From the NCBI GenBank assembly GCA_028712505.1, contig JAQTQC010000005.1, positions 7,051 through 71,050 of the forward strand: a stretch of DNA of 64,000 nucleotides, written 5' to 3'. The stretch is from Candidatus Omnitrophota bacterium. Lineage in GTDB: Bacteria > Omnitrophota > Gorgyraeia > Gygaellales > Profunditerraquicolaceae. Under the pieces are notes generated by a model that had not been told where the DNA came from, searched no databases, and saw nothing but the letters and a program-made list of their open reading frames with translations. The translations under genes and the position numbers were made by a program. Of this stretch, positions 1-64,000 are shown piece after piece (positions within the stretch are counted from its first letter, which is position 1; every line of letters starts with the position of its first letter).

Positions 1-3000
1 GCGCCAAACTAACTAGTTACTATTCTTTTACCACTAAAAAGGCTACCGGGGAAGTTAGGGATCAGAATGCCCAGGTGGCTAAGAATACTATTGTAGCCGG
101 TTCCTTGACAAATCTGTCCGCGACTTCCAGTATAACCGAGGTAAGCGAGAGGATAGAATCCTCTCCGTATTTAACACTCAACTTTACATTGGCGCATCAG
201 CTTCCCATCGGAGGGTATGTCAAGATTAGCTTTGATACTGATTATGTATTCCCAACCGATACATTCTGCGTTACTAATGACTATAACTTGTATAGCGATG
301 ATTCAACCAAGATAATGTATCTGCAGAGAGTGAGTTCTCCTGTGGCAGTAGGGGCAACCAGTATACAACTGGCGAACATCAAGAATCCCGCTTATGTGCA
401 GACAACCGGCAATTTCTCAATAACAACCGAGCTTTCCAGCCATGATCCTATAGACACAGGTTCTGCCGGAGGCATTGGTATTGTTGCCGGTTCATTAACT
501 AACGCATCTGTGGCTCCGGTTTCTGATATTGTTAGCGAATTTACAAGTTATACGGTTAATTTTACCAATGACCATATGATAGCTGCAGGGTCTAAAGTAG
601 CTATTACTTTTGATGCTGATTACGGATTTAAGTTATTAGGTAGGTATGCTTGTGTAGCTTCTTTGGCAGACAGCTCGCTTACACTTATGGATATATCTAA
701 TCCTGCTAGCCCCGTGCTTAAGTCTGAAATTTCTGATGAAGCAGGAGGATTTAACAAGCTTGCAGGAGCAAAGTCGGTTTATGTTTCAGGAAGCTATCTC
801 TATGCAGCTTCATCAATAGATAACTCTTTAACCATCATCGATATCTCGAATCCAGCTAGCCCGGTGCTTAAATCCGAGATTTACGATGAAACAGCGGGAT
901 TTACCAAGCTGGCTGGAGCTCAATCCGTATTTGTCTTGGGCAATTATGCCTATGTTGCTTCTTCAACAGATAATGCTTTAACCATCATCGATATCTCGAA
1001 TCCAGCCAGCCCGGTGCTTAAGGCTGAGATTACCGACGGTTCGGGAGGCTTTACTAAATTAGCCGGAGCAAAATCCGTATTTGTCTCGGGCAATTATGCC
1101 TATGTTGCTTCTTCAACAGATAATGCTTTAACCATCATCGATATCTCGAATCCAGCCAGCCCGGTGCTTAAGGCTGAGATTACCGACGGTTCGGGAGGCT
1201 TTACTAAATTAGCCGGAGCAAAATCCGTATTTGTCTTGGGCAATTATGCCTATGTTGCTTCTTCAACAGATAATGCTTTAACCATCATCGATATCTCGAA
1301 TCCAGCCAGCCCGGTGCTTAAGGCTGAGGTATATGATGGGGATGGGGAGTTTAATAGGCTGGCGGGGATTGAGTCTGTTTATGTCTCGGGCAATTATGCC
1401 TATATTACTTCTTCGACTGATAATTCCTTGACAATCATGGATATCTCGGATCCTGCTAACCCGGTGCTTAAATCCGAGGTATATGATGGGGATGGGGAGT
1501 TTAATAGGCTGGCGGGAGCTTATTCAGTTTACGTTTCCGGAAATTACGCCTTTGTTGTATCTTCTGCAGACAGTTCTTTGACAATAATAGACGTAACAAA
1601 TCCGATGAATCCTGCGCTTAAGTCTGAGGCGTATAATGAAGACGGGCAGTTCAATAAGCTAGGCGCGCCGTTTGCAGTTTTTGTATACGGAAATCAGGTT
1701 GTTCCCGGTAATGCGGGCGCGACTGTTGCTGCCAGCGGCAGCGTATTGAACGTTACCTTAGGTTCTCCTATAGGTGCTAATGAAGCTGTTTCTTTGCAAT
1801 TAGATAATATAAGAAATCCCTATTATGTCCAAACTCCGGATGTCTTCCAGGTGCAGACTAAGAATTCCGCCGGAGGGGTGGTAGATCAGAATCTTTCTGT
1901 AGCATCTGTTCCTGTTACAAAAGGAGCCTTTACCGGGTTAAGCGTTACTGCCGCGGATAGGGAAATCAGTAAGTCTGACAATTACACCTTTACGCTTACC
2001 TATAGTCATCCGGTTCCGAAAGACGGATATCTAAAGATTGAATTTGATTCAGATTATGATTTAAGTTCTGCGTACTTGGTCAGCCCCACTGATAGGTATA
2101 CTTATCTGTGGAGTTCAGGATGGAACTATATAGAACTTAAATTGAAAGAAGGAATCATCGCTGATACCTCTGATACTATTGTTTTAGGTTCGGTGAAGAA
2201 TCCAAGTTTTGTCCAGCAGACCAGCGAGCATCGGTTTACAACATTGAGTACTGATGCCACGGGCAATGCTGTTATCGACCAATCCAATCTTACCGGTTTG
2301 ATCATTATCGGTGGAAAACTTACCGGTGTCTCTGTCAGTGCTGCTAATAATATTGTTACCGAGACTACAAATTACACAATCAACCTGACGACGAAAAACC
2401 CGATGTCTCTTAATCCTTCAATTAAAGTCTCGTTTGATCCGGATTATAACGTATCGGGAGCTGCTTTTGTTTCCGGAACAGTTGACGGAGTGGCAATGGT
2501 TACGCAGAATCCGGCGCTTACTATTGATACTAATAATAATGTAGTAACGCTTAATCTGGCTATGGATATCACTAATTCTACAGCCGCGGTATCTTTCGTT
2601 CTCTCGGGTATTGTTAATCCCGGCTATGAGCAGACAGCGGCGTTTGATATAACCACTCAGTATGGCGGTAACGATATTGATATTACTGATCCGGCTGCTA
2701 AACCTTCAGTAGCAATAGCCGCAGGCACAATAACTTCTGCCAGCGTCACTCCTGCGACAACAGAGGTAAGCGAATCCGGAAATTATGTTTTTAATTTTAC
2801 GTTGCCGCATGCTTTAGCTACAGGAAGTTTCTTAAGGATACAATTCGATCCGGATTATGTTTTAACCAATACGAATTGTCAGACCAGCGGTTACTCTTTA
2901 TCAAAAGGTTTAGATTACATCCTTTTGCAAAGGACGGGTGCGCAGTTAACCGGCGCTCAAAGCCTTACCTTGGGTAATGTGAAGAATCCCAGCTTTGTCC

Positions 3001-6000
3001 AGACCACGAGTAACTTTATTATAAAGACAGAAGATTCGGGGAACAATAAGATTGATGGAGCGGAAGTTTCCGGGGTAACTACGACTACTGGTGCATTGAC
3101 CGGTCTTTCGTTAACCCCGCTTGACTATACTGTGGCCAATACCACTGCTTATAACATAGCCTTTACTACGGATCATGCCATAGTCCAGAATGGCAAAATT
3201 GAGGTAACCTTTGATTCAGACTATGCATTAACCGGAGTCGGTAGCGCAGATGTTTCCGGAAATCCCGGTTCAACTGTCGCGGTAAGCGGAAATAAGCTGA
3301 CTATAACTTTGGGTACTGCGATAGCAGCGGCAACTCCTGTGTCTTTGCAGGTAGCTAACATTGTAAATCCGGTGTATGTGAAGACTACCAATAGTTTTGC
3401 TTTCAGGACTATGGATGCTGCTGCCGGCCTGTTGGATCAGGGTACGGCTTCAGGCGTGACTACAGTAGCCGGTACGTTTACTGCCTCCAGCGTAACTTCT
3501 ACATATTACACTACGGGTAAAACCGATGTCTCATATACCTTTAACTTCACTTATGCGCATAACGTACCTCTGGATGGATTTTTGAGGATAGATTTTGATC
3601 CGGATTATGATGTAGCTTCGGTTGCGGTAGCACATGCCAATTACACAAAACAGGAGGCAGGTGCAAATTATGTAATATTAAAACTGCTTGCGGCTAAACC
3701 AAAAGGTACTGTGGAGTCGATAACGTTAAGTAATATTAAGAATCCCGGTTATGCTCAAACCGTAACTTTCGATATCAAGAGTATGAATACAACCGGTTCA
3801 GTTATCGATACTGTTACTACCCCGTCAATCAACATTGTTCCTGCTGCTTTGACTGCGCTTAGCAGGTCATCTAATACGTATATCGCAACCGAGTCGGCCA
3901 GTTATACAATAGGTTTTACTACGGTTAACGCGATTCCTGCAGGAGGCAAGGTTGAAATTACATTTGATCCCGATTATGTTTTGACTTCTGTAGCCAGTGG
4001 TAATGTTTCGGGAAACAGCGGCTCAACTGTTGCAGTAAGTGGCAACACTTTAATTGTGACTTTGGGAACAAATATCCCGGCTTTGACTGCCTCCAGCCTA
4101 GTCATCTCTAATATCAAGAACCCGGGTGCACAGAGTACGGGAAGCTTCTCTTTGTTGACCAAGAATGTTTCCGGATACAGTATTGATCAGGGTACTGTAT
4201 CAGGAGTGACTATTATTACCGGCTCTTTGAGCGGACTTTCTACTGTCCCTGTTCATACCAAGGTAAGCTATAGTACGAACTACACTTTTGGTTTTACTGT
4301 TGCCCATTCCGTTCCTGTGGGCGGATTTATCAAGATACAATTTGATAGTGAGTATGATCTTTCTTCAGCTTTTGTCGTAGGAGACTATACGATATCCAAA
4401 GTGGATAATTATATATATCTACAAAGAAATGTTTCTGCTTTAAGCGGAGCGGTTACAGTAGAACTGAGGAGCATTAAAAATCCTGCTTATGTCCAGAGTA
4501 CCGATACATTTGTTATAACTACAGAGTTATCCAATCATGATCCCATAGATGTAGGGAGTGCGCCTAGCATAGTTACGACCGCAGGTACTTTAACCGCTAC
4601 AAGCGTTGCGCCGGCGACAACCGTGGTGGCAGAGAATACTGCTTATACATTAAATTTCACTACTGAACATGCGATAGCGGTTGGTGGCAAGGTGGAAATT
4701 ACCTTTGATCCTGATTGTGATCTTTCATTGGTTTTCCCGGGAGATGTTTCGGGAAACAGCGACTCAACAGTAGCGGTTTCAGGCAATAAGTTGATTGTCA
4801 CCCTGGGAGAAGCTTTGGATGCGGGAGTCTCGGAAACATTGGTAATTTCCAATATTAAGAATCCTCCGTATGTAAAAGAGACAAATACCTTCTTTGTACA
4901 AACTAAAAATCCTTCCGGAGGGGTTATCGATGAGGTGACTGCTGCCAGTATAACTACTTCTACAGGAGTTTTGGGCTCTCCTGTTATCACTCCGGCTTCC
5001 CTGGTTTCCGGAGCAACAACATCTTATTCGTTTAAATTTACCCCTGCGCATGCAGTTCCTCTTAACGGCTACCTGAGGATTGATTTTGATTCTAGCTATG
5101 ATTTGGCTAGTCCCGGAGCAGTAGTTATGAGCAGCACAACTGCTTGCGACATCACTCTAAGAGGTGCCGGATACCTTTTAATCAAGTTCTCGTCTTCCGG
5201 TTTAAGCGCCGGAGTGGAACAGACGGTGGGGATAGCCAATGTGGTGAACCCGCCAAATGTTAAGAGCCTGGAGTTTACCCTTACGACCAAAGATGCTTCT
5301 TTATATGATATTGATACTGTGAAAATCTCAGGTATTAGTACTACAGCCGGAAGTTTAAGCAGCTCGTCTTTGACCGCGAACACTTATGTCGTTTCAGAAT
5401 ATGCTACTTATACAGCTGTTTTCACTACAGCTAACCCGATAGCTGTCGGAGGCAAGGTTGAAATAAATTTTGATACTGACTATGTCTTGTCGAGCGTAGA
5501 ATCAACAGGGGTTTCCGGTAATCCCGGCTCAACAGTAGCGGTAAGCGGAAGTAAGCTGGTGGTGGCTATCGGTACAGCCATTGCTAAGAATACCCCGGTT
5601 TCTTTAGCCATAGCCAATATCAAGAACCCTGTTTATGTCCAGGCCACGGATTCATTCTTAATTCAGACTAAGACTGTGGATGATGCGATCATCGATACAG
5701 CGACAGCAACATCTATAAATATAACCGCTGGAGCATTAAGCGGTTTGTCGGTAAGCGCTACATCAAAGAAAATCTCAGATATTACCTCTTATACGTTTAA
5801 TTTTACAGCCCAACATGTTATTCCCGCTGATGGCTTTATAAGAATTCAATTTGACAGTAATTATTTATTGGGTAGTGCTTATCTCGATACAGCCAGCTTT
5901 TATAGCTTGGACAGGGGTAGTGATTACCTGAGGTTTAAGACAGTCGCCCAGATAAATGCCGGACAGGCAGTGAGTATTCCTATAAGCACGATTGCTAACC

Positions 6001-9000
6001 CGTCCTACGTATATACCGTAAGTAACTTCCAGGTAAAGACAATGATTGCAGTTGCGGCAACCCAGCAGATAATGGATTCAGGAGAAATTACAGGTGTTAC
6101 CCTGACTCCTGGCACCTTGTCAGATATTTCCGTAACTGCCGCTTCTGCGGAAGTAAGTGCTTTAACGAATTATACATTTGCATTCAAGACAGAAAACAGT
6201 ATTGCTGCCGGTACTGGTAAGGTGGCAATCAGCCTTGATAGCGATTATGATTTAAGCGCCGTAGAGTCAAATAACGTTTCAGGTAATTCCGGAGCTACGG
6301 TAAGCGTAAGCGGTAATACCCTGAGTATAACTTTAGGTACTGCAATTGCCGCCAAGGAATCTGTTTCCTTGACGGTTTCTAATATCAAGAATCCTTCTTA
6401 TGTACAAACTACAGGTAGTGTAACAATCAGCAGTAAAGTTCAAATAAATTCCGTAGATTATGATAAGGACGGCGGAATCCTTGCTTCAGGCCCGGCAATA
6501 ACTTCAGGAGATTTTACTAATGTATCAATAAGCGCTACTTCTCAGATAGCCGGTGAAGATTCAATTTATACCTTTGGATTTACCCCGGGGCATAATGTGT
6601 CCGCAGGAGGGTTTATCTATATTGGTTTTGAAACGGGTTATGATGTATCCGGGGCTTATCTCACTGGCTCAACCGGTTCAGGCGAATATGCTGTTGCCAG
6701 TTTAACTTCTACTCAGGTAGTTTTGAATGTCACGGCGGCGATAGCTAAAGGGGAGGCCCAGACTATCAGCCTAGGCGGCGTAGTCAACCCGCAATTTGTC
6801 AAGGATGTGATTTGTACGCTTAAGAGTGCTAATGCGTCTTCCGGAATAATCGATGAAAGCGATACGCCATCATTAAGCATAACACCTGCTCCATTGGCTG
6901 TTTTATCTATAAGCGGCGCTTCTTATGTCGCCCAGGATGTTACTTCCTATACGATCGCTTTTACAACTGTTAACCCGATTGATCAAAATGGAGAGGTAGA
7001 AGTTGAGTTTGATGCAGATTATGATTTAAGCGCTGTTCAACCAGGTAATGTCACAGGAAATAGCGGTTCAAGCGTATCCGTAAGCGGTTCTAAACTGATT
7101 ATTAATTTGGGTACTGCGGTTGCTTCAGGAGAGCAGGTTTCATTGGTAGTTTCCAATATCAAGAACCCCGGCGTGCAGACAACCGGTAGTTTTAATCTCG
7201 TAACCAGAAATTCCAGTGGCAATTACCTGGATTACGGTGGGGTTGCCGGAACGGCTATCACCGCTGGTTCACTATCCGGACTTTCAGCAACTCCAGGGAC
7301 TACTGAAATCGACGAAAGCACAAGTTATACATTCAATCTTACGCTTGGCCATAGCGTACCTACCAATGGTTATGTAAGGGTTCAATTTGACAATAACTAT
7401 GTCCTGACCAATGCGACGGTAGTTACCAGCGGTTATTCTTTGACTAAAGGTACTAATTATGTTTTGTTGAAGAGGACCGGTTCGGCGCTCTCTGGTGCGA
7501 TTTCCATCCAATTAAATAGCATAATTAATCCTTCTTATGTGTCCAACACTTTAGCCGGTTTTGCCATTCAGACGCAGCTGTCCAATAACCAGGTTATTGA
7601 TACAGGTACGGCAGGAGCGATCACTACAACCGCAGGTGCCTTGTCTGCTGTAACAGCCGTGCCGGCATCCTTGGGAGTAAGTACTCTTACAAGTTATACC
7701 TTTAACTTTACTACAGACCATGCTATACCCTCCGGCGGTAAGGTTCTTATAACTTTTGATTCCGACTATAATTTAACTTCTGTCCAGGAAGGCAATGTCT
7801 CAGGTGTTGCTGATTCAGTTGTTGCAGTTTCCGGCAATGTGCTCACTGTGACTTTAGGCCAGGCTATTGCCGCAAAAACCTCTGCTTCACTGGTTATTTC
7901 CAATATCAGAAATCCGTCTTACGTCCAGACTACAAACAATTTTGCTTTAGAGAGCAGAAACAGCTCTAATGCCTTGATTGACCAGGGTACAGCTGGCGGA
8001 GTGACTACTGTTACCGGTATTGTCACGATTTCTTCAATCACAGCTTCTACTTATGTTGCCGGTAGTACTAATGCTCAATATACCTTTAATTTTGCGCCGA
8101 CCAATGCGGTTGCCGCCGGCGGATATCTAAGGGTAGATTTTGATGTTACTGATAGCGCGTATAATGCTTCCAGCGCTATTGTTTCAGCAGGCGGCTCTAC
8201 CTTTGTTATCCCGCAGGGAGGGGCTAATAAGAATTATGTCAACCTGACTTTTACTCAGAACGTAGATGCAGGAAGCCCGCTTTCTTTGCAGCTTTCAGGT
8301 ATAGTCAATCCTGTTTACGCCAAGAATGTAACTTTCCGGTTGACTACTAATATCTCAACGGGAGAAAAAATAGATACGTCTGATTATGGTCCGGTAGTAA
8401 TCACTCCGGCTCCTTTGGTCGGGACATCTTTAATAATGGGCAGTACTACAGCTCTGGATATCAGTAGACATACATTTAGTTTCACTACTGTCAACGCTAT
8501 TGACGTTGGAGGTAAGGTTGAGATAACTTTTGATTCCGATTATGTGTTGACCGGGGTAGGCTCGGGTAATGTCTCCGGAAATTCCGGCTCAACTGTTGCA
8601 GTAAGCGGCAGCAAGCTTATTGTGACTTTGGGCACAGCGGTTTCTTCTGCAAGCGAAGTTGTCTTAGCCATCGATAATATCAAGAATCCTGGCGCGCAGA
8701 CAACAGATGCTTATGCTATTGTAACTAAGAATTCCGGAGGTTATCAACTGGATCAAGGTAGTGTTGCAGGTAAAACAATTACCGCTGGCGTTTTGACAGT
8801 TTTATCTGCTGACGCCACTACTTATGAGGTGGCTGAAAGCGCAAATTATACAATTAATTTTACGTTGGCGCATAATATACCGATAAATGGTTATGTAAGG
8901 GTGCAGTTTGATGATAACTATACTCTGACCAATGCGACGGTAGCGACCAGCGGGTATGCCTTGACTGGAACCGGAAGTAATTATCTTTTGCTCCGGACGG

Positions 9001-12000
9001 GTTCCGAACGTTCTGGTGCGATTTCCATCCAATTAAATAGCATAATTAATCCTTCTTATGTGTCCAACACTTTAGCCGGTTTTGCCATTCAGACGCAGCT
9101 GTCCAATAACCAGGTTATTGATACAGGTACGGCAGGAGCGATCACTACAACCGCAGGTGCCTTGTCTGCTGTAACAGCCGTGCCGGCATCCTTGGGAGTA
9201 AGTACTCTTACAAGTTATACCTTTAACTTTACTACAGACCATGCTATACCCTCCGGCGGTAAGGTTCTTATAACTTTTGATTCCGACTATAATTTAACTT
9301 CTGTCCAGGAAGGCAATGTCTCAGGTGTTGCTGATTCAGTTGTTGCAGTTTCCGGCAATGTGCTCACTGTGACTTTAGGCCAGGCTATTGCCGCAAAAAC
9401 CTCTGCTTCACTGGTTATTTCCAATATCAGAAATCCGTCTTACGTCCAGACTACAAACAATTTTGCTTTAGAGAGCAGAAACAGCTCTAATGCCTTGATT
9501 GACCAGGGTACAGCTGGCGGAGTGACTACAACCGCTGGCACCTTAACCAGCGTATCCGGAGCTGCCGTTAACTATGCTGCAGGAGCCGAGACACAGTATA
9601 CCTTTAATTTCATGCCTGCCAATGATGTTGTAACAGGAGGCTATGTAAAGATTGAGTTTAATTCTGAATACAATATTACCGGTGCATATCTGATCAGCCC
9701 TTCAGCTAAGTACAGTATTTCTACTAAAACAAATAATATTATTGTACTGAATGTGCTTGCTGATGCATTAGCTTCTAGCTCCCAGAGCATAAGCATCGGC
9801 GGTATAGTTAACCCGGGCCGTGAGAAAACAGGCATTAAATTTACAGTAACCACGCTTACCTCTAATAGTGCCAATATCGATACTGCTCAATCAGCGGCTA
9901 TAAATATAACCGCAGGTGTATTGACTTCGAGCTCCGCCACAGCCAGCACCTATACAACTTATGATTTAGCGTCTTATACATTTAATTTTACTACTGCCAA
10001 TGCCTTGGATGTGGGCGGTAAGGTCGAGATAACTTTTGATGCGGATTATGATGTGTCGGCAGCGGTATTTACTTACGGGAATGATAATTCTACACTTTCA
10101 GTATCTGGACGGGTGGTTACTATCACCTTGGGCACAGCGATAGCCAAGCAGGAAAGCGTAACTCTGACTATATCTGAAATCCGTAACCCGGGAGTCCAAT
10201 CTACAGACAGCTATGCGATAGTTACTAAGGATTCCAGCGCGACAAGAGTAGATACTGGTACGATCTCCGGTAAGGTAATTACCGGAGGCGGAATGAGCGC
10301 TACTTCCGTGACTGCCGGTTCAACTCAGCCGGCTGTTACTACAAATTATACATTTGCCTTTACACCTGACCATATAATTCCTACCGGTGGATATATCAGG
10401 GTTACTTTTGATTCGGATTATGTCTTAGACTATGTTTCTGTGCAGACAGCAGGTTATGCCGCCAGCACCGGACCGGGATACGTGCTTTTAACTAATACCA
10501 GCGGAGGTAATCTGTCTGGTGCGCGCAGTATAGTATTGCTCAATGTCAAGAATCCTGCTTCTGTTAAGGAGCCGACAGGTAATTTCTACATTACAACTAT
10601 GACATCGAATCAGGATACTATAGATACTGCTACTCTTACCGGCATCACTATGACTCCTAGCCCGATAACAGTTTCATCTATTTCAACGGTTTCAGCCGAA
10701 GTCTCGGCGCTTACTTCTTATACCGTCAAGATTACTCCGATACATACTATCCCGATAGGCGGCAAGGTCTTGATCACCTTCGATAGTGATTATAACTTGT
10801 CAAATATCGGTTCCGGAGATGTGTTAGGTAATAGTTCTACTGCCTCTGTAAGCGGTAATATCTTGAGCGTTACCCTGGGCGAGATGGCTTCTCAGGGGAA
10901 TGTGCTTACTTTGGTAATCTCGGATGTGCAGAATCCGTCATATGTGCAGACAACCGGCGTATTCTCAGTAGTGACTAAGGATGCCTCGGGGTATAAATTG
11001 GATTCCGGAGATATAGCTGGTATTTCCATAACTGAAGGCCAGTTGACCAATCTCTCGGCAACTCCGGCAAATACTACTTTGGATACCATAACTAGTTATT
11101 TATTCCAGTTTACTCCGGAGCATACCATACCCTTAAACGGTTATGTCAAGATAACCTTTGATTCTGATTTTGATTTAACCGGTGCTTATAGCGGAACTGG
11201 CAGCTATTCTATTGTCTCTTTGGAGAGCGGTTATATCTTGCTTAAAGCTTTAGCTGAGAAGTCCACTGCTCAAAGCCTGCAGATCCTGAATGTTAAGAAC
11301 CCGTCATATGTCCAGACTACAGACGCTTTTTCAATTACTACACAGGATGCCAACCAAAAGAATATAGACGTGGGTAATGCCTCCGGTATTACTACTACAG
11401 CAGGTGTCCTTTCCGCAGGTTCAGTTAGCCAGACTTCCACGCAGGCAGGTACTACTACGAGTTATACCTTTAACTTTACTACGATCCATGCAGTTGCCGC
11501 CGGAGGCAAGGTTGAAATAACCTTTGATTCGGATTATATCCTGACTTCCGTAACCGCTTATAATGTCTCCGGGATCGCCAATTCCACGGTCGCGGTAAGC
11601 GGAAATAAACTAATCGTTACTACGGGAACAGCAGTTTCCGCCGGGGCTCAAGTTGCGTTGACAATCAGCAATATCAAGAATCCGGCTTATGTGCAGACAA
11701 CTTCCGCTTTTGCAATAGATACTAAGAATGTTTCCGGAGGCTTGTTGGATAGCGGGACCATTCCTGGCATAAACATTACCGCTGGTTCGTTATCGTCGGT
11801 TTCAGCTACGCCGGTTTCTACCGAGGCAGCCAAAAGCACGGATTACACGTTTAACTTTACCACTGAACATAGTTTACCCGCAGATGGGTATGTGCAGATA
11901 GAGTTTGATCCAGCTTATGATTTATCTACTTCTGTAGTCTTGACATCGGGATATGCATTGGTAACCCGGGGCAGCAATTACCTGAAGTTGCAGACTTCTG

Positions 12001-15000
12001 AGATAAGGAGTGGTTCTATCAGTATAGTGTTGAGGAACATAGTCAATCCTCCTTATGTGGCAACGAGTTCAGCCTTTACCGTAATCACGCAGACATCCAC
12101 AGGGGATACCGTTGATATGGGTACTTGCAGCGGTATCACGACTACGCCTGCTGCTTTAACCAGCGCATCTGCGAGCGCTGCTTTGACTGAGGTCAGCAGC
12201 CAGGGTGACTACACCTTTATTGTTACTCCTCAGCATGATATACCTATAGGAGGCAGGATCAGGATAACCTTTGATAATGATTATACTCTCACTAATGTAG
12301 TTTCAGGTAATGTTGCCTGCAGCGGAGGTAATGCCACAGTATCAGTTAGCTCCAAGACCTTAATTATAACATTAGGCTATGAGTTGGTCGGCGGAACAGA
12401 AGAGAGTATAGTTATATCTAATATCAAGAATCCGTCTTTTGCGCAAACCACAAATAATTTTACTATAGTAACAAGGGATGATCAGGACAGGACGATCGAT
12501 CAGGGCGCAGCCAGCGGTGTGGTTATAACTGCCGGGGCGTTGACCGCGATATCTGTAACCGCTGATTCCCTTGTGGCAGGTTATACTTCAGTTTATACCT
12601 TTAACTTTACTCCTGCTCATGCCGTTAATTCCGGAGGTTATGTTGTAATAGATTTTGATTCTGCTTATAATGCGGCATCAGGTTATGTGGTTAGCCCTTT
12701 GAGCACATTCAGCTTATCTTCCAGGTCAGCCAATAGAATAACCCTTAGTGCATTAGAAACTTTGCCGGCTGCTACGGCCCAAAGTGTTACCATCGGCAGT
12801 ATAGTCAACCCGGGTTCCGTAAAACAGGTTACCTTTACTATTAGTACTCAGAATTCTACCCAGAATAATATAGATACGGCTGTTTCTCCGGCTATCAGTA
12901 CACAGGCAGCTCCGATGACGGCTGTTTCGGTAAACGCTGTAAGCAAGATTGCTTTAGACTCGACCTCATACACCTTTGTTTTTACTACCGTCAACTCAAT
13001 AGAGGCCGGAGGTAAGATCGAATTTACCTTTGATTCTGAATATGACCTTACGCAGGCCACATATGCTTCTGGTCTGATCGGTGGCTCAACTGCATTGGGA
13101 GCGACATTGGCTGTAAGCGGCAGTAAATTGATTTTGACTACTACTACCGCAATCAGTACGCAAGCAGGGGTTTCAGTGGTTTTTGCAAATATCAAGAACC
13201 CGGGTGTGCAGACAGTAGATAATTTTGCTATTCTTACGAGAAACTTAAACAATAATGAACTTGATCAGGGTACTGCAACAGGTGTTGCTATAACCGCAGG
13301 TTCCTTGACCGGTTTATCAGTGACTGCCGGTTCAACCGAGATAGGCGCCACTTCAACTTATAGTTTTGGTTTTACAGTAGCTCATACTGTGCCGGTGAAC
13401 GGATATGTGAAGATATCTTTTGATAGCGATTATTCATTCGCCAACGCCAATGTCTTAAGCGAGGCTTATGTAATAACCGATAAACAAAGCAACTTTATCC
13501 TCTTAAGAAGGAGCGCGCAGCTTATCGGGGCAAACACCCTGCAGTTAGGTAATATAGTAAATCCGTCTTATGTTCAGGCTACTGACCCCTTTGTTATTAC
13601 CACCCAGCTTAGTGATAATAAAATAATAGATACAGGAACTACACTGAGCGTAAATATTACTCCTGGTTCCCTGACCCAGTTGTCTGCAAGTGCGGTTAAT
13701 CCGTTAATCAGCGCAGTAAGTTCTTATAGTTTTAGTTTCAAGACTACTCATGCCGTAGAAGCTGGCGGCAAGGTAGTAATTACATTTGATGATGATTACG
13801 ATTTGAGCCTGGTTTCTATAGGTTCTCAGGATATTTCAGGCAGCGGTACTCCAGCGATTGAGTCAAAAGAAGGCAAGAAGCTGAATATCGTTCTTTCTAC
13901 AGGTGTATCAGCTTCTGCGACTGTTTCTTTAAGTATCTCTAATATTACGAACCCCAGATATGTGCAGACTACGTCCTCTTTTGTATTCCAGACTAGAACT
14001 GTTTCAGGAGCAGCTATAGATGAAGGATTGTCCGGCGGCATAACAACTACTGCCGGTACATTAACCGGTATTAATATAGCTTCAGGTAGTGCGATAGCAG
14101 GTGCCAGGACAGATTATACCTTTACTTTTACTCCTGCCCACAGCGTAGAGGCTAATGGTTATTTGAGGATTGACCTGAACTCTCAGTATAATGCAGGCAT
14201 ATCTTATGTGATGAGCCCTACAGCGCTATTTGAAATATCTGATAAAGCTGCTAACTATATTACAGTTAAGGCCCTGTCCGCATTGACCGCTGGGACATCT
14301 TATTCTGTAAGGTTGGGTAATATTGATAACCCCGGGCGTTCAATGGACGTTACATTTACTTTGACTACCAAGACTGCTTCCAGCGCTAATATAGATACAG
14401 GTATTAGTTCAAGCATGCATATCACGCCTGCTCCGATGCAGTCAGCATCCATTTCTTCAAGCAGCTTGATTGCTACGGAGACAGCTACTTATACCTTGAA
14501 TTTTGTGCCGGTAAATACAATAGATGATGGCGGTAGGGTTGAAATTACCTTTGATTCTGATTATGTGCTTACCGGAGTAAATAGTGTTACTGGTTTTGAT
14601 GCCAGCATAGCGGTTTCTGGCAGTGTCCTGATTATTACTTTGAATACCCAGCTGGAAGCAGGGGAAGCCTGTTCTTTTATCATCCCGAATATCAAGAATC
14701 CGGGAGCCCAGACTACCGATGCATTTTCTTTGGTTACTAAGGATTCTACCGGTACCTCTTTGGACGAGGGGACCATAGCCAGCAAGGTTATCCAGGCTGG
14801 CGCATTAGGCAGTCTTTCTGTTTCTGCTGATTCTTACGAGGTAATGGGTACAAGCGAGAGCGCTACCTATACTTTTAATTTTACCTGTGTCCATGCAATC
14901 CCTGCTAACGGCTACATCAGGATAGGTTTTGATACGGATTACTCTTTGGATAATGTAGTCAATTTAAGCTCCGGATATCTGATATCTTCTAAAGGGGCAG

Positions 15001-18000
15001 GATATCTGTTGATCAGGACTACTCAGGAACGCAGTGGAGCCTGTTCCATACAGCTAAGTGGAATAAGGAACCCTTCTTATGTGCAGACAACCGATAATTT
15101 CACAATCGCTACGCAATTAGCTACGCAGCAAAATATTGATACCGGAACTATCGGAGGTATTACTACTACGACCGGCTCTTTAACCGGACTTACGGTATCT
15201 ACGACTAATTCTAAGATTGCTGAATCAGCTGTCTATACTTTTAATTTTACAGCAGACCATGCTGTTGCAGTAGGGGGTAAGGTAGCTATAACCTTTGATG
15301 CTGATTATGACCTGACAGCGGTTACTTCTACCAGTGTTTCCGGTAATTCCGGTTCGACCGTATCGGTCAGCGGTCATGACCTGATAATTACCTTAGGCGA
15401 GCAGATCTTTGCTGCAGGTAACGTGTCTCTGGCTGTATCCAATATAGTTAATCCGGCATATGTCCAGACTTCGGATGCCTTTGTTATTAAGACCAAGAAT
15501 CCTGAAGACGGTTTAATCGATACTGGCAATGCATCCGGGGTGACGCTTGAACCTGGCGTATTGGGCAATGTAAACGTCAGTTCAAACGATTTGCAGGTTA
15601 ATGCCCAATCAATCTATACCTTTGTTTTTACTCCTGCGCATCCAATTCCTGCCAACGGGTATATTAAAATAGACTTGGATAATGACTATGATATAAGCGG
15701 GGCATATCTTTATCTGGTATCAGGCTATTCTTTTGAGAAAAATACGAGCGATGTGTATTTTACATTACAGGCAAATAGCGCTAAACCCGCAGGTACTCCT
15801 TTAACGATATCGATAGCCGGTATTATTAACCCGCCATACAGTCAGACCACGGATAGTTTTATGATTAATACCCAAGCAGCCAATCAAAGCGGTATTGATT
15901 CTGGCTTAGCCAACGGTGTGGAGATTACTGCCGGCCAGCTTTCAGGTGTTTCTGTGGTTTCTGCCGGAAATAACTATGTAGTTGGAAATCAGGTAAATTA
16001 CACTGTAGCCTTTACTACTGTTAATCCTATAGGAGTAGGAGGCCAGGTTAAAGTTACTTTTGACGCAGATTATGGTTTTGCTTTAAATGGCGCTGTATCG
16101 GGTAATGCGGGAGCTACAGCTGCGGTAAATGCGAACGTGGTTACTGTAACTTTAGGTACTGCGGTTGCGGCTAATCAGGCAGTCAGTTTGACCTTGGGCA
16201 CTTTTACTAACCCAGGATATGTGCAAAAAACAGATGAGTTTTTGATCAAGACATTTGATTCGGCGGGATACGCCCTGGATTCAGGCAAGACATTGGGCAA
16301 GGATATAACTACAGGCGCCCTTACCTCTTTAAGCGTAAATTCAAGTTCAGCCAGCGTGCTTAACGCAGATACAAAATTGACCTTTAGTTTTAATGCCCCG
16401 CATGTGATTCCGCTTGATGGTTTCATTAAAATTAACTTAGATAGTGATTATAGCGTGGTGTCGCCTTATATCAAGAGTTCCAGCGGAGCCAGCCTGACTT
16501 TGCTTACGGAGGCTGGAAGCCAGGCCGGATATCTTTTATTTAAACTAAATTCTGCGGCTTCCGGGGCAATAAGCGTGGAAGTCGGAGGTATTACCAATCC
16601 CTCTTATGAGCAGACTACCCAGAATTTTGTGATTACTACCATGTACACCGGAGAAGAAGGTATCGACACCGGTACTATTCCGGGCCTGGTAGTTAATTCC
16701 GGATCCTTGGTCATCAGTTCTGTGGCCTGTTTGGATAATTACGCCGGCGCCACCACGACATATACTGTTAATTTTGCCGCGGTTCATGCTATCGCGGTCA
16801 CGAGTAAGATCGAAATTGTTTTCGATAGTAATTATAATTTAGCCGGTGCCGAATTGAGCAGCCCATCCGGGAGTTTAACTGTTTCAGGAAGTACTTTGAG
16901 CATATCCTTAGAGGCAGAAGCAGCAGCTTCTTCCAATGTAAGTTTGAATATAGCCGGTATAGTCAATCCGGGTTATTCTCAGACAACTGATAACTTCAAG
17001 GTTACAATTAAGGATGTTGGTGGGAATACCGTAGATAAGGGTGAAGGTTCGGGTATTGCTATATTGCCGGCTAGGATAGAGTTTATCACTCCTGCTGCCG
17101 GAGATATTTATTCTGTCGGAGACAGCAAGATCATTAAATGGCAGGTGACCGGAGGTGATATCTCCCGGACCAGCAGCCATTGGTCAGTGCAGTTTGCCTC
17201 GGATACTAATTTCACTTCGCCGATAACCGTACATGAAGGCCTGGCAAGTGTTGATGCAAATAGTAACCTGTATTTTACGTTATCCGTGGATGTGAGTATG
17301 CTTTCAGAGAATGCTTATCTGCGGGTGACTTGTATCGATAATTCATATACGGATGTTACGACAACTTCCGGAAGATTCAGCATAAGGCCGGTTGCCGGGT
17401 TCATAGGCTATATTTCTCCGGCGTCTTCATCCGCGAAATGGGCTATTGGAAGCAGCAGTACGATAGAATGGTCTACGCAAGGGGCGACGAGCAATAATTT
17501 TAAGATTGAATATTTTGCCAAGAATATCTGGACAACTATTTATGAAGAAGGGGTTACTGGTTCAGCGCTGGTTATCAAGAGTGCCGGAGACCATTGGTAT
17601 GAGGATAAGTGGTCCTATAGTTGGGCCATACCTGAAGCAGCTAACTTGCCCGATACCGGCGTGCAGGTCAGGGTTACTAATATAGATAATAATATAATTA
17701 CCGGCACTACCGAGGCCTTCGAGATAGCTACTGCTTATATAGAAATCACCAGCCCGGCAGAAGGGTCTACTTGGGTAAGGAATGAAACTAATAATATCAC
17801 TTGGGAAGGGCAGGGTGAGTCGGGTACTAATTTCAGCATTCAGTATGTTGATTCAACCAATGCGGTTACCGTAGATATCTATAGCGGGACAATAGAAAGA
17901 ACGCTTTCCGAGGGTAAATGGCTGTACAGTTATTCCTGGTTGGTAGGCATAGACCTTGAACCTACGGACACGGCAGTAATAACGATAACTAACCTGGATA

Positions 18001-21000
18001 ACAACAAAATCGTTGATACTTCTTCTGTATTTAGCGTTAATGCCAGCGGTAAGCTGGAGATAACCGCTCCAGTAGAAGGCGGCAGATGGGTTGCCGGAGC
18101 CAGATATACGATAAAATGGAATTCCGAGGGACAGGCGCTCAGTTCATCTTCTTTAAGGATAACCTATACTGCGGATGGTATCAGCGAAACCTTGATCACC
18201 AACTCTACTTCCAATACCGGAAGCAAGGATTTTACCTGCCCATCGACTACGTTAAATAATGTAAAGATTCGTCTTCGTCAGATAAACGGGGATGTTACTG
18301 CTGAGTCCGGAGCTTTCAATATCGTGGCTGTTCCTTCTCTCCAGTTTGTCTCTCCGGCTGCCAACGACAACTGGGTTGCCTCATTCACCAAGGAGATAAA
18401 ATGGAGCGGAGTTGGGGAAGGGCTTACCAAGGACCTGGTGATCAAATACTCAACCGACGGCGGCTCAACCTACGCTAATACAATTTTTAACTATACCACC
18501 GATTCTTTTGATGAAAAGATTTCAGCCGTAACTACAGGTACAGTTACCAATTATACATTATCATGGGTTGTGCCAGTTAATTACAGCAGCAATGTGAAGA
18601 TAAAGATCGAAGATATGGGGATAATGCGTCTAGTTAGCGGAAGTTATACTCCTTTAAGTCTGGTCAGCGGTAAATTCTCCATAACTGCCCCTCTGGCGAC
18701 TATTGTCCAGCCAGCAGGAGGAGAAGAGTGGATATCCGGTACCGAGCATGATATCATCTGGTCGGAAACAGGTTCTTTGGGTAAAGATATCAAGATAAGT
18801 TATTCTGTTGACGGTGGCGCAACCTACCCTTATGTTATTTTCCAGAATTCTTCCGGCGATTCCACGGTGTATGCTAATTATATAACTGTTGCGGATAATT
18901 TATTCAGCTATAAATGGGTGGTTCCGAATACTATTTCCGCCCAATGCCGTATCAAGGTAGAGGGTCTGTCAAATAGCGGAAACGGAACTTCCCTGGCTAA
19001 TTTCTCGATCAAGCTGCCATCTATTACGATAACGTCTCCTGTAGCTACAGATTTGTGGGCAATCTATGATAGCTCTCGGATAATCACTTGGAATACCGTT
19101 GGTAATGTCAGCGAGCATTTAAAGATAGAATATTTCAAAGATGAATCTACTTCCAAGGTCATATTGGAGGATACTAATGGTCCGATGACTTCTTATAGCT
19201 GGGATGTAACCGAGGATTTCATAGATTATGTTTCGCCAAGCGGCTGGATAAAGATTACGGATTTAAATTCTGAGTCTACCTTTGCTCAGAAGGTTACTGC
19301 TGTATCGGAGCAGTTTGAATTGTCTCTGCCAGGATTTGATATCGATGTCCCGGCGGTTCCCTTGATCACGGGAAGTTCTTATACTATAACCTGGCAGGGT
19401 GTTGGTGCTTATTCTGCTTGCAGCAGCGAATCGGGTAATACTGTACGTTTAGAGTATGGCGTCGGGGATAATCCTACCTGGGTTACTATTGCCACATCTA
19501 CGCAGAATGATGGTTCATATGAAAACTGGACGGTACCCGACAGGCATTCCAGCGATGTCAAATTCAGGATCACGAATAACAGGTATTCCTTTATTTCTAC
19601 TGTCTCCAGCGCCTTCAAGATCATGGGGTCATTCTCGGTTACCAGCCCAGCTGCCGCAACCAAGCTTTTTGTGGGCAAGGAACAGATGATCGAATGGAGC
19701 ACTAACGGTACGATTAATAAAGTAAATCTTTATTATTCGAAGAATGGCGGCTCAACCTGGACTACCCTGGCTTCTAACACTACTAATAACGGATTCTATG
19801 TCTGGATAATACCCGACGCGGTACTCATCGACCGTTCGCCTAATCCGAACATCTATTTCAAGATAGAAGACGCTACCGATGCAGCAGTTTATGCCAGCAG
19901 GCAGCTTACGATAAGTTATTATAAGGTTACTTGGAATGTTATCGATGCCGATGGCTTGGTAGGTGATTTGGACGGCTTAAGCGTAAATACCCTTGATGTT
20001 AGCAATGATAACGCGGTATGGGAAGATAGGACAGGTTTGAGCTGTTCTGCTTCCATCCGGAACGCTGGTATTGATGCCGATGATATAGTGCTCTATTATT
20101 ACCCCGGCCATCTTTATCAGACTACCTGGTCAAGAGACGCTTATCTGGATGCTACTGTCCAGCCTTCGCCGTGGACAGCAGATGCCGACGGTAAAGAATT
20201 TACCGTAACCTTGGCTACTATGCTGGTGACGAAAACAAGGACTGTGTATTCTTCTGTGACATATGATGCTTCGGCAGATACCTTAAGTATACAGTGTTGG
20301 CTGCAGGAAGAGGAAAAGTTATTGACTGAGATAGCCGGGTTGCAGGGGGCACTGGTAATTATTTATGATGATGAGGATAACGAGATTAAGACTTTTGAAT
20401 ACACGGCTGCGCAAGCAGATGCCAGCGGTGTCTTCTGGACAAAATGGGTTAATCCCGGCTTGCAAAGAAATAAGTCTTATTTTGCCCGTTTTAGGATCCA
20501 GTTCGAAGGAGCATTCCATTACGGCGGTAAGACATTTGAGATAAGTTCAGCTTCACAGATCGACGATATTGCCGAATCGGTAAGTGCCGGAGTCGTTGCT
20601 ATCACATCGGCAATTGCCGAAAGCTCTCAGGAGATAAAAGAAAAAATAGAAGAGACAGCAACCGAGACGCAAACTAAGGTGGCTCAGGCTGTCAGTACAG
20701 CTCAGGCATCGATAGAGGGCACGGTTACGGTTATCGGTGAGGAAAATAAGGCTGCGATCGGTAGCGCTTCAGCGGCGATAAGAGAAAAAGTCGGGAAAGA
20801 ATCCTCCAGCCGTATATTAAACGGAGAGGCTTTTATTAAATCAGGGAATAAATTAAAGATTCGCTATCAGACTGATTCCAAGTTAGCTCCGGAAATAGAT
20901 GTATATGATCCTAAAAATATTCAGCGTATAACTAAAGGCGTAATGACAGAGGTTGGAGATACGGGTGTTTATGAATATGAGGTCAATTTCTTGAGTGGCT

Positions 21001-22169
21001 GGGGAGAAGGTTCATATTCAATTGTTTGTTCTGAGCCGACCTTGGGGACTATTGATGGCATAACCATAGAAATCGTAAACGCGGATTTGGAAGATATCAA
21101 TAGTGCTGCAGTTGTCTCGATGTCCCAGTTGTCCAATATCGATACCGATGATATGAAGAGTTTGTCTACGAGTATAGGCGTGGTCAGCTCAAGCATCGAG
21201 AAGATCGTCGGTACAATGACTGACCTGGGTTCGATGAGTACTCAGATTTCCGCATTGACCAATGACATCCAGAAGACTGTTTTTGACCAGCTTTCTGTTG
21301 CTTCCGAAAAGATGAGAGAGATAGCTAAGCAGCAAAACGTCAAGATAGACAAGATGATCGATGTGTCTGAGAAGGGTCGGGAAGATGTGGATTATCTTAA
21401 GAAGAAGACTTTGGAGATCAAGGCTACAGCCGAGCTTACCAATGACATAATCACCAGGACAAATGATAAGCCGATAACTAAATCGTGGCTTGAGCCGGGA
21501 AGTATTTTAATGAACGCAGTTGTGGTTAATCCTTCCACCACCAAGAGTCAGACTGCCATGCTTAAAGCTTATCTGCCTGTGGAGAGCAAGCCTGAGGACA
21601 TAGTGGATTTAGGCGATCTTTCTGTAAGTTATGATGTCCAGGAAAATCTTTATTACGTATATAAAGAATTTACCCTTGGCCCTGGTGAAATGGCTAAGCG
21701 TCAGATAGAACTTAAAGATGTGTGGGTAATCCCTGAAAGCGAACTAAACGCGAATATAGAAAGAATAAATGAGATGCTTCAGGATCTTAAGGGGAGCACT
21801 TTCTATAATAGGGCTATGGTTATAAAAGATACTATTCAAACAAGGGTAGCTCAGATCCTGGATGCGCAGAAAAAAGCTATCGATGCCTTGCCTGATGTTC
21901 ATATCGCAGCTTACAGGGCGAATATGAAGATATTAAATACCATCAAAGAAGACTTGGCTAAAGTTGAGGCTATGCTTCTTCAGGCTAAGCCAGCTGTTGG
22001 TTTGGCGTTCAATAAGGTCTTTGTTAAAACCAGCTGGTGGATAATTTTGCTGGTAGTCATTTTCTTGGGTGTACTTTCGTTCGGACTTTTTATCATCTGG
22101 CATAAACAGGCCAAGGCGGCTTTGCTTGAGAAGAAGGCGGATAAGACTGATGAGCCGATAGGTCAATAG
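1..22169 (+). CDS. giant repetitive, tail-anchored cell-surface protein (5'-partial; >7,388 codons inside window)
   Basis: One open frame runs from window position 3 to TAG at 22167-22169. There is no in-frame stop upstream of the GTG at 75, and the upstream in-frame peptide (..SYYSFTTKKATGEVRDQNAQ) looks like the end of another module, so the gene continues 5' of the window. The translation is periodic: LVIVD-type repeats; about 42 modules containing NYTFNFT..H.[IV]P.GG[KY]V.I.FD.DY and ending in [KRI]NP.YVQTT; nine I[TS]SP..G..W..G....I.W..G repeats; an Ala/Glu/Lys/Ile-rich coiled coil; and a C-terminal hydrophobic helix WWIILLVVIFLGVLSFGLFIIW followed by a basic tail. A 22-kb frame with no stop cannot arise by chance. 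Confidence 0.85.
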   Translation, partial: AKLTSYYSFTTKKATGEVRDQNAQVAKNTIVAGSLTNLSATSSITEVSERIESSPYLTLNFTLAHQLPIGGYVKISFDTDYVFPTDTFCVTNDYNLYSDDSTKIMYLQRVSSPVAVGATSIQLANIKNPAYVQTTGNFSITTELSSHDPIDTGSAGGIGIVAGSLTNASVAPVSDIVSEFTSYTVNFTNDHMIAAGSKVAITFDADYGFKLLGRYACVASLADSSLTLMDISNPASPVLKSEISDEAGGFNKLAGAKSVYVSGSYLYAASSIDNSLTIIDISNPASPVLKSEIYDETAGFTKLAGAQSVFVLGNYAYVASSTDNALTIIDISNPASPVLKAEITDGSGGFTKLAGAKSVFVSGNYAYVASSTDNALTIIDISNPASPVLKAEITDGSGGFTKLAGAKSVFVLGNYAYVASSTDNALTIIDISNPASPVLKAEVYDGDGEFNRLAGIESVYVSGNYAYITSSTDNSLTIMDISDPANPVLKSEVYDGDGEFNRLAGAYSVYVSGNYAFVVSSADSSLTIIDVTNPMNPALKSEAYNEDGQFNKLGAPFAVFVYGNQVVPGNAGATVAASGSVLNVTLGSPIGANEAVSLQLDNIRNPYYVQTPDVFQVQTKNSAGGVVDQNLSVASVPVTKGAFTGLSVTAADREISKSDNYTFTLTYSHPVPKDGYLKIEFDSDYDLSSAYLVSPTDRYTYLWSSGWNYIELKLKEGIIADTSDTIVLGSVKNPSFVQQTSEHRFTTLSTDATGNAVIDQSNLTGLIIIGGKLTGVSVSAANNIVTETTNYTINLTTKNPMSLNPSIKVSFDPDYNVSGAAFVSGTVDGVAMVTQNPALTIDTNNNVVTLNLAMDITNSTAAVSFVLSGIVNPGYEQTAAFDITTQYGGNDIDITDPAAKPSVAIAAGTITSASVTPATTEVSESGNYVFNFTLPHALATGSFLRIQFDPDYVLTNTNCQTSGYSLSKGLDYILLQRTGAQLTGAQSLTLGNVKNPSFVQTTSNFIIKTEDSGNNKIDGAEVSGVTTTTGALTGLSLTPLDYTVANTTAYNIAFTTDHAIVQNGKIEVTFDSDYALTGVGSADVSGNPGSTVAVSGNKLTITLGTAIAAATPVSLQVANIVNPVYVKTTNSFAFRTMDAAAGLLDQGTASGVTTVAGTFTASSVTSTYYTTGKTDVSYTFNFTYAHNVPLDGFLRIDFDPDYDVASVAVAHANYTKQEAGANYVILKLLAAKPKGTVESITLSNIKNPGYAQTVTFDIKSMNTTGSVIDTVTTPSINIVPAALTALSRSSNTYIATESASYTIGFTTVNAIPAGGKVEITFDPDYVLTSVASGNVSGNSGSTVAVSGNTLIVTLGTNIPALTASSLVISNIKNPGAQSTGSFSLLTKNVSGYSIDQGTVSGVTIITGSLSGLSTVPVHTKVSYSTNYTFGFTVAHSVPVGGFIKIQFDSEYDLSSAFVVGDYTISKVDNYIYLQRNVSALSGAVTVELRSIKNPAYVQSTDTFVITTELSNHDPIDVGSAPSIVTTAGTLTATSVAPATTVVAENTAYTLNFTTEHAIAVGGKVEITFDPDCDLSLVFPGDVSGNSDSTVAVSGNKLIVTLGEALDAGVSETLVISNIKNPPYVKETNTFFVQTKNPSGGVIDEVTAASITTSTGVLGSPVITPASLVSGATTSYSFKFTPAHAVPLNGYLRIDFDSSYDLASPGAVVMSSTTACDITLRGAGYLLIKFSSSGLSAGVEQTVGIANVVNPPNVKSLEFTLTTKDASLYDIDTVKISGISTTAGSLSSSSLTANTYVVSEYATYTAVFTTANPIAVGGKVEINFDTDYVLSSVESTGVSGNPGSTVAVSGSKLVVAIGTAIAKNTPVSLAIANIKNPVYVQATDSFLIQTKTVDDAIIDTATATSINITAGALSGLSVSATSKKISDITSYTFNFTAQHVIPADGFIRIQFDSNYLLGSAYLDTASFYSLDRGSDYLRFKTVAQINAGQAVSIPISTIANPSYVYTVSNFQVKTMIAVAATQQIMDSGEITGVTLTPGTLSDISVTAASAEVSALTNYTFAFKTENSIAAGTGKVAISLDSDYDLSAVESNNVSGNSGATVSVSGNTLSITLGTAIAAKESVSLTVSNIKNPSYVQTTGSVTISSKVQINSVDYDKDGGILASGPAITSGDFTNVSISATSQIAGEDSIYTFGFTPGHNVSAGGFIYIGFETGYDVSGAYLTGSTGSGEYAVASLTSTQVVLNVTAAIAKGEAQTISLGGVVNPQFVKDVICTLKSANASSGIIDESDTPSLSITPAPLAVLSISGASYVAQDVTSYTIAFTTVNPIDQNGEVEVEFDADYDLSAVQPGNVTGNSGSSVSVSGSKLIINLGTAVASGEQVSLVVSNIKNPGVQTTGSFNLVTRNSSGNYLDYGGVAGTAITAGSLSGLSATPGTTEIDESTSYTFNLTLGHSVPTNGYVRVQFDNNYVLTNATVVTSGYSLTKGTNYVLLKRTGSALSGAISIQLNSIINPSYVSNTLAGFAIQTQLSNNQVIDTGTAGAITTTAGALSAVTAVPASLGVSTLTSYTFNFTTDHAIPSGGKVLITFDSDYNLTSVQEGNVSGVADSVVAVSGNVLTVTLGQAIAAKTSASLVISNIRNPSYVQTTNNFALESRNSSNALIDQGTAGGVTTVTGIVTISSITASTYVAGSTNAQYTFNFAPTNAVAAGGYLRVDFDVTDSAYNASSAIVSAGGSTFVIPQGGANKNYVNLTFTQNVDAGSPLSLQLSGIVNPVYAKNVTFRLTTNISTGEKIDTSDYGPVVITPAPLVGTSLIMGSTTALDISRHTFSFTTVNAIDVGGKVEITFDSDYVLTGVGSGNVSGNSGSTVAVSGSKLIVTLGTAVSSASEVVLAIDNIKNPGAQTTDAYAIVTKNSGGYQLDQGSVAGKTITAGVLTVLSADATTYEVAESANYTINFTLAHNIPINGYVRVQFDDNYTLTNATVATSGYALTGTGSNYLLLRTGSERSGAISIQLNSIINPSYVSNTLAGFAIQTQLSNNQVIDTGTAGAITTTAGALSAVTAVPASLGVSTLTSYTFNFTTDHAIPSGGKVLITFDSDYNLTSVQEGNVSGVADSVVAVSGNVLTVTLGQAIAAKTSASLVISNIRNPSYVQTTNNFALESRNSSNALIDQGTAGGVTTTAGTLTSVSGAAVNYAAGAETQYTFNFMPANDVVTGGYVKIEFNSEYNITGAYLISPSAKYSISTKTNNIIVLNVLADALASSSQSISIGGIVNPGREKTGIKFTVTTLTSNSANIDTAQSAAINITAGVLTSSSATASTYTTYDLASYTFNFTTANALDVGGKVEITFDADYDVSAAVFTYGNDNSTLSVSGRVVTITLGTAIAKQESVTLTISEIRNPGVQSTDSYAIVTKDSSATRVDTGTISGKVITGGGMSATSVTAGSTQPAVTTNYTFAFTPDHIIPTGGYIRVTFDSDYVLDYVSVQTAGYAASTGPGYVLLTNTSGGNLSGARSIVLLNVKNPASVKEPTGNFYITTMTSNQDTIDTATLTGITMTPSPITVSSISTVSAEVSALTSYTVKITPIHTIPIGGKVLITFDSDYNLSNIGSGDVLGNSSTASVSGNILSVTLGEMASQGNVLTLVISDVQNPSYVQTTGVFSVVTKDASGYKLDSGDIAGISITEGQLTNLSATPANTTLDTITSYLFQFTPEHTIPLNGYVKITFDSDFDLTGAYSGTGSYSIVSLESGYILLKALAEKSTAQSLQILNVKNPSYVQTTDAFSITTQDANQKNIDVGNASGITTTAGVLSAGSVSQTSTQAGTTTSYTFNFTTIHAVAAGGKVEITFDSDYILTSVTAYNVSGIANSTVAVSGNKLIVTTGTAVSAGAQVALTISNIKNPAYVQTTSAFAIDTKNVSGGLLDSGTIPGINITAGSLSSVSATPVSTEAAKSTDYTFNFTTEHSLPADGYVQIEFDPAYDLSTSVVLTSGYALVTRGSNYLKLQTSEIRSGSISIVLRNIVNPPYVATSSAFTVITQTSTGDTVDMGTCSGITTTPAALTSASASAALTEVSSQGDYTFIVTPQHDIPIGGRIRITFDNDYTLTNVVSGNVACSGGNATVSVSSKTLIITLGYELVGGTEESIVISNIKNPSFAQTTNNFTIVTRDDQDRTIDQGAASGVVITAGALTAISVTADSLVAGYTSVYTFNFTPAHAVNSGGYVVIDFDSAYNAASGYVVSPLSTFSLSSRSANRITLSALETLPAATAQSVTIGSIVNPGSVKQVTFTISTQNSTQNNIDTAVSPAISTQAAPMTAVSVNAVSKIALDSTSYTFVFTTVNSIEAGGKIEFTFDSEYDLTQATYASGLIGGSTALGATLAVSGSKLILTTTTAISTQAGVSVVFANIKNPGVQTVDNFAILTRNLNNNELDQGTATGVAITAGSLTGLSVTAGSTEIGATSTYSFGFTVAHTVPVNGYVKISFDSDYSFANANVLSEAYVITDKQSNFILLRRSAQLIGANTLQLGNIVNPSYVQATDPFVITTQLSDNKIIDTGTTLSVNITPGSLTQLSASAVNPLISAVSSYSFSFKTTHAVEAGGKVVITFDDDYDLSLVSIGSQDISGSGTPAIESKEGKKLNIVLSTGVSASATVSLSISNITNPRYVQTTSSFVFQTRTVSGAAIDEGLSGGITTTAGTLTGINIASGSAIAGARTDYTFTFTPAHSVEANGYLRIDLNSQYNAGISYVMSPTALFEISDKAANYITVKALSALTAGTSYSVRLGNIDNPGRSMDVTFTLTTKTASSANIDTGISSSMHITPAPMQSASISSSSLIATETATYTLNFVPVNTIDDGGRVEITFDSDYVLTGVNSVTGFDASIAVSGSVLIITLNTQLEAGEACSFIIPNIKNPGAQTTDAFSLVTKDSTGTSLDEGTIASKVIQAGALGSLSVSADSYEVMGTSESATYTFNFTCVHAIPANGYIRIGFDTDYSLDNVVNLSSGYLISSKGAGYLLIRTTQERSGACSIQLSGIRNPSYVQTTDNFTIATQLATQQNIDTGTIGGITTTTGSLTGLTVSTTNSKIAESAVYTFNFTADHAVAVGGKVAITFDADYDLTAVTSTSVSGNSGSTVSVSGHDLIITLGEQIFAAGNVSLAVSNIVNPAYVQTSDAFVIKTKNPEDGLIDTGNASGVTLEPGVLGNVNVSSNDLQVNAQSIYTFVFTPAHPIPANGYIKIDLDNDYDISGAYLYLVSGYSFEKNTSDVYFTLQANSAKPAGTPLTISIAGIINPPYSQTTDSFMINTQAANQSGIDSGLANGVEITAGQLSGVSVVSAGNNYVVGNQVNYTVAFTTVNPIGVGGQVKVTFDADYGFALNGAVSGNAGATAAVNANVVTVTLGTAVAANQAVSLTLGTFTNPGYVQKTDEFLIKTFDSAGYALDSGKTLGKDITTGALTSLSVNSSSASVLNADTKLTFSFNAPHVIPLDGFIKINLDSDYSVVSPYIKSSSGASLTLLTEAGSQAGYLLFKLNSAASGAISVEVGGITNPSYEQTTQNFVITTMYTGEEGIDTGTIPGLVVNSGSLVISSVACLDNYAGATTTYTVNFAAVHAIAVTSKIEIVFDSNYNLAGAELSSPSGSLTVSGSTLSISLEAEAAASSNVSLNIAGIVNPGYSQTTDNFKVTIKDVGGNTVDKGEGSGIAILPARIEFITPAAGDIYSVGDSKIIKWQVTGGDISRTSSHWSVQFASDTNFTSPITVHEGLASVDANSNLYFTLSVDVSMLSENAYLRVTCIDNSYTDVTTTSGRFSIRPVAGFIGYISPASSSAKWAIGSSSTIEWSTQGATSNNFKIEYFAKNIWTTIYEEGVTGSALVIKSAGDHWYEDKWSYSWAIPEAANLPDTGVQVRVTNIDNNIITGTTEAFEIATAYIEITSPAEGSTWVRNETNNITWEGQGESGTNFSIQYVDSTNAVTVDIYSGTIERTLSEGKWLYSYSWLVGIDLEPTDTAVITITNLDNNKIVDTSSVFSVNASGKLEITAPVEGGRWVAGARYTIKWNSEGQALSSSSLRITYTADGISETLITNSTSNTGSKDFTCPSTTLNNVKIRLRQINGDVTAESGAFNIVAVPSLQFVSPAANDNWVASFTKEIKWSGVGEGLTKDLVIKYSTDGGSTYANTIFNYTTDSFDEKISAVTTGTVTNYTLSWVVPVNYSSNVKIKIEDMGIMRLVSGSYTPLSLVSGKFSITAPLATIVQPAGGEEWISGTEHDIIWSETGSLGKDIKISYSVDGGATYPYVIFQNSSGDSTVYANYITVADNLFSYKWVVPNTISAQCRIKVEGLSNSGNGTSLANFSIKLPSITITSPVATDLWAIYDSSRIITWNTVGNVSEHLKIEYFKDESTSKVILEDTNGPMTSYSWDVTEDFIDYVSPSGWIKITDLNSESTFAQKVTAVSEQFELSLPGFDIDVPAVPLITGSSYTITWQGVGAYSACSSESGNTVRLEYGVGDNPTWVTIATSTQNDGSYENWTVPDRHSSDVKFRITNNRYSFISTVSSAFKIMGSFSVTSPAAATKLFVGKEQMIEWSTNGTINKVNLYYSKNGGSTWTTLASNTTNNGFYVWIIPDAVLIDRSPNPNIYFKIEDATDAAVYASRQLTISYYKVTWNVIDADGLVGDLDGLSVNTLDVSNDNAVWEDRTGLSCSASIRNAGIDADDIVLYYYPGHLYQTTWSRDAYLDATVQPSPWTADADGKEFTVTLATMLVTKTRTVYSSVTYDASADTLSIQCWLQEEEKLLTEIAGLQGALVIIYDDEDNEIKTFEYTAAQADASGVFWTKWVNPGLQRNKSYFARFRIQFEGAFHYGGKTFEISSASQIDDIAESVSAGVVAITSAIAESSQEIKEKIEETATETQTKVAQAVSTAQASIEGTVTVIGEENKAAIGSASAAIREKVGKESSSRILNGEAFIKSGNKLKIRYQTDSKLAPEIDVYDPKNIQRITKGVMTEVGDTGVYEYEVNFLSGWGEGSYSIVCSEPTLGTIDGITIEIVNADLEDINSAAVVSMSQLSNIDTDDMKSLSTSIGVVSSSIEKIVGTMTDLGSMSTQISALTNDIQKTVFDQLSVASEKMREIAKQQNVKIDKMIDVSEKGREDVDYLKKKTLEIKATAELTNDIITRTNDKPITKSWLEPGSILMNAVVVNPSTTKSQTAMLKAYLPVESKPEDIVDLGDLSVSYDVQENLYYVYKEFTLGPGEMAKRQIELKDVWVIPESELNANIERINEMLQDLKGSTFYNRAMVIKDTIQTRVAQILDAQKKAIDALPDVHIAAYRANMKILNTIKEDLAKVEAMLLQAKPAVGLAFNKVFVKTSWWIILLVVIFLGVLSFGLFIIWHKQAKAALLEKKADKTDEPIGQ
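640..1700 (+). repeat. array of ~7 LVIVD-type beta-propeller repeats (~50 aa / 150 bp each) inside the giant gene
   Basis: Repeated peptide G(N/S)YAYVASSTDNALTIIDISNPASPVLKAEI.DG.GGF.KLAGAKSV.V matches the LVIVD repeat consensus found in archaeal and bacterial surface proteins. Confidence 0.7.
991..1290 (+). repeat. two tandem 150-bp units, 149/150 identical (single c/t difference at 1087 vs 1237), flanked by further partial copies (935-990, 1291-1328)
   Basis: Direct comparison of 991-1140 with 1141-1290 in the sequence. Confidence 0.9.
7491..8008 (+). repeat. copy A of an exact 518-bp intragenic direct repeat (one full module)
   Basis: 100% identical to 9012-9529 (offset 1521 bp), checked line by line. 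Identity breaks at 8009 (t) vs 9530 (a). Confidence 0.9.
9012..9529 (+). repeat. copy B of the exact 518-bp intragenic direct repeat
   Basis: Identical to 7491-8008. Encodes the same 172 aa (SGAISIQLNSIINPSYVSNTLAGFAIQTQ...DQGTAGGVTT). Confidence 0.9.
17070..19830 (+). repeat. nine ~95-110-aa Trp-containing repeats (I[TS]SP..G..W..G....I.W...G), KNH/Kre9 (GPI-anchored-family)-like
   Basis: Peptides IEFITPAAGDIYSVGDSKIIKWQVTG, YIEITSPAEGSTWVRNETNNITWEGQG, KLEITAPVEGGRWVAGARYTIKWNSEG, SLQFVSPAANDNWVASFTKEIKWSGVG, SITITSPVATDLWAIYDSSRIITWNTVG and others. Confidence 0.6.
22032..22100 (+). other. C-terminal transmembrane anchor of the giant protein (tail anchor), followed by a Lys-rich 24-aa tail
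   Basis: Hydrophobic stretch of about 22 residues WWIILLVVIFLGVLSFGLFIIW, then HKQAKAALLEKKADKTDEPIGQ. Confidence 0.6.
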
Positions 22170-22317
22170 GAGAGAAGTTTGATTGCCTGAGTAAAGGCAA
22201 GTAAGTGTTTTAGTTTCTTAGGGGGTGTTCCGGACAGAGGGGCAGCCCCTATTTAATGTATTTTGTCTAGACCCATAAATTCGGCAGGATTGCGTCAAAA
22301 TAAAATATCTTCTGTTC

Positions 22318-22346
22318 TTGATTTAAAATTTCTAATGTGGTAAAAT
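22318..22346 (+). promoter_or_regulatory. candidate sigma70-type promoter (TTGATT-17-TGgTAAAAT) ending 4 nt before the ATG at 22350, implying a leaderless or near-leaderless mRNA
   Basis: -35 TTGATT at 22318-22323, 17-nt spacer, extended -10 TGGTAAAAT at 22338-22346. Confidence 0.3.
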
Positions 22347-22349
22347 TTT

Positions 22350-23126
22350 ATGATGAAATCCTGGGTTAGCTGGGTGTTATTGAGTTTATTCTTATTGTAT
22401 CCTTTAGAGGCTCCTGGCGCAGATGTTTCCTGGAATAATGTAGAAAAAAGCAAACATTTCCTTATTTATTTTCAGGATGCTCCTGCTGAATATATCAACC
22501 GCCTGGTGCGGGAGGCAGAACGCTCTTACAAGAATATTACCGAGTACCTGGGTTTTGTGAGGTTTGATTTCTGGATCTGGGATAACCGCTGTAAGATTTT
22601 CCTCTATCCCGACGCCGATACCTATCTGAAAACTACCGGAGTTATCGGCTGGTCAAGAGGGCATGTCCAGGTAGTAACAAAAGAGATCAGTACTTATATC
22701 TGGCAGGAAATGTTTTTTGATACGATTCTTCCTCATGAGATCGGGCATATCATCTTCAGGGAATTTGTCGGCTACAGCAAGGTGTTACCTCTCTGGCTTG
22801 ATGAGGGGGTGGCTTGCATGCAGGAGTATGAGAGCAATGAGCGTTTGGCCACCGCTAAATGCCTGGTGAACTTGAAATTATACACGCATTTGGATGATTT
22901 ATCCAAGATTCAGGATTCCGGGGTTATTATACCTTTTATTTTTTATAATGAATCTGCCAGCCTGGTGGATTTTCTCCTGAGGAGATATGGCAGGGGTAAA
23001 TTTGTTGATTTCTGTCGTTCTCTGCGTGATGAGCCTGATTGGAAACAGTCTCTCAGAGGTGTCTATAGATTAAAGAATCTGGATGAACTGGAAAGAAACT
23101 GGGTTATGGACTTAACTGAAAATTAA
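22350..23126 (+). CDS. secreted zinc metallopeptidase, peptidase-MA-like (HEIGH ... WLDEG)
   Basis: N-terminal signal-like segment MMKSWVSWVLLSLFLLYPLEAPGA. HExxH motif HEIGHIIF followed by WLDEGVA, as in Peptidase_MA_2 family proteins. Confidence 0.55.
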   Translation: MMKSWVSWVLLSLFLLYPLEAPGADVSWNNVEKSKHFLIYFQDAPAEYINRLVREAERSYKNITEYLGFVRFDFWIWDNRCKIFLYPDADTYLKTTGVIGWSRGHVQVVTKEISTYIWQEMFFDTILPHEIGHIIFREFVGYSKVLPLWLDEGVACMQEYESNERLATAKCLVNLKLYTHLDDLSKIQDSGVIIPFIFYNESASLVDFLLRRYGRGKFVDFCRSLRDEPDWKQSLRGVYRLKNLDELERNWVMDLTEN

Positions 23127-23144
23127 AGTTGGAGGATTGAATTA

Positions 23145-24059
23145 ATGAGGAATGAGGTAAAAGCCCGTGAATTTAATGTCTTAATTGTTGAGGACGATGA
23201 TAGAACATTTAAAGTTATCAGCGATGGGCTGACGGTTAACCCTGAATATAAGCTGCACCGGGTAACTACCGGGCAGGAAGCGATCAACCTGGCTAAAGAG
23301 GGTTATTTTGTCGCTATTATAACTGAGATGCAGATCGGTGATATGAACGGGATAGAATTAGTCCGCCGGCTTAAGAAAATAGACCAACGAATTAATATTA
23401 TCGGCCTGACTGTCTATGCCTTTGTTAATTTAGGCGTAGAGGCAATGAAGGAAGGGCTTTATGCGTATCTGATGAAGCCGTTAAATACCGAAGAACTGAA
23501 TTTAGTTTTAAGGCGGGCCATCGAAAATACATTTCTTTTGATCCAGGCAGGCCAGAGGAAGTATTATCAGGATATTGCGACAATGGATGGCTTGACCGGT
23601 GTTTATAACCATCGGCATTTCCATGAAATGCTGGATTGGAATATCTCGCATTTAAACCGTTCCCCCCAGGCATTTTCAATATTCATCATTGATATCGATG
23701 ATTTCAAAAAATACAATGATACAAAAGGTCATGTAGAAGGGGACAAGGTATTGCATAACTTCGCGCAGTTATTAGTCAGCTCCACCCGGGATAATGACAT
23801 GGTTTTCCGATACGGAGGAGAAGAGTTCGCTGTAATTTTATCTCAGACAGATCAGTTGAGTGCCCAAAAAGCGGGTGATAGGCTTTTGGCAATAGTAAGA
23901 AGCAGGATGCCTGTGACTATGAGCGTAGGTTTAGCTAGTTTTCCGATGAACGCTCAAATTAAAAGCGATCTTGTTGTGCGCGCTGATAAGGCTCTTTACC
24001 GGGCTAAGAAAACAGGTAAAAACAGGCTGTGTACTTATGATGAGAAGATAGACATATGA
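23145..24059 (+). CDS. response-regulator receiver domain fused to a GGDEF diguanylate cyclase (intact GGEEF and RxxD I-site; Glu in place of the phospho-acceptor Asp)
   Basis: REC-like N-terminus (VLIVEDDD ... LTVYAF ... YLMKP) but FVAIITEMQIGDMNG where LLDLMMPGMDG is expected. C-terminus carries DGLTGVYNHRHF ... RDNDMVFRYGGEEFAVIL ... ALYRAKKTGKNR. RBS GGAGG upstream. The TGA stop overlaps the atpE ATG (ATGA at 24056-24059). Confidence 0.8.
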   Translation: MRNEVKAREFNVLIVEDDDRTFKVISDGLTVNPEYKLHRVTTGQEAINLAKEGYFVAIITEMQIGDMNGIELVRRLKKIDQRINIIGLTVYAFVNLGVEAMKEGLYAYLMKPLNTEELNLVLRRAIENTFLLIQAGQRKYYQDIATMDGLTGVYNHRHFHEMLDWNISHLNRSPQAFSIFIIDIDDFKKYNDTKGHVEGDKVLHNFAQLLVSSTRDNDMVFRYGGEEFAVILSQTDQLSAQKAGDRLLAIVRSRMPVTMSVGLASFPMNAQIKSDLVVRADKALYRAKKTGKNRLCTYDEKIDI

Positions 24060-24268
24060 AAAATCTAACTATTATCCTGATTATGTTGATCAGCACCTTA
24101 GGGCCCTCAGCTGTTATTGCAGCAGTGGGTTTTTCCGGGGTTAAGGCAATCGGAAGAAACCCGTCGGCAGCTCCTAAAATATTAATTTCCATGGTTTTGG
24201 CTTTTATTTTTGCCGAAGCTATAGCTGTAATCGGGCTTTTGGTGGTATATAACTTGTTTGGGCAGTAA
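24056..24268 (+). CDS. atpE: F-type ATP synthase subunit c (proteolipid), 70 aa
   Basis: Two-helix hairpin with the loop GRNPSAAP and the conserved carboxylate in helix 2 (IFAEAIAVIGLL). Confidence 0.8.
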   Translation: MKNLTIILIMLISTLGPSAVIAAVGFSGVKAIGRNPSAAPKILISMVLAFIFAEAIAVIGLLVVYNLFGQ

Positions 24269-24313
24269 ATAAATTCTTAAATTTGTATTCAGTGTTCCCT
24301 CGCTTATACGCTC

Positions 24314-24334
24314 GAAGATTTCTTTGAAATCTTC
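24314..24334 (+). promoter_or_regulatory. perfect 9-bp-stem hairpin GAAGATTTC-TTT-GAAATCTTC in the atpE-atpF spacer
   Basis: Exact palindrome read from the sequence. Candidate mRNA processing or stability element. Confidence 0.4.
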
Positions 24335-24384
24335 TTCGCAAGCTCGGGATTTCGCTAAATAAGAGCATAAGGTGCTCAAATTCG

Positions 24385-24423
24385 CACATTGACTTATGTT
24401 CACTTTGTTCCATAAGTCAAGTG
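24385..24423 (+). promoter_or_regulatory. second hairpin in the atpE-atpF spacer (core TTGACTTATG / CATAAGTCAA, 12-nt loop, CAC/GTG extension with one bulge)
   Basis: Inverted repeat at 24389-24398 and 24411-24420. Lies 22 nt upstream of the atpF RBS AGAGGAG. Confidence 0.4.
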
Positions 24424-24444
24424 CTCATTTAAAGAGGAGTTCAT

Positions 24445-25203
24445 ATGCTGGTATGGCAGATAATCCTTATACAGATCGCTACTTTTACTTTGATTGTTTT
24501 ATTCCTCCGTTGGCTGCTTTACAGCCACATTAGCCGCGCTTTAGACCGCCTGCAAAGATTGAATCAGCAAAACCTGGAAAAAGAAAAAGTGCTCAAGGAA
24601 GAGTTTGAGCGGGCAAGGAAACAGGCAGAGGTTGAGATCCAGCAGGGTAAGCTTGAGGCTGAGAATATAAAAGAGCAAGCTAAGGAAGAAGGTGAGAAGA
24701 CCAGGAGGAACCTGCTTGAGACATCTAAAGAAGAAGCTAAGCGTATTGTTAGCGAGGGGATGAGGGATAGCCAGAGAAAGTACAATGATTTGCTTTTGGA
24801 TATGCAGGATAAGGCGGTGTATCTGGCAGCGGATATCGTAAAATATATTTTTACAGAGAGGATCCGTAAGGTGTTGCATGAGCAAGTAATCGATGAATTG
24901 ATCGATGATGTTTCCGGCTTGGATAAAGAAAAAATACGTGCTCAGGGAGATAAGGCGGAAATCGTCTGCGCTTATTCGCTTGGGGAAGCGCAAAAGCAGA
25001 GATTGCAGCAAGCCTTATCTAATAAGCTAGAACGTAATATTATTATTGAAGAGACGATTGACCCGGAGATTGTCGGGGGTCTGATTATACGCTTAAGCGG
25101 ATTTGTGGTTATTGACGGTAGTATTAGGAATAAGTTCAAGAGGATAGTTCCGATAATGAAGGATAGGGCCAGAGAAGGCATTGGGCAAACAGGGAAGGGC
25201 TGA
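24445..25203 (+). CDS. atpFH: F-type ATP synthase subunit b fused to subunit delta (b-delta fusion)
   Basis: N-terminal TM helix plus b-like LRWLLYSHISRALDRLQRL and a long charged coiled coil. The C-terminus (IIIEETIDPEIVGGLIIRLSGFVVIDGSIRNKFKRI) matches the delta/OSCP C-terminal consensus. Confidence 0.7.
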   Translation: MLVWQIILIQIATFTLIVLFLRWLLYSHISRALDRLQRLNQQNLEKEKVLKEEFERARKQAEVEIQQGKLEAENIKEQAKEEGEKTRRNLLETSKEEAKRIVSEGMRDSQRKYNDLLLDMQDKAVYLAADIVKYIFTERIRKVLHEQVIDELIDDVSGLDKEKIRAQGDKAEIVCAYSLGEAQKQRLQQALSNKLERNIIIEETIDPEIVGGLIIRLSGFVVIDGSIRNKFKRIVPIMKDRAREGIGQTGKG

Positions 25204-26669
25204 TGCAGGAGATTAATTTAAAACCATTAGAAATAAAGGATGTCGGCACAGTCAGGGAGATCAAGGGCGGTGTCATAAAAATAGACGGGCTTGCTTCTTG
25301 CGTGAACGGACAATTGATTGAGCTTGCCCCTGGTCTGATGGGGATGGTTATTGGTTTTACCAAGAAGGACGTCTTGGTCTTAGTGCTTGGCGATGAGAAT
25401 AAGGTGCATATCGGCGATACTGTTTACGGAGAGGAAGGTGTTTTTGAGGTTCCTGTAGGCAGTAACTTTCTTGGCCGGGTGGTCAATACCTTTGGCCAGC
25501 CTCTAGACGGTAAAGGTAAGATCGAGGGTGTGGATACTTATCCGATATTTCGCAATGCTCCCGGGGTGTTGGACAGAGCCCCTATTCTCGAACCTTTTCT
25601 TACTGGAACCAAGATTATCGACACGTGTATACCTTTAGGAAAAGGGCAAAGGGAGCTTATCCTTGGGGACAGGGTTACTGGCAAGACTACCCTGGTTATC
25701 GATGCAATCATCAACCAGAAGGGTAAAGACGTAATTTGCATATATTGCTGGATAGGCGGTAGTCAATCTTCGTTTTTAAAAATCATGGAGCAGTTAAGGC
25801 TAAGCGGAGCTATGGAATGGACTATTGTGGTTACGGCATCCGCTTCAGCTTCTCCCGCAGAGCAATATCTGGTTCCTTATGCAGCTGCTGCCCTGGGTGA
25901 GTATTTTATGGATCATGGCCGGGATGTCTTTTGTGCCTTTGATAATTTAAGCCGGCATGCCTGGATTTATCGCGAGATCTCCCTGCTTTTAGAGAGAAGC
26001 CCGGGTAGAGAGGCTTATCCCGGAGATATGTTTTACACCCATTCACAGCTGATGGAGAGGGCGGGTAAGTTGAATGAAGAAAAAGGCTCAGGTTCAATGA
26101 CATTCCTGCCGATTGTAGAAACCCAGGAAGGTGATATTACCGGACTCATCCAATCCAACCTTGTTTCTATAACTGACGGCCAGATTTATTTAAGCGCCTC
26201 TCTTTTTAATGAAGGTTTTAAGCCGGCTATTGATTTAGGGCTTTCGGTTTCGCGTATCGGAAGCAAGGTACAGTGTGATGCGATAAAGAAGGTAAGCCGT
26301 TCACTAAAAAGAGAATTTGCCCTGGCTAAAGAATTAGCCGCGCTTACTACCATTCGAACCAAATTGTCCGCTGATATCGAACTTAGGCTTAAGCGGGGAC
26401 AGGCTCTGAAAGATTTGCTTATGCAGGATAAGTCAAAGCCTCTTTGCGTAGAGGAGATGATTGTTCTTTTTTACGCATTTAATAAAGACCTGCCTGAGAT
26501 CTTGGAGGAGTCGCAAAGAGAAAACTTTAAGCAGAACATATTCGCTTATTTGCTCAGAGAACATCCGGAATTAGTCGAAGAACTTACTATCCAAAAGCTT
26601 CTTACCGGAGGAATTGAAAGAGGTTTGGATAAGGCGTTTGAGGAATTTTTTGCCGCGGCAAACAATTAA
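25203..26669 (+). CDS. atpA: F-type ATP synthase alpha subunit
   Basis: GDRVTGKTTLVIDAIINQKG Walker A in alpha context, plus the typical alpha C-terminal helical region. Start overlaps the atpFH stop (TGATG). Confidence 0.85.
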   Translation: MQEINLKPLEIKDVGTVREIKGGVIKIDGLASCVNGQLIELAPGLMGMVIGFTKKDVLVLVLGDENKVHIGDTVYGEEGVFEVPVGSNFLGRVVNTFGQPLDGKGKIEGVDTYPIFRNAPGVLDRAPILEPFLTGTKIIDTCIPLGKGQRELILGDRVTGKTTLVIDAIINQKGKDVICIYCWIGGSQSSFLKIMEQLRLSGAMEWTIVVTASASASPAEQYLVPYAAAALGEYFMDHGRDVFCAFDNLSRHAWIYREISLLLERSPGREAYPGDMFYTHSQLMERAGKLNEEKGSGSMTFLPIVETQEGDITGLIQSNLVSITDGQIYLSASLFNEGFKPAIDLGLSVSRIGSKVQCDAIKKVSRSLKREFALAKELAALTTIRTKLSADIELRLKRGQALKDLLMQDKSKPLCVEEMIVLFYAFNKDLPEILEESQRENFKQNIFAYLLREHPELVEELTIQKLLTGGIERGLDKAFEEFFAAANN

Positions 26670-26685
26670 GTTTTAAGGAGTAAAA

Positions 26686-27576
26686 ATGATTCCATTAGTC
26701 GTATTACGCAAGGATTTGGCGTTTAATAAGGTAATGGAAAGCATCATTGAGGTGTTAAAGGGCGTCGCTGCCACTGAGTATTTTCATCTTCAGGGTAAAA
26801 GAAGGAGTTTTGATGAGTTTGAGGGTTATTTAAGAGACCTGTTTGCCCAGGTAGATGTCGGTGATTTCAAACATCCGTTCTTGAACTCTGAGCCTTCTGC
26901 GAAAAATATTGTCTTAATAACTTCCGATTCCGGTTTTCTCGGGGAGCTTAATATGTCGGTAGTAAATTATGGTTTAAGCCAATATCAGAGTGGCGATTTA
27001 CTGACGGTTGTGGGCAAAGAAGGAACAAGATATATCAGCGAGGATGATTATAAGTACACAAGTTTTCCGGGTATTGACGATGATATTTCTTATAGCGGGG
27101 TAATCAGATTAAGAGATCATATCATAAAGGAATTCTTTAGTAAAAAGCTGAGCGGCACGGTTATAGTCTATCCGCATTTTGTTTCTTTTTCTGTGCAGAA
27201 GATAGAACAGTTTCAGTTGTTCCCTTGCAGGTTTTTATTCCCCCAGGAATCCGGTGTCCCGGGTGACAGTAAGGCAAAGTTCTGGGAGTCCGGAACCGAT
27301 GAAAAGATAATCCTGGACTCATCATTAAAAACAACGGTGGAATATTTAGTCAGGATTTGGATCGGTCAGTTAATTAATCTTATATATTGGGAAAGTAAGC
27401 TTTCTGAATGGGCAGCGCGGGTGATGCATCTGGAAAGAAGTACCAATGAACTTAGGAACCAGCAGAAGAAGATGCGTTTACAGTATTTCCGCACTATGCA
27501 CGAGCGAAGTGATAAAAATACCCGGGAAATCTTTGTCAGCCGTATGGCTTTGATCAAGACCGGGGCTGTATCTTAA
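26686..27576 (+). CDS. atpG: F-type ATP synthase gamma subunit (divergent)
   Basis: Position between alpha and beta, size 296 aa, gamma-like N- and C-terminal helices. Assignment rests mainly on synteny. Confidence 0.6.
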
Positions 27577-27590
27577 GAAAGAGGAGCTTT

Positions 27591-29000
27591 ATGCAGGAAG
27601 GCAAGATAGTCTCAGTCCAGGGGCCAATCGTAGATGTGGAGTTTCCCGCGGATGTATTATTCCCGGCTATATACGATGTTATTGAGACCGAGACTTTTGA
27701 CGGTCACCGGATAGTGCTTGAGGTGGTAGAATATTTGAGTAAATCTGATTCGGATAAGACAAATACCATGAGGTGTATTTGTTTAAATCCGAATTTTGGT
27801 TTGCGTAGGAACGCCCGGGCAATTGCCAAAGGCTCAACTATCAGTGTACCCGTAGGAGAAGCAACCTGTTCCCGGATATTGAACGTTTTGGGTGAACCGG
27901 TAGATAAGAAAGGGCCAGTTAATGTCGGCCCGGATAAGATCAGGCCCACACATAGAAAACAGCAGATAGCTACCGTTGATACCGGGGATGGCAAAGAGAA
28001 GAAGTTTGAGGTTATGCAAACAGGCATAAAGATGTTCGATCTCCTGTTTCCTCTAATTAAAGGTTCCCGGAACGGTATCCTAGGAGGCGCAGCTTGCGGC
28101 AAGAGTGTAATCATCTTAGAGCTTATGCATAACATTATCAAGATGCAGAAAGGCTATTGTGTTTTTACGGGAGCAGGAGAGCGGACCAGGGAAGGTAATG
28201 AGTTATATTATGAACTGGAGAAACAGGATATCTTGAATAGGTCATCTTTGGTATTTGGGCAGATGAACGAATCTCCCGGAGCCAGATTTGAAATAGTAAA
28301 CACAGGTTTGACTATCGCGGAGAATTTTGCCGAAGAAGGGGATGATGTTCTGTTGTTTGTGGATAACGTATACAGGTTTGCCCAGGCAGGTACAGAGTTG
28401 TCTACCCTTTTAGGCAGGATTCCTTCCGAGACAGGTTATCAACCTACGTTGCCTTCAGAGATGGCTGAATTTCAGGAGAGGATTCGTTCAGTCGGACAGG
28501 CTTCAATTACGGCAATGGAAGCAGTTTATGTGCCCTCCGATGATTTAACTGATCCGGCAGTAGTCTGTATATTCAGTTATTTGGATTCTATAGTTATCTT
28601 GAGCCGGCGTTATGTTCAGTTAGGCTTATTCCCTGCTATCGATGCCTTGACTTCGTCTTGCGCCTTTCTTGATCCGATGATTATCGGAAAAAGGCATTTC
28701 AAGACTGCTCAGGATGTTTTAAGAATCCTTAACCGGTATGAGGAGCTCAGGCGTATTGTTGCTATTGTAGGGGTAGAAGAACTTTCTCAAGGGGATAGGA
28801 CTATATTCGAAAGAGCAGCTAAGCTGCAGAATTTTCTTACCCAGCCGTTTTTTTGCGCCGAGGCTTATACAGGAAGAAAAGGAGAATATGTCCCTTTAGA
28901 GGCGACTTTAGAGGGTTGTGAAAGGATAGTTTCCGGCCAGGTGGATAAAGTTCAGGCGGAAAAATTTTATATGATTGGCGCACTGCTAAATGACATTTAA
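27591..29000 (+). CDS. atpD: F-type ATP synthase beta subunit (Walker A GGAACGKS; DELSEED replaced by EELSQGD)
   Basis: [20 protein letters not shown]-terminus. Catalytic GERTREG motif, [11 protein letters not shown], and P-loop [11 protein letters not shown]. Confidence 0.85.
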
Positions 29001-29020
29001 ATTTTAGGGGAGACTAAAAA

Positions 29021-30748
29021 ATGTTAATTAAAATTGGGCAGATGTTGATTAACAAGAAATTGATTACCTCTGAGCAGTTAGAAGAGGCGCTTACCGAGCA
29101 GACCAGGACGGGTGAGCTCTTGGGGGTGATTTTGATCAAGAAAGGCTTCTTGAACCAGGAGGATTTTTTAAAAGTACTTTCGGAGCAATTTAATGTGCCT
29201 TTCATAAAGTTAAAAGAAACTACCATTGATCCTTTGGCGATCAAGAAAGTCCCTGCCAAGTTCGCCTGGTATTACAAGGTTATGCCGGTAAAGTTTGTAG
29301 ATAATAAATTACTGATTGCTTCTTCCGATCCTTTACGTTCCCTGGATGACTTGAGAATATTTTTAGGTTATGATTTAAAGCCTGCCCTGGCTGAAGAAAC
29401 TGAAATTATGGAAGCGATTAAAGAGCATTATGGTGTAGGAGCCGAGACCGTAGAGGGGATTATTGCTAAGGCGCCCAAGGATGTCAGAGTTCCAGACGCC
29501 TCAAAAGAAACAGGCAGGATCGAGGATATTGAAAAGTTAGCCGAAGATGCCTCAGTGGTCAAACTGGTAAATCAGATTATCTTGGAGGCTTATCAAAAAA
29601 GAGCTACTGATATCCATATTGAGCCATTCAGAGGCAAGATGAGTATAAGGTATCGTATCGACGGTGTACTTTATAACGCGAATGTACCGGCGGATATTGA
29701 GCGGTTTTTCCTGGCCATTATTTCGCGTATAAAGATAATGTCCAGGCTGAATATCGTAGAACGCCGGCTTCCCCAGGATGGCCGCGCCGTGATAAAGATA
29801 GGTAAGGAAGAACTGGATCTGAGGATCTCGATTATACCCACGCGTTATGGCGAGGGCATGGTAATAAGGATCCTCCCTATGAGCATGCTTTTTAGTTTGG
29901 AAAGACTGGGACTAGCGCCTGAAGATTTAGAGCTCTTGGCAAAATTGATCAAGAAGCCCCATGGCATAATCCTGGTGACCGGCCCGACGGGAAGCGGTAA
30001 GAGTACCACTTTGTATGGATGTTTGAATGATATAAAAAGCAGCAGGAATAAGATAATTACCATTGAAGATCCTATCGAGTATGAGTTGGAAGGTATAACT
30101 CAGATTCAGGTGGTTCCTGAAATAGGCTTTACTTTTGCTCAAGGTTTAAGAAGTATCTTAAGGCATGACCCGGATATAATGATGGTTGGAGAGATCCGGG
30201 ATTTTGAGACCGCTGAGCTGGCAATCCGTAGTGCCTTGACCGGCCATCTAGTTTTCTCTACCATCCACACCAATGATGCCGCAGGCGCAGTTGCCCGTCT
30301 CTTAAATATCGGTATTGAGCCGTATCTGGCGGCTTCTTCAGTTGAGGCATTTATTGCTCAAAGGCTGGTGCGCTTAATCTGCCCTGACTGCAAGAAAATC
30401 GATACTGACGTACCGGATAATTTCAGGTCATTGATCGGTCAGGATATAGCCAGGAGTGGTGGAGGATTGCAACACTTGAAACCGGAAGAGATCAAGATTT
30501 ATAAAGGCCAGGGTTGCAAGGAGTGTAATTTTACCGGCTATAAGGGCAGGACTGCAATCCATGAAATATTAGTAGTGGATAAGGGGATACGGGAGCTGAT
30601 GCTCAGAAAAGCCTCAACCGATGAATTGCGGGATAAGGCGGTCAGTGCCGGCATGAAAACATTGCGTCTATGCGGATGGAAAAAAGTTATTGACGGTTTG
30701 ACTACCCCTGAAGAGATATTGAGGGTAACCCAGGCAGAGGAGTATTAA
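29021..30748 (+). CDS. gspE: T2SS/T4P assembly ATPase GspE/PilB family (N-terminal GspE_N/MshEN-like domain, Walker A GPTGSGKST, tetra-Cys zinc motif)
   Basis: Motifs GPTGSGKSTTLY, DPIEYEL, MVGEIRD, CPDCKK...CKECNFTGYKGR. N-terminal KIGQMLINKKLITSEQLEEALTEQ. Confidence 0.85.
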   Translation: MLIKIGQMLINKKLITSEQLEEALTEQTRTGELLGVILIKKGFLNQEDFLKVLSEQFNVPFIKLKETTIDPLAIKKVPAKFAWYYKVMPVKFVDNKLLIASSDPLRSLDDLRIFLGYDLKPALAEETEIMEAIKEHYGVGAETVEGIIAKAPKDVRVPDASKETGRIEDIEKLAEDASVVKLVNQIILEAYQKRATDIHIEPFRGKMSIRYRIDGVLYNANVPADIERFFLAIISRIKIMSRLNIVERRLPQDGRAVIKIGKEELDLRISIIPTRYGEGMVIRILPMSMLFSLERLGLAPEDLELLAKLIKKPHGIILVTGPTGSGKSTTLYGCLNDIKSSRNKIITIEDPIEYELEGITQIQVVPEIGFTFAQGLRSILRHDPDIMMVGEIRDFETAELAIRSALTGHLVFSTIHTNDAAGAVARLLNIGIEPYLAASSVEAFIAQRLVRLICPDCKKIDTDVPDNFRSLIGQDIARSGGGLQHLKPEEIKIYKGQGCKECNFTGYKGRTAIHEILVVDKGIRELMLRKASTDELRDKAVSAGMKTLRLCGWKKVIDGLTTPEEILRVTQAEEY

Positions 30749-30752
30749 GCAG

Positions 30753-30992
30753 ATGTTCAAGGTTTCGGTGCTGGACATAAAGACCGCTTCATCTATATTC
30801 CAGGAGTTGGTTTCTCAGGTTGTGCTGCCTGGTGAGGAGGGGGAGTTGTCGATTATGGATTTTCATCAGCCGATTATCTCCTGTCTTAAGGATGGGTTAA
30901 TCCGGATAGATAATACCCCGCCTATATTTATTAAAAGCGGGATTGCCAGTATGCAAGATAATGAGCTAGTGGTATTGGTGGAGAAAAAATAA
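30753..30992 (+). CDS. atpC: F-type ATP synthase epsilon subunit, beta-sandwich N-terminal domain only (79 aa, no C-terminal helical domain)
   Basis: VVLPGEEGELSIMDFHQPIISCLKDGLIRI and FIKSGIASMQDNELVVLVE align with the epsilon NTD (E. coli [28 protein letters not shown]). RBS GAGGAG upstream. Sits 4 nt after the gspE stop and 1 nt before gspF. Confidence 0.7.
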   Translation: MFKVSVLDIKTASSIFQELVSQVVLPGEEGELSIMDFHQPIISCLKDGLIRIDNTPPIFIKSGIASMQDNELVVLVEKK

Positions 30993-30993
30993 T

Positions 30994-32226
30994 ATGCCGA
31001 TATTTGTTTATCAGGCGAAAAAAGGCCCGCAGGAAATTATCGATGGTACGGTGGAAGCCGCAACCAAGGAAGCGGCTGTCAGTAAAATAGAGCAGATGGG
31101 CTATATGCCTATCAGGCTTAGCCTTAAGGAAGGGTCGGCTGTTGGCAATACCGGTAATCTTCAGGGAAATAGGGCCTTTAGTTTCTTTGACCGGATAAGC
31201 TCCCGCGATCTGAATGTTTTTACCGACCAGCTGGCTACTCTGGTTAAGTCTAAAGTGCCGCTTTTTGAAGCAATCAATATACTTTCTTCTCAGACGGAGA
31301 ATCCCAAATTAAAACAAATAATAATCGCCATATCCGGGCAGCTAAAAGACGGCAAGACTCTTTCTGAGGCTTTGAGCAAGTATCCTAAGGTTTTCCCCCT
31401 TCTTTATGTGAATATGGTTCATTCCGGGGAATCCGGAGGGGTATTAGATGAGACTCTGACCCGGTTGGCTAAATTCCGCGAAGAGCAGGAAGAGGTGAGG
31501 GCTAATATAAGCTCAGCCTTGGCATATCCGATATTTATATCAATAGTTGGATTGATTACCGTCATTATCCTGCTTACTTTCGGTATTCCGCGTTTAGCCT
31601 CCATGTTCAGCGAAAATAAACAAGCCCTGCCCTTACCGACTAAGTTCTTGATTTCAATGAGCAGCGGGATCAGGAATTACTGGTATCTCGGGGTTATATT
31701 CATAGGCTTGGCTGTTTTTATACTGCGGCAAAAACAGGCAATTGAAAAGAATAAGGCTGCGATTGATAAATTTATATTAAAGTTGCCCCTGATCGGGAAT
31801 TTTAGCAAGAAGGCGATGCTGGCGGAATTTACCCGGACATTTGCCTTACTTCTGGCTAATGGGGTGCCGGTGCTTGAGGCCTTGCAGATAACCGTGCCGA
31901 CAATTAATAACGAAATGTTCAGGATAGAATTGGAGAAGGTGCATAGTGATATTGTCGTGGGTACCCCCCTTTCCCAAAGTATGAAGAAATCCAGCTGGTT
32001 TCCTCCTTTTCTGACCAATATGATTGCGGTCGGAGAAAGAGGGGGGAATTTGCAGGAGGTATTATTGGAAGTGGCGGTTTTTTACGAACGCGAAGTAAGA
32101 AAAATAAACAAGATAATGACTTCTTTGCTTGAGCCGGCGATAATTTTGATCATGGGCTTAATCGTAGGGTTTATCGTTATAGCAATGCTCCTGCCTATTT
32201 TTGAAATAAATATGGCGGTACAATAA
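30994..32226 (+). CDS. gspF: T2SS/T4P inner-membrane platform protein GspF/PilC family
   Basis: MPIFVYQAKKGPQEIIDGTVEAATKEAAVSKIEQMGYMPI N-terminus. Two GspF repeats with three TM segments. Confidence 0.85.
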   Translation: MPIFVYQAKKGPQEIIDGTVEAATKEAAVSKIEQMGYMPIRLSLKEGSAVGNTGNLQGNRAFSFFDRISSRDLNVFTDQLATLVKSKVPLFEAINILSSQTENPKLKQIIIAISGQLKDGKTLSEALSKYPKVFPLLYVNMVHSGESGGVLDETLTRLAKFREEQEEVRANISSALAYPIFISIVGLITVIILLTFGIPRLASMFSENKQALPLPTKFLISMSSGIRNYWYLGVIFIGLAVFILRQKQAIEKNKAAIDKFILKLPLIGNFSKKAMLAEFTRTFALLLANGVPVLEALQITVPTINNEMFRIELEKVHSDIVVGTPLSQSMKKSSWFPPFLTNMIAVGERGGNLQEVLLEVAVFYEREVRKINKIMTSLLEPAIILIMGLIVGFIVIAMLLPIFEINMAVQ

Positions 32227-32241
32227 TTAAGGGGGATTCAA

Positions 32242-32658
32242 ATGAGGGCAAAAAGCGGTTTTACACTTATAGAATTAATGTTGGTAGTCATAATTCTTGG
32301 TGTCTTAGCAGCGATGGTGATGCCCAGACTGTCCGGACGTTCAGAGCAGGCCAAGGTTGCGGTGGCCAAGACAGATATCAGCGCTAATATAGCGACTGCG
32401 CTTGATCTTTATGAACTGGATAACGGCCGTTATCCGACTACGGAACAGGGTTTGGCTGCCTTATCGACAAAACCGGGAGATCTTTCTGAGGGGGCGAACT
32501 GGAATGGACCGTACATCAAGAAAGAGTCGCAAGACCCCTGGAATAAAGAATATCAATATAAATATCCCGCTACACATGAAGGCCAGGATTATGATTTGTA
32601 TTCTTTGGGTCCGGACGGCATAGAGAGCGAAGATGATATCGGTAACTGGCAAAAATGA
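32242..32658 (+). CDS. gspG: major pseudopilin GspG (T2SS type)
   Basis: Prepilin leader plus GFTLIELM. YELDNGRYPTTEQGLAAL, DPWNKEYQY and DLYSLGPDG closely match the GspG consensus. Confidence 0.85.
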   Translation: MRAKSGFTLIELMLVVIILGVLAAMVMPRLSGRSEQAKVAVAKTDISANIATALDLYELDNGRYPTTEQGLAALSTKPGDLSEGANWNGPYIKKESQDPWNKEYQYKYPATHEGQDYDLYSLGPDGIESEDDIGNWQK

Positions 32659-33100
32659 AGCCTTGGATCTTTTAAACTGTAAGGCGGATGCTGAGCGGCC
32701 AATTCTTCGGCCGCGAACGCATAAAGGTTTTACGTTAATTGAGATAATGATTAGCGTGTCTATCCTTTCCTTGGGGCTTATCCTGATCATGCAGGGGCTT
32801 GCTAAATGTGTAAATATTTTGCGTATTTCCCAGAGCAACCTGGCGGCAACCTTATTGGCCGAGGATAAGATGGCCGAGATGGAAATAGCAGCCAAGCAGG
32901 ATGGTGCAAAGGCATTTCTTGGCGATACAAGCGGGGAAGAGAAATCCGGTAATCTGGAGCTCAATTGGCAGATACGCCTGACTCCGGATGAGGAATACGA
33001 GAATCTAAACCGGATTTTGGCTACTGTCCGTTGGAAAGATGGCCGTAATAACGGCTCAAGTGTTCTTAGCACCTATTTGACGATTTTTAATGATAAATAA
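32633..33100 (+). CDS. minor pseudopilin (GspH/GspI-like); true start uncertain
   Basis: KGFTLIEIMISVSILSLGLILIM prepilin-type N-terminus. The annotated ATG gives an unusually long 31-aa leader. Confidence 0.6.
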   Translation: MISVTGKNEALDLLNCKADAERPILRPRTHKGFTLIEIMISVSILSLGLILIMQGLAKCVNILRISQSNLAATLLAEDKMAEMEIAAKQDGAKAFLGDTSGEEKSGNLELNWQIRLTPDEEYENLNRILATVRWKDGRNNGSSVLSTYLTIFNDK

Positions 33101-33707
33101 AAGAAATAAGAGAATAAAACCCGCAGGGTTTACTCTGGTTGAGTTGATTATCAGCGGAGCGATAATCTTATTGGTTTCGGTAACTGTCTATTCCGTTTTT
33201 GCCAGCGGTATAAATGTTTGGAGAAAGGCAAATCAGTTCCAGGGTAAAGGTCATGCCCTAAGGTTGGTTGTTGAGAAGATGAGCAGGGAGATAAGGAATA
33301 CGTTTAGGTTTTCTACTATTCCTTTTGAAGGCAGCGAGAGTATTGTCTATTTTCCTCAGATCGTTGACAGCCAGCTCAGCAGGGTTATTTATTTTGTTGA
33401 TGAAAAGGAGAATTTTTGCCGCAGGACCCAGAGTTATCCTGAAGTTTTTGAGAAGGGGGAGTCTGGAAAATGTGATATACTGCTTCCCGGGTTGAAAAAG
33501 TTGAGATTTGAATACTGTTATCTTGATAATGCCAGCGGGGAATATGAATGGAAGGATAAATGGGTTAAGGAGGAGCAGGATACTATCCCCCAGGCAATCA
33601 AAGCAGAGTTTACTTTTGAGGGGCAGAACGGAGAAGAGCTAAAGTTTGCTAAGACAGTATTTATCCCCATTGGTACCGGAGAGCAAAAAATAGAACTTAT
33701 CCAGTAA
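33090..33707 (+). CDS. minor pseudopilin (GspJ-like)
   Basis: MINKRNKRIKPAGFTLVELIISGAIILLV prepilin N-terminus, 205 aa. Confidence 0.6.
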   Translation: MINKRNKRIKPAGFTLVELIISGAIILLVSVTVYSVFASGINVWRKANQFQGKGHALRLVVEKMSREIRNTFRFSTIPFEGSESIVYFPQIVDSQLSRVIYFVDEKENFCRRTQSYPEVFEKGESGKCDILLPGLKKLRFEYCYLDNASGEYEWKDKWVKEEQDTIPQAIKAEFTFEGQNGEELKFAKTVFIPIGTGEQKIELIQ

Positions 33708-33714
33708 GGTATTT

Positions 33715-34734
33715 ATGTCCAGGAATGGTATTTATTCTCGCGCAAGTGTATTGATTATTACTCTCTGGGTTTTAGGTTTCTTGACCATCCTGGTGGTTAA
33801 CCTGGGGTTTATGGTGAGGAGCCAGCTGCAATTTGCCGATCACTTTCAAGATAGGTTGAAAATGTATTACCTGGCCCGCGCGGGCATAGAAAGAGCGGTT
33901 GCTGAATTGTATGTAGATGATACTGAAAGCACCGACGCCCTGAATGAATCATGGGCGAATAAGGAAGAATTTTTTAAAGACTTGGCTTTTGGGGGCGGTT
34001 TTATCAGCGTTAGCTATAAGATGAATGACAAAGAAGACCAGGATGAAATAACCTTGTACGGGGTAATGGATGAGGCAAGCAGGATAGATATAAATAACGC
34101 ACCCTCTGAGGTATTGGTGACCTTGTTGGAAAATATCGGTGGAGTAGAAACAGAAGAGGCGATAGATATTGCCGCTGCCATTGTTGATTGGAGGGATAAG
34201 GATGTTGCGCTTTCTACTGGCGGGGCGGAAAGCGATTATTATAAAGGGTTGTCGCCGGGCTATGATTGCAAGAATGGAAATTTTCAGGTGGCCGAAGAGT
34301 TGTTGCTGGTTAAAGGTATGACTGCAGAGATTTTTTCCAAAATCAAGAACCTGATCACTGTCTACGGTACAGTCCAGGTGAATATCAATACTGCAGGTTT
34401 TAACTGTTTTTATGCCTTAGGTTTGAACAGCGACCTTTGCGATAAAATAATTAAATTCCGCCAGGGCAGCGATGAATTATCCGGTACTGAGGATGATTAT
34501 GTTTTTAACGCACCCGTGGAATTGATGAATGTCGGATCTTTGTTTACCAAGGAGGCTACACAGATAAACACCCTGATTTCCAGGAATATGCTTAAGGTAA
34601 AATCCGATATCTTCAGGATTAGCTCCTTAGGTATACTCAAGAATGCCAGGGGAGAGCGTTCCCGCGGGATTGTTTGCGTTTTAAAGCGTCAAAAGGATAA
34701 AAACCCTAAATTATTATATTGGCATGAAAATTAA
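33715..34734 (+). CDS. gspK: GspK-like large minor pseudopilin
   Basis: SRASVLIITLWVLGFLTILVVNL N-terminal segment, about 340 aa, plus MYYLARAGIERAVAEL, typical of GspK. Confidence 0.6.
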   Translation: MSRNGIYSRASVLIITLWVLGFLTILVVNLGFMVRSQLQFADHFQDRLKMYYLARAGIERAVAELYVDDTESTDALNESWANKEEFFKDLAFGGGFISVSYKMNDKEDQDEITLYGVMDEASRIDINNAPSEVLVTLLENIGGVETEEAIDIAAAIVDWRDKDVALSTGGAESDYYKGLSPGYDCKNGNFQVAEELLLVKGMTAEIFSKIKNLITVYGTVQVNINTAGFNCFYALGLNSDLCDKIIKFRQGSDELSGTEDDYVFNAPVELMNVGSLFTKEATQINTLISRNMLKVKSDIFRISSLGILKNARGERSRGIVCVLKRQKDKNPKLLYWHEN

Positions 34735-36226
34735 CTTAGCGGATTTATTTAAGAAACCGGAACAGAGCACAACTGTCTTCCAGATAGATAATAACTGGTT
34801 GAGGTTGATTCAGATAAGGGAGCTTAAGCGGGAGAAAAAGGTCTCGGCGATTAAGGCCATAGAGATCACCAATCTATCCGACGAGCAGATTGCGCTTAAG
34901 ATTTCCGGTTTGGCTGCGGAGCTGAAGATAAACTCGCGGTCTCTTGTGCTTTCCATACCGCGCCATCAGACGACTACCAGGAATCTTGATTTACCTTCGG
35001 CAAATCCGCTCGAGATAAAAGATATGATCGAACTTCAGATCGGCAAGCAGACGCCTTATGCCAGCGATGAGGTGATTAAGGATTACCAGATTTTGGGTAG
35101 TAATGCGGAAGGTTACAGCAAAGTGCTTTTGGTTATTGTCCACCGGGATATTGTCGGCAGGTATTTTAAGGTAATCGAATCAGCAGGGCTAAAAGTGCAG
35201 AAGGTAAGTTTTAGTTCCGAAGGTTTATTGAATTGGAGAAGCCTGGTTTACCGGCAGAAGATAGCGGCTGAAAAGGTACAGATCTTGATCGAGGTTGATT
35301 ATGACGCAAGCGATTTTGAGGTTGTCCTTAATGATCGGTTAGTTTTTGGCAGGAGTATTTCGTTAGGCTTCTCGCAGTTTCCCGGTCAGCTTGATCTTTG
35401 GCAGAAGAAATTTATTGAAGAGGTAAATCACTCGATTTACGCTTACCAGAATGAAATAATCGGTAAGGAGATCGGTAAAATTATAATCAGCCGCCCAAGA
35501 TTAGTGGGGGACAGTTTGGATAAAGAACTCCTGGAAAAGGAGTTCGGTTCGTCAGTGGAGATTATCGATCAGTTTAAAGATATTCCTTTTACCGATGAAG
35601 GCTTGAATTCTTATAATAACTTGGTCAGGACGGATCTATCCTTTGCCGGGCTTCTCGGTTTAGGGTTGCCTGTCACTGAACATAAAATTGACCTTATTCC
35701 CCAGGAGCACCAGATAGGTAAGGCAGTAAAAGAAAAGGGAAAAGATCTTTATCTTATGGGCATATTGCTGGTGTTTATACTGGTTGCAGTCTCCGGAGTA
35801 TTCCTGGGAAGGATGTATAACAAGGAACGTTATCTCGGTCAGCTAAAGCAACGTCTTACTGAGATCCAGGATAAGACTAAGGAATTAAATAATATGGTCC
35901 GGGGCATAGAGACGATAAAAGACCGGGTTTATACAAGGGGGATGTCGCTAAATCTTCTTTATGAGGTGCATAAGGCGATCACACCTGAAATGCATTTGGT
36001 TTCGATGAGTTTTGACGGTAAAGAAACCCTGACCTTGCGTGGACAGTCTAATGAAATGTCGGAGGTTTTTAGCTTTGTAAATAAACTTGAAGAATCCAGC
36101 TATTTTCAGAACGTGAAGATAAAATACGCCACTAAACGCAAAGAAGGGGATAAGGAAATCACGGATTTTGAAATTTCCTGTCCTTTGGCGGACAAATACA
36201 AGGTTGCGGAGAAGTATAAATTATAA
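34724..36226 (+). CDS. GspL-like / PilM-PilN fusion (cytoplasmic actin-like domain, single TM, periplasmic domain)
   Basis: 500 aa with one TM helix (LYLMGILLVFILVAVSGVFLG) near residue 350 and a PilN/GspL-like C-terminal domain. Sits within the gsp gene order. Confidence 0.55.
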   Translation: MKINLADLFKKPEQSTTVFQIDNNWLRLIQIRELKREKKVSAIKAIEITNLSDEQIALKISGLAAELKINSRSLVLSIPRHQTTTRNLDLPSANPLEIKDMIELQIGKQTPYASDEVIKDYQILGSNAEGYSKVLLVIVHRDIVGRYFKVIESAGLKVQKVSFSSEGLLNWRSLVYRQKIAAEKVQILIEVDYDASDFEVVLNDRLVFGRSISLGFSQFPGQLDLWQKKFIEEVNHSIYAYQNEIIGKEIGKIIISRPRLVGDSLDKELLEKEFGSSVEIIDQFKDIPFTDEGLNSYNNLVRTDLSFAGLLGLGLPVTEHKIDLIPQEHQIGKAVKEKGKDLYLMGILLVFILVAVSGVFLGRMYNKERYLGQLKQRLTEIQDKTKELNNMVRGIETIKDRVYTRGMSLNLLYEVHKAITPEMHLVSMSFDGKETLTLRGQSNEMSEVFSFVNKLEESSYFQNVKIKYATKRKEGDKEITDFEISCPLADKYKVAEKYKL

Positions 36227-36228
36227 AT

Positions 36229-36762
36229 ATGGACTTTTTATCCAGGTTATCTAAAAAAGAAAGACGACTGTTTTATATCACGGTTGCGGTAGTGGCCATT
36301 GTATTCTTGGACAGGGTGGTATTTAAGCCGGTGATTAATAAGCTGGAAAGCTTCAACGGGAAGATTTCCTTAGAGGAGAAAAAGCTGGAGAAATCGATGC
36401 TCATCCTGGCGCAGGAGCAGGCTATAAACAACGAATACAAGAAATTTGCCGAGAATATAAAACAGTCACAGTCGGAAGAAGAGGTAATTGCCGGCCTCTT
36501 AAGCAGTATAGAGAAAATGGCCAATAGTGTTTCTGTCTTTATCTTGGATATGAAGCCCGGGCCGGTGGACAAGAGCGAGTTCTATAAGAAATACAGCGTT
36601 AAAGTGGAAGCTGAAGCAAAGATCAATAACTTATCGGATTTTATTTATCAACTGGAAAATTCTCCAAAGCTGCTCAGGGTATCTGATTTTCGCCTGACCC
36701 CCCAGAAAAAAGAGACTGTCCTTAAAGTCAGCATGACAGTTACAGAGGTCTTGATCAACTAA
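36229..36762 (+). CDS. GspM/PilO-like bitopic assembly protein
   Basis: N-terminal TM (FYITVAVVAIVFLDRVVF), a coiled coil, 177 aa. Last gene of the gsp block. Confidence 0.5.
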   Translation: MDFLSRLSKKERRLFYITVAVVAIVFLDRVVFKPVINKLESFNGKISLEEKKLEKSMLILAQEQAINNEYKKFAENIKQSQSEEEVIAGLLSSIEKMANSVSVFILDMKPGPVDKSEFYKKYSVKVEAEAKINNLSDFIYQLENSPKLLRVSDFRLTPQKKETVLKVSMTVTEVLIN

Positions 36763-36790
36763 TCAACCTTATAGAGTACATATTCCCCCG

Positions 36791-37897
36791 ATGAAAGTAT
36801 TAACTCAATTTGAGAAAAGCGAGTGTTTCTTTTCTAATCCTGAGTTTATTATATCTTGTTTTGACCCTTCTTTAATGGCTGCTTGTTTTGAAGAGATGGA
36901 ACAGGCGCTCTCCCGCGGTCATTATCTGGCTGGCTTCCTTTCATATGAGGCGGGGTATTCTTTTGAAGAAAAGTTTTTTCCTTCCAAGACATATGATTTC
37001 CCGCTTCTTTATTTCGGAGTTTATAAAAAACCGCAGAGACATATAACCGGGCTAGCAGGTCATCGTCTTCAACAATTTCCGGAGAATCTGCGTTTAGATA
37101 TTAAATACGACGAGTATTCTTTAAATATAAATACCATCCGTGATTATATTGCTAAAGGCGATGTCTATCAGATTACGTATTGTATAAAACTGTTGTTTGA
37201 TTTCTGCGGCCCGGCATTTTCCCTCTATAAACAACTTTTAAAAGAACAACTAGTACCCTATCCCGCTTATATCCAGACTGAAGATTTCAACATCCTTTCT
37301 TTATCTCCCGAGCTTTTCCTTAAAAAGGAGTCTACTCGTATAATGACCAGGCCAATGAAGGGGACCTGGGCTAGAGGTCAGGGTATGTTTTCCGATCTGG
37401 TGTCTCCTTTACGTTTAAAATATGATTTAAAAAACCGGGCGGAAAACGTGATGATCGCTGATCTTTTAAGGAATGATTTGGGCAGGCTTGCGCTTGATAT
37501 CAAAGCTCCCCGGTTGTTTGAGGTGGCCAGGTATAAGACTCTTTGCCAGATGACTTCTACTGTTACAGCTAAGATAGATAGGGATATCTCTATCTACAGG
37601 CTTTTTGCGTCGCTTTTCCCCTCGGGTTCGGTCAGCGGAGCGCCGAAGATACGCGCTATGCAGATAATCAGGGAATTAGAAAAAGAAGAGCGCAAGATCT
37701 ATACCGGGGCTATTGGCTATATTACTCCTGGAAAAGACATGTTTTTTAATATTCCTATCCGTACGTTATTAATCCGGGGAAATTGCGGTCAGATGGGTAT
37801 AGGTGGAGGCATAGTCTGGGATTCGACATCGGATGGAGAGTGGAATGAGGGGCTGCTCAAAGCAAAATTTCTTACTGATCTTGTAAAAAATGATTAG
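36791..37897 (+). CDS. pabB: chorismate-binding enzyme, aminodeoxychorismate/anthranilate synthase component I family
   Basis: SPELFLK...TRPMKGT, LLRNDLGRLA, SVSGAPKIRAMQIIRELE, YTGAIGYI, GGGIVWDS. Confidence 0.65.
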   Translation: MKVLTQFEKSECFFSNPEFIISCFDPSLMAACFEEMEQALSRGHYLAGFLSYEAGYSFEEKFFPSKTYDFPLLYFGVYKKPQRHITGLAGHRLQQFPENLRLDIKYDEYSLNINTIRDYIAKGDVYQITYCIKLLFDFCGPAFSLYKQLLKEQLVPYPAYIQTEDFNILSLSPELFLKKESTRIMTRPMKGTWARGQGMFSDLVSPLRLKYDLKNRAENVMIADLLRNDLGRLALDIKAPRLFEVARYKTLCQMTSTVTAKIDRDISIYRLFASLFPSGSVSGAPKIRAMQIIRELEKEERKIYTGAIGYITPGKDMFFNIPIRTLLIRGNCGQMGIGGGIVWDSTSDGEWNEGLLKAKFLTDLVKND

Positions 37898-37955
37898 CTT
37901 TGAGGGCTAAGTAGAAGTATAATTTGTAACAAGAGGATAGTTTATATTTAAAATC

Positions 37956-39413
37956 ATGCCAGAAAAAACATCTGAAAATCTAAGTTTGATTAACTTTATC
38001 GAGCGTAACCACGATGGCATCATCATCGTGGATAGGGCCGGTCTTGTTCTTTTTGCCAATCTTGCCGCAACCAAAATCTTTAACCGCTCCCGGCAGCAAC
38101 TATGCGGAAAGCAATTTGAATTTCCTCTCCCGGGAGACAAGACGATTGAGATTAATATACCCGGGAAAAGCAAGGAATTCGGCGTGGCCCGCATGCAGCA
38201 GATGCCGATAGAGTGGCTGGGTAAGCGGGCCGTTGTTTTATTGGTGCATGACATTTCTGATCTTAAGAAAACAGAAATGCTTAAAAGCGCCATCGATGAG
38301 CGCAGACGTATTGACCGGATAAAGAATGAGTTTATTTCCAATGTTTCCCATGAATTACGCACTCCGCTTACTTCTGTGAGGGAAGGGATAAGCCAGATAC
38401 TAGAGGGGTTCTTAGGCAAGACCACTGTGGGGCAAAAAAAGTTTTTGTCAATGTGTCTTGAAGATATTGACCGGCTTTCCAGGATTATCGATGGGCTCCT
38501 GGATATTTCAAGGATTGAATCCGGTAAGATTATCTTGAAGAAAGAAACACTGGATATTGTGGATTTAGCAAAAAGCGCGGTAAGCTCTCTTTCGGTTAAG
38601 ATAAAAAATAAAAGGTTGGAACTGATCGAGGATTACCCTAAAGAAAAAACAGAAATTTATGTGGATAGGGATAGGATTATCGAGGTGTTTGTCAATCTGC
38701 TGGGTAATGCCATTAAATTTACCGATAAAGGCCATATAGGTATTTCTATAAAGAATAAACCTAAAATGGTTGAGTGCTGCATCGAGGATACCGGCAGGGG
38801 GATAGCTAAAAAAGACCTGTCCAGGGTTTTTGTCAGATTTCAGCAGTTTGGTCGTGTTTTCGGCCCGGGAGAGAAAGGGACCGGCCTGGGTTTATCTATT
38901 GTTAAAAGCATTATTGAATTACATAAAGGGCAGATCCGGGTAGAGAGTAAATTGAACAAGGGAACCAGGTTTATTTTTACCTTGTTTAAGTACACTTCCA
39001 AGGAGTTGTTCAGGCAATATATAGTTGATAGCTTAAGAGAGGCAGTGCATAATGATGAGCCGCTTTCAATCTTTCTTTTTTATATTGATGATCTGGCGCT
39101 TGTCAGGAAGGAGTTTGAAAGCCAGAAGATCACTTCATTGATGAATAAATTCTATGAAATAGTCGGTGGGCACTTGCGCAGGCAGGCAGACCTGGCGGTT
39201 AAAGATGATAGCGCTATCCTATTGGTACTTCCGGTTACTAAGAATGAATATATCGAGAGTATTCAGTTGAGGTTGAAACAGGCGCTCGAAGAATATCTGA
39301 CTAAAGAAGGTCTGGACAAGAAAATCAAGATAGGGTGCAGGACAGCCGGTTTCCCCCGGGACGGCTCAAGCGCAGATGTTTTATTTGATAAGATACAAGA
39401 GGTGCTTAATTAG
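37956..39413 (+). CDS. sensor histidine kinase (PAS, HisKA, HATPase_c) with a C-terminal degenerate GGDEF-like extension
   Basis: H-box [13 protein letters not shown] boxes LLGNAIKFT and [10 protein letters not shown]. Then about 140 extra residues (IFLFYIDDLALVRK ... QADLAVKDDSAILLVLPV) resembling an inactive GGDEF domain. Confidence 0.75.
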   Translation: MPEKTSENLSLINFIERNHDGIIIVDRAGLVLFANLAATKIFNRSRQQLCGKQFEFPLPGDKTIEINIPGKSKEFGVARMQQMPIEWLGKRAVVLLVHDISDLKKTEMLKSAIDERRRIDRIKNEFISNVSHELRTPLTSVREGISQILEGFLGKTTVGQKKFLSMCLEDIDRLSRIIDGLLDISRIESGKIILKKETLDIVDLAKSAVSSLSVKIKNKRLELIEDYPKEKTEIYVDRDRIIEVFVNLLGNAIKFTDKGHIGISIKNKPKMVECCIEDTGRGIAKKDLSRVFVRFQQFGRVFGPGEKGTGLGLSIVKSIIELHKGQIRVESKLNKGTRFIFTLFKYTSKELFRQYIVDSLREAVHNDEPLSIFLFYIDDLALVRKEFESQKITSLMNKFYEIVGGHLRRQADLAVKDDSAILLVLPVTKNEYIESIQLRLKQALEEYLTKEGLDKKIKIGCRTAGFPRDGSSADVLFDKIQEVLN

Positions 39414-39429
39414 TCAGGAGGATAAAGAG

Positions 39430-39795
39430 ATGGCTAAAAAGATATTATTGGTTGATGATGAACCGCATATAATTATGATGTTGGAAAATAGGATGAAGCA
39501 TGCCGGTTATGATGTAATTACTGCTTGCGATGGCCAGGAGGCTCTTACCAAGGCGCAGAAAGAAAAACCCGACCTGATTATCTTGGATTTAATGCTTCCT
39601 AAATTAGACGGCTATAAAGTATGCCGGATGCTCAAGTTTGATGAAAAATATAAACATATACCGATAATTATGCTTTCCGCCCGGGCACAGGAAGCAGACA
39701 AAAAAATGGGGGAGGCTGTAGGGGCAGATGGTTATGTGACCAAACCTTTTGAGCCGCAGGTATTGTTGGGTAAGGTAAAAGATCTGCTGGGGTAA
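39430..39795 (+). CDS. single-domain CheY-like response-regulator receiver
   Basis: KILLVDDEP, DLIILDLMLPKLDGY, IIMLSA, YVTKPFEP. RBS AGGAGG 8 nt upstream of the ATG at 39430. About 65% identical to the receiver at 60997-61371. Confidence 0.8.
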   Translation: MAKKILLVDDEPHIIMMLENRMKHAGYDVITACDGQEALTKAQKEKPDLIILDLMLPKLDGYKVCRMLKFDEKYKHIPIIMLSARAQEADKKMGEAVGADGYVTKPFEPQVLLGKVKDLLG

Positions 39796-39805
39796 AGTAT
39801 TATGT

Positions 39806-39833
39806 TTGACATTTGCAATTAAAGTGGTATAAT
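39806..39833 (+). promoter_or_regulatory. near-consensus sigma70 promoter TTGACA - 16 nt - TGgTATAAT
   Basis: -35 TTGACA at 39806-39811; extended -10 TGGTATAAT at 39825-39833. Confidence 0.6.
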
Positions 39834-39863
39834 AAACCAAAGATTAGGAATCATTCAGTTCAG

Positions 39864-39901
39864 GCCGCAAAGAGAGGGCAACTAACCTTTGCGGCTTTTT
39901 T
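39864..39901 (+). terminator. intrinsic terminator: 9-bp GC-rich stem GCCGCAAAG/CTTTGCGGC followed by TTTTTT
   Basis: Stem at 39864-39872 and 39887-39895, T-run at 39896-39901. Only about 25 nt downstream of the predicted +1 of the promoter above. Confidence 0.6.
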
Positions 39902-40082
39902 GGGTCTATCACCTGGTCTAGGAGGTATCTATCAAAAAGGTAAAGACTTCGCTTAAAGGAAGGAAGTGCAAATACTTGCACTGTAAACATATATTAAGTA
40001 TTTATAATCACGAAGATTATTGCCATATCCATCTTGGTTTACTGGCTTATGGTAATAAGGTTAAGACAAGTAAGGATACTTG

Positions 40083-41381
40083 ATGAATAAAACAATAATT
40101 ACAAATGACCCTGCTCCGGTAAACGCGGATTTTTTTGGTTTGGGTATTGCCCCGAAAATCCTGGATATCTTAGAGGGTTTGAAGTTCAAGACTCCGACGC
40201 CTATCCAGTTAAAGGCTATTCCTTTGGCTATCGAAGGCAAAGATATTGTGGGTATTGCCCAGACAGGAACCGGCAAGACGCATTCGTTTGCCATCCCCAT
40301 GGTCCAACGCCTAGTGCAGAAAAAGGGTATAGGATTGGTTCTTGCTCCGACAAGGGAATTGGCCATCCAGATAGATGAATCTGCCCGGGTACTTGCGCAT
40401 GCCTTTGGTATGAAGACCGCCTGCCTTATTGGCGGAGCGCCTATGGAGCCTCAGGTACAGGCATTACGAAAAGATCCCCGCTTAGTAATTGCTACTCCGG
40501 GGAGGCTGATTGATCATATGTCGCAGTGGAATTTTCTGCCTGATAGCGTAGTTATGCTGGTACTTGATGAGGCGGATCGTATGCTGGATATGGGGTTTGC
40601 TCCTCAAATAGAGAAGATATTACGCTTCCTGCCTAAAGAAAGGCAGACGATGCTTTTTTCAGCTACTATGCCTAAAGAGATCATGAGTATTGCTGCTAAA
40701 TATATGAAATTGCCTTTGAGTGTTGAGATAGCTCCTCCGGGGACGACCTCTGAAAAGGTTACCCAGGAGTTATTTATCGTAAAGAAAGAGTCAAAGACTC
40801 AGTTGCTTAAGAAACTGCTTGCGCAATATCACGGAACAGTACTTTTATTCTCGCGTACTAAACATAATGCTAAGAAGATCGTCAGGTCAATCCGGGATAT
40901 GGGGCATTCTGCCGCGGAGATCCATTCCAACCGTTCTCTCAGTCAACGCCGGGAGGCCTTAGAGGGTTTTAAATCCGGGAAATACAAAGTTTTAGTTGCT
41001 ACTGATATTGCTTCCCGGGGGATTGATGTTACCGGGATTGAGCTGGTAATAAACTATGATCTGCCTGAGGATGCGGAGAATTATGTGCATCGTATAGGCA
41101 GGACTGCCCGCGCAGGACATAAAGGCCATGCTATTTCTTTTGCTACGCCGGATCAAGGGCATGATGTACGCGATATTGAGAAACTTATTAAAGCTACCCT
41201 GCCTGTATCTAAACATGCTGAGTTGACTCTTGATAAGTTTAGTGAATCCAATAGTTCTAACCATAATCCCGGCCGTTCTTTTGGCCGCCAGTCTAACCAC
41301 GGGCACTCAGGACATGGCCAGGCAAACCATGGCCAGGCCAAGAAGCCTTATAAATACCCCAAACCTAAATTTTACCGTTAG
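40083..41381 (+). CDS. DEAD-box ATP-dependent RNA helicase with Gly/His/basic C-terminal tail
   Basis: Q-motif, AQTGTGKT, PTRELA, DEAD (LDEADRMLDMGF), SAT, HRIGRTARAG. The ATG at 40083 is preferred over the TTG at 40080. Confidence 0.85.
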   Translation: MNKTIITNDPAPVNADFFGLGIAPKILDILEGLKFKTPTPIQLKAIPLAIEGKDIVGIAQTGTGKTHSFAIPMVQRLVQKKGIGLVLAPTRELAIQIDESARVLAHAFGMKTACLIGGAPMEPQVQALRKDPRLVIATPGRLIDHMSQWNFLPDSVVMLVLDEADRMLDMGFAPQIEKILRFLPKERQTMLFSATMPKEIMSIAAKYMKLPLSVEIAPPGTTSEKVTQELFIVKKESKTQLLKKLLAQYHGTVLLFSRTKHNAKKIVRSIRDMGHSAAEIHSNRSLSQRREALEGFKSGKYKVLVATDIASRGIDVTGIELVINYDLPEDAENYVHRIGRTARAGHKGHAISFATPDQGHDVRDIEKLIKATLPVSKHAELTLDKFSESNSSNHNPGRSFGRQSNHGHSGHGQANHGQAKKPYKYPKPKFYR

Positions 41382-41409
41382 TCAAAAGTTAAGTCTTATC
41401 TTAAGAATC

Positions 41410-41437
41410 TTGCCAAACAGGAGAATTCTTCTATAAT
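41410..41437 (+). promoter_or_regulatory. candidate sigma70 promoter TTGCCA-16-TATAAT upstream of the MFS gene
   Basis: -35 at 41410-41415; -10 at 41432-41437. Confidence 0.45.
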
Positions 41438-41467
41438 ATTGTTGTATCTTAAAATAATGCCTTGTTT

Positions 41468-42691
41468 ATGATGAACAATCAAAAGAAGACTGCATTCCAG
41501 ATCATTTTTCTTTTTGGGTTGGTTAGCCTCTTCGGTGATATAGTTTATGAGGGGGCACGCAGTGTTAACGGCCCGTACCTTAAGACTTTGGGAGCAAATG
41601 CTGCAATTGTAGGTTTAGCCGCAGGGTTTGCCGAGTTCTTAGGTTATGCCATCCGTCTGTTTTCTGGATATTTTGCCGATAAGACAAAAGCCTATTGGTT
41701 ATTTACTTTTATCGGTTATGGTTTATTGATCAGCGTGCCTTTGCTTGCTTTAACCGGTATCTGGCAGGTTGCGGTTGCTTTTATCATTATTGAAAGATTA
41801 GGCAAAGCCCTGCGCAGCCCGGCAAAAGATACCATTCTTTCTCAGGCTACCAAACAAGTAGGGACAGGAATTGGTTTTGCCATCGCTGAGGTACTTGATC
41901 AAATCGGGGCTATTTCCGGGCCGCTTATCTTTACTGTACTTTTTCTGCTTTTAGGTAAAGGCAACAGGTCTTTGACGGATTATCAATTTGGCTATTCGTT
42001 GCTCTGGATTCCTTTGGCCCTGGTCATGTTTTGTATTATTATTGCCCATCGTCGCCTGCCTAATCCGGAAGTCCTGGAGCCTCCTCCGGCTAAAAATCAA
42101 CCAACAGATAAGTTAGGCAAGGTCTTCTGGATTTATACGATCTTCACTTTTATAACTACTCTGGGTTTTGCTAATTTTGCTTTAATCGGCTATCACTTTA
42201 AGATTAAACATGTCTTAACCGATGCACAGATTCCTTTGTTTTATGCTTTGGCTATGGGGGTAGATGCCCTGGCAGCTTTGGTTATCGGCAGGACTTATGA
42301 TATTTTTAAGACCAGGCATGATAATGAAAAAGCCGGTCTGATTACTTTGATTGCTATTCCGGTTTTCTCATTATTTATCCCGGTGCTTGTTTTTTCTCTC
42401 AAGTTTTCATTTGTTTTAGCTGGCGCAATTATCTGGGGGATTGTTATGGGAGCGCATGAAACAGTGATGAAATCTGCGATTGCCGATTTGACTCCCCTGA
42501 AGAAGAGGGGGACGGGTTATGGGGTATTTAATACTGCCTATGGCTTGGCGATATTCATCGGTAGCGCACTTACCGGCCTGCTTTATGACTATTCCATAAC
42601 CACGGTTATAATATTAAGCATCTTCATGGAAATAGCGGCTATTGGGGTATTCTTTGCCTTAAAAAAAGAGGCCTTGACAGCCGATCTCTAA
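41468..42691 (+). CDS. major facilitator superfamily transporter (12 TM)
   Basis: Alternating hydrophobic segments, MFS loop motif RLGKALRSPAKD. The ATG at 41468 is preferred over the TTG at 41462. Confidence 0.7.
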   Translation: MMNNQKKTAFQIIFLFGLVSLFGDIVYEGARSVNGPYLKTLGANAAIVGLAAGFAEFLGYAIRLFSGYFADKTKAYWLFTFIGYGLLISVPLLALTGIWQVAVAFIIIERLGKALRSPAKDTILSQATKQVGTGIGFAIAEVLDQIGAISGPLIFTVLFLLLGKGNRSLTDYQFGYSLLWIPLALVMFCIIIAHRRLPNPEVLEPPPAKNQPTDKLGKVFWIYTIFTFITTLGFANFALIGYHFKIKHVLTDAQIPLFYALAMGVDALAALVIGRTYDIFKTRHDNEKAGLITLIAIPVFSLFIPVLVFSLKFSFVLAGAIIWGIVMGAHETVMKSAIADLTPLKKRGTGYGVFNTAYGLAIFIGSALTGLLYDYSITTVIILSIFMEIAAIGVFFALKKEALTADL

Positions 42692-42693
42692 GA

Positions 42694-42718
42694 TGTTACT
42701 ATTTTTAAATCAGTAACA
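42694..42718 (+). promoter_or_regulatory. palindromic operator TGTTACT-N11-AGTAACA 18 bp upstream of nikR (candidate NikR autoregulatory site)
   Basis: Exact 7-bp inverted repeat read from the sequence. A half-site AGTAACA recurs at 43167-43173, upstream of the OMP gene. Confidence 0.45.
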
Positions 42719-42735
42719 CTTAATCTGGGGAAATT

Positions 42736-43146
42736 ATGACTTTGATCCGTTTTGGGGTTTCGATAGATAAAGAGCTTTTATTAAAGTTTGACCGCCTGAT
42801 CAAGGATAAAAAATACACCAATCGTTCTGAGGCCTTCCGTGATTTGATCCGCCAGGAGCTTATCCAGAAACAATGGCAGGGTGACCTTGAGGTTGCCGGT
42901 GCGATTACCCTGGTTTACAATCATCACAAGCGGGAGCTGGTAAATAAACTTATGGATATCCAGCATGACTTTGGAGATCTGATAATCTCATCTCAGCATA
43001 TCCACTTAGATCATAACAATTGTTTAGAGATAATCGCAGTAAAGGGTAATCCTAAAGAGGCGCTCAACCTATCAGATTCCCTGAAATCAGTCAAAGGGGT
43101 AAACCATGCCACCTTGAGCATGTCTAGCGCCGGTAAAGAGATTTAA
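42736..43146 (+). CDS. nikR: nickel-responsive transcriptional regulator NikR (ribbon-helix-helix plus metal-binding domain)
   Basis: MTLIRFGVSIDKELLLKFDRLIKDKKYTNRSEAFRDLIRQEL N-terminus. His-rich metal site (VYNHHKRE ... SSQHIHLDHNNCLEII). Confidence 0.8.
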   Translation: MTLIRFGVSIDKELLLKFDRLIKDKKYTNRSEAFRDLIRQELIQKQWQGDLEVAGAITLVYNHHKRELVNKLMDIQHDFGDLIISSQHIHLDHNNCLEIIAVKGNPKEALNLSDSLKSVKGVNHATLSMSSAGKEI

Positions 43147-43202
43147 AATTTATTTTTTGGTTTACCAGTAACACGAAATATCTATTAATAGCACAGGGAG
43201 GA

Positions 43203-44117
43203 GTGGGAATGTCGCGTTTGATTTTGATCACAATGGTTTTATTGAGCTTTTTTAATGTTTTTTCTTATGCGCAAGATGAAGCGGCGCAGGAGGAGTGGAA
43301 TCCTGTTTCGGCAGGGACACTTACTACTTGGACAGCTCCGCTTTGCGCTAAAGGAGAGATCGTGATCCAGCCATTCTTTTTTTACAACCGGACCAGGGGC
43401 AGTTTTGATGCAGACGGTAAATATCATAGCCTAAATAAAGGGGATAGGCAGTATCAATATCAGGAACAGTTATTTATGCAATATGGTCTTACCGATAGGT
43501 TAGAGATCGATGCCCAGGCGGTTTATCAGCAGAATCGCGCCAGGGTAGATGGTAGTAGTGCCAGTAAGAGCGGTTTTGGGGACAGTTATCTATTCCTGCG
43601 TTATTGTGCTTTGGAGGAAAAAGGATGGATTCCCCATTTAGTGGGTATGTTCCAGCTTAAGATGCCTACCGGCAAATATCAACATTTAAATGCGGATAAA
43701 CTAGGAACTGATTCTATGGGTAGCGGTTCCTGGGATCCCGGGTTTGGTTTTAACCTGACCAAGAAACTTAAGCCTTTTGTATTCCATGCCGATGCTATCT
43801 TTAGTTTTCCGCAAAAGGTAATGGTTGATGGAGTAAAGACAAAATACGCCAGTTATACTAATTATGATGTGGGGGTAGAATATTTCTTGCCTAAAGGTTT
43901 TAACCTGATGCTGGAGGCGAATGGGTATGTACAGGGGGATACCTGGCAGGATGGGGAGAGGGTAGCATCAACAGACTCTAGATATCTGACTATATCTCCA
44001 GGTATCGGCTGGTCGTGTGATAAAGTGCAGTTTTTGTTGGCATATCAGAGAGTGGTGTGCGGAATCAACACAGATGCCAATGATTCTGTGGTTTTAACCG
44101 GAGTATATACTTTTTAA
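43203..44117 (+). CDS. outer-membrane beta-barrel protein (signal peptide; alternating amphipathic strands; C-terminal Phe)
   Basis: MGMSRLILITMVLLSFFNVFSYAQD leader. Ends ...VLTGVYTF, typical of an OMP C-terminal signature. Confidence 0.5.
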   Translation: MGMSRLILITMVLLSFFNVFSYAQDEAAQEEWNPVSAGTLTTWTAPLCAKGEIVIQPFFFYNRTRGSFDADGKYHSLNKGDRQYQYQEQLFMQYGLTDRLEIDAQAVYQQNRARVDGSSASKSGFGDSYLFLRYCALEEKGWIPHLVGMFQLKMPTGKYQHLNADKLGTDSMGSGSWDPGFGFNLTKKLKPFVFHADAIFSFPQKVMVDGVKTKYASYTNYDVGVEYFLPKGFNLMLEANGYVQGDTWQDGERVASTDSRYLTISPGIGWSCDKVQFLLAYQRVVCGINTDANDSVVLTGVYTF

Positions 44118-44127
44118 GGAGGGACAA

Positions 44128-44811
44128 ATGCATATCCCAGACGGGTATCTTGGACCGGGAACTTGTGGGTTGTTTTATTTAATCATGCTCCCGATATGGA
44201 CAGCTGCTTCGCGGATTGTCAGAAAAACTCTTAATGCCAGACAAGTCCCATTGTTGGCTATCGGTGCGGCATTCAGTTTTGTGATTATGATGTTTAATGT
44301 GCCGATACCCGGGGGCACTACCGGCCATGCTGTGGGCGGGGTGCTTGTGGCGATTCTTCTCGGACCATGGGCTGCATGTATTGCTATTACAGTAGCGCTG
44401 GTTATCCAGGCCTTGTTATTCGGAGATGGCGGCATAACTGCTATAGGCGCAAACTGTTTTAACATGGCGGTTGTTCTTCCTTTTTCCGGATATTATATCT
44501 ATAAGGCGATCAGCCGTAGTTCTCCTATAAATTCAAAGAGGAGGGTTATTGCCGCAGGTATTGCCGGTTATATAGCGCTTAATATTGCCGCAGTTATTAC
44601 CGGTTTTATGTTTGGTGTCCAACCTTTATTGTATAAGACTGCAAGCGGGGTGTCGCTCTATTGCCCTTATGGTTTAAATGTTGCTTTACCTGTGATGTTA
44701 GGAGAACATCTTTTGGTTTTTGGGTGGGTAGAAGCGATTGTAACTGCTCTGGTCGTAAGATATCTGCAAAGCCACTCTCCGGAGCTTTTGGTGGAAGGGG
44801 GGAAATCCTGA
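44128..44811 (+). CDS. cbiM: ECF-type Ni/Co transporter substrate-capture subunit CbiM/NikM
   Basis: Canonical N-terminus MHIPDGYL, about 7 TM helices. Confidence 0.8.
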   Translation: MHIPDGYLGPGTCGLFYLIMLPIWTAASRIVRKTLNARQVPLLAIGAAFSFVIMMFNVPIPGGTTGHAVGGVLVAILLGPWAACIAITVALVIQALLFGDGGITAIGANCFNMAVVLPFSGYYIYKAISRSSPINSKRRVIAAGIAGYIALNIAAVITGFMFGVQPLLYKTASGVSLYCPYGLNVALPVMLGEHLLVFGWVEAIVTALVVRYLQSHSPELLVEGGKS

Positions 44812-45140
44812 TGAAGATTATTTCCAAATTTTGGATTTTTATCTGTGGATTAATCGTTTTGTCTCCTTTAGGTCTTTTACTGCCCGATCATTTTAAGGCC
44901 GGTTCTGCCTGGGGTGAGTGGGGGCTGGATGAGATGGAACAACTGGTTGGGTATATCCCGCGAGGTCTGGAAAAGCTCTCGAACCTTTGGAGTGCGCCAT
45001 TTCCCGACTATGCCTTTAAAGGTTGGGAGGATAAGGGGTTATTTTTCTTGAGTTCTGCTTATATCATATCAGCGATATTGGGAGTGCTGGTTATTGTCTT
45101 GGTTGTTATGGGTATCGGGAAGTTTATTGCAAATAAGTAA
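44811..45140 (+). CDS. CbiN/NikL-like small membrane subunit (PDGLE-type; two TM helices)
   Basis: MKIISKFWIFICGLIVLSPLGLLLPDHF ... C-terminal TM. Start overlaps the cbiM stop (TGATG). Confidence 0.55.
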   Translation: MKIISKFWIFICGLIVLSPLGLLLPDHFKAGSAWGEWGLDEMEQLVGYIPRGLEKLSNLWSAPFPDYAFKGWEDKGLFFLSSAYIISAILGVLVIVLVVMGIGKFIANK

Positions 45141-45148
45141 AATATGTT

Positions 45149-46018
45149 ATGAATTTTCGTGAGAAATTGCAGGCCGGTGCGTTTACTGTAACCGCCGAGA
45201 TCGGGCCGCCTAAAGGGATAGAGACCAGCCGTATCCTGGAGGAAGCAGAGCTTATCCGCGGAAGAATCGATGCAATTAGCGTAACGGACTTGCAAAGTTC
45301 CGTGATGCGGCTGGGGGCATTAGCCGTCTGCATTTTGCTTAAACAAAATCATTTCGAATTGATTTATCAAATCACCTGCAGGGACAGGAATCGCCTTGCT
45401 TTGCAATCAGATCTACTTTCTGCTGCTGTGTTTAATATCGAGAATATCCTTATCTTGACCGGTGATCATCCGATGTTAGGCGACCATCCTGAGGCAAAAC
45501 CTGTCTTCGACTTGGATTCCGTACATTTATTGAGGGTCGCTGGAGATTTGCAAAAAGGCAAGGATATGAAAGGTAACCGGTTGGCCGGTGAAGCTCCTTA
45601 TTTCTACCCGGGAGCTGTTGTTAATCCTGGTGCCGAACCAATAGAGCCGGAAATTATCAAAATGGAGAAGAAGATTGCTGCTGGAGCGAAATTCTTTATA
45701 ACCCAGGCTGTTTATGATATTAAAGTTCTCGAAAAGTTCCTTCAGAGGACGAGGTATCTTAAGATTCCGATAATCGCCGGGATTATTATGCTTAAATCCA
45801 GCGTTATGGCTTATCATTTAAAAGCGAAGATTCCCGGTGTTTTTGTTCCTGATTCCCTGGTCCGGGAGATGGAAAATACCAAGGATAGATATAAACAATC
45901 CATTGAAATTACCGGTCGTTTAATTCGGCAATTCAGGCGGGTATGCCACGGTGTCCATATCATGCCTATTGGTTGGAACAGATTTTTGCCGCAAGTCTTG
46001 GAAGAGGGAGGATTATGA
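45149..46018 (+). CDS. metF: methylenetetrahydrofolate reductase-like (MetF family)
   Basis: FTVTAEIGPPKG, ITCRDRNR, LTGDHPMLGDHP motifs. Confidence 0.6.
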   Translation: MNFREKLQAGAFTVTAEIGPPKGIETSRILEEAELIRGRIDAISVTDLQSSVMRLGALAVCILLKQNHFELIYQITCRDRNRLALQSDLLSAAVFNIENILILTGDHPMLGDHPEAKPVFDLDSVHLLRVAGDLQKGKDMKGNRLAGEAPYFYPGAVVNPGAEPIEPEIIKMEKKIAAGAKFFITQAVYDIKVLEKFLQRTRYLKIPIIAGIIMLKSSVMAYHLKAKIPGVFVPDSLVREMENTKDRYKQSIEITGRLIRQFRRVCHGVHIMPIGWNRFLPQVLEEGGL

Positions 46019-46983
46019 TTGTTCTAACTGGCGGGGCGGGTTTTATCGGTAGTTGTTTTCTTGCCAAGCTTAACAGCAAGGGCATAGACGATATTATTAT
46101 TGTAGACAGTCATCTTAATAGTAAAGGAAAATGGCGCAACCTTCTGGGTAAGCGTTTCACTGATTATATCCCAAAAGAAAAATTCCTAAACTTGTTGGAG
46201 AATAACCGTCTTTCTAAGCTGAAGCATATTATCCATCTGGGTGCCTGTAGTTCTACCTTGGTTATTGATCGCGATTACCTGATGAACAATAATTATGAGT
46301 ATTCCAGGAGGGTTTGTTCCTGGGCGTTTAAGCATCATGTTGCCTTTATCTACGCCTCGAGTGCCGCGACATACGGTGACGGTTCTTTCGGTTATGATGA
46401 CAGCGATAAAAATACCTTGCGTTTAAAACCACTTAACCTTTATGGTTTGTCAAAACAGCTTTTTGACCTTTGGCTGCTTAAGAACACTAATGAAAAGACT
46501 CCGGCAGTAGGCTTGAAGTTTTTTAATGTTTTTGGTCCTAATGAATACCATAAAGAAGAGATGATGAGCGTAATTTGTAAGCAGTTCAATGATATCAAAG
46601 AAGGCAGGCCGATGCTCCTTTTTAAATCATATCGGGATGATTATGTGGATGGCGGGCAGAAAAGAGATTTCATTTACGTCAAAGACGCAGTCGAGGTGAT
46701 CTGCTATTTTTATGATAATCCCCGGAAAGCAGGTATTTATAATTTAGGTACGGGCCTGGCGCGCAGTTGGAATGAACTGGCATCGGCAATGTTTTCTGCG
46801 ATGGGGATAGAGCCGAAAATAGAATATATTGAGATGCCTGAGCAGATAAAATCGAAATATCAATACTTTACAGAAGCGAAAATGGATAAATTGAGGGCTG
46901 CTGGATGCCAGCATCAATTCCTGCCTCTTGAAGAGGCTGTGAAGGATTATGCGGCATACCTGTGCAGCAGAGAGTATCTATAA
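46015..46983 (+). CDS. hldD: ADP-L-glycero-D-manno-heptose-6-epimerase
   Basis: MIVLTGGAGFIGS ... DSHLNSKGKW, YxxxK SDR core. ATGA overlap with metF. Confidence 0.75.
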   Translation: MIVLTGGAGFIGSCFLAKLNSKGIDDIIIVDSHLNSKGKWRNLLGKRFTDYIPKEKFLNLLENNRLSKLKHIIHLGACSSTLVIDRDYLMNNNYEYSRRVCSWAFKHHVAFIYASSAATYGDGSFGYDDSDKNTLRLKPLNLYGLSKQLFDLWLLKNTNEKTPAVGLKFFNVFGPNEYHKEEMMSVICKQFNDIKEGRPMLLFKSYRDDYVDGGQKRDFIYVKDAVEVICYFYDNPRKAGIYNLGTGLARSWNELASAMFSAMGIEPKIEYIEMPEQIKSKYQYFTEAKMDKLRAAGCQHQFLPLEEAVKDYAAYLCSREYL

Positions 46984-46995
46984 CAGGGGGATCCA

Positions 46996-47337
46996 ATGCA
47001 TGATTTATGGTTTGCCGGTAAAATAGCCGTATTGCTGAAAGAAAAAATAGATGAAGGCGCTGGATTAAAGCAGATAACCGTCAATATTACCCTGGGTCCT
47101 TTTACCCATGTTACCGAGAAGAGCCTGCTTGCTGCTTTTAATATGCTTGCGGAGAAAGAGGGTTTTAAAAACGTTTCCCTTAATGTAAGAAAGAATAAGG
47201 CTGTTATTAGATGTAATAAATGCATGACATCTACTGAAGTCGTAAAACCGGTTGCAAAATGTCCGAAATGCGGCTGTAGCGATTTTGAAATAGGCAATAC
47301 CGAAGAATTTGTGATTGACTCGATCGAGATGATTTGA
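46996..47337 (+). CDS. hypA: hydrogenase/urease nickel-incorporation metallochaperone HypA
   Basis: MHD N-terminal Ni site. Zinc finger CNKC ... CPKCGC. 113 aa. Confidence 0.75.
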   Translation: MHDLWFAGKIAVLLKEKIDEGAGLKQITVNITLGPFTHVTEKSLLAAFNMLAEKEGFKNVSLNVRKNKAVIRCNKCMTSTEVVKPVAKCPKCGCSDFEIGNTEEFVIDSIEMI

Positions 47338-47422
47338 TTTTTTTTGTTTTCAAAAAGCCCAATTTGAGGTATTATATAAGTCAATATAATACTTATTAAT
47401 CCCGCAAGGAACACAATACTAA

Positions 47423-48532
47423 ATGATAGATTCTCAGGGACTCAAAGATACACCTCTTTTGGCTAGCCATAAAGAGCTTGGTGCTAAACTTGCCCCTTTT
47501 GGCGGATGGCTTATGCCTATTCAATACAGCGGCATTGTAGAAGAGCACAATTGGGTACGTAAAAGCGCCGGGTTATTCGATATCTGCCATATGGGAGAGT
47601 TCATGATCCAGGCGGAGCCCTCCAGGGGTAATCTTGGTAATTTATTGACGATCAACCTTGAGAAGATGCCGGAAGGCGCCTGCCGCTATGGGTTTATGCT
47701 TGATGAACAGGGTGGGATTATTGATGACCTGCTTGTTTATAGGATTGATAACTCTGGGTGGATGATTGTAGTAAATGCCGCTACTTCCGAAGGAGATTTT
47801 GAACATTTTGAAAAACACTTAACCGGCGCAACAACCCTTGAAAATGTTTCGCAGTCGTTGGGTAAACTTGATCTGCAAGGTCCGCTTTCAACAGATGTGT
47901 TGGAGAACCTGCTTGGTCCGGGTATCAGGGGATTACGGTATTATACTTTCAGTTATTTTAATCTTTTAGGCGAAAGAATTATTATCAGCCGTACGGGTTA
48001 CACCGGAGAGCTAGGGTATGAATTGTATATGCCGAATGATAAGATCCCGCAGTTATGGGGAAAGTTGCTTAATGATCAGCGGGTCAAACCGATAGGCCTT
48101 GGTGCGCGTGATACTTTGCGTCTGGAGATGAGTTATAGCCTTTATGGCCAGGATATAGATAAGGATACTACGCCGCTTGAGGCGGGTTTAGGTAATTTTA
48201 TAGATTGGAATAAAGAGTTTATCGGAAAGAACAGTCTTTTGAAACAAAAGCAGAGCGGAGTTTTTCGTAGAATGACCTGTTTTCTAGCGGATTCCCGGCG
48301 TTCGCCCCGACATAATTACCGCATAATCTATAAAGGACAGGATGTCGGAGCAGTAACCAGTGGCTCGTTTTCCCCCAGCCTGGGGATAGGTATTGGTATG
48401 GGCTATGTTAAAGATCAGATTGCTTTAGGCGAGCAAGTTGTTCTTAGCGGGGGCTCAATTTCTATAAATGCGAAAGTTACGAGTAAGCCTTTCTATAAAA
48501 ACGGCAGCGCAAAATCAGGAGAAATAAAATGA
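47423..48532 (+). CDS. gcvT: glycine cleavage system T protein (aminomethyltransferase)
   Basis: GcvT family motifs (TPL...HKELGAKL, MPIQY, GYTGELGYE). Confidence 0.85.
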   Translation: MIDSQGLKDTPLLASHKELGAKLAPFGGWLMPIQYSGIVEEHNWVRKSAGLFDICHMGEFMIQAEPSRGNLGNLLTINLEKMPEGACRYGFMLDEQGGIIDDLLVYRIDNSGWMIVVNAATSEGDFEHFEKHLTGATTLENVSQSLGKLDLQGPLSTDVLENLLGPGIRGLRYYTFSYFNLLGERIIISRTGYTGELGYELYMPNDKIPQLWGKLLNDQRVKPIGLGARDTLRLEMSYSLYGQDIDKDTTPLEAGLGNFIDWNKEFIGKNSLLKQKQSGVFRRMTCFLADSRRSPRHNYRIIYKGQDVGAVTSGSFSPSLGIGIGMGYVKDQIALGEQVVLSGGSISINAKVTSKPFYKNGSAKSGEIK

Positions 48533-48918
48533 ACATACCGGAAAACCTTCTTTATACTAAGGACCATGAGTGGGTGAAAATTGAAGGGGATAGGGCAACT
48601 ATCGGAATCACCGATTTCGCTCAGCATTCCTTAGGGGATATTACTTTTATAGACCTGCCGAAACCAGGGGCGAAGGTGGAGCAATCTAAATGGTGCGCGA
48701 CAGTCGAATCAGTAAAGGCTGCTTCAGATGTTTACGCCCCGCTCTCAGGTGAGGTGCTTGAGGCGAATACGGAATTAACCGATCATCCGGAGCTTATAAA
48801 CAAATCTGCTTATGATACAGGGTGGTTTGCGCTGATTAAAATCGCCGATTTAGGAGAAAAGAGCAGGCTTATGAATTCTGTCCAATATAAAGAATACGTA
48901 CAGGGTCTGTCTAAATGA
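48529..48918 (+). CDS. gcvH: glycine cleavage system H protein
   Basis: YTKDHEWV, lipoyl-Lys context ESVKAASD. Confidence 0.85.
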   Translation: MNIPENLLYTKDHEWVKIEGDRATIGITDFAQHSLGDITFIDLPKPGAKVEQSKWCATVESVKAASDVYAPLSGEVLEANTELTDHPELINKSAYDTGWFALIKIADLGEKSRLMNSVQYKEYVQGLSK

Positions 48919-50252
48919 ATTATATACCGCACACAGAATTAGAGAAAAAAGAGATGCTTAAAAGCATCGGAGTATCAGGAGTCGATGAACTTTTTAAGCA
49001 TATCCCCAAAGAACTGCGGCCAAGGTCATTTAACATTCCCGAAGGCAAGTCTGAATTTGAGGTGATCGAGTATTTAAAACTGCTTAGCCGTAAGAATGCT
49101 ACTAATCTTACAAATTTTGTGGGCGGAGGTTTTTACGATCATTATATCCCGGCAGCGGTTGATGCTTTAGCAGGCCGCTCGGAATTTTATACTGCATATA
49201 CGCCTTATCAACCTGAGTGTTCGCAAGGCTGGTTGCAGGCGATTTACGAATACCAAACAGTAATCTGTGAATTAACCGGATTAGATGTCTCCAATGCCTC
49301 TCTTTATGACGGCGGTACCGCGCTTTATGAGGCGGCGATGATGGCAGTAAGGCTTACCGGAAGAAAGAAGATAATTGTAGATAGCGGGGTAAATTTGATT
49401 TACCGCACTATGCTTTATGCTTATACTTCCAATCTTTCTATCGAATTTATAGAGACTCCGGTAGTGCATGGCCAGGCTTGCCGGGAGGATATCTATAAAC
49501 ACTTGGATGATCAGACTGCGGCGGTGATTGTGCAAAACCCTAATTTCTTCGGAGCGGTGGATGATTTTTCCGATATTGTCCAGCAGGTGCATAAATACGG
49601 GGCGCTGGCAATTGCTTCGGTATATCCGGTTTCTTTAGGGATGTTGAAACCTCCGGCAGAGATGGGCATGGATATTGCAACTGGAGAAGGTCAAAGTTTA
49701 GGCATACCTCTATCTTTTGGCGGACCATATCTGGGTTTTATCGCGGTAAAAAAAGAGCATATGCGTCAGTTGCCTGGCAGGATTGTGGGCGCAACAGTGG
49801 ATAAGGATGATAAAAGAGGTTTTGTTTTGACTCTTCAGGCACGTGAACAGCATATCCGCAGAGAGCGGGCGACTTCTAATATTTGTTCTAATGAGGCGCT
49901 TTGTGCTTTGCGGGCTTTGATCTATACTTCACTTTTAGGTAAAGCGGGTTTTCAGAAATTAGCCAAATTGAATTACCAGAAAGCAGAATTTGCCAAGTCG
50001 GCATTAGATAAGGTGAGTGGGGTAAAAGTCAAGCGTAGTGCGCCGACATTCAATGAATTTACTGTTTGCCTGCCTAAGAATGCCGATGAAGTAGTCTGCC
50101 GGATGATCAATAAAGGGTTTGCCTGCGGTTTCCCGTTGGGTAGATTTTATAAAGGATTAGATAACTATCTTTTGGTTACGGTTACGGAAAAACGCACTAA
50201 AGAAGAAATCCTGCAATTTGCTAACAGCCTGGAGGCAGCACTATGCAGTTAA
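48915..50252 (+). CDS. gcvPA: glycine dehydrogenase (decarboxylating) subunit 1
   Basis: GcvPA family; follows gcvH with a 4-nt overlap. Confidence 0.8.
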   Translation: MNYIPHTELEKKEMLKSIGVSGVDELFKHIPKELRPRSFNIPEGKSEFEVIEYLKLLSRKNATNLTNFVGGGFYDHYIPAAVDALAGRSEFYTAYTPYQPECSQGWLQAIYEYQTVICELTGLDVSNASLYDGGTALYEAAMMAVRLTGRKKIIVDSGVNLIYRTMLYAYTSNLSIEFIETPVVHGQACREDIYKHLDDQTAAVIVQNPNFFGAVDDFSDIVQQVHKYGALAIASVYPVSLGMLKPPAEMGMDIATGEGQSLGIPLSFGGPYLGFIAVKKEHMRQLPGRIVGATVDKDDKRGFVLTLQAREQHIRRERATSNICSNEALCALRALIYTSLLGKAGFQKLAKLNYQKAEFAKSALDKVSGVKVKRSAPTFNEFTVCLPKNADEVVCRMINKGFACGFPLGRFYKGLDNYLLVTVTEKRTKEEILQFANSLEAALCS

Positions 50253-51694
50253 TCTTTGAGAAAAGCCGTCCCGGAAGAGAAGGTTTTAAATTACCTGAGA
50301 TAGATATTCCGATTGCTTCAGATATGCCTGCCAAATATTGTCGCGAGCAACCAGCTTCTCTGCCGGAAGTATCTGAATTAGATGTGGTGCGCCATTTCTC
50401 CAATTTAAGCCGCCTGAACTTTTCAGTGGATACGAATTTTTATCCCCTTGGTTCATGTACCATGAAATATAATCCTAAATTTACGGAAAAGGTTGCTTCT
50501 CTTGAAGGTTTTAGCGATCTACATCCTTTATTGCCTCAGTTGCTGGGAGGCGGGATGCTTGCTCAGGGTTCTTTGGAAGTATTGTATAATATCGAGAAAT
50601 TACTCAGTGAGATTACCGGAATGTCCGCTTTTACTACTCAGCCGCTTGCCGGAGCCCACGGTGAATTAACCGGGGTGATGCTGATTGCTGCATACCACAA
50701 GCATAACGGAGAGCAAAGAAAACATGTAATTATTCCGGATTCCGCGCATGGGACTAATCCGGCTAGTGCCGCGATTGCCGGATATAAAGTGGTAGTTATT
50801 CCTACGGATAAAGATGGTTTTCTGGATCTGCAGGCATACAAAAAGGCCTTAAACCAGGAAACTGCCGCGGTGATGCTTACTTGTCCGGATACGCTTGGGC
50901 TTTTTAATCCCAAAATAAAAGAGATTGCGGATTTAGCGCATGGAGTAGGGGCGCTGATGTATTATGACGGAGCCAATCTTAACGCGATATTAGGAAAATG
51001 CCGGCCGGGGGATATTGGTTTTGATGTCATGCATATTAACCTGCATAAAACTTTTGCTACTCCGCACGGTGGAGGCGGACCGGGAGCAGGGCCGGTGGGA
51101 GTATGCGAGAAACTGGTGGATTTTCTTCCCATATCCCGAGTTATCCGCCGGGCCGATGGGACATTCGCCTTAGATTATCGTAAGCATAAATCTATCGGTT
51201 ATATCGCCCCTTTTTATGGTAATTTTGGAGTAATCTTAAAGGCTTACGCGTATATATTGAGCTTGGGAAAAAGTGGTCTTGTTGAAGCCAGCGAAAACGC
51301 GGTATTAAGCGCAAATTATTGCCTGGAGCGTTTAAAAAATTATTATGCCCCTGCTTACGGCAAGAGCTGTATGCATGAATGTGTGTTATCGGCGGAAAAA
51401 CAGTTGGAGCAGGGAGTGCACGCTTTAGACATCGCCAAATACTTGATTGATAGGGGATTTCACCCGCCGACAATTTATTTCCCGATGATTGTAAAAGAAG
51501 CGATGATGGTTGAGCCGACAGAGACTGAGAGCAAGGAAACACTGGATGCCTTTATTGAGGCGATGATTGAGGCGGCTGTGCTTGCTCAGACTAACCCTGA
51601 GGTTTTACATCAGGCTCCGCTTTCTATGCCGATTAAACGGCTTGATGAAACAAAAGCCGCCCGAGAACCGAATCTGCGTTGGCAGTCAAAGTAA
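50243..51694 (+). CDS. gcvPB: glycine dehydrogenase (decarboxylating) subunit 2
   Basis: PLP-dependent fold, HINLHKTF region. Confidence 0.8.
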   Translation: MQLIFEKSRPGREGFKLPEIDIPIASDMPAKYCREQPASLPEVSELDVVRHFSNLSRLNFSVDTNFYPLGSCTMKYNPKFTEKVASLEGFSDLHPLLPQLLGGGMLAQGSLEVLYNIEKLLSEITGMSAFTTQPLAGAHGELTGVMLIAAYHKHNGEQRKHVIIPDSAHGTNPASAAIAGYKVVVIPTDKDGFLDLQAYKKALNQETAAVMLTCPDTLGLFNPKIKEIADLAHGVGALMYYDGANLNAILGKCRPGDIGFDVMHINLHKTFATPHGGGGPGAGPVGVCEKLVDFLPISRVIRRADGTFALDYRKHKSIGYIAPFYGNFGVILKAYAYILSLGKSGLVEASENAVLSANYCLERLKNYYAPAYGKSCMHECVLSAEKQLEQGVHALDIAKYLIDRGFHPPTIYFPMIVKEAMMVEPTETESKETLDAFIEAMIEAAVLAQTNPEVLHQAPLSMPIKRLDETKAAREPNLRWQSK

Positions 51695-51700
51695 GAAATC

Positions 51701-52417
51701 ATGAAGACATTCAGGCTTATCCGTTCCCAAGCGTCTGACGCCGAATACAATATGGCGTTAGATAAAAGGATATTCTGCCGTTATCTTGAAGAAGGTGTTC
51801 CTGTCTTACGGATATACGGCTGGCAGTTTCCTTCTATGACTTATGGTATTTCGCAAAAGCCCGAAGAACATATTGATTTAAATAAATGCCAGCGCGACGG
51901 AGTCCAGGTCTCCCAGAGGATTACCGGCGGCGGGGTGCTTTTTCATAATCATGAGATTACCTATAGCCTGGTTTGTGCAAAAGAGGATATCGGAGAAGAA
52001 AGAAAAGTTTTTGTTTCCTATCGTAATATCTGCAGTTTTTTGATGCATTTTTATGAATCGCTGGGGTTAAATGTGTCTTTTGCGCTTGAGGCGGTTGGTT
52101 TTAAGAATAGAAGCCAGCCGCATGAATTATGCAGTGCTTCTCATGAGAAATATGATATTGTTATCGGCTCAAGAAAAATCGGCGGGAATGCCCAGAAACG
52201 TGTTCGTCAGGCGATATTTCAGCATGGCTCTATTCCTTTGAGTATTGATTGGGATTTTTTGCGCCGTTATGTTTACTCTTTACCGGATAACATCTCTTTG
52301 TTAGCTACGGCATTAGGCGAGGAATTGGCAGTGCTTCCGGAAAAACAAATTCTTGAGCAGAAGCTTATCGATGCTTTTGCATATACGTACGGAGTAGGTT
52401 TTATAGAGGAAAAATAA
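51701..52417 (+). CDS. lipoate-protein ligase / octanoyltransferase family (BPL_LplA_LipB domain)
   Basis: SRKIGGNAQKR motif. Lies between gcvP and lipA. Confidence 0.6.
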   Translation: MKTFRLIRSQASDAEYNMALDKRIFCRYLEEGVPVLRIYGWQFPSMTYGISQKPEEHIDLNKCQRDGVQVSQRITGGGVLFHNHEITYSLVCAKEDIGEERKVFVSYRNICSFLMHFYESLGLNVSFALEAVGFKNRSQPHELCSASHEKYDIVIGSRKIGGNAQKRVRQAIFQHGSIPLSIDWDFLRRYVYSLPDNISLLATALGEELAVLPEKQILEQKLIDAFAYTYGVGFIEEK

Positions 52418-52509
52418 TTGTTATCCTGGTTCCTCGAAGAAAGTTTCGAGGTTCGGGATTTTGCTGGATTAAATGATTTTTAGATATCAGTTTAGGCGGG
52501 TGCTCAAAT

Positions 52510-53355
52510 ATGATCAAGCCGGCGTGGCTTAATAAAAAGATTTCACTCAGGGATTGCAGCCAGGTCAAGGGTATGCTTAAGGATTTGCAGCTGCATACTG
52601 TTTGTGAAGAAGCGCTTTGCCCGAATATGGGCGAATGTTTTAACCAGCGCCAGGCGACATTTATTATCCTTGGGGATATTTGTACTCGCGGTTGTCGTTT
52701 TTGCGGAGTAACCAAAGGAAAGCCGTCTGCCCTCGATACTGATGAGCCAAGGCGTATTGCCGAGGCTGTGAAAAAGTTAGGATTGATGCATGTGGTGATT
52801 ACCAGCGTTACCCGGGATGATCTGCCTGATGGAGGTGCTTTGACATTTGCGGAAACAATTTCTTCTTTGCGTGCCATAGGCAACAAGATCTCAATTGAAA
52901 CACTGATTCCGGATTTTAACGCTAACCAAGAGTCTTTGCGGATTATTGCGGATGCGCGGCCAGATATCATCGCCCATAACATAGAAACAGTACCAAGCCT
53001 GTATAAAGAAGTAAGGCCGAGTGGGGCTTCTTACCAGCGCTCATTAGGGGTATTGCGTAGTTTAAAAGATCTTGCTCCTGAGATTGCCCTTAAATCCGGA
53101 TTAATGCTGGGATTGGGTGAGAAGAGGGATGAAGTTCTCGCGGTATTTAATGACCTTATCCAGGCAGGTTGTATGTTTTTGAGCATCGGCCAATATCTCG
53201 CGCCAAGCCTGAATCATTATCCGGTAAGAGAGTATGTAAGCCCGTTTCAATTCCTCCGCTATAAAGAAGAGGGGGAAAGGCTGGGTTTTGCCCATATTGA
53301 GAGCGGCCCGTACGTTAGAAGTTCATATAAGGCTAAGGATTATTTAACTCTATAG
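52510..53355 (+). CDS. lipA: lipoyl synthase
   Basis: CPNMGEC ... CTRGCRFCGV cysteine clusters. Confidence 0.85.
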   Translation: MIKPAWLNKKISLRDCSQVKGMLKDLQLHTVCEEALCPNMGECFNQRQATFIILGDICTRGCRFCGVTKGKPSALDTDEPRRIAEAVKKLGLMHVVITSVTRDDLPDGGALTFAETISSLRAIGNKISIETLIPDFNANQESLRIIADARPDIIAHNIETVPSLYKEVRPSGASYQRSLGVLRSLKDLAPEIALKSGLMLGLGEKRDEVLAVFNDLIQAGCMFLSIGQYLAPSLNHYPVREYVSPFQFLRYKEEGERLGFAHIESGPYVRSSYKAKDYLTL

Positions 53356-53378
53356 ATAAAACATAGACGGATACATCG

Positions 53379-54311
53379 ATGCGGATATTTATTACCGGAG
53401 CAACCGGGTTTATCGGCAGGTCTCTTGTTGATGAGCTTATTTCTCGCGGACATAGCGAAATAACCGCGTTGACGCGCAAGACATCAGATACCGAATTTTT
53501 GAGAAACAGGGATATCAAGATAGTTTATGGAGATGTGACGGATAAAACTTGTTTAAAGCTTGTCGAGGGAGATTACGATGTTTTGTTCCATTGCGCGGGG
53601 TTAGTTACAAATCGCGATAAAAGGATGTTGCATGAAGTTAACGTAGCCGGGACGGAGAATATATGCCGTTGGGCTGCTGAGCGCAATATGAAGAAAGTGA
53701 TCTATGTCAGTTCCGTATCGGTAAATTCAGGCAACCCGGTCGATATGCTTACCGAGGATCATCCCTACTCTGCAACAAATCCTTATGGTGTTTCAAAGCT
53801 GGAAGCTGAGAAAATGGCTGTAAAGTTTCGCGATGCCGGACTCCCCATGGTTATTGTCCGTCCCTGTATTGTCTATGGCGAGGGAGAGCCGCATTGGATG
53901 CCATTTTTATCAAGGCTTATGCGCCTGAGGCTTTGTGTCATTCCTGCCTGTGGGGATAGATTGTTGCATATGGTTTCTGTCCGCAATCTGGCTGTTTGTC
54001 TTGTGCGTTGTTTCGAGGATAACCGTGCCCTGGGAGGGGTATTTAATATCGCTGATAACAATGTCCTTACTATTCGGGAGGTTCTTAAGGTTATCTCTAA
54101 AAGTTTACATGTTCCCATGCCTGTAACATTTCCCCGTTTTCTTAAAAATGTCGCCTCCCGTCTTCCTGTTATAGGTAAGCGTATCAGGTTCTTTGATAAA
54201 GACCGTGTTTATAGTATAAGAAAGTTAAAAGAAACAATTGATTTTTCGCCTCCACATGATGTAATAGTAGAGCTTATGTTTGCCGCGTTGTCTTTACGTG
54301 CGCATAAATGA
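53379..54311 (+). CDS. NAD-dependent epimerase/dehydratase family protein
   Basis: ITGATGFIGRSLV Rossmann motif, YGVSK. Confidence 0.7.
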   Translation: MRIFITGATGFIGRSLVDELISRGHSEITALTRKTSDTEFLRNRDIKIVYGDVTDKTCLKLVEGDYDVLFHCAGLVTNRDKRMLHEVNVAGTENICRWAAERNMKKVIYVSSVSVNSGNPVDMLTEDHPYSATNPYGVSKLEAEKMAVKFRDAGLPMVIVRPCIVYGEGEPHWMPFLSRLMRLRLCVIPACGDRLLHMVSVRNLAVCLVRCFEDNRALGGVFNIADNNVLTIREVLKVISKSLHVPMPVTFPRFLKNVASRLPVIGKRIRFFDKDRVYSIRKLKETIDFSPPHDVIVELMFAALSLRAHK

Positions 54312-54327
54312 TATTCTGATAGTTTGA

Positions 54328-55101
54328 TTGTCCAGTGTTGAAATAGGAAAGGAGAGTATTTTGCCTAAAGCAACTTTGAATGTTAAGTTATTGGATGTAA
54401 CCGAGAACGCCCTGGCGTTGATATATTCCGCCTGCCGGCAGTGTTATGCCGAAGAGTTTGCCGGAGATATCTACGAAAAGATAAAAGATGATGATGTCAA
54501 ACAAGCCGCATTCATCAAAAAAATAATTGCTTCAGGTCATGAAAGTCCTTTAGAGCATGTAAAATTCACTTTTGCCATTGAAGGCGTTTCCCGGGCGTTG
54601 ACTCATCAGCTTGTGCGGCATCGCCTGGCTTCATACTCCCAGCAGAGCCAGCGTTATGTCAAGGAGAGCGATTTTGATTATATCATTCCGCCGTCTATTG
54701 AAGCAAACCCTTTGGCAAAAAAGGAGTTTGAAAGAATAATGGCTTTGATCCAGGAAAGTTATACCAGGATATCTGAGGTTTTGTCAGAGAAAGGGCTAAG
54801 TGGAGAGACAGCCAACCAGGATGCGCGTTTTGTCCTGCCTCAGGCTGCAGAGACGAAGATCATCGTTACCATGAATTGTCGTGAACTGTTGCATTTTTTC
54901 AAGCATCGTTGTTGTTTTCGCGCGCAATGGGAAATCCGCAAGCTGGCAGAGAAGATGCTGTTGGATTGCAAAAAATGTCTTCCCTTGCTATTTTCTAAGG
55001 CAGGAGCCAAATGCATCTCTCTTGGATTTTGTCCTGAAGGAGCGCGTTTTTCTTGCGGCAGGTTTCCGGTGAAAGAAGAAAATGCAAAAGAAGGTAAATG
55101 A
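54328..55101 (+). CDS. thyX: flavin-dependent thymidylate synthase
   Basis: ThyX signature RHRLASYSQQSQRY. Confidence 0.8.
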   Translation: MSSVEIGKESILPKATLNVKLLDVTENALALIYSACRQCYAEEFAGDIYEKIKDDDVKQAAFIKKIIASGHESPLEHVKFTFAIEGVSRALTHQLVRHRLASYSQQSQRYVKESDFDYIIPPSIEANPLAKKEFERIMALIQESYTRISEVLSEKGLSGETANQDARFVLPQAAETKIIVTMNCRELLHFFKHRCCFRAQWEIRKLAEKMLLDCKKCLPLLFSKAGAKCISLGFCPEGARFSCGRFPVKEENAKEGK

Positions 55102-55904
55102 AAAATAGCAACCTGTTATCGTTTCTCAAAGATTCCTTATTTTCCGAGGAATATGCTTTAAAGGCTGGCTTTATGCAATCCTTGGATCCGAGGATAAAGG
55201 CATTAAGCTGTGCATTTTTTATCATAGCAACGTTATTCACAAAGAGCATCCCGGTTATTTTATCCTTATATCTGCTGTGTTTGTTTCTTGCCTGTGTTTC
55301 TAAGATTAGCTTAGGTTTCTTCTTAAAGCGAACCTGGATATTCATTCCTTTGTTTTCATTGTTCATCGGGCTTCCGGCGTTATTCAGTAATTTTACCCCC
55401 GGGGAAGAATTGTTCAGTTTTAAAGTCGCGGGGTTGATGTTGGTAGTCACTTCTTCTGGAGTCATTACCTTTTTATTATTTGTTTTACGGGTTAGCACTA
55501 CGGTGTCTTTTGCCGTACTCTTAAGCGTTACTACCCGGAATTTTGAACTGCTAAAAGTTTTAAGGATTTTTAGCATTCCGCAGGCATTTGTAATGGTTTT
55601 GGGAATATGCTACCGCTATCTTTATCTTTTTATCGAGATGATCGAGAATACCGGTCTTGCCATCAAAAGCAGGGTGGGGAGAATTGGGCATTATAAAAAA
55701 GGCCAGCAGATAGTTGGATGGAGTATCGCTTTCCTTTGGATGCGTTCATATCAGTTAAGCGGGGATGTATATAAAGCCATGCTCTCTCGCGGATACAGCG
55801 GAGAGTCTTATGTCCTGGATAATTTTAAGACGGATTTTAAGGATTGGCTGTGGTTGGTGCTGACAGGAGTAATCCTAATATGGGTAATCCGGTTTTCTCA
55901 TTAA
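55098..55904 (+). CDS. cbiQ: ECF transporter transmembrane (T) component CbiQ family
   Basis: 5-6 TM helices and CbiQ-like topology, directly upstream of the ECF ATPase. Confidence 0.6.
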   Translation: MKNSNLLSFLKDSLFSEEYALKAGFMQSLDPRIKALSCAFFIIATLFTKSIPVILSLYLLCLFLACVSKISLGFFLKRTWIFIPLFSLFIGLPALFSNFTPGEELFSFKVAGLMLVVTSSGVITFLLFVLRVSTTVSFAVLLSVTTRNFELLKVLRIFSIPQAFVMVLGICYRYLYLFIEMIENTGLAIKSRVGRIGHYKKGQQIVGWSIAFLWMRSYQLSGDVYKAMLSRGYSGESYVLDNFKTDFKDWLWLVLTGVILIWVIRFSH

Positions 55905-56698
55905 AGAATATTTGTTTTTCCTACCTGGGGAGATTCCCAGCTTTAGTTGCTGTGGATATCGACATTAACTCAGGCGAGAAGATTTCTGTTATCGGTGCTA
56001 ACGGTTCAGGCAAATCAACGTTACTGCATTTGCTTGATGGACTGATTTTTGCGGACAGCGGAAAGCTGGATTTCTCCGGAAGGGCTCTGGATGAATTGAG
56101 TTTTAAGGATGATAAATTCAGCCGGGATTTCCGGCGCAAGGTGGGGTTTGTTTTTCAGAACCCGGATGTGCAGTTGTTTTGTCCGACTGTTAAAGAAGAT
56201 ATCGTTTTTGGTCCGCTGCATCTGGGGTTTGGCAGGGAAGAAATCGGAAAACGGCTGGAGAAAGTAATTTGCGTTTTAGATATAAGCGGATTGCTGGATA
56301 GATCTCCCCATCAGTTAAGTGTAGGCGAGAAGCGTAAAGTGGCTATTGCCTCAACACTGATCATCGAACCGGATATTATTATCCTGGATGAGCCTACTGC
56401 CGGGCTTGACCCGCAGACCTCCCGAAAGATAATCGATCTGTTGATTCAGGAAAATTTAAACGGTAAAACAGTGATTACTTCTACGCATGATTTGCATATA
56501 GTGGAGGAGATATCGGATACGGTTTATGTGTTTGGGCAGGAAAAAAGGATAATTAAATCCGGCAGCCCGGATTCTATATTAGCTGATGTTCCTCTGCTTA
56601 CCGAGAATAACCTTGTGCATGTCCATAGCCACAGACATAAGGATAAGGTGCATGTCCACCCTCATGTGCATTTGGAGCATCACGCGCAGGATATTTAG
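55880..56698 (+). CDS. cbiO: ECF/ABC transporter ATPase (CbiO family) with His-rich C-terminal tail
   Basis: Walker A GANGSGKST, ABC signature LSVGEKRK, Walker B IIILDEPT. Tail HVHSHRHKDKVHVHPHVHLEHH. Start taken at MGNPVFSL. Confidence 0.75.
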   Translation: MGNPVFSLKNICFSYLGRFPALVAVDIDINSGEKISVIGANGSGKSTLLHLLDGLIFADSGKLDFSGRALDELSFKDDKFSRDFRRKVGFVFQNPDVQLFCPTVKEDIVFGPLHLGFGREEIGKRLEKVICVLDISGLLDRSPHQLSVGEKRKVAIASTLIIEPDIIILDEPTAGLDPQTSRKIIDLLIQENLNGKTVITSTHDLHIVEEISDTVYVFGQEKRIIKSGSPDSILADVPLLTENNLVHVHSHRHKDKVHVHPHVHLEHHAQDI

Positions 56699-56730
56699 TC
56701 GGCTGATTCTTAAAAAGAAAGGCTTGGATT

Positions 56731-57057
56731 ATGCGTAAAGAGAAATTTCTTTCTATTAAGTTAAGGGGAGGGCAAAGGTTTGTCCGTTTGCTCGGCGATT
56801 CAACCAAGCTGAAGGGTTTGTGCAGTGGGCTGGTGGCTTTGCAGCCGGGAGACTCAATTGGAGAGCATAAAACTGAGAACAAAGAAGAAGTGCTCGTTAT
56901 CATTAAAGGCAATGCTACTGTATATTATAGTAAGGATAAAAGTATAAAAGCCGGTCCAAATACTTTTATATATATCCCTCCGGAAACCGTGCATAATGTA
57001 AAGAATTCTGGCAGTAAGATTCTGCGCTATGTCTACATAACCTCCAAGATTAATTAA
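56731..57057 (+). CDS. cupin-domain protein (108 aa)
   Basis: Cupin_2-like motifs GDSIGEHKTE and PPETVHNVKN. Confidence 0.5.
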   Translation: MRKEKFLSIKLRGGQRFVRLLGDSTKLKGLCSGLVALQPGDSIGEHKTENKEEVLVIIKGNATVYYSKDKSIKAGPNTFIYIPPETVHNVKNSGSKILRYVYITSKIN

Positions 57058-57159
57058 AACACGTTTATTTTGTAACTCTATGAAATTAAATTAGTTGTAT
57101 ACATTGTCCGCCTGCCTTATTTTGCTTGCATTGTAATATTATTATTGTAGAATAAGCTT

Positions 57160-60100
57160 ATGCAGTCATTTTTTAAGTCCCAGATGGATTATATCTTCTT
57201 CATCTACGGGATGAGCTTCTTTATTCTCGCCGTCACCTGCCTGCTATTAATAAATACTGAAGAGAAAAAAATACCCTGGTTTTGGCTGGGGTTATTCGGT
57301 GTTGCCCACGCGATTAATGAATGGCTGGATTTGTGGGCTTTGTCCATCGGGGATACCTTTTTTTTCAGGTTAGCGCGCTTGGCGATACTGGCATTATCCT
57401 TTATTTTCCTGGCAGAATTCTCCCGTGTTTCTTTCTTGGTTTTGAAAGAGAAGTCCTTAAGCCGGTGGTTTTTTATTCCCTGGTTGATATTAGTCTATTT
57501 GGGGTGGTATTTTGGCGAAGATAATGGCCTTAACTTTACCTGTCGTTATTTTCTGGGTTTTGTCAGCGCTTTTAGCGCAGGGGCCATCTTAGTATTTTAT
57601 GCCTTAAAATTAAAGAATCCTCAGAGGCGCTTGATCGTTTATCTAGGCCTTTTTATTACAGCCTATTCTTTTACTCAGCTGGTAATCGCCAACCCTCCGT
57701 TTTTACTCAAACATACTTTATTCAACCAGGATAATTTCACCCGGTTTCTAGGTTTCCCCGTACAGTTACTGCGTTCTGTATTGGCTATGTGTATCGCCTT
57801 TACCATACTGACATACTGGTATTTTGTGCAAGGATGGCTGTATGGGGACAGGCCAGGAAAAGAGCGAAAAAAAGGACTTTTGTCAATAGGATTGATCTAC
57901 TTAATTTTGATAATCCTTGGCTGGTTGTTTGCCTATGAAACCGGTATTTATTTTCAAAAGTTGAATGCAGATGAACTCTCGGCTAAGGCTAAGACTGCAT
58001 CTTCGGCAATTAATTTCCGCCGCGTAGAAACACTTACTGCAACGCCGGCGGATATCGCTACTCCTAATTACCAGCGTCTCAAAGAGCAGCTCAGAGCGAT
58101 AAATGAGGCTAATGTTGAAATAAGCTATGTTTATTTAATTCGTTTTGACAACGGAAGGATAACTTTTCTTGTAGATTCGGAGCCGGATTCATCCGGCAAT
58201 AATTCTCCTCCGGGCCAGGTCTATGCAGAAGCGCCGCCGGAATTAAAGAATAAGTTTTTTAGCCAGCGGACTTTTGTCATTGATTCTTATATTGATAGAT
58301 GGGGTAATTGGGTCTCTGCTTTTTCCCCGGTCATTGACTTAGAAAGCAACAAAACAATTGCTTTAATCGGCATGGACGTGGATGCTAAGATCTGGCAGCA
58401 AAAGATGTTTGAGCATCGCCTGTTTGGTATCTTGGTTGATTTATGTGTATTCCTTTTGTTTTCCACTATTTTCATTATCTATCAGGTCAGCCGGGCTACT
58501 AATGAGAAAATAGCTGATTCCCAAAGGCACTTGCAGACATTGATCGATAATATCCCCAGTCCGGTTTTTTACAAAAATATCCAAGGTGTTTATCTAGGAT
58601 GTAATTTTGCTTTTGCGCAGTTCTTTGGATTAACAAAAAAAGACATAATCGGCAAGACTTTATTTGATTTTAACCCCTTGAATCAGGCAGAACTTAACCG
58701 CCGGGTGGATTTAGAGTTGTTTGGCCTGCATGATGGCGGCTCTAAGTCTTATGAAGCTGAATTGACAGATGCGCAAGGCAAGCAGCATATCATATTCTTA
58801 AATAAATCCACCTATCCTGGACCGGAGGGAAAGGTTGCCGGCTTGGTAGGGGTGATGCAGGATATTACCGAACGGATTAGGGCTGATGAGCGTATACAGA
58901 AGTTAACTAAAATTCAGTCTGCTCTGTTTAATCCGGGAAAGCTGGAAGATAAACTTAGGATAATCACGGATAATGTGGTGGATATCTTTCAGGCTGATTT
59001 CTCGCGCATCTGGCTGATGGAGCCGGCAGACCGGTGTAATTCAGGGTGCCCGCATGCTGCAGTTACAGAAGGGCCGCATATTTGCCTCAACCGGAAACAA
59101 TGTTTGCATTTAGTTGCCAGCTCGGGGCGTTATACACATATTGATGGAGGAGCGCATTCACGGGTCCCTTTTGGCTGCTATAAGATTGGCGGCATAGCAT
59201 CTGGAGAGTATCCTTCCTTTTTGACTAATGATGTAGCACATGATCTAAGGGTTCATAACCACAAATGGGCAGATCAATTGGGCTTGGTTTCTTTTGCTGG
59301 TTTCAGGCTGGGATTATCTGCCAGTGAAACAATTGGAGTATTGGCGCTTTTTTCAAAACAAACCATATCCCCCGATGAATATGCATTGATGAAGGTTATC
59401 AGTAATTTGACGATTCGGGTAATCAAGGCGTCGCAGGCAGAGGAGGGATTAAAGAAAAGCGAGGCGTGGTTTTCTACTACTTTGACTAGCATCGGAGATG
59501 CAGTAATTACTGTTGATACGGCTGGTCTAATAACTTTTATCAATCCTGTGGCTGAGAAATTAACCGGTTGGTTAAAATCCGAGGCTATAGGCAGATATAT
59601 AGATGATGTGTTTGTGATTAAGCAGGAAGATACGGGCGAAAAGGCTGCTAACCCTGTTCTAGAGGTTTTAAATAATGTCCGGATAGTGAATTTAGCTAGT
59701 CATGCTGTTTTGATATCTAAAGATGGGGGCAGGTGTGCGATTGACGATAGTGCTGCACCGATTAAAAGTGTAAATAGCCAAGAAGCTATAGGGGTGGTTT
59801 TGGTTTTTCGCGATGTTACTCAGAGGAATAAGATGGAAAATGAGTTGCGTGAGCTTTCCGTTGCTGTGGAACAAAGCCCTACCTGCGTAGTTATTACTGA
59901 TTTAAAGGGGGATATCCAGTATATCAATCCTAAGTTTACACAGATCACAGGTTATACTTCTGCCGAGGTTATTGGTAAAAATCCGCGCATATTGAAATCG
60001 GGAGGACAATCAGCCGAATTTTATAAGAATTTGTGGGATACAATCGTCTCAGGTAGGGAATGGCGGGGAGAGTTCCGTAATAAGAGGAAGAATGGCGAGC

Positions 60101-60930
60101 TTTATTGGGAAGAGGCATTTATATCTTCAATACGCAATCGCGAAGGAGTAATCACTAATTTTATTGCGGTTAAAGAAGATATCACTGAACGCAAGAAGAT
60201 GACACAAGAGTTAAAGCAGAAAAATATCGCGTTAGAGAAATTGGATCAGTTAAAGTCGGATTTTGTCTCTACTGTTTCTCATGAGTTACGTACGCCGCTT
60301 TCTATAACTAAAGAGGGGATTAGCCTGATTTTAGACGGCGTGATCGGGAGCATTAATCCTAGGCAAGAGAAGATCCTGACAACCTCAAAGAATAATATTG
60401 ACCGTTTAGCCAGGATTATTAATAACTTGTTGGATATATCTAAAATTGAGTCTGGAAAAATAGAGCTTAAAAAGAAGGATACCGATGTTATAGCCTTGAT
60501 CAACAATACGTTTGTTGCGTTTGAGAATAAGGCTAAAGAGAAAGGATTGGAGCTGAGGGTAAATTTGCCTAAGGGGCAAAGGTGCTTGTCTTTATATATT
60601 GATGAAGACAAGGTAATTCAGGTCTTTACTAATTTGATCGACAATGCTATTAAATTTACTGAAAAGGGGCATATCGGTGTTTCTCTGACGGAGAGGGAAA
60701 GTGAAGTGGAATTTGTTATCAACGATACAGGTATCGGCATCGCTGAAGAAGAACTGCCAAAAGTATTTAATAAGTTTTTACAATTCGGACGCACTGACGG
60801 AGGAGGAGAAAAGGGCACCGGATTGGGCCTTTCTATCGCCAAGGGGTTAATAGAATTGCATGGCGGTAAAATCCGGATAGAGAGTGAATTTGGCAAGGGG
60901 ACGAAGTTTATTTTTACCCTGCCTAAATGA
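57160..60930 (+). CDS. large hybrid-architecture sensor histidine kinase (7-8 TM N-domain, periplasmic Cache-like domain, multiple PAS/GAF domains, HisKA, HATPase_c)
   Basis: H-box [16 protein letters not shown] and G boxes [21 protein letters not shown]. The kinase core is paralogous to the kinase at 37956-39413. Confidence 0.8.
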
Positions 60931-60996
60931 TTTTACTTATTTTAACTTTAAGCTATACTGATAAAATAAGCTGATCTTTTGAAGGAGTAGCCTAAG

Positions 60997-61371
60997 ATGA
61001 AGAATGATAACGCTAAAATACTGGTCATTGATGATGAGCCGGATCTTGTTGAAATGGTCACCTTGAGGCTGGAGGTAAACGGTTATCAGGTTATCTCTGC
61101 TTATGACGGCCAAGAGGGTCTGGCTAAGGCCCGGAATGAGAATCCGGATTTAATTATTCTTGACCTTATGCTTCCTAAAATAGACGGCTATAAAGTTTGC
61201 CGTCTGCTGAAATTTGACGAAAAATATAAAAAGATACCGATAATACTTTTTACCGCCCGCGCCCAGGAATCTGATATAAAAGTAGGTGAAGATGTAGGGG
61301 CGGATTCCTATTTAACTAAACCGTTTGAGCCGGATGTGCTTTTGGTTAAGGTAGCTCAACTATTGAAATAA
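60997..61371 (+). CDS. single-domain CheY-like response-regulator receiver (paralog of 39430-39795)
   Basis: KILVIDDEP, DLIILDLMLPKIDGY, LTKPFEP. Confidence 0.8.
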   Translation: MKNDNAKILVIDDEPDLVEMVTLRLEVNGYQVISAYDGQEGLAKARNENPDLIILDLMLPKIDGYKVCRLLKFDEKYKKIPIILFTARAQESDIKVGEDVGADSYLTKPFEPDVLLVKVAQLLK

Positions 61372-61374
61372 TAA

Positions 61375-61713
61375 ATGAATGGCGGAGAAGTAAACAGAAA
61401 AGCTAAAAGAAAAGATTTTTCCTGCGAGATCAAGGTCCGTTTTCCCGGCCAGGATAGCTATACTGTTTTAGCGGTTAAAGATATCAGCGCATCAGGCGCC
61501 AGGGTCATCATCACCAGGTTAGTTAAGCCGGGGGATTCTTTTGAAATAAGAATGTGCATCAACGGCCGGGATATCCAGTGCCGGGGCAAGGTTGCCTGGG
61601 CTCTGCTATTGCGGCCGGGTTTCGGCAGGATAAATTCTTTTGATGCCGGGGTAGAATTTTTTGAAATAAGCCCGCAGGATAAGGATTTTTTGGCAAAATT
61701 AACCGAGCAATAG
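61375..61713 (+). CDS. PilZ-domain c-di-GMP receptor
   Basis: RKAKR (RxxxR) and DISASG (DxSxxG) motifs. Confidence 0.65.
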   Translation: MNGGEVNRKAKRKDFSCEIKVRFPGQDSYTVLAVKDISASGARVIITRLVKPGDSFEIRMCINGRDIQCRGKVAWALLLRPGFGRINSFDAGVEFFEISPQDKDFLAKLTEQ

Positions 61714-61741
61714 AAGTTGCTGGTTTCAAATCGGAGTTAAA

Positions 61742-63397
61742 ATGGAAATAATCGATCTATTATTAAAACAAAACCTGATTACCCAGGCGCAGGTGGATAA
61801 GGCTAGGGACGAGGTAAAACGCACCGGGATCAAGCTTGAAAAGGCGCTGGAAAAGCTGGGTTTTATCTCGGAGGAGGATATCGCCGAGGCCCGGGCGAAT
61901 GCCTTGGGTTTTTTGTATATGAATTTGGAGGATTATGTCATTGACGCTGAGCTCACCAAGCTTATCCCGGAGAATGTCGCTATCAAATATAAAGCGGTTC
62001 CGCTTTTTAAGATTATGGATGCTTTGACAGTGGCAATGACCGATCCTAGCGATATAGAGGCCCTGGATCATATCCGCAGGATCAGCAAGGCTGGATCCGT
62101 CGATCCGGTGTTGGTTTCTGCCAAGAGCATCGAGAAGATCCTGGATTCTTATTATGGCCAGGGTAACTCTGTTGAAGAGATTGTCAAAACCTTTGAAAGC
62201 AAAAAGCTGTTGGTTGATAAAGGCGCCTTGACTGAAGCTGCGGAAGAACCTCCGATAATAAAATTAGTGAATATCCTGATTTCCGAAGCAGTTAAGGATC
62301 GTGTTTCGGATATCCATATTGAGCCGGAGGCGGCAGTTCTGCGCGTGCGCTACCGTATTGACGGGATCTTGCATGAGGTGCATTCTTTGCCGAAGAAGCT
62401 GCAAAATTCGGTTATCTCGAGGATCAAGATCCTGGCGAATATGGATATCGCAGAGAATAGAAGACCGCAGGACGGAAAGATCAGCGTGAAATTGGAGAAT
62501 AAGGATTTGGATATCAGGGTCTCTACTTTTCCTACTGTCCACGGAGAGAATGTGGTGATGCGTTTGCTGGACCGTTCCTCTATTTTGTTAGGATTGAAGG
62601 ATCTAGGTTTTAGCGAGGAAAATCTGGATGTTTTCGCTAAAATGATCCTCCAGCCAAACGGGATCATCCTGGTTACCGGGCCCACCGGCAGCGGAAAAAC
62701 AACCACGCTTTATTCCGCCTTAAGCACAATCAGTTCTATGGAAAAAAATATCATCACTATTGAAGATCCGGTTGAGTATGAATTACCTTTGATCCGCCAG
62801 ACTCAGGTTAACCCTAAGGCAGATATCACTTTTGCCAATGGCCTGCGTTCAATCCTGCGCCAGGACCCGGATGTGATCATGGTCGGTGAAATCCGCGACA
62901 AGGAAACTGCTGAGGTAGCAATACAGGCATCTTTAACCGGCCACTTGGTTTTTTCCACGTTACACACCAATGATGCCCCCAGTTCGCTGACGCGTTTGAT
63001 TGATATGGGCCTTGAACCATTTTTAATCTCGAGTTCATTAATCCTGATTGTTGCTCAAAGGTTAGTACGCCAGATCTGTCCTAAATGTAAAGAAGAATAT
63101 TCTCCTACGCCTGCTGCTCTGCAGAATTTAGGCCTGGATACCAATACGAGATTTTTCCGCGGTAAAGGATGTCCTGCCTGTAAAAATACCGGATTTCTTG
63201 GCCGCATCGGGATATTTGAAATATTAGTGCTTAATGAGGTTATCCGTAAAATGGTCGAGGAAAGAAAATCTGCGGATGCGATAAAAAAGAAGGCGATTGA
63301 ATTGGGGATGAAGACTTTGCGTGAAGATGGCTTGGATAAGGCAAGACAGGGCTTGACTACTATTGAGGAGATATTAAGGGTAACTGAAATAGAATAA
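61742..63397 (+). CDS. second GspE/PilB-family assembly ATPase
   Basis: GPTGSGKTTTLY, MVGEIRD, CPKCKEEY ... CPACKNTGFLGR. Confidence 0.85.
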   Translation: MEIIDLLLKQNLITQAQVDKARDEVKRTGIKLEKALEKLGFISEEDIAEARANALGFLYMNLEDYVIDAELTKLIPENVAIKYKAVPLFKIMDALTVAMTDPSDIEALDHIRRISKAGSVDPVLVSAKSIEKILDSYYGQGNSVEEIVKTFESKKLLVDKGALTEAAEEPPIIKLVNILISEAVKDRVSDIHIEPEAAVLRVRYRIDGILHEVHSLPKKLQNSVISRIKILANMDIAENRRPQDGKISVKLENKDLDIRVSTFPTVHGENVVMRLLDRSSILLGLKDLGFSEENLDVFAKMILQPNGIILVTGPTGSGKTTTLYSALSTISSMEKNIITIEDPVEYELPLIRQTQVNPKADITFANGLRSILRQDPDVIMVGEIRDKETAEVAIQASLTGHLVFSTLHTNDAPSSLTRLIDMGLEPFLISSSLILIVAQRLVRQICPKCKEEYSPTPAALQNLGLDTNTRFFRGKGCPACKNTGFLGRIGIFEILVLNEVIRKMVEERKSADAIKKKAIELGMKTLREDGLDKARQGLTTIEEILRVTEIE

Positions 63398-63400
63398 CTA

Positions 63401-64000
63401 ATGCCTAATTTTCAGTATAAAAGCAGGGATAAATTTGGTAAGGAGGCCCGCGGCAGGATGGAGGGCTTTGACGAAAATTCCGTAGCCCAAAAGTTGATCC
63501 AGATGGGTTTTACCCCTGTTTCTATTAAAGAGGCAAAGGAAGCTATCCGCAGTTCCAAATTATCAGGTTCTTCGATGAGGATCAAATTCTCTGAGTTGAA
63601 TATGTTTACCCGTCAGCTTGCCACCCTGCAGAGGGCTGGCCTGCCGATCTTGCTTTCCTTGAATGCCTTGCGTGAACAATCCCAGGATAAAACTTTCAAA
63701 GAGGTTATCAGTCAGATAATCCGGGATATTGAATCAGGCTCAAGTTTATCCGGGGCATTAGAGAAATACCCAAAGATATTTAACAGCCTTTATTTGAATA
63801 TGGTTGCTTCCGGTGAAGCCAGCGGACGGCTGGATGAGGTTTTGGAAAGGCTGGCAACTTTGAGCGAGCATGATGAGACTATCCGGCTGCGGATTAAATC
63901 CGCAACCCGTTATCCTATTATCGTAGTAGTTGCGATGGTTATTGGTTTTGTGGTGTTGACTGTTTTAGTGGTTCCGCGCTACGCGAAGATTTATGAACAG
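63401..64000 (+). CDS. second GspF/PilC-family platform protein (3'-partial, runs off window)
   Basis: MPNFQYKSRDKFGKEARGRMEGFDENSVAQKLIQMGFTPVSI N-terminus. Open frame to the window end. Confidence 0.8.
   Translation, partial: MPNFQYKSRDKFGKEARGRMEGFDENSVAQKLIQMGFTPVSIKEAKEAIRSSKLSGSSMRIKFSELNMFTRQLATLQRAGLPILLSLNALREQSQDKTFKEVISQIIRDIESGSSLSGALEKYPKIFNSLYLNMVASGEASGRLDEVLERLATLSEHDETIRLRIKSATRYPIIVVVAMVIGFVVLTVLVVPRYAKIYEQ

Follow-up and report, generated by a model that had tools for sequence, protein, structure and literature searches.

A short epsilon subunit in a pilus-linked F-type ATPase locus of Candidatus Omnitrophota

The C-terminal helices of the epsilon subunit are the bacterial brake against ATP hydrolysis. 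In a 64-kb stretch of DNA from an uncultured Candidatus Omnitrophota bacterium, analysed as a whole and referred to here as the window, an F-type ATPase encoded among pilus and secretion genes has an epsilon subunit of only 79 amino acids, which raises the question of whether the enzyme has dispensed with epsilon-mediated autoinhibition and, if it has, whether it runs as an ATPase. The joint explanation that we favour, and consider on balance probable, is that the short protein is the genuine epsilon of a pilus/T2SS-linked 'symbiotic' Omnitrophota F-type ATPase, which is likely to be a brake-free, hydrolysis-competent rotary ATPase. The anatomy, conservation, purifying selection and synteny of the ATPase were observed directly; the direction of catalysis, the mode of regulation and the physical coupling to the pilus machine are inferred. 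The features described below all lie on the forward (+) strand.

The epsilon subunit

The epsilon gene, atpC (30753..30992, +), codes for 79 amino acids that comprise the N-terminal beta-sandwich only (PF02823). A first-pass annotation of the sequence had read it as a beta-sandwich of about 79 residues without the C-terminal helices, and had proposed alignment with characterised epsilon subunits as a check. When this alignment was run only the N-terminal domain was covered, the matched part being E. coli epsilon residues 5-82 (E 1e-6). PF02823 (ATP-synt_DE_N) was the sole Pfam match (residues 12-77, E=3.7e-14), and the AlphaFold2 model was all-beta, with eight strands and no helix (pLDDT 76); the initial reading is therefore upheld. 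In Foldseek the model could be superposed on solved epsilon subunits over their N-terminal half (TM ~0.8 for the query and ~0.5 for the target).

The 90 homologues that we compared range from 68 to 94 aa, and all of them, like the 79-aa protein itself, are missing the C-terminal two-helix hairpin; 109 of the 149 nearest cluster representatives are no longer than 100 aa. A frameshift, an assembly error or a decaying pseudogene could also produce a short atpC, and the unusual length of the gene is the single point that would suggest one. However, identical length and stop position recur in 12 orthologous loci from independent assemblies, all of which keep the stop codon and, 2 nt further on, an ATG that opens a gene with a conserved GspF N-terminus. 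There is no downstream frame able to supply the C-terminal helices, the other two frames being closed in relatives, and the dN/dS of atpC is 0.076 at a dS of ~1.5, which indicates purifying selection. Taken with the length range of the homologues, these results make an artefact improbable in the extreme, and we conclude that the family inherited its short epsilon from a common ancestor and that it is subject to selection. The possibility of a longer epsilon hidden by a frameshift or sequencing error near position 30990 is excluded by the stop shared among the 12 loci, the closed frames and the dN/dS value.

In the homologue alignment H38 is invariant and E31 is kept in at least 90% of sequences; we take these to be the positions that cross-linking work in E. 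coli identified as contacting the c-loop and gamma. The gene also lies in the same operon-like block as those for c, b-delta, alpha, gamma and beta.

Catalytic head, stalk and c-ring

The beta gene, atpD (27591..29000, +), encodes 469 aa (PF00006, E=6.8e-63), in which a degenerate DELSEED loop and a cysteine-bearing P-loop had been singled out. In the alignment with E. coli beta (3oaa_D), where GMDELSEEDKLV lies opposite a 12-residue segment, it can be seen that DELSEED is indeed replaced by EELSQGD (aa 396-402, nt 28776-28796). The acidic patch is thus altered, but 'degenerate' overstates the change, as ELS..D, three of the five acidic residues and the catalytic motifs remain (GERTREG, LLFVDN and YVPSDD, along with Walker A and B, are intact). 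The P-loop was also read as claimed, being GGAACGKS (aa 165-172, nt 28083-28106) where E. coli has GGAGVGKT. Among 120 relatives, the cysteine is limited to the window's subclade (16 sequences) and the GKS ending is clade-wide (119 sequences); most of them carry EELSKED, EELSRED or EELSGGD at the DELSEED site, and throughout the clade the fifth position is occupied by K, R, Q or G. The best PDB matches of beta are canonical F1 beta subunits (E. coli 3oaa_D, E 2.9e-134), whereas the Mycoplasma G1-ATPase beta reached only 9e-90 in the same search.

The alpha subunit (atpA, 25203..26669, +; 488 aa; PF00006, PF00306) has the P-loop GDRVTGKT and the arginine finger motif SVSRIG, and its nearest PDB match is likewise canonical F1 (1e-132). 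Its N-terminus is ~14 residues shorter than those of the Caldalkalibacillus, Bacillus PS3 and E. coli enzymes, the PDB alignments beginning at residues 8-13 of the query and 22-30 of the target. Gamma (atpG, 26686..27576, +) is 296 aa long (PF00231, E=8.1e-27). Subunit b is fused to a delta/OSCP C-terminal domain (24445..25203, +; PF00430, PF00213); the b part consists of a strongly conserved transmembrane helix followed by a long helix (ATP-synt_B, residues 7-133), and the delta part matches positions 103-168 of the 172 in the OSCP profile and residues 108-175 of E. coli delta in PDB alignments. Only the equivalents of ~105-175 are present and the delta N-terminal domain is missing from the fusion; in a full-length delta it is this domain that binds the alpha N-terminus. 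The AlphaFold2 model of the fusion (pLDDT 86.7) matched the delta C-terminal domain in Foldseek with an rmsd of 1.2-1.7 Å, and its whole shape resembles V-ATPase subunit E. Among its 77 homologues, 72 are both full-length and close, with lengths of 242-253 aa.

The c subunit (atpE, 24056..24268, +; 70 aa; PF00137) carries the helix-2 carboxylate E54 (nt 24215-24217) and a GRNP loop, and is the most conserved of the small subunits (66-100% identity), with FAE[AST]IA and GRNP invariant in all 17 sequences from the window and 16 related loci. Subunit a (PF00119) was not found when all six frames of the window were searched with E. coli subunit a, nor with the same query in ~10 kb around roughly 20 related loci (L001-L018, L024-L027), and PF00119 had no match in Pfam scans or among called genes of the window and related loci. 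As a control, the query recovered the subunit a of two N-ATPase loci (L019, L020) at 1e-13.

These results bear on whether this is simply an ordinary ion-translocating F1Fo synthase/ATPase, with subunit a encoded elsewhere, an epsilon length that is a lineage trait and pilus synteny that involves no mechanical coupling. The intact catalytic motifs, the high similarity to canonical F1, the invariant c-ring glutamate and GRNP loop, and the c and gamma contact residues kept in epsilon would all suit such an enzyme, and conservation of E54 and of the b transmembrane helix is to be expected if subunit a is encoded elsewhere and ions are translocated. Moreover, an epsilon lacking its C-terminal domain is found in canonical operons (PMC4154653; L021-L023), and many phyla have split atp operons (PMC4154653). 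Against this stand the failure to find subunit a within the distances searched and the fact that delta has lost its N-terminal domain and alpha its N-terminal tail. A weaker point is that, in the portion of the KO table of Seymour et al. that we consulted, one genome (221) has the alpha and beta KOs only, without K02108.

Pilus and secretion genes around the ATPase

The gene order in the window is c-b-alpha-gamma-beta-[gspE]-epsilon. The first-pass annotation had treated 27591-30992 as the atpD-atpC interval; both genes do lie there, but the gene for a 575-aa GspE/PilB-type secretion/pilus ATPase sits between them (29021..30748, +; T2SSE, E=5.5e-128). Downstream of atpC are the gene for the GspF/PilC platform protein (30994..32226, +; T2SSF, E=1.4e-68) and those for GspG, GspI-like, GspJ-like and GspK-like proteins, a PilM-PilN fusion and a PilO/GspM-like protein (32242..36762, +; assigned by Pfam and synteny). 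On the other side, a response-regulator/GGDEF diguanylate cyclase gene (23145..24059, +; GGDEF, E=1.5e-40; Response_reg) overlaps the start of atpE by 4 nt at its stop, and further upstream a giant 7364-aa repeat protein is encoded (75..22169, +), which has N-terminal LVIVD repeats (E=2.6e-74) and a C-terminal transmembrane helix.

Much of this arrangement is shared. L001-L018 and L024-L029 likewise have the ATPase genes in linkage with gspE, gspF, gspG and the genes beyond; of these loci, L002, L003, L005-L007 and L009-L014 are, like the window, from Candidatus Omnitrophota. Beta adjoins gspE in all the loci, even in L014, which has no gamma gene upstream. The GGDEF gene also precedes the ATPase genes in L001-L011, L018, L024 and L026. 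L001, L003 and L005-L011 have a conserved C-terminus of the giant protein ahead of the cluster, and giant ORFs lie upstream of it in L024 and L028 as well. The interleaving with gspE and gspF survives rearrangement, down to ~57% identity in beta and 42% in epsilon.

Two placements of epsilon were seen. In one it lies between gspE and gspF, with 2 nt separating the atpC stop from the gspF start codon (the window and 11 close loci, and also L024-L027), and in the other it is directly upstream of atpE (L015, L018, L028 and L029). The first placement, with its tight coupling to gspF, is what would be seen had the 79-aa protein ceased to be a subunit of the F-ATPase and come to serve the GspE/GspF machine as an accessory. 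However, the second placement, the fact that epsilon is always found together with gamma and c, and the invariance or near invariance of E31 and H38 all argue against such recruitment, which we regard as very unlikely.

The window GspE begins with an MshEN_N-like module of 53 residues (aa 4-56), followed by PF05157 and T2SSE (MshEN, E=9.3e-18; motif scan 10/11 and 10/11). In two distant relatives (L015 and L016) beta itself is fused to four 53-residue MshEN_N-like modules, which share 40-49% identity with the GspE N-terminus (E ~1e-12) and fit 9-11 of the 11 positions of a relaxed MshEN motif taken from PMC5013675. Pfam did not call MshEN on the L015 and L016 beta extension, giving only weak DUF4388-like matches, and several motif positions deviate, so that c-di-GMP binding is no more than putative. 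Both these fusions and the persistence of the gspE/gspF interleaving count against an ordinary F1Fo enzyme, as does the presence of V/A-type ATPases in many Omnitrophota, which commonly bear them without a full respiratory chain (10.64898/2026.06.07.730766). We therefore consider an ordinary F1Fo enzyme possible but doubtful; if the complex were a housekeeping enzyme only, it would add one further lineage with a naturally truncated epsilon.

According to the explanation that we prefer, a brake-free rotary ATPase linked to the pilus locus, epsilon would have been cut down to a structural role as a beta-sandwich linking gamma with the c-ring, its regulatory C-terminal hairpin discarded, and drift at the fifth and sixth positions of DELSEED would have changed the acidic patch of beta. 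The complex would also have shed the delta N-terminal domain along with its binding partner, the N-terminal tail of alpha, and the operon its subunit a gene. What is left, alpha3beta3-gamma-epsilon-c(n) held by a b-deltaCTD stalk that resembles V-type subunit E in shape, would be competent for hydrolysis. In place of the epsilon brake, co-expression with the pilus/secretion machine would control its activity, and c-di-GMP would probably be a further control. Control by c-di-GMP is proposed because the GGDEF gene overlaps atpE and because MshEN_N-like modules occur on GspE and, as a set of four, on beta.

An alternative, which we think unlikely, is that the complex lacks subunit a entirely and, instead of pumping ions, is a c-di-GMP-gated, ATP-driven motor docked on GspE/GspF/PilM. 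Such a motor would comprise alpha3beta3-gamma-epsilon-c-ring with the E-like b-deltaCTD as stator, would dock via the GspE-N-terminal-type modules, and might help to assemble or power the pilus/secretion apparatus through which the giant surface protein encoded next to it is deployed in prey attachment. If this is true, Mycoplasma would be joined by a second, independent example of a cell-surface machine that has co-opted an F1 motor, and this example would be the first with a c-ring retained.

Autoinhibition, direction and other rotary ATPases

There is good support for the loss of autoinhibition by epsilon. The classical brake is unusable because the C-terminal helices are absent family-wide, and with neither room nor an alternative frame to supply them and a DELSEED patch altered across the clade, the original proposal of an F1 without epsilon-mediated autoinhibition stands. 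Its extension, that the enzyme may run as an ATPase, is plausible, but the loss of the epsilon C-terminal domain gives no direction. In Chlorobi and Bacteroidetes, epsilon is also without its C-terminal half (PMC4154653), and three CPR operons (L021-L023) that are otherwise canonical encode an epsilon of 85-86 aa; as ordinary synthases can have such an epsilon, it is by itself no sign of an ATPase. Nor are its truncation and the DELSEED change tightly coupled, as N-ATPase loci with an epsilon of 129-132 aa carry EELSQ[SN]D, nearly the motif of the window. The pilus/T2SS-interleaved, 'non-respiratory' setting is better ground for an ATPase-type role than epsilon alone.

Such a setting has been described previously. 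Seymour et al. (2023, Nat Microbiol, PMC10066038) reported 'symbiotic' non-respiratory F-type ATPases of Omnitrophota co-located with T4aP genes, the alpha subunits of which stood apart from 'respiratory' F-ATPases and grouped with Mycoplasma type 2/3. The window resembles those loci in its host phylum, in having an F-type ATPase less than 10 kb from, and here interleaved with, PilB/GspE, PilC/GspF, pilin and PilMNO genes, and in the adjoining giant ORF. In that paper we found no mention of the truncated epsilon, the b-deltaCTD fusion or the missing subunit a, nor of the GKS P-loop, the altered DELSEED, the GGDEF neighbour or the beta-MshEN_N fusions. As the linkage between ATPase and pilus was published in 2023, the present results add new detail to a known oddity and do not define a new system. 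They do give an itemised parts list for this poorly understood 'symbiotic' ATPase, show that a whole F-type ATPase family wired into a pilus/secretion operon has dropped the epsilon brake under strong purifying selection, and make the question of whether a rotary ATPase in a pilus locus is a pump or a motor experimentally approachable.

By PDB searches the 'type 2/3' label would seem to fit poorly, as canonical F1 is a far nearer match to alpha and beta than is the Mycoplasma G1-ATPase. The Mycoplasma type 2/3 enzymes are 'F1-like X0' ATPases (Beven et al., 2012, PMC3369863; G1-ATPase, PMC11864180; MIB-MIP-linked type 3, PMC12994834). Like the window enzyme, they are extra F1-type ATPases of host-dependent bacteria, tied genetically to a surface or motility machine and proposed to be ATP-driven motors, not synthases. 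However, their clusters are without c, b and delta and have unrelated X0 membrane proteins, whereas the window has c and b-deltaCTD; their epsilon-like protein has two predicted C-terminal helices where the window epsilon has none, and they retain the DELSEED that is altered here (PMC3369863).

The N-ATPase, usually the second rotary ATPase of its genome and argued to be non-synthesising (Dibrova et al., 2010, PMC2881411), also lacks a separate delta gene (atpH), has a b of ~250 aa with the C-terminal part of delta (as in N-ATPase loci L019 and L020) and carries the DELSEED variant EELSQxD. Unlike the N-ATPase operon (atpDCQRBEFAG), the true order of which is seen in L019 and L020, the window locus has no atpQ, atpR or atpB, and its c subunit has a single carboxylate followed by Ala, without the Na+ ligand set. 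The N-ATPase epsilon retains a C-terminal extension (129-132 aa), its P-loop ends in GKT where that of the window ends in GKS, and the beta subunits share only 44-45% identity. An epsilon reduced to the beta-sandwich is a likeness of the window to Chlorobi, Bacteroidetes (PMC4154653) and the CPR loci L021-L023, although L022 and L023 differ from it in their delta-alpha-gamma-beta-epsilon order, separate delta, GKT P-loop and want of pilus genes. The remaining CPR locus, L021, comprises beta and epsilon only.

The atpC gene and its neighbours

Three plus-strand genes, not two, are found within 27591-30992. These are atpD (27591-29000), which codes for a beta subunit of 469 amino acids, a gspE/pilB-type ATPase gene (29021-30748; 575 amino acids, T2SSE E=5.5e-128, with an MshEN domain) and atpC (30753-30992), which codes for an epsilon subunit of 79 amino acids. 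They are preceded by a response-regulator/GGDEF diguanylate cyclase gene (23145-24059), the last 4 nt of which overlap the start of atpE, and by genes for subunit c (atpE, 24056-24268), a 252 amino-acid b/delta fusion (24445-25203), alpha (25203-26669) and gamma (26686-27576). The ATG of gspF (30994-32226) is 2 nt past the atpC stop codon, and 3' of it are genes for GspG, I-like, J-like and K-like pseudopilins, a PilM-PilN fusion and PilO, up to 36762. Intergenic gaps in this ATPase/pilus block are no longer than 28 nt, except for 177 nt of non-coding DNA between c and b (24269-24444). When 21800-38200 was scanned with consensus models, the number of promoters matched that expected from shuffling, and inside the block no plus-strand intergenic terminator was convincing. 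In the window a giant ORF of 7364 amino acids (75-22169) lies 5' of the cluster, and a Peptidase_MA-like gene separates it from the response-regulator/GGDEF gene; it has repeated modules of approximately 150-200 residues, LVIVD repeats at the N-terminus and a transmembrane helix at the C-terminus. Most relatives likewise have a giant ORF 5' of the cluster.

The first-pass annotation had described atpC as encoding only a beta-sandwich domain of about 79 amino acids, and this was borne out. PF02823 (beta-sandwich) was the sole Pfam family matched (E=3.7e-14, residues 12-77), and the protein aligns with residues 5-82 of E. coli epsilon, retaining E31 and H38. An AlphaFold2 model built with 32 homologues is composed of eight strands, without any helix (pLDDT 76); Foldseek aligned the model with the N-terminal halves of solved epsilon subunits, with a TM-score of approximately 0.8 when normalised to the query and approximately 0.5 on targets of about 130 residues.

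A frameshift or a hidden epsilon C-terminal domain was considered and rejected after 30721-31080 had been read and the three post-stop frames translated in 12 orthologous loci. The atpC stop falls at the same codon in all 12, the gspF N-terminus is conserved there and the other two frames contain stops, so that the longer epsilon which the annotation had itself raised as an objection has no reading frame to encode it. Likewise, atpC was rejected as a pseudogene on its dN/dS (pairwise median 0.076 at dS of about 1.5). All 90 homologues recovered by a word-indexed search are 68-94 amino acids long and match PF02823 only. When 1.84 billion cluster representatives were searched exhaustively with phmmer, 239 matches were obtained; among the newly listed representatives within the best 150 of these, 109 of 149 were no longer than 100 amino acids and only 25 of 149 were at least 120 amino acids. 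Nearly all of the named clusters carry Omnitrophota labels, one being additionally labelled Elusimicrobia. We conclude that the 79 amino-acid epsilon is not an artefact.

Scanning with beta, one genome per species, identified 18 MAG loci (56-98% identity), labelled mostly Candidatus Omnitrophota and in some cases Planctomycetales or Nitrospirota. All loci of sufficient length to be assessed have the F-type ATPase genes linked to gspE, gspF, gspG and the genes after them. Epsilon is encoded between gspE and gspF in the window, in L024-L027 and in 10 of the 13 close loci (L001-L013), and directly 5' of c in L015, L018, L028 and L029; the canonical beta-then-epsilon order was never seen in the family's two gene orders. 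In the Omnitrophota contig L014 (L014:3-3557) it is a Cache/PAS histidine kinase gene, not gamma, that precedes beta, and gspE is still 3' of beta; the beta-gspE adjacency seems to be the most persistent link. A Peptidase_MA gene is inserted between c and b at L024:2933-3664, and a gene for a 77 amino-acid 23S_rRNA_IVP-family protein between b-delta and alpha at L026:3988-4221, indicating that the operon tolerates lineage-specific insertions.

Beta, the peripheral stalk and subunit a

In a HMMER alignment to E. coli beta, GMDELSEEDKLV pairs with a 12-residue stretch, and E. coli GGAGVGKT pairs with GGAACGKS of the window P-loop. Both features claimed at first pass, the replacement of DELSEED by EELSQGD and an unusual P-loop cysteine, are therefore present. 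Across the 120 relatives that share at least 60% identity, GGAALGKS occurs in 86, GGAACGKS in 16 and GGAGLGKS in 12, so the cysteine is a subclade-specific swap for a hydrophobic residue. GKS replaces GKT in 119 of the 120, and the cysteine-bearing Walker A sequence still matches GxxxxGK[ST]. The DELSEED equivalent is EELSKED in 49 relatives, EELSRED in 21 and EELSGGD in 13, with EELSQGD in the window alone; the clade-wide change is a charge lost or reversed at the fifth position, with ELS..D and three or four acidic residues retained. The catalytic GERTREG, Walker B LLFVDN and YVPSDD of the window beta are all intact, as are the P-loop and SVSR arginine-finger motif of alpha.

Trimming affects the whole complex and not epsilon alone. 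The subunit b part of the 252 amino-acid stalk protein consists of a transmembrane helix and a long helix (PF00430, residues 7-133), and its delta part is the C-terminal domain only (positions 103-168 of 172 in the OSCP profile; E. coli delta 108-175). It can be seen in the structural model (pLDDT 86.7) that a 135-residue helix is followed by a second helix and an alpha/beta domain. Over its final 62-70 residues the model matches delta/OSCP C-terminal domains at 1.2-1.7 A, and the shape of the whole model resembles that of V-ATPase subunit E in Foldseek. A homologue search gave 77 proteins, of which 72 are close and full-length (242-253 amino acids). In E. coli the N-terminal segment of alpha binds the delta N-domain. 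The window alpha is approximately 14 residues shorter at its N-terminus than solved enzymes, alignments starting at residue 8-13 as against residue 22-30 of the solved alphas, and most of the segment that binds the delta N-domain is therefore missing.

Subunit a was sought by phmmer and HMM among six-frame ORFs of the window and 27 loci, with two N-ATPase subunit a sequences and E. coli subunit a as queries. The E. coli sequence worked as a control, detecting subunit a of the N-ATPase comparison loci L019 and L020 at 1e-13. Pfam was run on plus-strand ORFs of the window of at least 90 amino acids, the giant ORF being sampled at its two ends only. By phmmer/HMM, gene tables and Pfam, no subunit a was found in the 64-kb window or in the related loci L001-L018 and L024-L029, and PF00119 was absent from all Pfam scans and gene tables for them. 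The c-ring carboxylate is invariant, although PF00119 was not found near the ATPase genes in this same set.

A potential explanation is that the complex is an ordinary F1Fo with a distal atpB, the short epsilon being merely a lineage trait. Subunit c is the best-conserved small subunit, with its helix-2 glutamate (E54) and GRNP loop invariant in 17 of 17 sequences (the window and 16 related loci), many residues of the b transmembrane helix are close to invariant, and epsilon E31 and H38 are kept. These features fit a real membrane rotor-stator pair and would be expected of an ion-moving enzyme whose subunit a gene lies elsewhere. Against this, of three genomes covered in the KO table of Seymour et al., one (221) has the alpha and beta KOs only, without K02108, a single case in a sample too small to settle whether K02108 is lacking genome-wide. 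We regard an ordinary F1Fo as the main rival, less probable than the reading favoured below.

Possible coupling to the pilus and c-di-GMP

The ATPase-pilus synteny survives rearrangement, down to approximately 57% beta identity and 42% epsilon identity. In two distant relatives, L015 (4083-6314) and L016 (3378-5585), from MAGs labelled Nitrospirota/Nitrospiria, beta carries a C-terminal extension of approximately 265 amino acids made up of four tandem 53-residue modules, each of two 24-residue motifs and a 5-residue spacer. Of the 11 positions that the relaxed MshEN motif specifies (24+5+24; Wang et al., 2016, PMC5013675), the modules fit 9-11, and they share 40-49% identity with an N-terminal stretch of about 56 residues in the GspE of their own cluster (BLASTP, E of about 1e-12); the window GspE has one such module (residues 4-56). 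Pfam gave no MshEN match to the extensions, only weak DUF4388 and DUF2949 matches, and the MshEN_N-like identification rests on the published motif, from which several positions deviate, and on BLASTP to GspE N-termini. The fusion links the F-ATPase to the pilus ATPase in the manner of a Rosetta-stone protein.

A response-regulator/GGDEF cyclase gene recurs 5' of the ATPase genes in L001-L011, L018, L024 and L026, and this conserved position, along with the overlap with atpE, hints at c-di-GMP control of the cluster. Taken together, the synteny, the beta modules, the GspE module and the GGDEF gene suggest that control may have shifted from epsilon to co-expression and c-di-GMP.

Direction of catalysis and published systems

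Hydrolysis is blocked when the C-terminal helices of epsilon insert in the direction of the beta C-terminal domain and the DELSEED region (E. coli 3OAA; PS3 mutagenesis). As these helices are absent, helix-type autoinhibition cannot operate in the window enzyme, and this part of the first-pass interpretation stands. That the enzyme is an ATPase does not follow, since the CPR comparison loci L022 and L023 combine short epsilons with the standard delta-alpha-gamma-beta-epsilon order (epsilons are 85-86 amino acids in L021-L023, with a GKT P-loop in all three betas). The N-ATPase loci share the b/deltaCTD architecture with the window (OSCP C-terminal part in the L019/L020 b subunits; PMC2881411), but the window locus lacks atpQ, atpR and atpB. 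In N-ATPase loci with epsilons of 129-132 amino acids the betas carry EELSQ[SN]D, indicating that the DELSEED change and loss of the epsilon C-terminal domain are not tightly coupled. A short epsilon and an altered DELSEED do not by themselves make the enzyme an ATPase.

The explanation that we favour, with moderate confidence, is that the Omnitrophota pilus-linked F-type ATPase has a selected, beta-sandwich-only epsilon and would form a complex without epsilon autoinhibition, probably driven by hydrolysis and regulated by way of the pilus/c-di-GMP setting in which it sits.

Seymour et al. (2023, PMC10066038) already reported this Omnitrophota system, with the ATPase within 10 kb of pilus genes in 57 of 66 contigs and representation in every Omnitrophota class, and proposed that it acts in attachment to host cells or motility on them. 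West-Roberts et al. (bioRxiv 10.1101/2023.11.21.568195) described T2SS-like loci beside giant genes and did not mention the ATPase. In these two papers and the supplements covered we found no statement on epsilon, DELSEED or subunit composition, and literature searches found no paper describing epsilon or DELSEED of the Omnitrophota enzyme. A 2026 survey of 176 complete Omnitrophota genomes (10.64898/2026.06.07.730766) found alpha and beta in 125, gamma at strict thresholds in only 30, V/A-type subunits in most Gorgyraeia and never a complete respiratory chain; these counts fit, but do not prove, a second, specialised rotary ATPase. What appears to be new for this already published system is the detail of the trimming, part by part, and the beta-MshEN_N fusion, and they make the question of pump or motor testable.

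A second GspE/PilB paralogue is encoded in the window at 61742-63397, with genes for a PilZ-domain protein (61375-61713), a response regulator (60997-61371) and a large multi-PAS histidine kinase (57160-60930) on its 5' side; the region 57160-63397 looks like another c-di-GMP-linked pilus module. Every ORF scanned or annotated in window positions 1-64000 is on the plus strand, and GC skew is positive in all 2-kb windows except one (-0.005 at 8001-10000), which is consistent with the leading strand of one replichore.

Follow-up and report, generated by a model that had tools for sequence, protein, structure and literature searches.

Among the closest described systems are the 5' untranslated regions of the Escherichia coli cspA family (cold box, RF01766), in which a strong, largely constitutive promoter is combined with control in the RNA leader, a conserved sequence near the 5' end is common to several cold-shock genes per genome, and alternative folds are favoured in the cold. 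In addition, cspA is autoregulated through the cold box. The E. coli cspA leader is about 160 nt long, acts on mRNA stability and translation and does not contain a canonical hairpin plus U-tract terminator. To our knowledge, the natural RNA thermometers known to date act on translation or stability, not on termination. In the classical terminator/antiterminator leaders (riboswitch platforms, PyrR, Bgl/Sac RAT and T-box), a promoter is followed by a short leader, a terminator and a promoterless first gene, and the 5' part of the terminator 3' strand has a complementary segment upstream. Premature termination at SAM riboswitches also gives rise to the 5'-UTR-derived small RNAs SreA and SreB of Listeria. 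Finally, in E. coli, Csp proteins bind nascent RNA and lower intrinsic termination, with CspA, CspC and CspE acting at the metY-rpsO terminator and CspD at sRNA terminators (PMC9765468).

A 64-kb stretch of DNA from a Candidatus Omnitrophota bacterium (64,000 nucleotides, hereafter the window) contains a leader of about 60 nt that resembles those of the cspA family in its strong, upstream promoter, in its conserved 5' sequence shared by several cold-shock genes per genome and, in models only, in its alternative folds favoured in the cold. However, the two have no sequence or structure similarity (no Rfam match) and, in contrast to the E. coli cspA leader, the Omnitrophota leader is dominated by an intrinsic terminator. 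With regard to Csp antitermination, this terminator is placed ahead of csp and helicase genes and has U/C-rich single-stranded segments, and a Csp may have a role; the E. coli terminators concerned are operon-internal or at 3' ends and have no dedicated conserved boxes, whereas that of the Omnitrophota is a dedicated, phylum-conserved leader module. The order of elements and the complementary upstream segment recall the classical terminator/antiterminator leaders, but no sensor domain (aptamer, RAT or specifier) could be recognized, and the putative antiterminator, of 8/9 bp, is invariant and far weaker than the terminator. As in the case of SreA and SreB, early termination behind a strong promoter would yield a discrete small RNA that could act in trans, but no trans target or function is predicted for it. 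Sequence comparison identifies the element as a copy of an RNA leader, not described before, that precedes cold-shock genes in many Omnitrophota, which are uncultivated, so that gene regulation in this group is essentially unknown. It is very likely a cis-acting leader of a cold-shock regulon and likely acts via conditional termination.

In the window, the cassette opens with the -35 hexamer TTGACA (39806-39811; the cassette and the genes downstream all lie on the plus strand), recognized both by direct reading of the sequence and by a promoter scan, and continues, after a 16-nt spacer that ends in TGg, with an extended -10 element, TGgTATAAT (39825-39833; TG at 39825-39826, TATAAT at 39828-39833). 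The promoter scan scored positions 39806-39833 as 12/12 with an extended -10, the sole 12/12 consensus in the 64 kb, and an exact TTGACA-N15-19-TATAAT occurs once in the window versus 0.11 times expected from shuffles. From the predicted transcription start at about 39839-39841, some 24 nt lead to a terminator hairpin, P2 (39864-39895), the stem of which comprises 9 bp, 6 of them G-C pairs, formed by the 5' strand GCCGCAAAG (39864-39872) and the 3' strand CTTTGCGGC (39887-39895) around a 14-nt loop (39873-39886). Directly 3' of the stem is a T6 tract (39896-39901), as read from the sequence. The segment 39840-39905 folds at -19.7 kcal/mol (RNAfold; z = -2.57 versus shuffles), and in a custom scan of both strands P2, at -14.8 kcal/mol, surpasses every other single hairpin of the window that has 5 T or more behind it; a stock terminator scan passed over P2 solely because that scan stops at loops of 8 nt. 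Thus, the consensus promoter with its 16-nt spacer and the 9-bp GC-rich hairpin plus T6 (39864-39901) about 25 nt past the +1, both of which had been pointed out in a sequence-only reading of this DNA, were confirmed, and the 55-60-nt RNA proposed there was approximately right: a transcript from the predicted +1 ending in the U-tract would be about 58-62 nt long.

The same custom scan yielded 12 hairpin-plus-T5 sites of -9 kcal/mol or lower in the 64-kb window on both strands, most of them weak, and the strongest lies in the 5' leader and not where an operon ends. The host genome may have few canonical intrinsic terminators.

A search with the helicase encoded downstream collected 80 loci from Candidatus Omnitrophota MAGs at 72-97% identity, and the same cassette was found at about 75 sites in related Omnitrophota loci, in the order consensus promoter, AAAGATTAG, variable segment, hairpin with the 3' half aCTAACCTTTGCGGc, and T-run. 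A covariance model, R1, built on an alignment of 64 leaders (A1), gave 81 matches in 91 sources, 100% of them co-stranded with the downstream gene. The window copy scored 56.9 bits under R1 and the second-best match in the window 15 bits, and such conservation is the weightiest evidence that promoter and hairpin did not come together by chance; by the covariance model and a pattern search, the 64-kb window holds no cassette copy beyond this one. When metagenomes were scanned with the pattern AGATTAG-N15-45-CTAACCTTT, about 11 of the 120 matches listed were true, the rest being mostly due to chance. The promoter matched the consensus at 12/12 positions in 49 and at 11/12 positions in 23 of the 79 related instances (72/79 together), with a 16-nt spacer in 68/79 and the TG extension of the -10 in 30/79. 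In the most distant homologues of the small protein encoded downstream (P0029-P0031, loci L201-L205), the leader motif was absent, and across the loci compared the motif is limited to one clade of Omnitrophota.

The cassette is followed first by a small Cys/His ORF in 54 cases, by the gene for a cold-shock-domain (CSD) protein in 17 and by the helicase gene itself in 7. The CSD proteins are of two types (Pfam CSD, 1.4e-20 and 1.5e-29), and where csp comes first the gene order is csp, small ORF, helicase; some 7-kb loci (L065, L067) carry two cassette copies ahead of different cold-shock genes. Upstream of the cassette, more than 60 of 69 instances have an unrelated gene, and in 13 the upstream gene is divergent, on the opposite strand. 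Because the downstream genes are of three kinds and the upstream ones varied, we assign the cassette to the downstream cold-shock-type genes. This association, seen in about 75 instances, upholds in outline the earlier proposal of a leader attenuator; its other part, that the attenuator controls read-through into the helicase gene, needs amending, since the first gene to be controlled in the window is the small Cys/His ORF and not the helicase directly. Moreover, the cassette exceeds a generic terminator: it bears two invariant boxes (see below) and also stands before csp genes, which by sequence makes it a motif at the level of a regulon.

The upstream neighbours in the window are a PAS histidine kinase gene (37956-39413) and a receiver-only response regulator gene (39430-39795), the stop codon of which is 10 nt from the -35 hexamer. 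This kinase-receiver operon has no terminator of its own, and its transcripts probably run into the leader and end at P2 as well. From such proximity it could be argued that P2 is simply the terminator of the two-component operon and that the promoter-like sequence arose by chance, the scenario that the sequence-only reading had itself put forward as a refutation. We consider this extremely improbable: of about 69 instances, only 5 (the window, L002, L003, L008 and L042) have a receiver gene upstream of the cassette, which persists in over 60 other upstream contexts (divergent in 13), and the promoter is at 11-12/12 nearly throughout.

The regular linkage to downstream genes also bears on the proposal that the cassette is a gene for a trans-acting sRNA of about 60 nt, in which the 5' box or the loop box would pair with other mRNAs or titrate a protein and the association with cold-shock genes would reflect nothing but synteny. 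A discrete RNA of 58-62 nt is indeed bounded by a perfect promoter and a strong terminator, its 5' end and loop, single-stranded and conserved, are reminiscent of sRNA seed regions, and there are multiple copies per genome. However, the cassette is never detached: all high-scoring copies lie directly 5' of a co-oriented cold-shock-type gene with no space for a promoter in between, and the cassette travels with the downstream gene when csp, the small ORF or the helicase is swapped. Thus, it has the promoter and terminator of an sRNA gene and lacks genomic independence from the gene that follows. A free-standing trans-acting sRNA, as once suggested, is unsupported as the primary role, and we regard it as very unlikely; it is possible that the terminated RNA of about 60 nt has a second role.

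What the arrangement does match is an attenuator, with a leader located between a consensus promoter, retained in the great majority of relatives, and a first gene that lacks one. T-run and Shine-Dalgarno sequence are 18 nt apart in the window and only 2 nt apart in L018, L019 and L032, which leaves no space for a second promoter; therefore, the downstream genes must be transcribed through the terminator from the consensus promoter. The signature of an intrinsic terminator, a GC-rich stem-loop with a U-tract and with compensatory substitutions in the stem, is likewise present in P2. In 72 of 78 relatives, the stem leads into a run of at least 5 T; pairing is kept in 94.7% of alignment cells for its lower half and in 84.1% for its upper half. 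Compensatory changes affect two pairs (GC/GU/AU at one and CG/UA/UG/GC/AU at the other), and double-change cells number 39 versus 16.8 in shuffles, a value reached by 0 of 500 shuffles, with slid controls clearly beaten. Conservation and covariation of the hairpin in relatives, which the sequence-only reading had named as a check, are thus both evident. Beyond the anatomy, the conservation, the linkage to cold-shock genes and the covariation of the stem, all of which are shown, we infer that termination does occur at the P2 U-tract, that it is conditional, and that a box-box helix or a Csp provides the switch.

The DEAD-box RNA helicase gene (40083-41381; Pfam DEAD 8.9e-50, Helicase_C 3e-30) is the last gene of the unit. 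The stretch of 180 nt before it, previously taken to be a long 5' UTR, is occupied by a conserved 50-codon ORF (39931-40083), the translation of which begins IKKVKTSLKGRKCKYLHCKHILSIYNHEDYCHIHLG. This ORF starts with ATC, is preceded at a distance of five nt by the Shine-Dalgarno sequence AGGAGG (39920-39925, 18 nt past the T-run) and ends in a TGA (40081-40083) that overlaps the helicase ATG. An in-frame TAG at 39919-39921 leaves it without a canonical start upstream, as is the case in 18 loci including the window, and the next canonical start would remove the first conserved Cys. The ORF was matched in about 65 of the 80 loci (tblastn, E 1e-15 to 1e-31) and encodes 47-50 aa across the cassette loci. 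One clade uses ATC (25 loci) or ATT (16) as the first codon and others use ATG (22), with a strong Shine-Dalgarno sequence always ahead; for the ATC/ATT starts it lies 4-9 nt upstream in 41 of 42 loci. Because of these ATC/ATT starts, gene callers overlook the small gene or place its start wrongly.

In the small protein, which is unannotated, C18, LSIYN, C31 and H34 are invariant and C13, H27 and H32 nearly so, a pattern that looks like a candidate CCCH zinc site. There is no Pfam match, the comparison with PDB sequences gave non-significant matches alone (E of at least 0.9), and Foldseek with an AlphaFold model (pLDDT 66) gave no match in the PDB. The 31 database homologues are all hypothetical proteins from Omnitrophota, and the gene always adjoins csp and/or DEAD-box helicase genes; the cassette singles out this 50-aa Cys/His protein, specific to the phylum, as a partner of Csp and the DEAD-box helicase. 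In 50 of 63 loci, the stop codon of the small ORF shares 1 or 4 nt with the start of the helicase gene (TGATG at 40081-40085 in the window, an ATGA form elsewhere), which suggests translational coupling of the two genes.

Several observations concern this gene alone. That a cold-shock gene should start at a codon other than AUG brings to mind the IF3-sensitive initiation of infC. Public gene calls such as P0001, P0003, P0005, P0007 and P0008 carry non-conserved N-terminal extensions (MPPR.., M.RKERATNLCGFF..; e.g. in L010, L024 and L027) that begin at an ATG inside the terminator 5' strand (ATGCCGCC) and read across the leader hairpin; we attribute these extensions, an annotation artefact, to the non-canonical start. 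Furthermore, a high-GC contig of a distant Omnitrophota member without the motif (L205:508-1019) carries a CSD gene followed by a homologue of the small protein, and since the csp-small protein pair occurs there without the leader, the pairing is older than the leader.

The most strongly conserved parts of the leader are two boxes. The 5' box AAAGATTAG (39839-39847) is at or adjoins the predicted 5' end of the transcript, and the 3' box CTAACCTTT (39882-39890) comprises the 3' side of the P2 loop and the top of the 3' stem strand. Both are nearly invariant among relatives, as 5' AAAGAUUAG and as 3' CUAACCUUU spanning the loop into the 3' stem: among the 64 aligned leaders, A-G at alignment positions 4-5 and TTAG at positions 7-10 of the 5' box are invariant, and the 3' box is invariant or nearly so. 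By comparison of these sequences, such invariance exceeds what the P2 stem alone explains. The window also contains a weak 5' hairpin, P1 (GAUU-AGG-AAUC, 39842-39852, in the centroid fold), which takes the form AAGAUU/AAUCUU or AAAG/CUUU in other lineages and is paired in 80.8% of cells over 80 distinct sequences, with few double changes; these data lend P1 moderate support. Two candidates for the conserved blocks were rejected, namely, a leader peptide, because the blocks are split by indels that are not multiples of three and the reading frame of the window ORF 39813-39956 is not conserved, and a DNA operator (inverted repeat), because the spacing of the boxes ranges from 25 to 38 nt across relatives.

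The two boxes are complementary to each other at 8 of 9 positions, and RNAalifold, applied to a MAFFT alignment, selects exactly this long-range helix (AAAG.AUUAG / CUAA.CUUU), which is paired in 98.1% of cells and shows zero covariation, because both boxes are invariant. Inside the helix, variation on either strand is confined to the 1x1 mismatch, where 5 sequences have U for A and L080 has A for C; in addition, one U-A pair becomes U-G in L049, and at the helix ends A changes to G opposite U, so that G-U pairing is kept. This pattern of variation is consistent with a helix that includes a 1x1 mismatch. Pairing between the boxes would fit the data, and the invariance would fit recognition by a protein equally well.

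Protein recognition is the core of an alternative that we deem unlikely, though far from negligible: the boxes would bind an RNA-binding protein of the regulon (Csp, the small Cys/His protein or the helicase) that feeds back on the leader and stabilises or melts the terminator, the complementarity of the boxes being incidental or secondary. Boxes that are invariant in sequence and do not covary would be expected under this scheme, the regulon does encode nucleic-acid-binding CSD proteins, a DEAD-box helicase and a small protein with candidate zinc-binding residues, and CspA-family proteins of E. coli modulate intrinsic termination and autoregulate (PMC9765468 for termination). On the other hand, complementarity at 8/9 positions is unlikely to arise by chance, with a rough estimate of a few percent allowing for choices of register, and the mismatch is the only varying internal position, as the helix predicts.

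The invariant loop nucleotides, typical of aptamers, could also be taken to indicate a small-molecule riboswitch, in which ligand binding to a pseudoknotted aptamer (the UUAG of the 5' tail paired with the CUAA of the loop and stacked on the stem) would stabilise or destabilise the terminator. An H-type pseudoknot is geometrically possible, since the CUAA that would pair with the 5' UUAG lies directly beside the 3' stem strand. However, the conserved core is tiny, the downstream genes are of the stress and RNA-remodelling kind (CSD, helicase, small Cys/His) and include no metabolic or transport genes of the kind to which metabolite aptamers are linked, and a lineage without the terminator folds as a long-range helix (see below). 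Nor is there a match to an Rfam family: at gathering score the window has none, the cspA thermoregulator RF01766 being among the families covered, and the region 39700-40200, with E allowed up to 10, gives chance snoRNA, miRNA and lncRNA matches far below threshold. We consider a riboswitch highly improbable. A search of the literature on Omnitrophota RNA motifs and on the box sequences found nothing relevant.

A metagenomic lineage provides a natural separation of boxes and stem. In L095:1399-1458(-), L099:2613-2672(-), L143:553-612(+), L163:1612-1671(-) and L177:824-883(+), the terminator stem is lost, with the 3' strand drifted to UCAGC, AGAAC, CCAGC or UCCGC, and both boxes are intact. The predicted MFE fold of this lineage is the box-box helix plus an inner UCUU:AAGA helix. 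Since the boxes are kept where the stem is not, selection on the boxes is independent of the stem, and, as judged from these copies, the boxes must have another function besides antitermination. The same stem-less copies still have the promoter and the small ORF.

Such copies would be accommodated by a leader that works without termination, as an element of 5' UTR stability or translation, in which the hairpin protects the 5' region of the mRNA, the U-tract is a landing pad for ribosomes or S1 directly 5' of the Shine-Dalgarno sequence, and the box-box helix tucks in the 5' end, in the manner of the cold-stabilised cspA mRNA. The U-tract is indeed 2-18 nt from the Shine-Dalgarno sequence in many loci, and with few other canonical terminators in the window, intrinsic termination is not established for the organism. 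However, a GC-rich stem of 9-11 bp followed by U6-8 is the canonical intrinsic-terminator signal of bacterial RNA polymerase, and stem and T-run are kept together in 72/78 relatives, with compensatory changes in the stem. For these reasons we hold an element of this kind to be quite unlikely.

In the attenuator that we propose, to which we give about an even chance, the leader acts in cis and is switched by the box-box antiterminator helix or by Csp binding. The perfect sigma-70 consensus promoter would fire constantly, and because the first 60 nt or so of the RNA hold the terminator, most transcripts would stop at the U-tract by default, so that the downstream genes (in the window, those for the small Cys/His protein and the DEAD-box helicase) would be expressed only when RNA polymerase reads through. 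Pairing of the 5' box with the 3' box would withdraw the top of the terminator 3' strand and thereby act as an antiterminator; since the 3' box overlaps the top of that strand, the box-box helix and the full terminator are mutually exclusive. The box-box helix, which is weak, AU-rich and mismatched, would be made before the base of the terminator and, being transcribed ahead of it, is proposed to win the kinetic competition more often in the cold. CSD proteins bound to U/C-rich single strands may act too, as they do at other intrinsic terminators.

Equilibrium energies favour the terminator over the antiterminator fold by 9-13 kcal/mol throughout the range from 4 to 37 C, and a purely thermodynamic switch was rejected for this reason; with the terminator dominant at every temperature, only a kinetic or a protein-assisted switch could work. 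We modelled the nascent RNA ending in CCUUU, an endpoint that precedes the existence of the stem's GC-rich base, and the box-box helix was the MFE fold in 40 of 75 sequences at 37 C and in 51 of 75 at 10 C. In this model, the median pairing probability of the boxes declines from 0.86 at 0 C to 0.42 at 37 C, a fall to be expected for any weak helix, and that of the window copy from 0.95 to 0.73. The modelling is compatible with a kinetic antiterminator favoured by cold. By analogy with known Csp systems, a switch assisted by a protein, or autoregulation, is just as plausible and would account for the invariance of the boxes as well.

The most specific version of the attenuator is a transcriptional RNA thermosensor, in which the mismatched and marginally stable box-box helix would form co-transcriptionally only in the cold and pre-empt the dominant terminator. 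We put this forward tentatively, on the basis of the folding models and at a probability well short of even; if it is true, a single module of about 60 nt switches on csp, a CCCH mini-protein and a DEAD-box helicase across a clade. In the warm state, the terminated RNA would be abundant and possibly doubles as a Csp sponge. Whichever switch operates, the cassette is a compact module of a perfect promoter plus a leader of about 60 nt that marks a cold-shock regulon, and, should termination be conditional, it would represent a new RNA motif family for cold-shock control and may be a rare case of temperature sensing at transcription termination.

Some variations on the cassette were confined to particular positions or loci. 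The -35/-10 spacer (39812-39827 in the window) is partly kept among loci with unrelated upstream genes, as TTGACAAa..c..AtAaagtGgTATAaT, which hints at an extra DNA-level signal or at extended -10 constraints. Between the T-run and the Shine-Dalgarno sequence, many relatives, among them L009 (about 2815-2845), L005, L013, L014, L016, L021 and L027, carry a second GC-rich hairpin immediately 5' of the latter, missing from the window copy, with apparent covariation (GCCUGCC...GGCAGGC versus GACUGCC...GGCAGUC); this hairpin may be an added translational control. Finally, in L039:2711-2781 and L042:2699-2769, the P2 5' strand is tandemly duplicated (GCCGTAATTAAGCCGTAAAGG), so that one 3' strand has two alternative 5' partners.

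Follow-up and report, generated by a model that had tools for sequence, protein, structure and literature searches.

The genes at positions 42736-57057 of the window, the whole 64 kb stretch of an Omnitrophota MAG that was analyzed, likely encode a high-affinity pathway for nickel uptake under NikR control, which would span both membranes and whose operon has been broken by an insertion. All genes of the module are present and lie on the + strand. Positions 42736-45140 hold nikR, a gene for an outer membrane protein (OMP), nikM and a nikN of the PDGLE type, and positions 55098-57057 hold nikQ, nikO with its His-rich tail and a cupin gene. Functions were assigned from sequence, genomic context and one structural model of medium confidence. 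The comparison set for the OMP comprised 74 loci (designated by L numbers) from ~70 related genomes, 72 of which have enough flanking sequence for their neighbors to be judged.

Genes of the nickel module

The nikR gene (42736-43146, +) encodes a nickel-responsive ribbon-helix-helix repressor of 136 residues with RHH and NikR_C domains, which matches the model NF003381 at 179 bits (cutoff 105). Its sequence contains the nickel-site pattern His...HxHx5C (QHDF...HIHLDHNNC), whose residues we take to correspond to His76, His87, His89 and Cys95 of E. coli NikR. The OMP gene (ORF 43203-44117, +; PF13557, 49 bits, cutoff 22) likely starts at the ATG at 43209, which is preceded by a ribosome-binding site (GGGAGGAG) and at which its homologs also begin. 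The nikM gene (44128-44811, +; PF01891) encodes the S component of an ECF nickel transporter, and nikN (44808-45140, +; PF13190), whose start overlaps the final four bases of nikM (44808-44811), encodes its two-helix membrane partner of 110 residues, which matches the last third of NF005598, a model of the fused Nik(MN) type. Assignment of this "N" gene to CbiN (PF02553) was rejected, as its product is a PDGLE-domain NikN. Further downstream, nikQ/cbiQ (55098-55904, +) encodes a CbiQ-type T component that matches TIGR02454 at 140 bits (cutoff 111.8), and nikO/cbiO (likely start 55880, end 56698, +) a single ABC ATPase with Walker A (GANGSGKST), signature (LSVGE) and Walker B (ILDEP) motifs. 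The last gene (56731-57057, +; PF07883) encodes a cupin_2 monocupin of 108 residues with conserved His46, Glu52/53 and His88; it also follows nikO in L001, L006, L008, L009 and L033, and a PDB search returned only weak matches to generic cupins. It is possibly a metal-binding accessory protein.

The best NCBIfam matches of the transporter proteins carry the names CbiM, CbiQ and cobalt ATPase, and a planar site of the NikM type can accommodate Co2+ as well (PMC3945884), as would be expected if the system imported cobalt, or both metals, instead of nickel; we nevertheless consider this very unlikely. NikM matches nickel-bound TtNikM2 (4M58) at 248 bits (E 1.4e-72) versus 57 bits for the cobalt CbiM 5X3X, and conserves Met1, His2, His67 and Gln94, the ligand roles of which come from the solved homolog (PMC3945884). 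Also speaking against cobalt are the nickel-site pattern of the regulator and its NikR operator, the PDGLE NikN partner, the embedding of hypA in the cluster, and the separate cobalamin-riboswitch CbiMQO operons of the phylum, which are only 28-39% identical to the genes of the window.

The system thus resembles the group I ECF transporter NikMNQO (Rodionov 2004/2006; 4M58) in its planar Met1/His2/His67 site, small NikN, NikR control, CbiQ-type T component and single NikO ATPase, and differs from it in the 11 unrelated genes between N and Q, in the outer membrane barrel gene between nikR and nikM, and in the conserved His-rich tail of NikO. No description of the N-Q split, of the nikR-OMP-nikM order or of the NikO His tail was found in the literature searched, the coverage of which did not extend to the 2006 survey.

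In the window all ~40 genes point the same way and have short gaps between them, so that adjacency alone weighs less in this genome. The arrangement of the module is not a chance juxtaposition, since it recurs across many species-level genomes.

Insertion between the S and T/A components

The separation of the S components (NikM/NikN) from the T/A components (NikQ/NikO), which an earlier note on this DNA had put at about 10 kb, measures 9,957 bp between the stop of nikN and the start of nikQ. The gap holds 11 genes, all on the + strand: by profile match, a metF-like methylene-THF reductase gene (45149-46018) and hldD for ADP-heptose 6-epimerase (likely start 46012), these inserted genes ending at 46983; hypA (46996-47337); and, from their translations, gcvT, gcvH, gcvPA, gcvPB, lipB, lipA, an SDR epimerase gene and thyX (47423-55101), the Pfam labels of this last block being those of its counterparts in L001 and L080. 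In at least 15 related genomes nikR-omp-nikMNQO is contiguous (L014, L019, L026, L033, L037, L039, L041, L045, L049, L054, L058, L061, and others), and in ~10 the gcv/lip insertion occupies the same nikN-nikQ junction (gcvTHP-lipBA in L001, L006, L008, L009, L012, L013, L023, L027 and L057), with or without hldD, hypA, metF and thyX. Among the relatives metF was found in L011 only, and hldD in L002, L011, L012, L027, L056 and L081. The ancestral operon is the contiguous nikR-omp-nikM-nikN-nikQ-nikO, and the gap is a lineage-specific, recent insertion into it of the gcv/lip block together with hldD, hypA, metF and thyX; we regard it as highly probable that the window holds a Ni-ECF system split by insertion.

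NikQ of the window is 50-63% identical to the NikQ encoded directly behind NikMN in contiguous operons, 72-74% identical to that of its closest split relatives and 25-29% identical to cobalt-type CbiQ. NikO is 59-75% identical to the NikO of NikMN-linked operons elsewhere, and Q/O are 25-40% identical to cobalt-type CbiQO. At ~50-75% identity and with the same His tail, the window Q/O are orthologs of dedicated NikQO.

Their position suggests another explanation, namely that cbiQ/cbiO (55098-56698) form a shared, group II-like module serving several S components, with NikMN either one client or independent of the module. Q/O are unlinked from nikMN, lack a NikR box and are translationally coupled to thyX (the start of nikQ and the stop of thyX share 4 bases), and nikMN occurs without nearby Q/O in L002, L052, L064 and L081. 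Work of the Eitinger laboratory reportedly showed that NikMN/CbiMN units have basal transport activity alone, which would also fit such a module. As in group II ECF systems, in which scattered S components share EcfAA'T, the S and T/A genes are unlinked and only the S unit appears regulated. Unlike these systems, however, the window has one ATPase gene and not EcfA plus EcfA', a T component that passes the CbiQ equivalog model TIGR02454, and a separation that arose by recent insertion and not by shared-module design; at least 15 genomes have orthologs of its Q/O immediately after nikMN, cobalt-type operons come with Q/O of their own, and the His-rich tail was found in 19 of 19 complete NikMN-linked ATPases and in none of the five other CbiO examined. 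We rejected a general group II module for Q/O, which the earlier note had named as a finding that would count against its reading of a split nickel-handling module, and judge sharing between several S components to be decidedly improbable.

NikR operator and the nikR-omp intergenic element

A sigma-70-like promoter is predicted upstream of nikR (42674-42702, +; TTGACA, 17 nt, TACTAT, with a TG extension; 10 of 12 matches), and the left half of a putative NikR operator, aTGTTAC-N13-GTAACAC (42693-42719, +), overlaps its -10 hexamer. The operator is the sole match to GTTAC-N12-15-GTAAC in the 64 kb, where 0.07 would be expected, and has one mismatch to the full NikR consensus GTGTTAC-N13/14-GTAACAC (Rodionov 2004, PMC545781). 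It is conserved in most nikR-bearing related loci; in ~35 loci an equivalent box precedes the nikR match by ~45-55 nt. Of the 46 boxes that match at 12 or more of the 14 positions in ~1 Mb of related loci, 43 are directly upstream of nikR or omp. Speaking against the reading, L001/L010 has kept omp-nikMN...nikQO, but nikR and the box are missing from the locus.

The element between nikR and omp (43147-43208, +) comprises a T-run, GTAACAC (43168-43174), TATTAAT (43183-43189), which resembles a -10 hexamer, ATAGCAC (43188-43194) and the ribosome-binding site (43196-43203), and no terminator-like fold was found in it. An alignment of 25 species shows AGTA[AG]CACGAA to be invariant or almost so, and boxes that match at 12 or more of the 14 positions occur in this element in L006, L021, L039, L046, L057 and L072. 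The element is probably a second NikR-controlled promoter, for omp-nikMN. The window shares with the delta-proteobacterial NikR regulon (PMC545781) the operator consensus, its spacing and position before the nik operon, and the linkage of nikR to nik; it differs in phylum, in the membership of the OMP in the regulon, and in the second element before omp, GTAACAC-N13-ATAGCAC, which is in direct orientation.

The operator scan of the window found no NikR box before nikQO, and a scan for promoters and terminators within the module gave no convincing internal ones. With no box before nikQO, nickel would regulate only the outer membrane channel and the S unit, and Q/O would ride with the housekeeping genes.

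The outer membrane protein

The OMP (43209-44117, +; 304 residues) has a signal peptide, a C-terminal Phe and a predicted 12-stranded beta-barrel of the PF13557/COG4313 family, and is proposed here to be a divalent-cation channel. Its family co-occurs with nikR, which is directly upstream in 47 of the 72 testable loci, together with NikR boxes. A metal-linked gene is directly downstream in 62 of the 72; the downstream gene is NikM in 34 loci, a distant CbiM in 11, FeoB in seven and a small membrane protein in ten, and once each a ZnuC-like ABC ATPase (ahead of an ABC-3 permease) and a His-rich permease. In the CbiMQO-linked L025, L048, L051 and L053 a cobalamin riboswitch lies just ahead of the OMP, and in L063 it lies ~560 nt upstream, while a Fur-like box or Fur-family gene (the latter judged by its C-terminal sequence) precedes the OMP in the FeoB-linked L032 and in L044. 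The order in L059 is znuA-omp-znuC-znuB. These associations lead us to favor a role for the OMP as a metal-cation uptake channel. The proposal of the earlier note that it is a dedicated nickel channel holds as far as linkage to metal importers is concerned but not as to nickel exclusivity, given the copies beside CbiMQO, FeoB/Fur and znuA...znuCB.

It is feasible, although in our view unlikely, that the OMP is instead a general small porin of reduced cells that genome streamlining has set beside transporter genes, letting many small solutes through and having no particular role as a metal channel. The conservation analysis found no residue that discriminates Ni-, Co- and Fe-linked copies, which are 50-90% identical, and seven of the 72 loci have no recognized metal-linked gene directly downstream. 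In L002 a Porin_5 gene heads the pst phosphate operon, and a porin-first uptake operon may thus be a general Omnitrophota habit. Conversely, the identified neighbors of the OMP are all metal-cation systems (Ni, Co, Fe, Zn/Mn) except for the DUF134 and SBF-family pair that the L044 copy precedes; the copies are coupled to sensors specific for metals (NikR boxes, cobalamin riboswitches, Fur); and in some genomes at least two copies occur, every one within a metal operon of its own (L031 and L043, both from one MAG; tandem in L064, L067 and L068). A role of the OMP in metal efflux or protection, similar to that of the copper protein PcoB, is extremely improbable: it shares operons with importers (ECF, FeoB, ZnuABC), and its control by NikR as co-repressor, by cobalamin riboswitch or by Fur would switch it off when metal or cofactor is plentiful, the opposite of efflux logic.

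By structural comparison the predicted model, which is of medium confidence (pLDDT 71.5, with the conserved N-terminal segment below 50), shares its fold with the COG4313 channel Pput2725 and with FapF, at 13-14% identity to the solved members. Known members (Pput2725, TcpY, FapF) have been linked to the import of hydrophobic aromatics or to the secretion of amyloid, whereas the OMP is tied to metal importers and sensors. Over all copies, 12 acidic residues and a single His show at least 90% conservation, and the subfamily of the window has many invariant Asp/Glu and two invariant Cys. It may be that the barrel is a general pore for small solutes or cations without specificity for nickel. In Pput2725, the only solved COG4313 channel, the N-terminus occludes the lumen, and its authors considered passage of hydrophilic solutes unlikely (PMC4493636), so an ion-channel role for the OMP needs a different pore.

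Two types of outer membrane system offer parallels. As in the NikR-regulated TonB-dependent receptors FrpB4/FecA3 of H. pylori, among others (PMC11247825), nickel would enter through the outer membrane under NikR control. The OMP of the window, with 304 residues, is a 12-stranded barrel. Nickel receptors of the H. pylori type are energized, 22-stranded and TonB-dependent. The Fur-regulated OprB-/OprP-like porins beside feoAB in Geobacter, also a prediction only, are similar in that a metal-regulated porin heads an inner membrane importer operon, but involve other porin families and another metal (PMC545781). The OprB family reappears in L081, where an OprB-family porin, preceded by the nikR-omp intergenic element, stands between nikR and nikM in place of the OMP.

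The NikO tail, HypA and the nickel client

The C-terminal 26 residues of NikO (HVHSHRHKDKVHVHPHVHLEHHAQDI; 56618-56695) include 10 His. The tail motif is shared by all 19 complete NikMN-linked NikO and is missing from the four riboswitch-linked CbiO and from L050; we tentatively suggest that the tail is a nickel sensor or donor. HypA, a nickel metallochaperone, has an MHD N-terminus and a CxxC...CxxC zinc site and matches PF01155 at 70 bits (cutoff 28.9), with a score under the TIGR00100 cutoff; an identical protein carries the name HypA at NCBI. The gene lies within nik clusters in four lineages (relatives L056, L057 and L081).

As the earlier note had observed, hypA stands without hypB or a visible client: no hydrogenase, urease, CODH, Ni-SOD, glyoxalase or HypB was found among the ~40 window ORFs, nor any nickel enzyme or HypB in the 9 kb of the source contig beyond the right window end. 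L037 encodes a NiFe large subunit and HycI, L081 encodes HycI, and group 4g NiFe hydrogenases as well as CODH/ACS are common among Omnitrophota (PMC10066038). From these relatives, the nickel client is probably a NiFe hydrogenase.

Proposed working of the pathway

When nickel is scarce, NikR would leave the operator that overlaps the nikR -10 hexamer, and probably also the second element before omp, allowing transcription of nikR-omp-nikM-nikN. The OMP, judging from its fold, synteny and regulation, would pass Ni2+ over the outer membrane without TonB. NikM would then capture the ion via the Met1 amino group, His2 and His67, as in the solved homolog, aided by NikN, and NikQ with a NikO dimer, encoded 10 kb downstream, would power import, a role indicated by orthology. 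More speculatively, the His-rich tail of NikO could bind cytoplasmic nickel, to shut off the pump or to hand the metal over to chaperones. HypA would deliver nickel to a NiFe hydrogenase encoded elsewhere. That members of the OMP family stand beside nickel, cobalt, iron or zinc importers suggests that they are probably an unrecognized kind of metal entry channel.

Gene content of the nickel region

All of the approximately 40 large ORFs of the 64-kb window are on the forward strand. The nickel region starts with nikR (42736-43146) and continues with omp, an ORF from 43203 that encodes an outer-membrane protein (OMP) of the PF13557 family and whose probable start, the ATG at 43209, is preceded by the ribosome-binding site GGGAGGAG. 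Next come nikM (44128-44811) and nikN (44808-45140), the genes for the S unit of an ECF transporter. A metF-like gene, hldD and hypA (46996-47337) lie between nikN and gcvT, and gcvT, gcvH, gcvPA, gcvPB, lipB, lipA, an SDR epimerase gene and thyX between hypA and the gene for the T component, nikQ (cbiQ-type, 55098-55904), with a 4-base overlap between its start and the thyX stop. The ATPase gene nikO (cbiO-type, 55880-56698) and a cupin gene (56731-57057) complete the region. The earlier note had described these genes as a module whose S and T/A genes lie some 10 kb apart; all are present, and the nikN stop and nikQ start are separated by 9,957 bp and 11 genes. The note named the S components CbiM/N, but the "N" protein is of the NikN/PDGLE type (PF13190) and not CbiN.

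Elsewhere in the window, an ORF of 7,364 aa (75-22169, +) takes up the first third, giant ORFs being a described trait of the Omnitrophota (PMC10066038). F-type ATP synthase genes (b/delta fusion, alpha, gamma, and beta) adjoin type-II-secretion/type-IV-pilus genes (E, F, J, K, PilMN, and PilO) at 24445-36762 (+), as in the "symbiotic" ATPase/T4aP loci that have been described in the phylum (PMC10066038). A further E-F pair, accompanied by a PilZ gene, begins at 61375 and runs past the window, with a secretin at its end (seen in the related-genome locus L080).

NikR and its predicted operators

NikR comprises an N-terminal ribbon-helix-helix domain (PF01402) and a C-terminal nickel-binding domain (PF08753) and passes the equivalog model NF003381 with 179 bits against a cutoff of 105. 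Its translation reads QHDF...HIHLDHNNC, the His...HxHx5C nickel-site pattern, whose ligands we take to be the counterparts of His76, His87, His89, and Cys95 of E. coli NikR. A promoter-like sequence, TTGACA-17 nt-TACTAT, is situated at 42674-42702 (+), and its -10 hexamer is overlapped by the inverted repeat aTGTTAC-N13-GTAACAC (42693-42719), which is unique in the window, where 0.07 such sites would be expected by chance. The repeat fits the consensus GTGTTAC-N13/14-GTAACAC (PMC545781), which was derived for delta-proteobacteria; the host here is a member of the Omnitrophota. Sites with at least 12 of 14 matches numbered 46 in approximately 1 Mb of related loci, and 43 of them are just 5' of nikR or omp. 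The repeat is a predicted NikR operator ahead of the nickel uptake genes that is kept in relatives. Immediately 5' of nikR is an MFS_1 gene (41462-42691), the 3' end of which contains the -35 of the nikR promoter, and the same gene is found in this position in the window's clade (L004-L008, L011-L014, L019, L027, L033, and L066).

The 62-bp spacer between nikR and omp is conserved in an alignment of 25 species and consists of a T-run, AGTA[AG]CACGAA, a -10-like TATTAAT and a second [AG]TA[AG]CAC thirteen bases further. We infer from this arrangement that the spacer is a second NikR-controlled promoter. The T-run past the nikR stop also raised the possibility of a terminator, which we rejected as the fold was no better than that of shuffled sequences (z -0.22). 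A pattern scan for terminators gave no more than the chance expectation, and Rfam at gathering thresholds identified zero RNA elements in the window.

Transporter components and metal specificity

NikM scored 248 bits against 4M58, the structure of the nickel-bound S component TtNikM2, compared with 57 bits against the cobalt CbiM (5X3X), and by alignment to 4M58 it keeps Met1 and His2 of the extracytoplasmic N-terminus, His67, and Gln94, residues whose roles have been described (PMC3945884). NikN matches the fused Nik(MN) model NF005598 over the C-terminal part of that model, NikQ is above the TIGR02454 (CbiQ) cutoff, and NikO is a single A component with intact ABC motifs. A cobalt reading was rejected in favor of nickel on the basis of the NikR equivalog match and site pattern, the far greater similarity of NikM to TtNikM2 than to CbiM, and the ligand residues being in place. 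NikMNQO with NikR is predicted to be an ordinary nickel uptake system. Its ATPase has an unusual His-rich C-terminal tail, NNLVH[IV]HSHRHKDKxHxHPHxHL[DE]HH, which all complete NikMN-linked NikO proteins share and which the cobalt-type CbiO proteins examined lack. From its conservation, the tail may serve the ECF ATPase for regulation or for hand-off; the literature searched gave no description of a His-rich tail on such an ATPase.

An insertion split the operon

For comparison we took 76 loci with OMP relatives from one-genome-per-species contigs (given handles such as L001) and annotated them with the window's proteins; locus labels such as Planctomycetales or Deltaproteobacteria are the depositors' own MAG labels. 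The order nikR-omp-nikM-nikN-nikQ-nikO is uninterrupted in at least 15 loci (e.g., L019, L026, L033, L037, L039, L041, L045, L049, and L058), so that the group I trait of having all components in one operon, absent in the window, is present in these relatives. In approximately 10 loci (L001, L006, L008, L009, L012, L013, L023, L027, and L057), including the window's closest relatives with enough flank, gcvT-H-PA-PB-lipB-lipA is situated between nikN and nikQ, with hldD, hypA, metF, and thyX variably present.

The earlier note had recognized that its reading would fall if CbiQ/O proved to be a general group II module, an outcome for which we found no support. There is one ATPase gene rather than EcfA plus EcfA', the T component is CbiQ-type, and identity to the NikMN-linked counterparts is 50-74% for the window's NikQ and 59-75% for its NikO, as opposed to 25-40% to the cobalt-type CbiQO of the same phylum. 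These identities, with the shared His tail and the contiguous operons of relatives, identify the split as a clade-wide insertion into a dedicated group I operon.

No canonical NikR box (with up to three mismatches) was found ahead of nikQ, thyX, gcvT, or hypA in the window, nor ahead of the same genes in the split relatives. Because the insertion leaves nikQ without a box, only omp and the S unit would remain under NikR and the motor would be expressed with housekeeping genes. The split operon would then be a clear natural case of a regulated S unit and outer-membrane channel with the motor left to housekeeping expression. In a sister genome (L001/L010, on a 922-kb contig), the order MFS-omp-nikMN...nikQO-cupin is kept at 8033-10000 with neither nikR nor a NikR box at the locus, and an IS200/IS605-type Y1 transposase gene lies between its DEAD helicase and MFS genes.

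The outer-membrane barrel and its family

OMP (304 aa) matched PF13557 with 49.1 bits against a gathering score of 22. It has 672 homologs, of which the nearest named ones come from Candidatus Omnitrophota MAGs, and a precomputed PF13557 label is found on homologs; a search with a divergent paralog to reach past the phylum returned 27 matches, each of them without a name or labeled "bacterium." The predicted model is a 12-stranded beta-barrel, like the monomeric 12-stranded barrels of COG4313/PF13557 channels. In such channels the N-terminal segment folds into the barrel lumen; here residues 19-43 of that segment are modeled with a pLDDT below 50, and yet conservation in the protein is highest there. 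Conservation of 90% or more across all OMP copies is seen for twelve Asp/Glu, one His, and two Cys. At this length and strand number the protein differs from TonB-dependent nickel receptors, which have 22 strands, a plug domain, a TonB box, and approximately 700 aa or more. The known COG4313 proteins are linked to hydrophobic substrates, and the solved channel Pput2725 has been considered ill-suited to hydrophilic solutes (PMC4493636); in contrast to the tie of such channels to hydrophobic/aromatic uptake, none of the 74 non-redundant OMP loci was seen to have aromatic-degradation genes alongside. We found no paper linking COG4313/PF13557 to metals, in a search that did not extend to the nickel/cobalt survey of Rodionov (2006, J Bacteriol).

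Most of the identified OMP neighbors in these 74 loci are metal importers. Among the 72 loci with enough flank, nikR is directly 5' of omp in 47. Directly 3' of omp, NikM is encoded in 34 loci, a distant CbiM in 11, small membrane proteins in 10, and FeoB in 7; one locus has a gene for a His-rich permease in this position, and another has a ZnuC-type ATPase gene with an ABC-3 permease gene behind it. The CbiM-linked copies that lack nikR head CbiM-CbiQ-CbiO operons with cobalamin riboswitches upstream (RF00174, 57-93 bits), which abut omp in L025 (9818-9990), L048 (9783-9974), L051 (9813-9986), and L053 (882-1076) and lie approximately 560 nt 5' of it in L063 (9178-9396); the CbiO proteins of these operons have no His-rich tail. 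The FeoB-linked copy in L022 is preceded by a Fur-like box, and the FeoB-linked omp of L032 and the omp of L044 each have on the 5' side a gene whose C-terminal sequence marks it as a probable Fur-family member. In L059 the gene order is znuA-omp-znuC-znuB.

Locus L081 (5996-9013) keeps the conserved spacer and the order nikR-X-nikM-nikN-hldD-hypA-gcv/lip, where X is an OprB-family porin (PF04966, 455 aa); nikQO was not found after its lipA. The exchange of OMP for OprB is a predicted non-orthologous replacement, and the presence of a porin in the same slot is an argument for an outer-membrane pore being needed there.

The adjacency of the OMP family to nikR in other genomes, a check that the earlier note had proposed, is borne out by the 47 loci. 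Its suggestion of a dedicated nickel channel agrees with the metal-importer context, but the barrel is also found in cobalt, iron, and zinc operons and has no nickel-specific residue. No position separated the nickel, cobalt, and iron copies, with one weak column only (W/Y177), and a neighbor-joining tree, calculated without support values, grouped the contexts only loosely. As no position divides the copies by metal, a generic divalent-cation pore, recruited and regulated per metal, is more likely than a nickel-specific one.

In 10 loci (L016, L017, L021, L028, L029, L031, L035, L043, L065, and L073) nikR-omp has no NikM next to it and instead precedes one or two genes for membrane proteins of 92-103 aa that share the motif LxLMxWGG...[DE]H; Pfam gave a single marginal hit below threshold and none that was significant for these proteins, which may represent an undescribed small nickel permease. 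In L064, L067, and L068 (~8500-10900), two tandem OMP paralogs, with 39-45% and 52-53% identity to the OMP of the window, flank either nikR or a NikR box and are followed by a divergent CbiM and a PDGLE protein, with no Q/O nearby. In L002 (589-9464), a pstSCAB-phoU operon begins with a Porin_5 gene, and nikR has a fur-family gene and znuABC directly upstream. This arrangement suggests that these genomes habitually place genes for outer-membrane pores in operons and cluster their metal loci.

HypA, the cupin, and the nickel client

HypA matched PF01155 with 70 bits against 28.9 and is under the stricter TIGR00100 cutoff (56 against 88). It begins MHD (the His2 nickel site), has a CxxC...CxxC zinc site (CNKC and CPKC), and shows 100% identity to a protein encoded in a "Candidatus Omnitrophica" MAG at NCBI. 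As the earlier note had observed, hypA is not accompanied in the window by hypB or a hydrogenase; we found neither these nor urease or CODH there or in the 9 kb past its right end on the source contig. The gene is inside the nik clusters of the window, L056, L057, and L081. A motif scan for a client enzyme over the loci compared identified one NiFe hydrogenase large subunit, in L037, which with HycI is encoded 9 kb from the nik operon; in L081 a HycI protease gene is 4 kb upstream of the operon. Group 4g NiFe hydrogenases and CODH/ACS are common in Omnitrophota (PMC10066038). Considered together, hypA in nik clusters, the hydrogenase genes of L037 and L081, and the enzymes usual in the phylum make NiFe hydrogenase the most likely candidate client of the nickel pathway.

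Adjacent hldD and hypA occur inside the nik clusters of three separate lineages (window 46012-47337, L056 11503-12813, and L081 9021-10348). The cupin gene is 3' of nikO in the window and in five relatives, six genomes in all, and its product keeps the His/Glu/His triad and had generic cupin matches only in the PDB. Locus L035 has a 519-aa ORF (11338-12897) with both ends similar to an IscU/NifU scaffold protein and a long middle insertion ending in ...HNC, which by eye looks like an intein.

Implications

Textbook ideas are unchanged by this analysis, in which all functional statements are predictions. What appears unusual is a putative sensor-controlled barrel of the COG4313 type encoded in the operon and common to the cobalt, iron, and zinc importers of the phylum, together with the conserved NikO tail and the clade-wide operon-splitting insertion. 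The passage of nickel and cobalt across the outer membrane is poorly known, with general porins and a few TonB-dependent receptors as the accepted routes (PMC11247825). A different solution is indicated here: a compact (300-residue) barrel encoded inside the importer operon under the metal's sensor, for four metals in one phylum.

We tentatively propose, as a reading that falls a little short of probable, that the Omnitrophota have an unrecognized class of small, TonB-independent divalent-metal outer-membrane channels of the COG4313 fold that head nickel, cobalt, iron, and zinc importer operons, and that the NikO tail is a nickel sensor. If this is correct, one type of barrel would head operons of NikR (nickel), the cobalamin riboswitch (cobalt), Fur/FeoB (ferrous iron), and ZnuABC (zinc), and each metal's own sensor would gate the entry of that metal at the outer membrane. 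The His tail would be a built-in cytoplasmic nickel sensor, serving in pump shut-off or HypA loading, and the COG4313 family, so far tied to hydrophobic substrates only, would gain a second function.

Follow-up and report, generated by a model that had tools for sequence, protein, structure and literature searches.

Five consecutive genes at the end of the window (the whole 64,000-nucleotide stretch of DNA analysed here, from an uncultivated Candidatus Omnitrophota bacterium) are, on balance, best read as the regulators and the two leading structural genes at the head of a T4aP-like operon that is complete and includes a secretin. The kinase, receiver and PilZ genes of this set amount to a known kind of pilus regulation wired locally and not to a duplicated secretion module. 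The most likely mode of action, to which we give somewhat better than even odds, is that the phosphorylated receiver and the c-di-GMP-bound PilZ protein would gate the extension ATPase post-translationally.

The second module and the operon downstream

All five genes proposed for this module in the original prediction are present, on the forward strand:

57160..60930, + strand: HK2, membrane sensor histidine kinase, 1256 aa (Pfam, hydropathy, orthologues)
60997..61371, + strand: RR2, stand-alone CheY-like receiver of family A, 124 aa (Pfam, receiver clustering, alignment)
61375..61713, + strand: stand-alone canonical PilZ protein, 112 aa (Pfam, AF2, Foldseek, family contexts)
61742..63397, + strand: GspE2, PilB/GspE-like extension ATPase, 551 aa, MshEN + T2SSE (Pfam, NCBIfam, tree)
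63401..64000, + strand: GspF2/PilC-like platform protein, first 200 of 404 aa, the gene being cut by the window end

The intergenic gaps, from HK2 to GspF2, are 66, 3, 28 and 3 bp, an operon-like arrangement, and the terminator scan shows no terminator-like sites between these genes; the sites from the promoter and terminator scans are not enriched over shuffled sequences, and no riboswitch or other RNA was matched in Rfam. HK2 combines a TM region with the domain order PAS-GAF-PAS-PAS-HisKA-HATPase_c, in which three PAS domains, HisKA (53.3 bits) and HATPase_c (102.9 bits, both of the latter above the Pfam cutoffs) are detected by Pfam and the GAF match is weak (E 0.0025, under the cutoff). 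About seven hydrophobic segments are found in aa 1-265 and another at ~416-446, with a predicted extracytoplasmic region of ~150 aa between the ~7 TM segments and the last one. The protein stops at the HATPase domain, without the degenerate GGDEF tail found on most orthologous kinases. RR2 contains Response_reg alone, with no output domain recognized by Pfam, and its phospho-site set is intact (D12, D13, D56, T86, K108).

That the PilZ protein is canonical, as originally proposed, is borne out on several counts. The Pfam PilZ score is 44 bits against a cutoff of 22.5; the motifs RKAKR (RxxxR) at 8-12 and DISASG (DxSxxG, of the (D/N)xSxxG form) at 36-41 are in place; and a 19-member family shows no variation at R12, D36, S38 and G41 and very little at R8. 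Six strands and a helix at the C-terminus (100-111) make up the fold in the AF2 model (pLDDT 83.9), and its top PDB matches in Foldseek, the PilZ domains of Alg44, MotI, YcgR, BcsA and MapZ at probability 1.00, are without exception c-di-GMP-bound canonical PilZ domains. The protein is accordingly predicted to be a c-di-GMP receptor or adaptor. The gene is confined to a shallow sub-lineage among the closest relatives, and most close relatives (L002-L008) lack it; the PilZ family is not specific to pili, given that the closest paralogs (66-68%) precede MlaEFD or MarR-RND genes.

What follows GspF2 is apparent from a metagenome contig (L001) that is 99.96% identical to the window and carries a complete pilus-like operon after the ATPase/platform pair (hereafter cluster 2): a 135-aa protein, the major pilin, minor pilins, a PilM-PilN fusion, PilO-like and PilP-like proteins, two pilin-like proteins and a secretin. 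HK-RR-PilZ-GspE-GspF had been taken for a duplicated unit; this interpretation does not hold, given that the second pair continues on L001 into pilins, PilMN, PilO and secretin and heads a separate, complete pilus-like operon.

Could the machine encoded downstream be a type II secretion system, for a giant surface protein or hydrolases, with the sensory module gating secretion? Several observations lean this way. On the GspE equivalog, GspE2 reaches 626.5 bits, just below the cutoff of 630.25 and above its PilB score of 614.5 (cutoff 675.65); the secretin, which matches Pfam Secretin and is sub-cutoff on the PilQ subfamily model (254 vs 284), scores slightly better on GspD than on PilQ; and T2SS-like loci have been reported near Omnitrophota giant genes (bioRxiv 10.1101/2023.11.21.568195). 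The retraction ATPase PilT and the prepilin peptidase PilD are absent from the 64-kb window and the 21.6-kb L001 locus, and may be encoded elsewhere in the genome. The platform protein is sub-cutoff on all models (PilC models 343-361 vs 700; GspF 353.6 vs 424). We nevertheless consider a secretion system unlikely. Cluster 2 combines PilM/N/O/P, the PilO-like and PilP-like proteins being assigned by position only, with a secretin and a pilin that bears a class III signal peptide: the 537-aa PilM-PilN-like protein matches PilM_2, and the 119-aa T4a-type pilin has the N-terminus MRKGFTLIELIM. There are no Pfam matches to T2SSG/I/J/K/L/M or GspC in cluster 2, which does not present the set characteristic of type II secretion (GspC, GspL, GspM, GspG/H/I/J/K). 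Furthermore, in the neighbor-joining tree GspE2 groups, with a weak support of 56%, with PilB of PilB-PilT-PilC loci, and such Omnitrophota clusters have been classed as T4aP by Seymour et al. (PMC10066038).

Paralogous kinase-receiver pairs and cluster 1

The first module belongs to an F-ATPase-linked T2SS-like cluster (cluster 1), laid out as atp genes followed by gspE1 and the rest, downstream of a 7364-aa ORF; secretin, GspC and GspH were not found for this cluster within the window.

23145..24059, + strand: REC-GGDEF diguanylate cyclase, upstream of cluster 1, synteny conserved
29021..30748, + strand: GspE1, ATPase of the F-ATPase-linked T2SS-like cluster
30994..36762, + strand: rest of cluster 1 (GspF1, GspG, GspI, GspJ, GspK, PilM-PilN fusion, PilO/GspM-like)
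37956..39413, + strand: HK1, soluble PAS-HisKA-HATPase kinase with a C-terminal degenerate GGDEF domain, paralog of HK2
39430..39795, + strand: RR1, stand-alone family A receiver, paralog of RR2, last gene of the cluster-1 string

The kinase core originally recognized in HK1 is indeed there (HisKA 60.1 bits, HATPase_c 93.3 bits, both above the Pfam cutoffs), but the protein also has a 140-aa C-terminal degenerate GGDEF domain, in which KDDSA replaces GGEEF and the RxxD I-site is kept. A profile of 12 such kinase tails matches PDB diguanylate cyclases domain-wide (E 1.3e-9); R64 is at least 90% conserved and D67 is invariant; and PF00990 is annotated (precomputed) in many homologues. By fold and motif, the tail qualifies as a putative I-site c-di-GMP receptor of the degenerate GGDEF kind. 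The REC-GGDEF protein has GGEEF, an RDND I-site and Glu at the phospho-Asp position of the receiver. The phospho-site residues of RR1 are equivalent to those of RR2, except that Ser takes the T position. The most likely start of RR1 is 39430 rather than 39376, with AGGAGG preceding the ATG and orthologues of 121-125 aa, and a perfect sigma70-consensus promoter is found just past the gene (39806-39833).

The paralogy proposed between the two kinase-receiver pairs stands. The kinase cores are 52% identical over 250 aa (E 2e-73) and share the H-box SHELRTPL, and the receivers are 68% identical over 117 aa (E 1e-58); the two pairs share a single pilus-linked clade of Omnitrophota kinases and receivers. 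The identity of about 65% that had been quoted fits the receivers and not the other pairs. RR1 and RR2 are among the 37 members of receiver family A, all of which keep D13, D56 and K108, and, by domains and residues, each pair comprises a HisKA-type kinase and a CheY-like receiver. GspE1 and GspE2 are only 42% identical and the GspF-like proteins 36%; judging by the tree, in which the E2 and E1 clades have bootstrap support of 78% and 73%, the ATPases belong to different deep clades, leaving the kinase-receiver pair as the only close paralogs. Each pair is, as proposed, tied to a GspE/GspF cluster: the position of HK2-RR2 upstream of GspE2 is conserved among orthologues, and relatives with kinase identities as low as 72% still have HK1-RR1 as the 3' end of cluster 1.

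HK1 is at about equal distance from all GspE2-linked kinases (48-53%), and a recent copying of HK2-RR2 into cluster 1 was rejected on this ground. In the preferred reading, HK1-RR1 is probably an older paralogous copy of the kinase/receiver family, fixed at the 3' end of the F-ATPase-linked cluster.

Orthologous loci and the MshEN motif

Of 40 Omnitrophota loci orthologous to GspE2 (ATPase identity 57-93%), 28 have one to four stand-alone receivers immediately before the ATPase gene, and where the flank spans 5 kb or more (32 loci), a histidine kinase is encoded upstream in 20; receiver arrays of two to four keep a conserved B-then-A family order. Kinase and receiver are both absent from 12 of the 40, including the 90%-identical L020, and the module is therefore accessory; in L020 and L011 a cupin gene abuts the ATPase gene directly.

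Components related to c-di-GMP recur at this junction. A stand-alone PilZ gene lies directly upstream of the ATPase gene in the clade of the window (L001, L037, L162, L167) and occurs independently in L021 (two copies), L024 (two copies), L022 and L044, consistently adjoining the ATPase gene, downstream of the receivers. REC-EAL proteins are encoded at the same locus in L025 and L028, kinases with a C-terminal PilZ domain in L023, L030 and L031, and kinases with an I-site-retaining degenerate GGDEF domain in 14 loci; no description of kinase-degenerate GGDEF-PilZ triple fusions (L030; P0046, P0071) was found in the literature searched. At least 10 cluster-1-type loci encode MshEN-T2SSE-PilZ fusions, all of which keep RxxxR and D/NxSxxG, and L146, another cluster-1-type relative, encodes a REC-MshEN-T2SSE fusion, the REC domain of which is only ~30% identical to family A. 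The ATPase-PilZ fusions belong to the GspE1-type clade; there are none among GspE2 orthologues. This recurrence of PilZ, EAL, degenerate GGDEF and fusions is strong comparative evidence for the c-di-GMP link that had been claimed.

Does GspE2 bind c-di-GMP itself? The MshEN c-di-GMP motif comprises 24 residues, RLGxx(L/V/I)(L/V/I)xxG(L/V/I)(L/V/I)xxxxLxxxLxxQ, in two tandem copies with a 5-residue spacer. The half-motifs of GspE2 read EIIDLLLKQNLITQAQVDKARDEV and KLEKALEKLGFISEEDIAEARANA; Gly3, Leu21 and Gln24 are missing from both, and Arg1 is replaced by Glu in half I and by Lys in half II, so that GspE2 lacks the tandem motif of an MshEN receptor. The motif is degenerate in 42 of 42 GspE2 orthologues, Gly3 and Gln24 being retained in none of them in either half. 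GspE2 still matches the Pfam MshEN fold model (65.9 bits) and marginally passes NCBIfam NF053729 (41.8 vs 38). Since the Arg, Gly, Leu21 and Gln24 that contact c-di-GMP are lost in GspE2 and its 42 orthologues, a direct MshE-like mechanism is unlikely for this ATPase. Related ATPases from outside the Omnitrophota have the canonical motif, which is also largely retained in the GspE1 type: GspE1, with the half-motifs KIGQMLINKKLITSEQLEEALTEQ and LLGVILIKKGFLNQEDFLKVLSEQ, reaches 10/11 per half on the relaxed motif, yet position 1 carries Lys (half I) or Leu (half II) instead of Arg, and Gly10 of half I is replaced by Lys. The NF053729 score of GspE1 is 65.1 against 38, and its motif appears near-canonical.

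Proposed control of the extension ATPase and comparison with known systems

In the scenario that we infer, HK2 would sense an envelope or extracellular cue through its multi-TM sensor, together with cytoplasmic cues through PAS/GAF, autophosphorylate and pass the phosphoryl group to Asp56 of the output-less RR2. Phosphorylated RR2 and c-di-GMP-loaded PilZ would contact the co-encoded GspE2 by protein-protein interaction, most likely at its N-terminal MshEN-like domain, whose own c-di-GMP-binding residues are lost in this lineage. Pilus assembly would thereby be switched post-translationally by a combined His-Asp and c-di-GMP input. In cluster 1, the c-di-GMP input could come via the I-site of the degenerate GGDEF domain of HK1 and the near-canonical MshEN of GspE1, with the neighboring REC-GGDEF protein as a candidate source of c-di-GMP.

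A different target is suggested by the kinases themselves. PilZ is found at the C-terminus of the orthologous kinases of L023, L030 and L031, consistent with PilZ acting on either the kinase or the ATPase; the 14 orthologous kinases with an I-site make the kinase the commonest entry of c-di-GMP; and HK2 is without a GGDEF tail, the window having a PilZ gene instead. On this account c-di-GMP-bound PilZ would bind HK2 or RR2 and modulate phosphotransfer, with phosphorylated RR2 alone as the output, following the precedent of HapZ, which inhibits SagS-to-HptB phosphotransfer (as cited in PMC10333796). The complementarity of tail and PilZ is not clean, given that L162 has both a kinase with a degenerate GGDEF tail and a PilZ gene; moreover, the ATPase is favored as the partner by the fusions in cluster-1-type relatives and by the position of the PilZ gene, which always follows the receivers and adjoins the ATPase gene. 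Such action on phosphotransfer is hence a minority possibility.

Less probable still is indirect control, with RR2 as a phosphate sink or a DivK/PilH-like connector to another kinase or regulator and a transcriptional or positional effect on the pilus. The B-then-A arrays of two to four receivers do resemble branched or sink layouts such as PilG/PilH (PMC11656802), RR2 shows sub-threshold NCBIfam resemblance to single-domain regulators of the DVU0259/DivK type and EpsW, and the module encodes no DNA-binding regulator; the window, however, has one receiver and so no sink/partner pair, the adjacency to the ATPase gene is strictly held over 57-93% divergence, and in L146 receiver and ATPase are fused. 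Finally, HK2-RR2-PilZ is most improbably an unrelated signalling cassette between housekeeping genes and the pilus operon: although it is missing in the 12 loci noted above, with the cupin gene abutting the ATPase gene in L020 and L011, and PilZ paralogs occur in other contexts, receivers are kept immediately upstream across most of the divergence of the phylum, family A receivers are found, in the sampled loci, only beside these clusters, and PilZ, EAL and degenerate GGDEF were recruited at the junction repeatedly and independently, domain fusions included.

Gating of the ATPase by RR2 and PilZ, the preferred reading, has parallels in several characterized systems. For Omnitrophota, cluster 1 is an instance of the published T2SS-like loci that lie near giant genes and include small pilZ genes (West-Roberts et al. 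2023), where, by term search, PilZ and GGDEF are mentioned next to giant genes only; two-component regulators at these loci go unmentioned in the Omnitrophota literature covered by the term search. As with PilG/PilH of the Pil-Chp system, which acts on T4P ATPase localisation, output-less receivers are tied to a type IV pilus, and related loci often have at least two receivers of distinct families; unlike PilG/PilH, the module has a classical HisKA sensor kinase and no CheA/MCP array, and its genes abut the ATPase gene. M. xanthus SgmT is a histidine kinase with an I-site degenerate GGDEF domain. HK1 and the 14 orthologous kinases likewise bear a C-terminal GGDEF fold in which GG[DE]EF is gone and RxxD conserved, and, as in HapZ-SagS, a stand-alone PilZ adjoins a two-component pair; the domain order is different, and there is no DNA-binding partner regulator. 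The MshEN-T2SSE architecture is shared with V. cholerae MshE, M. xanthus PilB and T. thermophilus PilF, and MshE and PilB bind c-di-GMP through MshEN (PMC5013675); compared with the MshE type, GspE1 keeps most of the relaxed motif, whereas GspE2 and its orthologues are without the contact residues.

The Xanthomonas/Pseudomonas PilZ-PilB system provides the other main comparison; X. citri PilZ binds residues 12-163, the N-terminal domain, of PilB (PMC11656802, PMC8389850). PilZ of that type retains neither RxxxR nor D/NxSxxG and fails to bind c-di-GMP, whereas the protein of the window is canonical; with the motifs intact and a full barrel predicted, an assignment to that non-binding type was rejected, and the analogy is at most functional. 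The present module also differs in lacking a FimX-like protein, in having its regulators in cis at the operon head and in using a receiver without an output domain. What the two systems have in common is a small stand-alone PilZ-family protein together with an extension ATPase whose N-terminal domain is itself non-binding (as predicted here), and a two-component input with c-di-GMP-related domains, a REC-EAL protein occupying the equivalent position in L025 and L028.

Gene content of the second cluster and the operon that it heads

All genes of interest in the window lie on the + strand, and the Pfam domains of the proteins encoded at 57160-64000 bear out the assignments of the original prediction.

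Genes at the head of cluster 2 (window coordinates)
57160-60930, +, HK2: 1256-aa kinase with three PAS domains, a weak GAF, HisKA and HATPase_c
60997-61371, +, RR2: 124-aa protein consisting of a receiver domain alone
61375-61713, +, PilZ: 112-aa protein
61742-63397, +, GspE2: 551-aa ATPase with MshEN (the N-terminal domain with a tandem c-di-GMP motif) and T2SSE
63401 onward, +, T2SSF platform gene (GspF2): initial 200 aa in the window, the rest past its end

The gaps between these genes are, in order, 66, 3, 28 and 3 bp, and the terminator scan finds no terminator-like sites within the module. Across the window, promoter and terminator predictions do not rise above those for shuffled sequences and are uninformative, save for one perfect sigma70 consensus located after RR1, the receiver gene of cluster 1. 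A c-di-GMP riboswitch, or any other RNA control of the module, is ruled out here because Rfam, at gathering thresholds, finds no RNA family in the window or in the near-identical metagenome contig L001. HK2 is a membrane sensor, because its hydropathy profile includes approximately seven hydrophobic segments within the first 265 residues and one more at about 416-446, whereas HK1, the cluster 1 kinase, has none. The region of residues 1-450 (57160-58500), with its seven or so predicted transmembrane segments and an extracytoplasmic portion of about 150 aa, matches no Pfam family. In the related locus L162, a dCache_1-HAMP sensor is joined to a core that is otherwise 80% identical to that of HK2, so that sensor modules are exchanged among close relatives.

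The exact GspE2 protein is also encoded on L001, a 33,958-bp JGI contig that is 99.96% identical to the window across 12.3 kb. There, the platform gene is followed by the genes for a 135-aa protein, a 119-aa pilin whose MRKGFTLIELIM prepilin signal is a classic one, three more minor-pilin-like proteins, a 537-aa PilM-PilN-type fusion, PilO-like and PilP-like proteins, two pilin-like proteins and a 536-aa secretin, beyond which the genes are unrelated (DUF2344, RNase E/G). What had been read as a second GspE-GspF pair therefore heads a complete type IV filament operon, and because this operon continues downstream, the idea of a duplicated HK-RR-PilZ-GspE-GspF unit has to be abandoned. A 277-aa minor-pilin-like protein (L001:13740-14573) is less conserved than any other in the cluster, at 33% identity to its orthologue in L162 against 52-91% for the rest; its sequence includes a stretch of about 12 glycines in a row, and it lacks a Pfam match.

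No NCBIfam equivalog could be assigned, the ATPases, platform proteins and secretin all scoring below both the T2SS and the T4aP cutoffs. The gene content of cluster 2 nevertheless speaks for a T4aP-like machine, with genes for PilMN, PilO, a T4a-type pilin and a dedicated secretin: matches to GspC/L/M and GspG-K are absent from the cluster, and neither PilT nor PilD is encoded nearby. In a bootstrapped neighbour-joining tree of the ATPases (Kimura distances, rooted on PilT), the GspE2-type proteins form one clade (78% support) that sits among PilB from PilB-PilT-PilC loci, and the GspE1-type proteins form a separate one (73%), which argues against the two GspE-GspF pairs being copies of one unit. 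The housekeeping genes between the two clusters (NikR/Cbi transport, MTHFR, glycine cleavage, lipoate, ThyX) span some 20 kb.

The two kinase-receiver pairs and cluster 1

The predicted paralogy of the two modules stands for the kinases, whose cores share 52% identity across 250 aa (E 2e-73), and for the receivers (68% in a 117-aa alignment, E 1e-58), but not, as close paralogy, for the ATPases (42%) or the platform proteins (36%), so that only the kinase-receiver pairs are close paralogs. Furthermore, HK1 is roughly equidistant (48-53% identity) from every GspE2-linked kinase, and RR1 is no nearer to RR2 (66% in this comparison) than to receivers of the same family (family A) in distant genomes (71%). 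For these reasons, HK1-RR1 is a side branch of the pilus-linked pair, either old or evolving fast, and did not arise by recent duplication within the genome.

HK1 and 14 orthologous kinases share a C-terminal domain of about 135 aa that Pfam misses and that HK2 lacks. Searched as a profile, this domain aligns with solved diguanylate cyclases along the entire GGDEF domain (E 1.3e-9), and many database homologues carry precomputed GGDEF assignments, some of them GGDEF together with PilZ. The tail is therefore a degenerate GGDEF domain, and its identification in HK1 (140 aa) as PilZ or as an unknown domain is rejected. The GG[DE]EF signature is lost (KDDSA in HK1), and the RxxD I-site is conserved, with R64 in at least 90% of the sequences and D67 in all. 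Kinases of the form PAS-HisKA-HATPase-(degenerate GGDEF)-PilZ, in which a single protein carries two distinct c-di-GMP receptor-type domains, are encoded 5' of the pilus ATPase gene (L023:7666-9606, L030:6580-8541, L031:32-2035; database proteins P0046, P0069, P0071 and P0072).

Cluster 1 (29021-36762) encodes the pseudopilins GspG, GspI, GspJ and GspK, lacks a secretin and comes after F-type ATPase genes. A metagenome scan with GspE1 as the query returned 80 loci. In L128, L171 and L172 (HK identity down to 72%), HK1-RR1 lies directly 3' of PilO, with different genes further 3'. In the window, as in L082 and L083, a chorismate-binding gene (isochorismate/anthranilate synthase-like, 36791-37897) lies between PilO1 and HK1; because the pair abuts PilO in L128, L171 and L172, where this gene is absent from the junction, it is an insertion specific to the lineage of the window. 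The same adjacency disposes of the view of HK1-RR1 as a loose follower of the cluster. The perfect sigma70 promoter (39806-39833; TTGACA, 16 nt spacer, TATAAT, extended TG) is located just past the RR1 stop codon, about 250 bp upstream of a DEAD-box helicase gene, and marks the next unit.

Upstream of cluster 1, in a conserved position, is a REC-GGDEF gene (23145-24059) with an intact GGEEF signature and an RDND I-site, the receiver of which has Glu at the phospho-Asp position (AIITEMQIG vs LIILDLMLP) and may be a phosphorylation-independent pseudo-receiver. Still further 5', ahead of a peptidase_MA-like gene, a single ORF of 7364 aa (75-22169) fits the giant surface proteins reported for Omnitrophota. 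At 24056-30992, F-type ATPase genes are interleaved with those of cluster 1, in the order c-subunit-like 70-aa ORF (24056-24268), b/delta fusion, alpha, gamma, beta, gspE1, a 79-aa epsilon-like ORF (30753-30992) and gspF1; the L171 and L172 orthologues of the epsilon-like ORF match ATP-synt_DE_N, and atp-gspE adjacency recurs in more than 35 of the 80 metagenome loci. The epsilon-like gene between gspE and gspF may be unpublished, unlike the co-location of the atp genes with the cluster (Seymour 2023).

Receivers and c-di-GMP modules around the pilus motor

One genome per species was scanned, which gave 80 loci, and the ORFs called in each were searched with the window proteins; the closest loci are from Candidatus Omnitrophota MAGs (up to 93%; 98% for a fragment). 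GspE2 orthologues (57-93% identity) are present in 42 Omnitrophota loci, each followed by the same pilus gene order. Among the 40 loci with at least 1.5 kb of upstream sequence, 28 have stand-alone receiver genes directly 5' of the ATPase gene (one in 12 loci, two in nine, three in four and four in three), and where at least 5 kb of upstream sequence is available (32 loci), a kinase is also found in 20. These receivers split into family A (n=37, including RR1 and RR2) and family B (n=12), with B usually preceding A and the phospho-acceptor residues kept in all members of both. Because the module is absent from the other 12 of the 40 loci, such as L020 (90% ATPase identity), where the cupin gene that lies 5' of HK2 in the window directly adjoins the ATPase gene, it is a widespread yet accessory attachment to this pilus operon. 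Three loci without the module, L015, L017 and L034 (about 9260-9800), have a gene for a PadR-family regulator directly upstream of the ATPase gene, and in the first two the PilP-like gene is, in addition, followed by a pair of PilZ genes, an alternative regulatory arrangement of the same operon.

The PilZ protein of the window is canonical, as originally proposed: the RKAKR and DISASG motifs are intact, and the AlphaFold model (pLDDT 83.9), a six-stranded barrel with a helix, has as its best PDB matches c-di-GMP-bound canonical PilZ domains throughout (Alg44, MotI, YcgR, BcsA, MapZ). The RR-PilZ-ATPase order is shared by L001, L037, L167 (PilZ 90% identical) and L162 (78%), the latter two showing that PilZ is not restricted to this species. 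Because the gene is missing from this junction in other close relatives (L002-L008), and because paralogs (66-68%) lie in other contexts, upstream of MlaEFD or MarR-RND genes, it is a recent recruit out of a small Omnitrophota PilZ family, one that, these contexts suggest, serves several envelope machines. The paralogs are found in the order PilZ-MlaE-MlaF-MlaD (Mla lipid-transport operon; L166, L168, L169) and as PilZ, 186-aa ORF, MarR and RND pump (efflux operon; L163-L165), one of them in the same metagenome sample. A first phmmer screen (E 1e-4) missed divergent PilZ genes and fusions that a custom PilZ HMM together with Pfam recovered: PilZ genes directly 5' of the ATPase gene in L021 and L024 (two each), L022 and L044, and a C-terminal PilZ domain on the orthologous kinases of L023, L030 and L031. 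Given these further cases at orthologous loci, PilZ recruitment here is recurrent. REC-EAL genes occupy the same junction in L025 and L028.

When the MshEN motif is scored by the definition of Wang et al. (PMC5013675), GspE1 retains 10 of 11 relaxed positions in either half-motif; in GspE2, the RLG glycine, Leu21 and the terminal Gln are missing from both halves. Because such key residues are absent from GspE2 and its orthologues (Gly3 and Gln24 in 0 of 42, in either half), and the motif is canonical in the nearest relatives outside Omnitrophota (Nitrospirota and others), the GspE2 motor has probably lost intrinsic c-di-GMP binding. It is around this motor that c-di-GMP-related modules have accumulated.

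In more distant cluster-1-type loci, the GspE1-type ATPase ends in a canonical PilZ domain (MshEN-T2SSE-PilZ); Pfam confirms ten such fusions (704-795 aa; L092, L096, L098, L099, L103, L112, L124, L129, L130, L152), and all ten have RxxxR and D/NxSxxG. In L146 (9581-11695), a GspE1-type ATPase has an N-terminal receiver (REC-MshEN-T2SSE) that, at about 30% identity, cannot be assigned to family A. In several of these loci, a separate ORF a little further 5' (about 155 aa; e.g. L092:9983-10453) encodes an MshEN domain alone.

Possible gating of the pilus motor

Control of type IV pili by c-di-GMP and by receivers is well known, and a central role is ascribed to such pili in the attachment-dependent way of life, predatory or parasitic, that has been proposed for the uncultivated phylum Omnitrophota. 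So how could the module act? The best-supported reading is that HK2 would transfer a phosphoryl group to RR2, that phosphorylated RR2 and c-di-GMP-bound PilZ would then dock on the extension ATPase, with the degenerate N-terminal domain as the probable site, and that pilus assembly would be gated through this binding; gene content, motif state, synteny and fusions are observed, and all else is inference. The main rival scenario, in which PilZ acts on the kinase-receiver pair in the manner of HapZ (PMC10333796), draws its support from the fusions of HKs to PilZ and to degenerate GGDEF domains. The best available evidence for PilZ and REC acting on these ATPases comes from the ATPase-PilZ and REC-ATPase fusions, although the REC of the latter has no more than about 30% identity to family A.

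Taking the ATPase as the target, a tentative joint reading can be offered, which we consider possible rather than probable. Omnitrophota would have swapped the intrinsic MshEN c-di-GMP site of one pilus motor lineage for a cis-encoded kit of adaptor modules (canonical PilZ, whether stand-alone or fused, the I-site of a degenerate GGDEF domain on the kinase, REC-EAL, and one to four CheY-like receivers), so that one extension ATPase would be gated post-translationally by phosphorylation and c-di-GMP. MshEN-T2SSE-PilZ and REC-MshEN-T2SSE would represent a class, so far undescribed, of type IV filament ATPases gated directly by a second messenger or by phosphorylation, and the kit could trigger pilus deployment at host contact in these ultra-small, host-dependent bacteria.

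The loci amount to a compact wiring diagram, from sensor kinase through receiver(s) and PilZ to the ATPase, and the natural "Rosetta stone" fusions (ATPase-PilZ, REC-ATPase, HK-degenerate GGDEF-PilZ) nominate direct partners that can be tested recombinantly without cultivation. Furthermore, a single genome offers a natural comparison between a motor with a degenerate MshEN motif and one with a near-canonical motif, which is useful for understanding gain, loss and outsourcing to adaptors of c-di-GMP control in PilB-family ATPases.

Parts of this picture have been published: F-type ATPase genes beside T4aP-like clusters in Omnitrophota (PMC10066038), and, in the vicinity of giant genes, T2SS-like loci and small pilZ genes (bioRxiv 10.1101/2023.11.21.568195). 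A term search of these papers finds no mention of two-component regulators at the loci, the PilZ-architecture survey that was searched mentions neither ATPase nor histidine-kinase fusions, and among the papers covered we found no description of the ATPase-PilZ, REC-ATPase and HK-degenerate GGDEF-PilZ architectures. The proposed contacts do have parallels in known systems (PMC11656802, PMC8389850): in X. citri, PilZ binds residues 12-163 of PilB, which parallels the putative contact between PilZ and the N-terminal domain of GspE2, and the PdeK-PdeR and PilG/PilH inputs to the pilus parallel the one proposed here for HK2-RR2.
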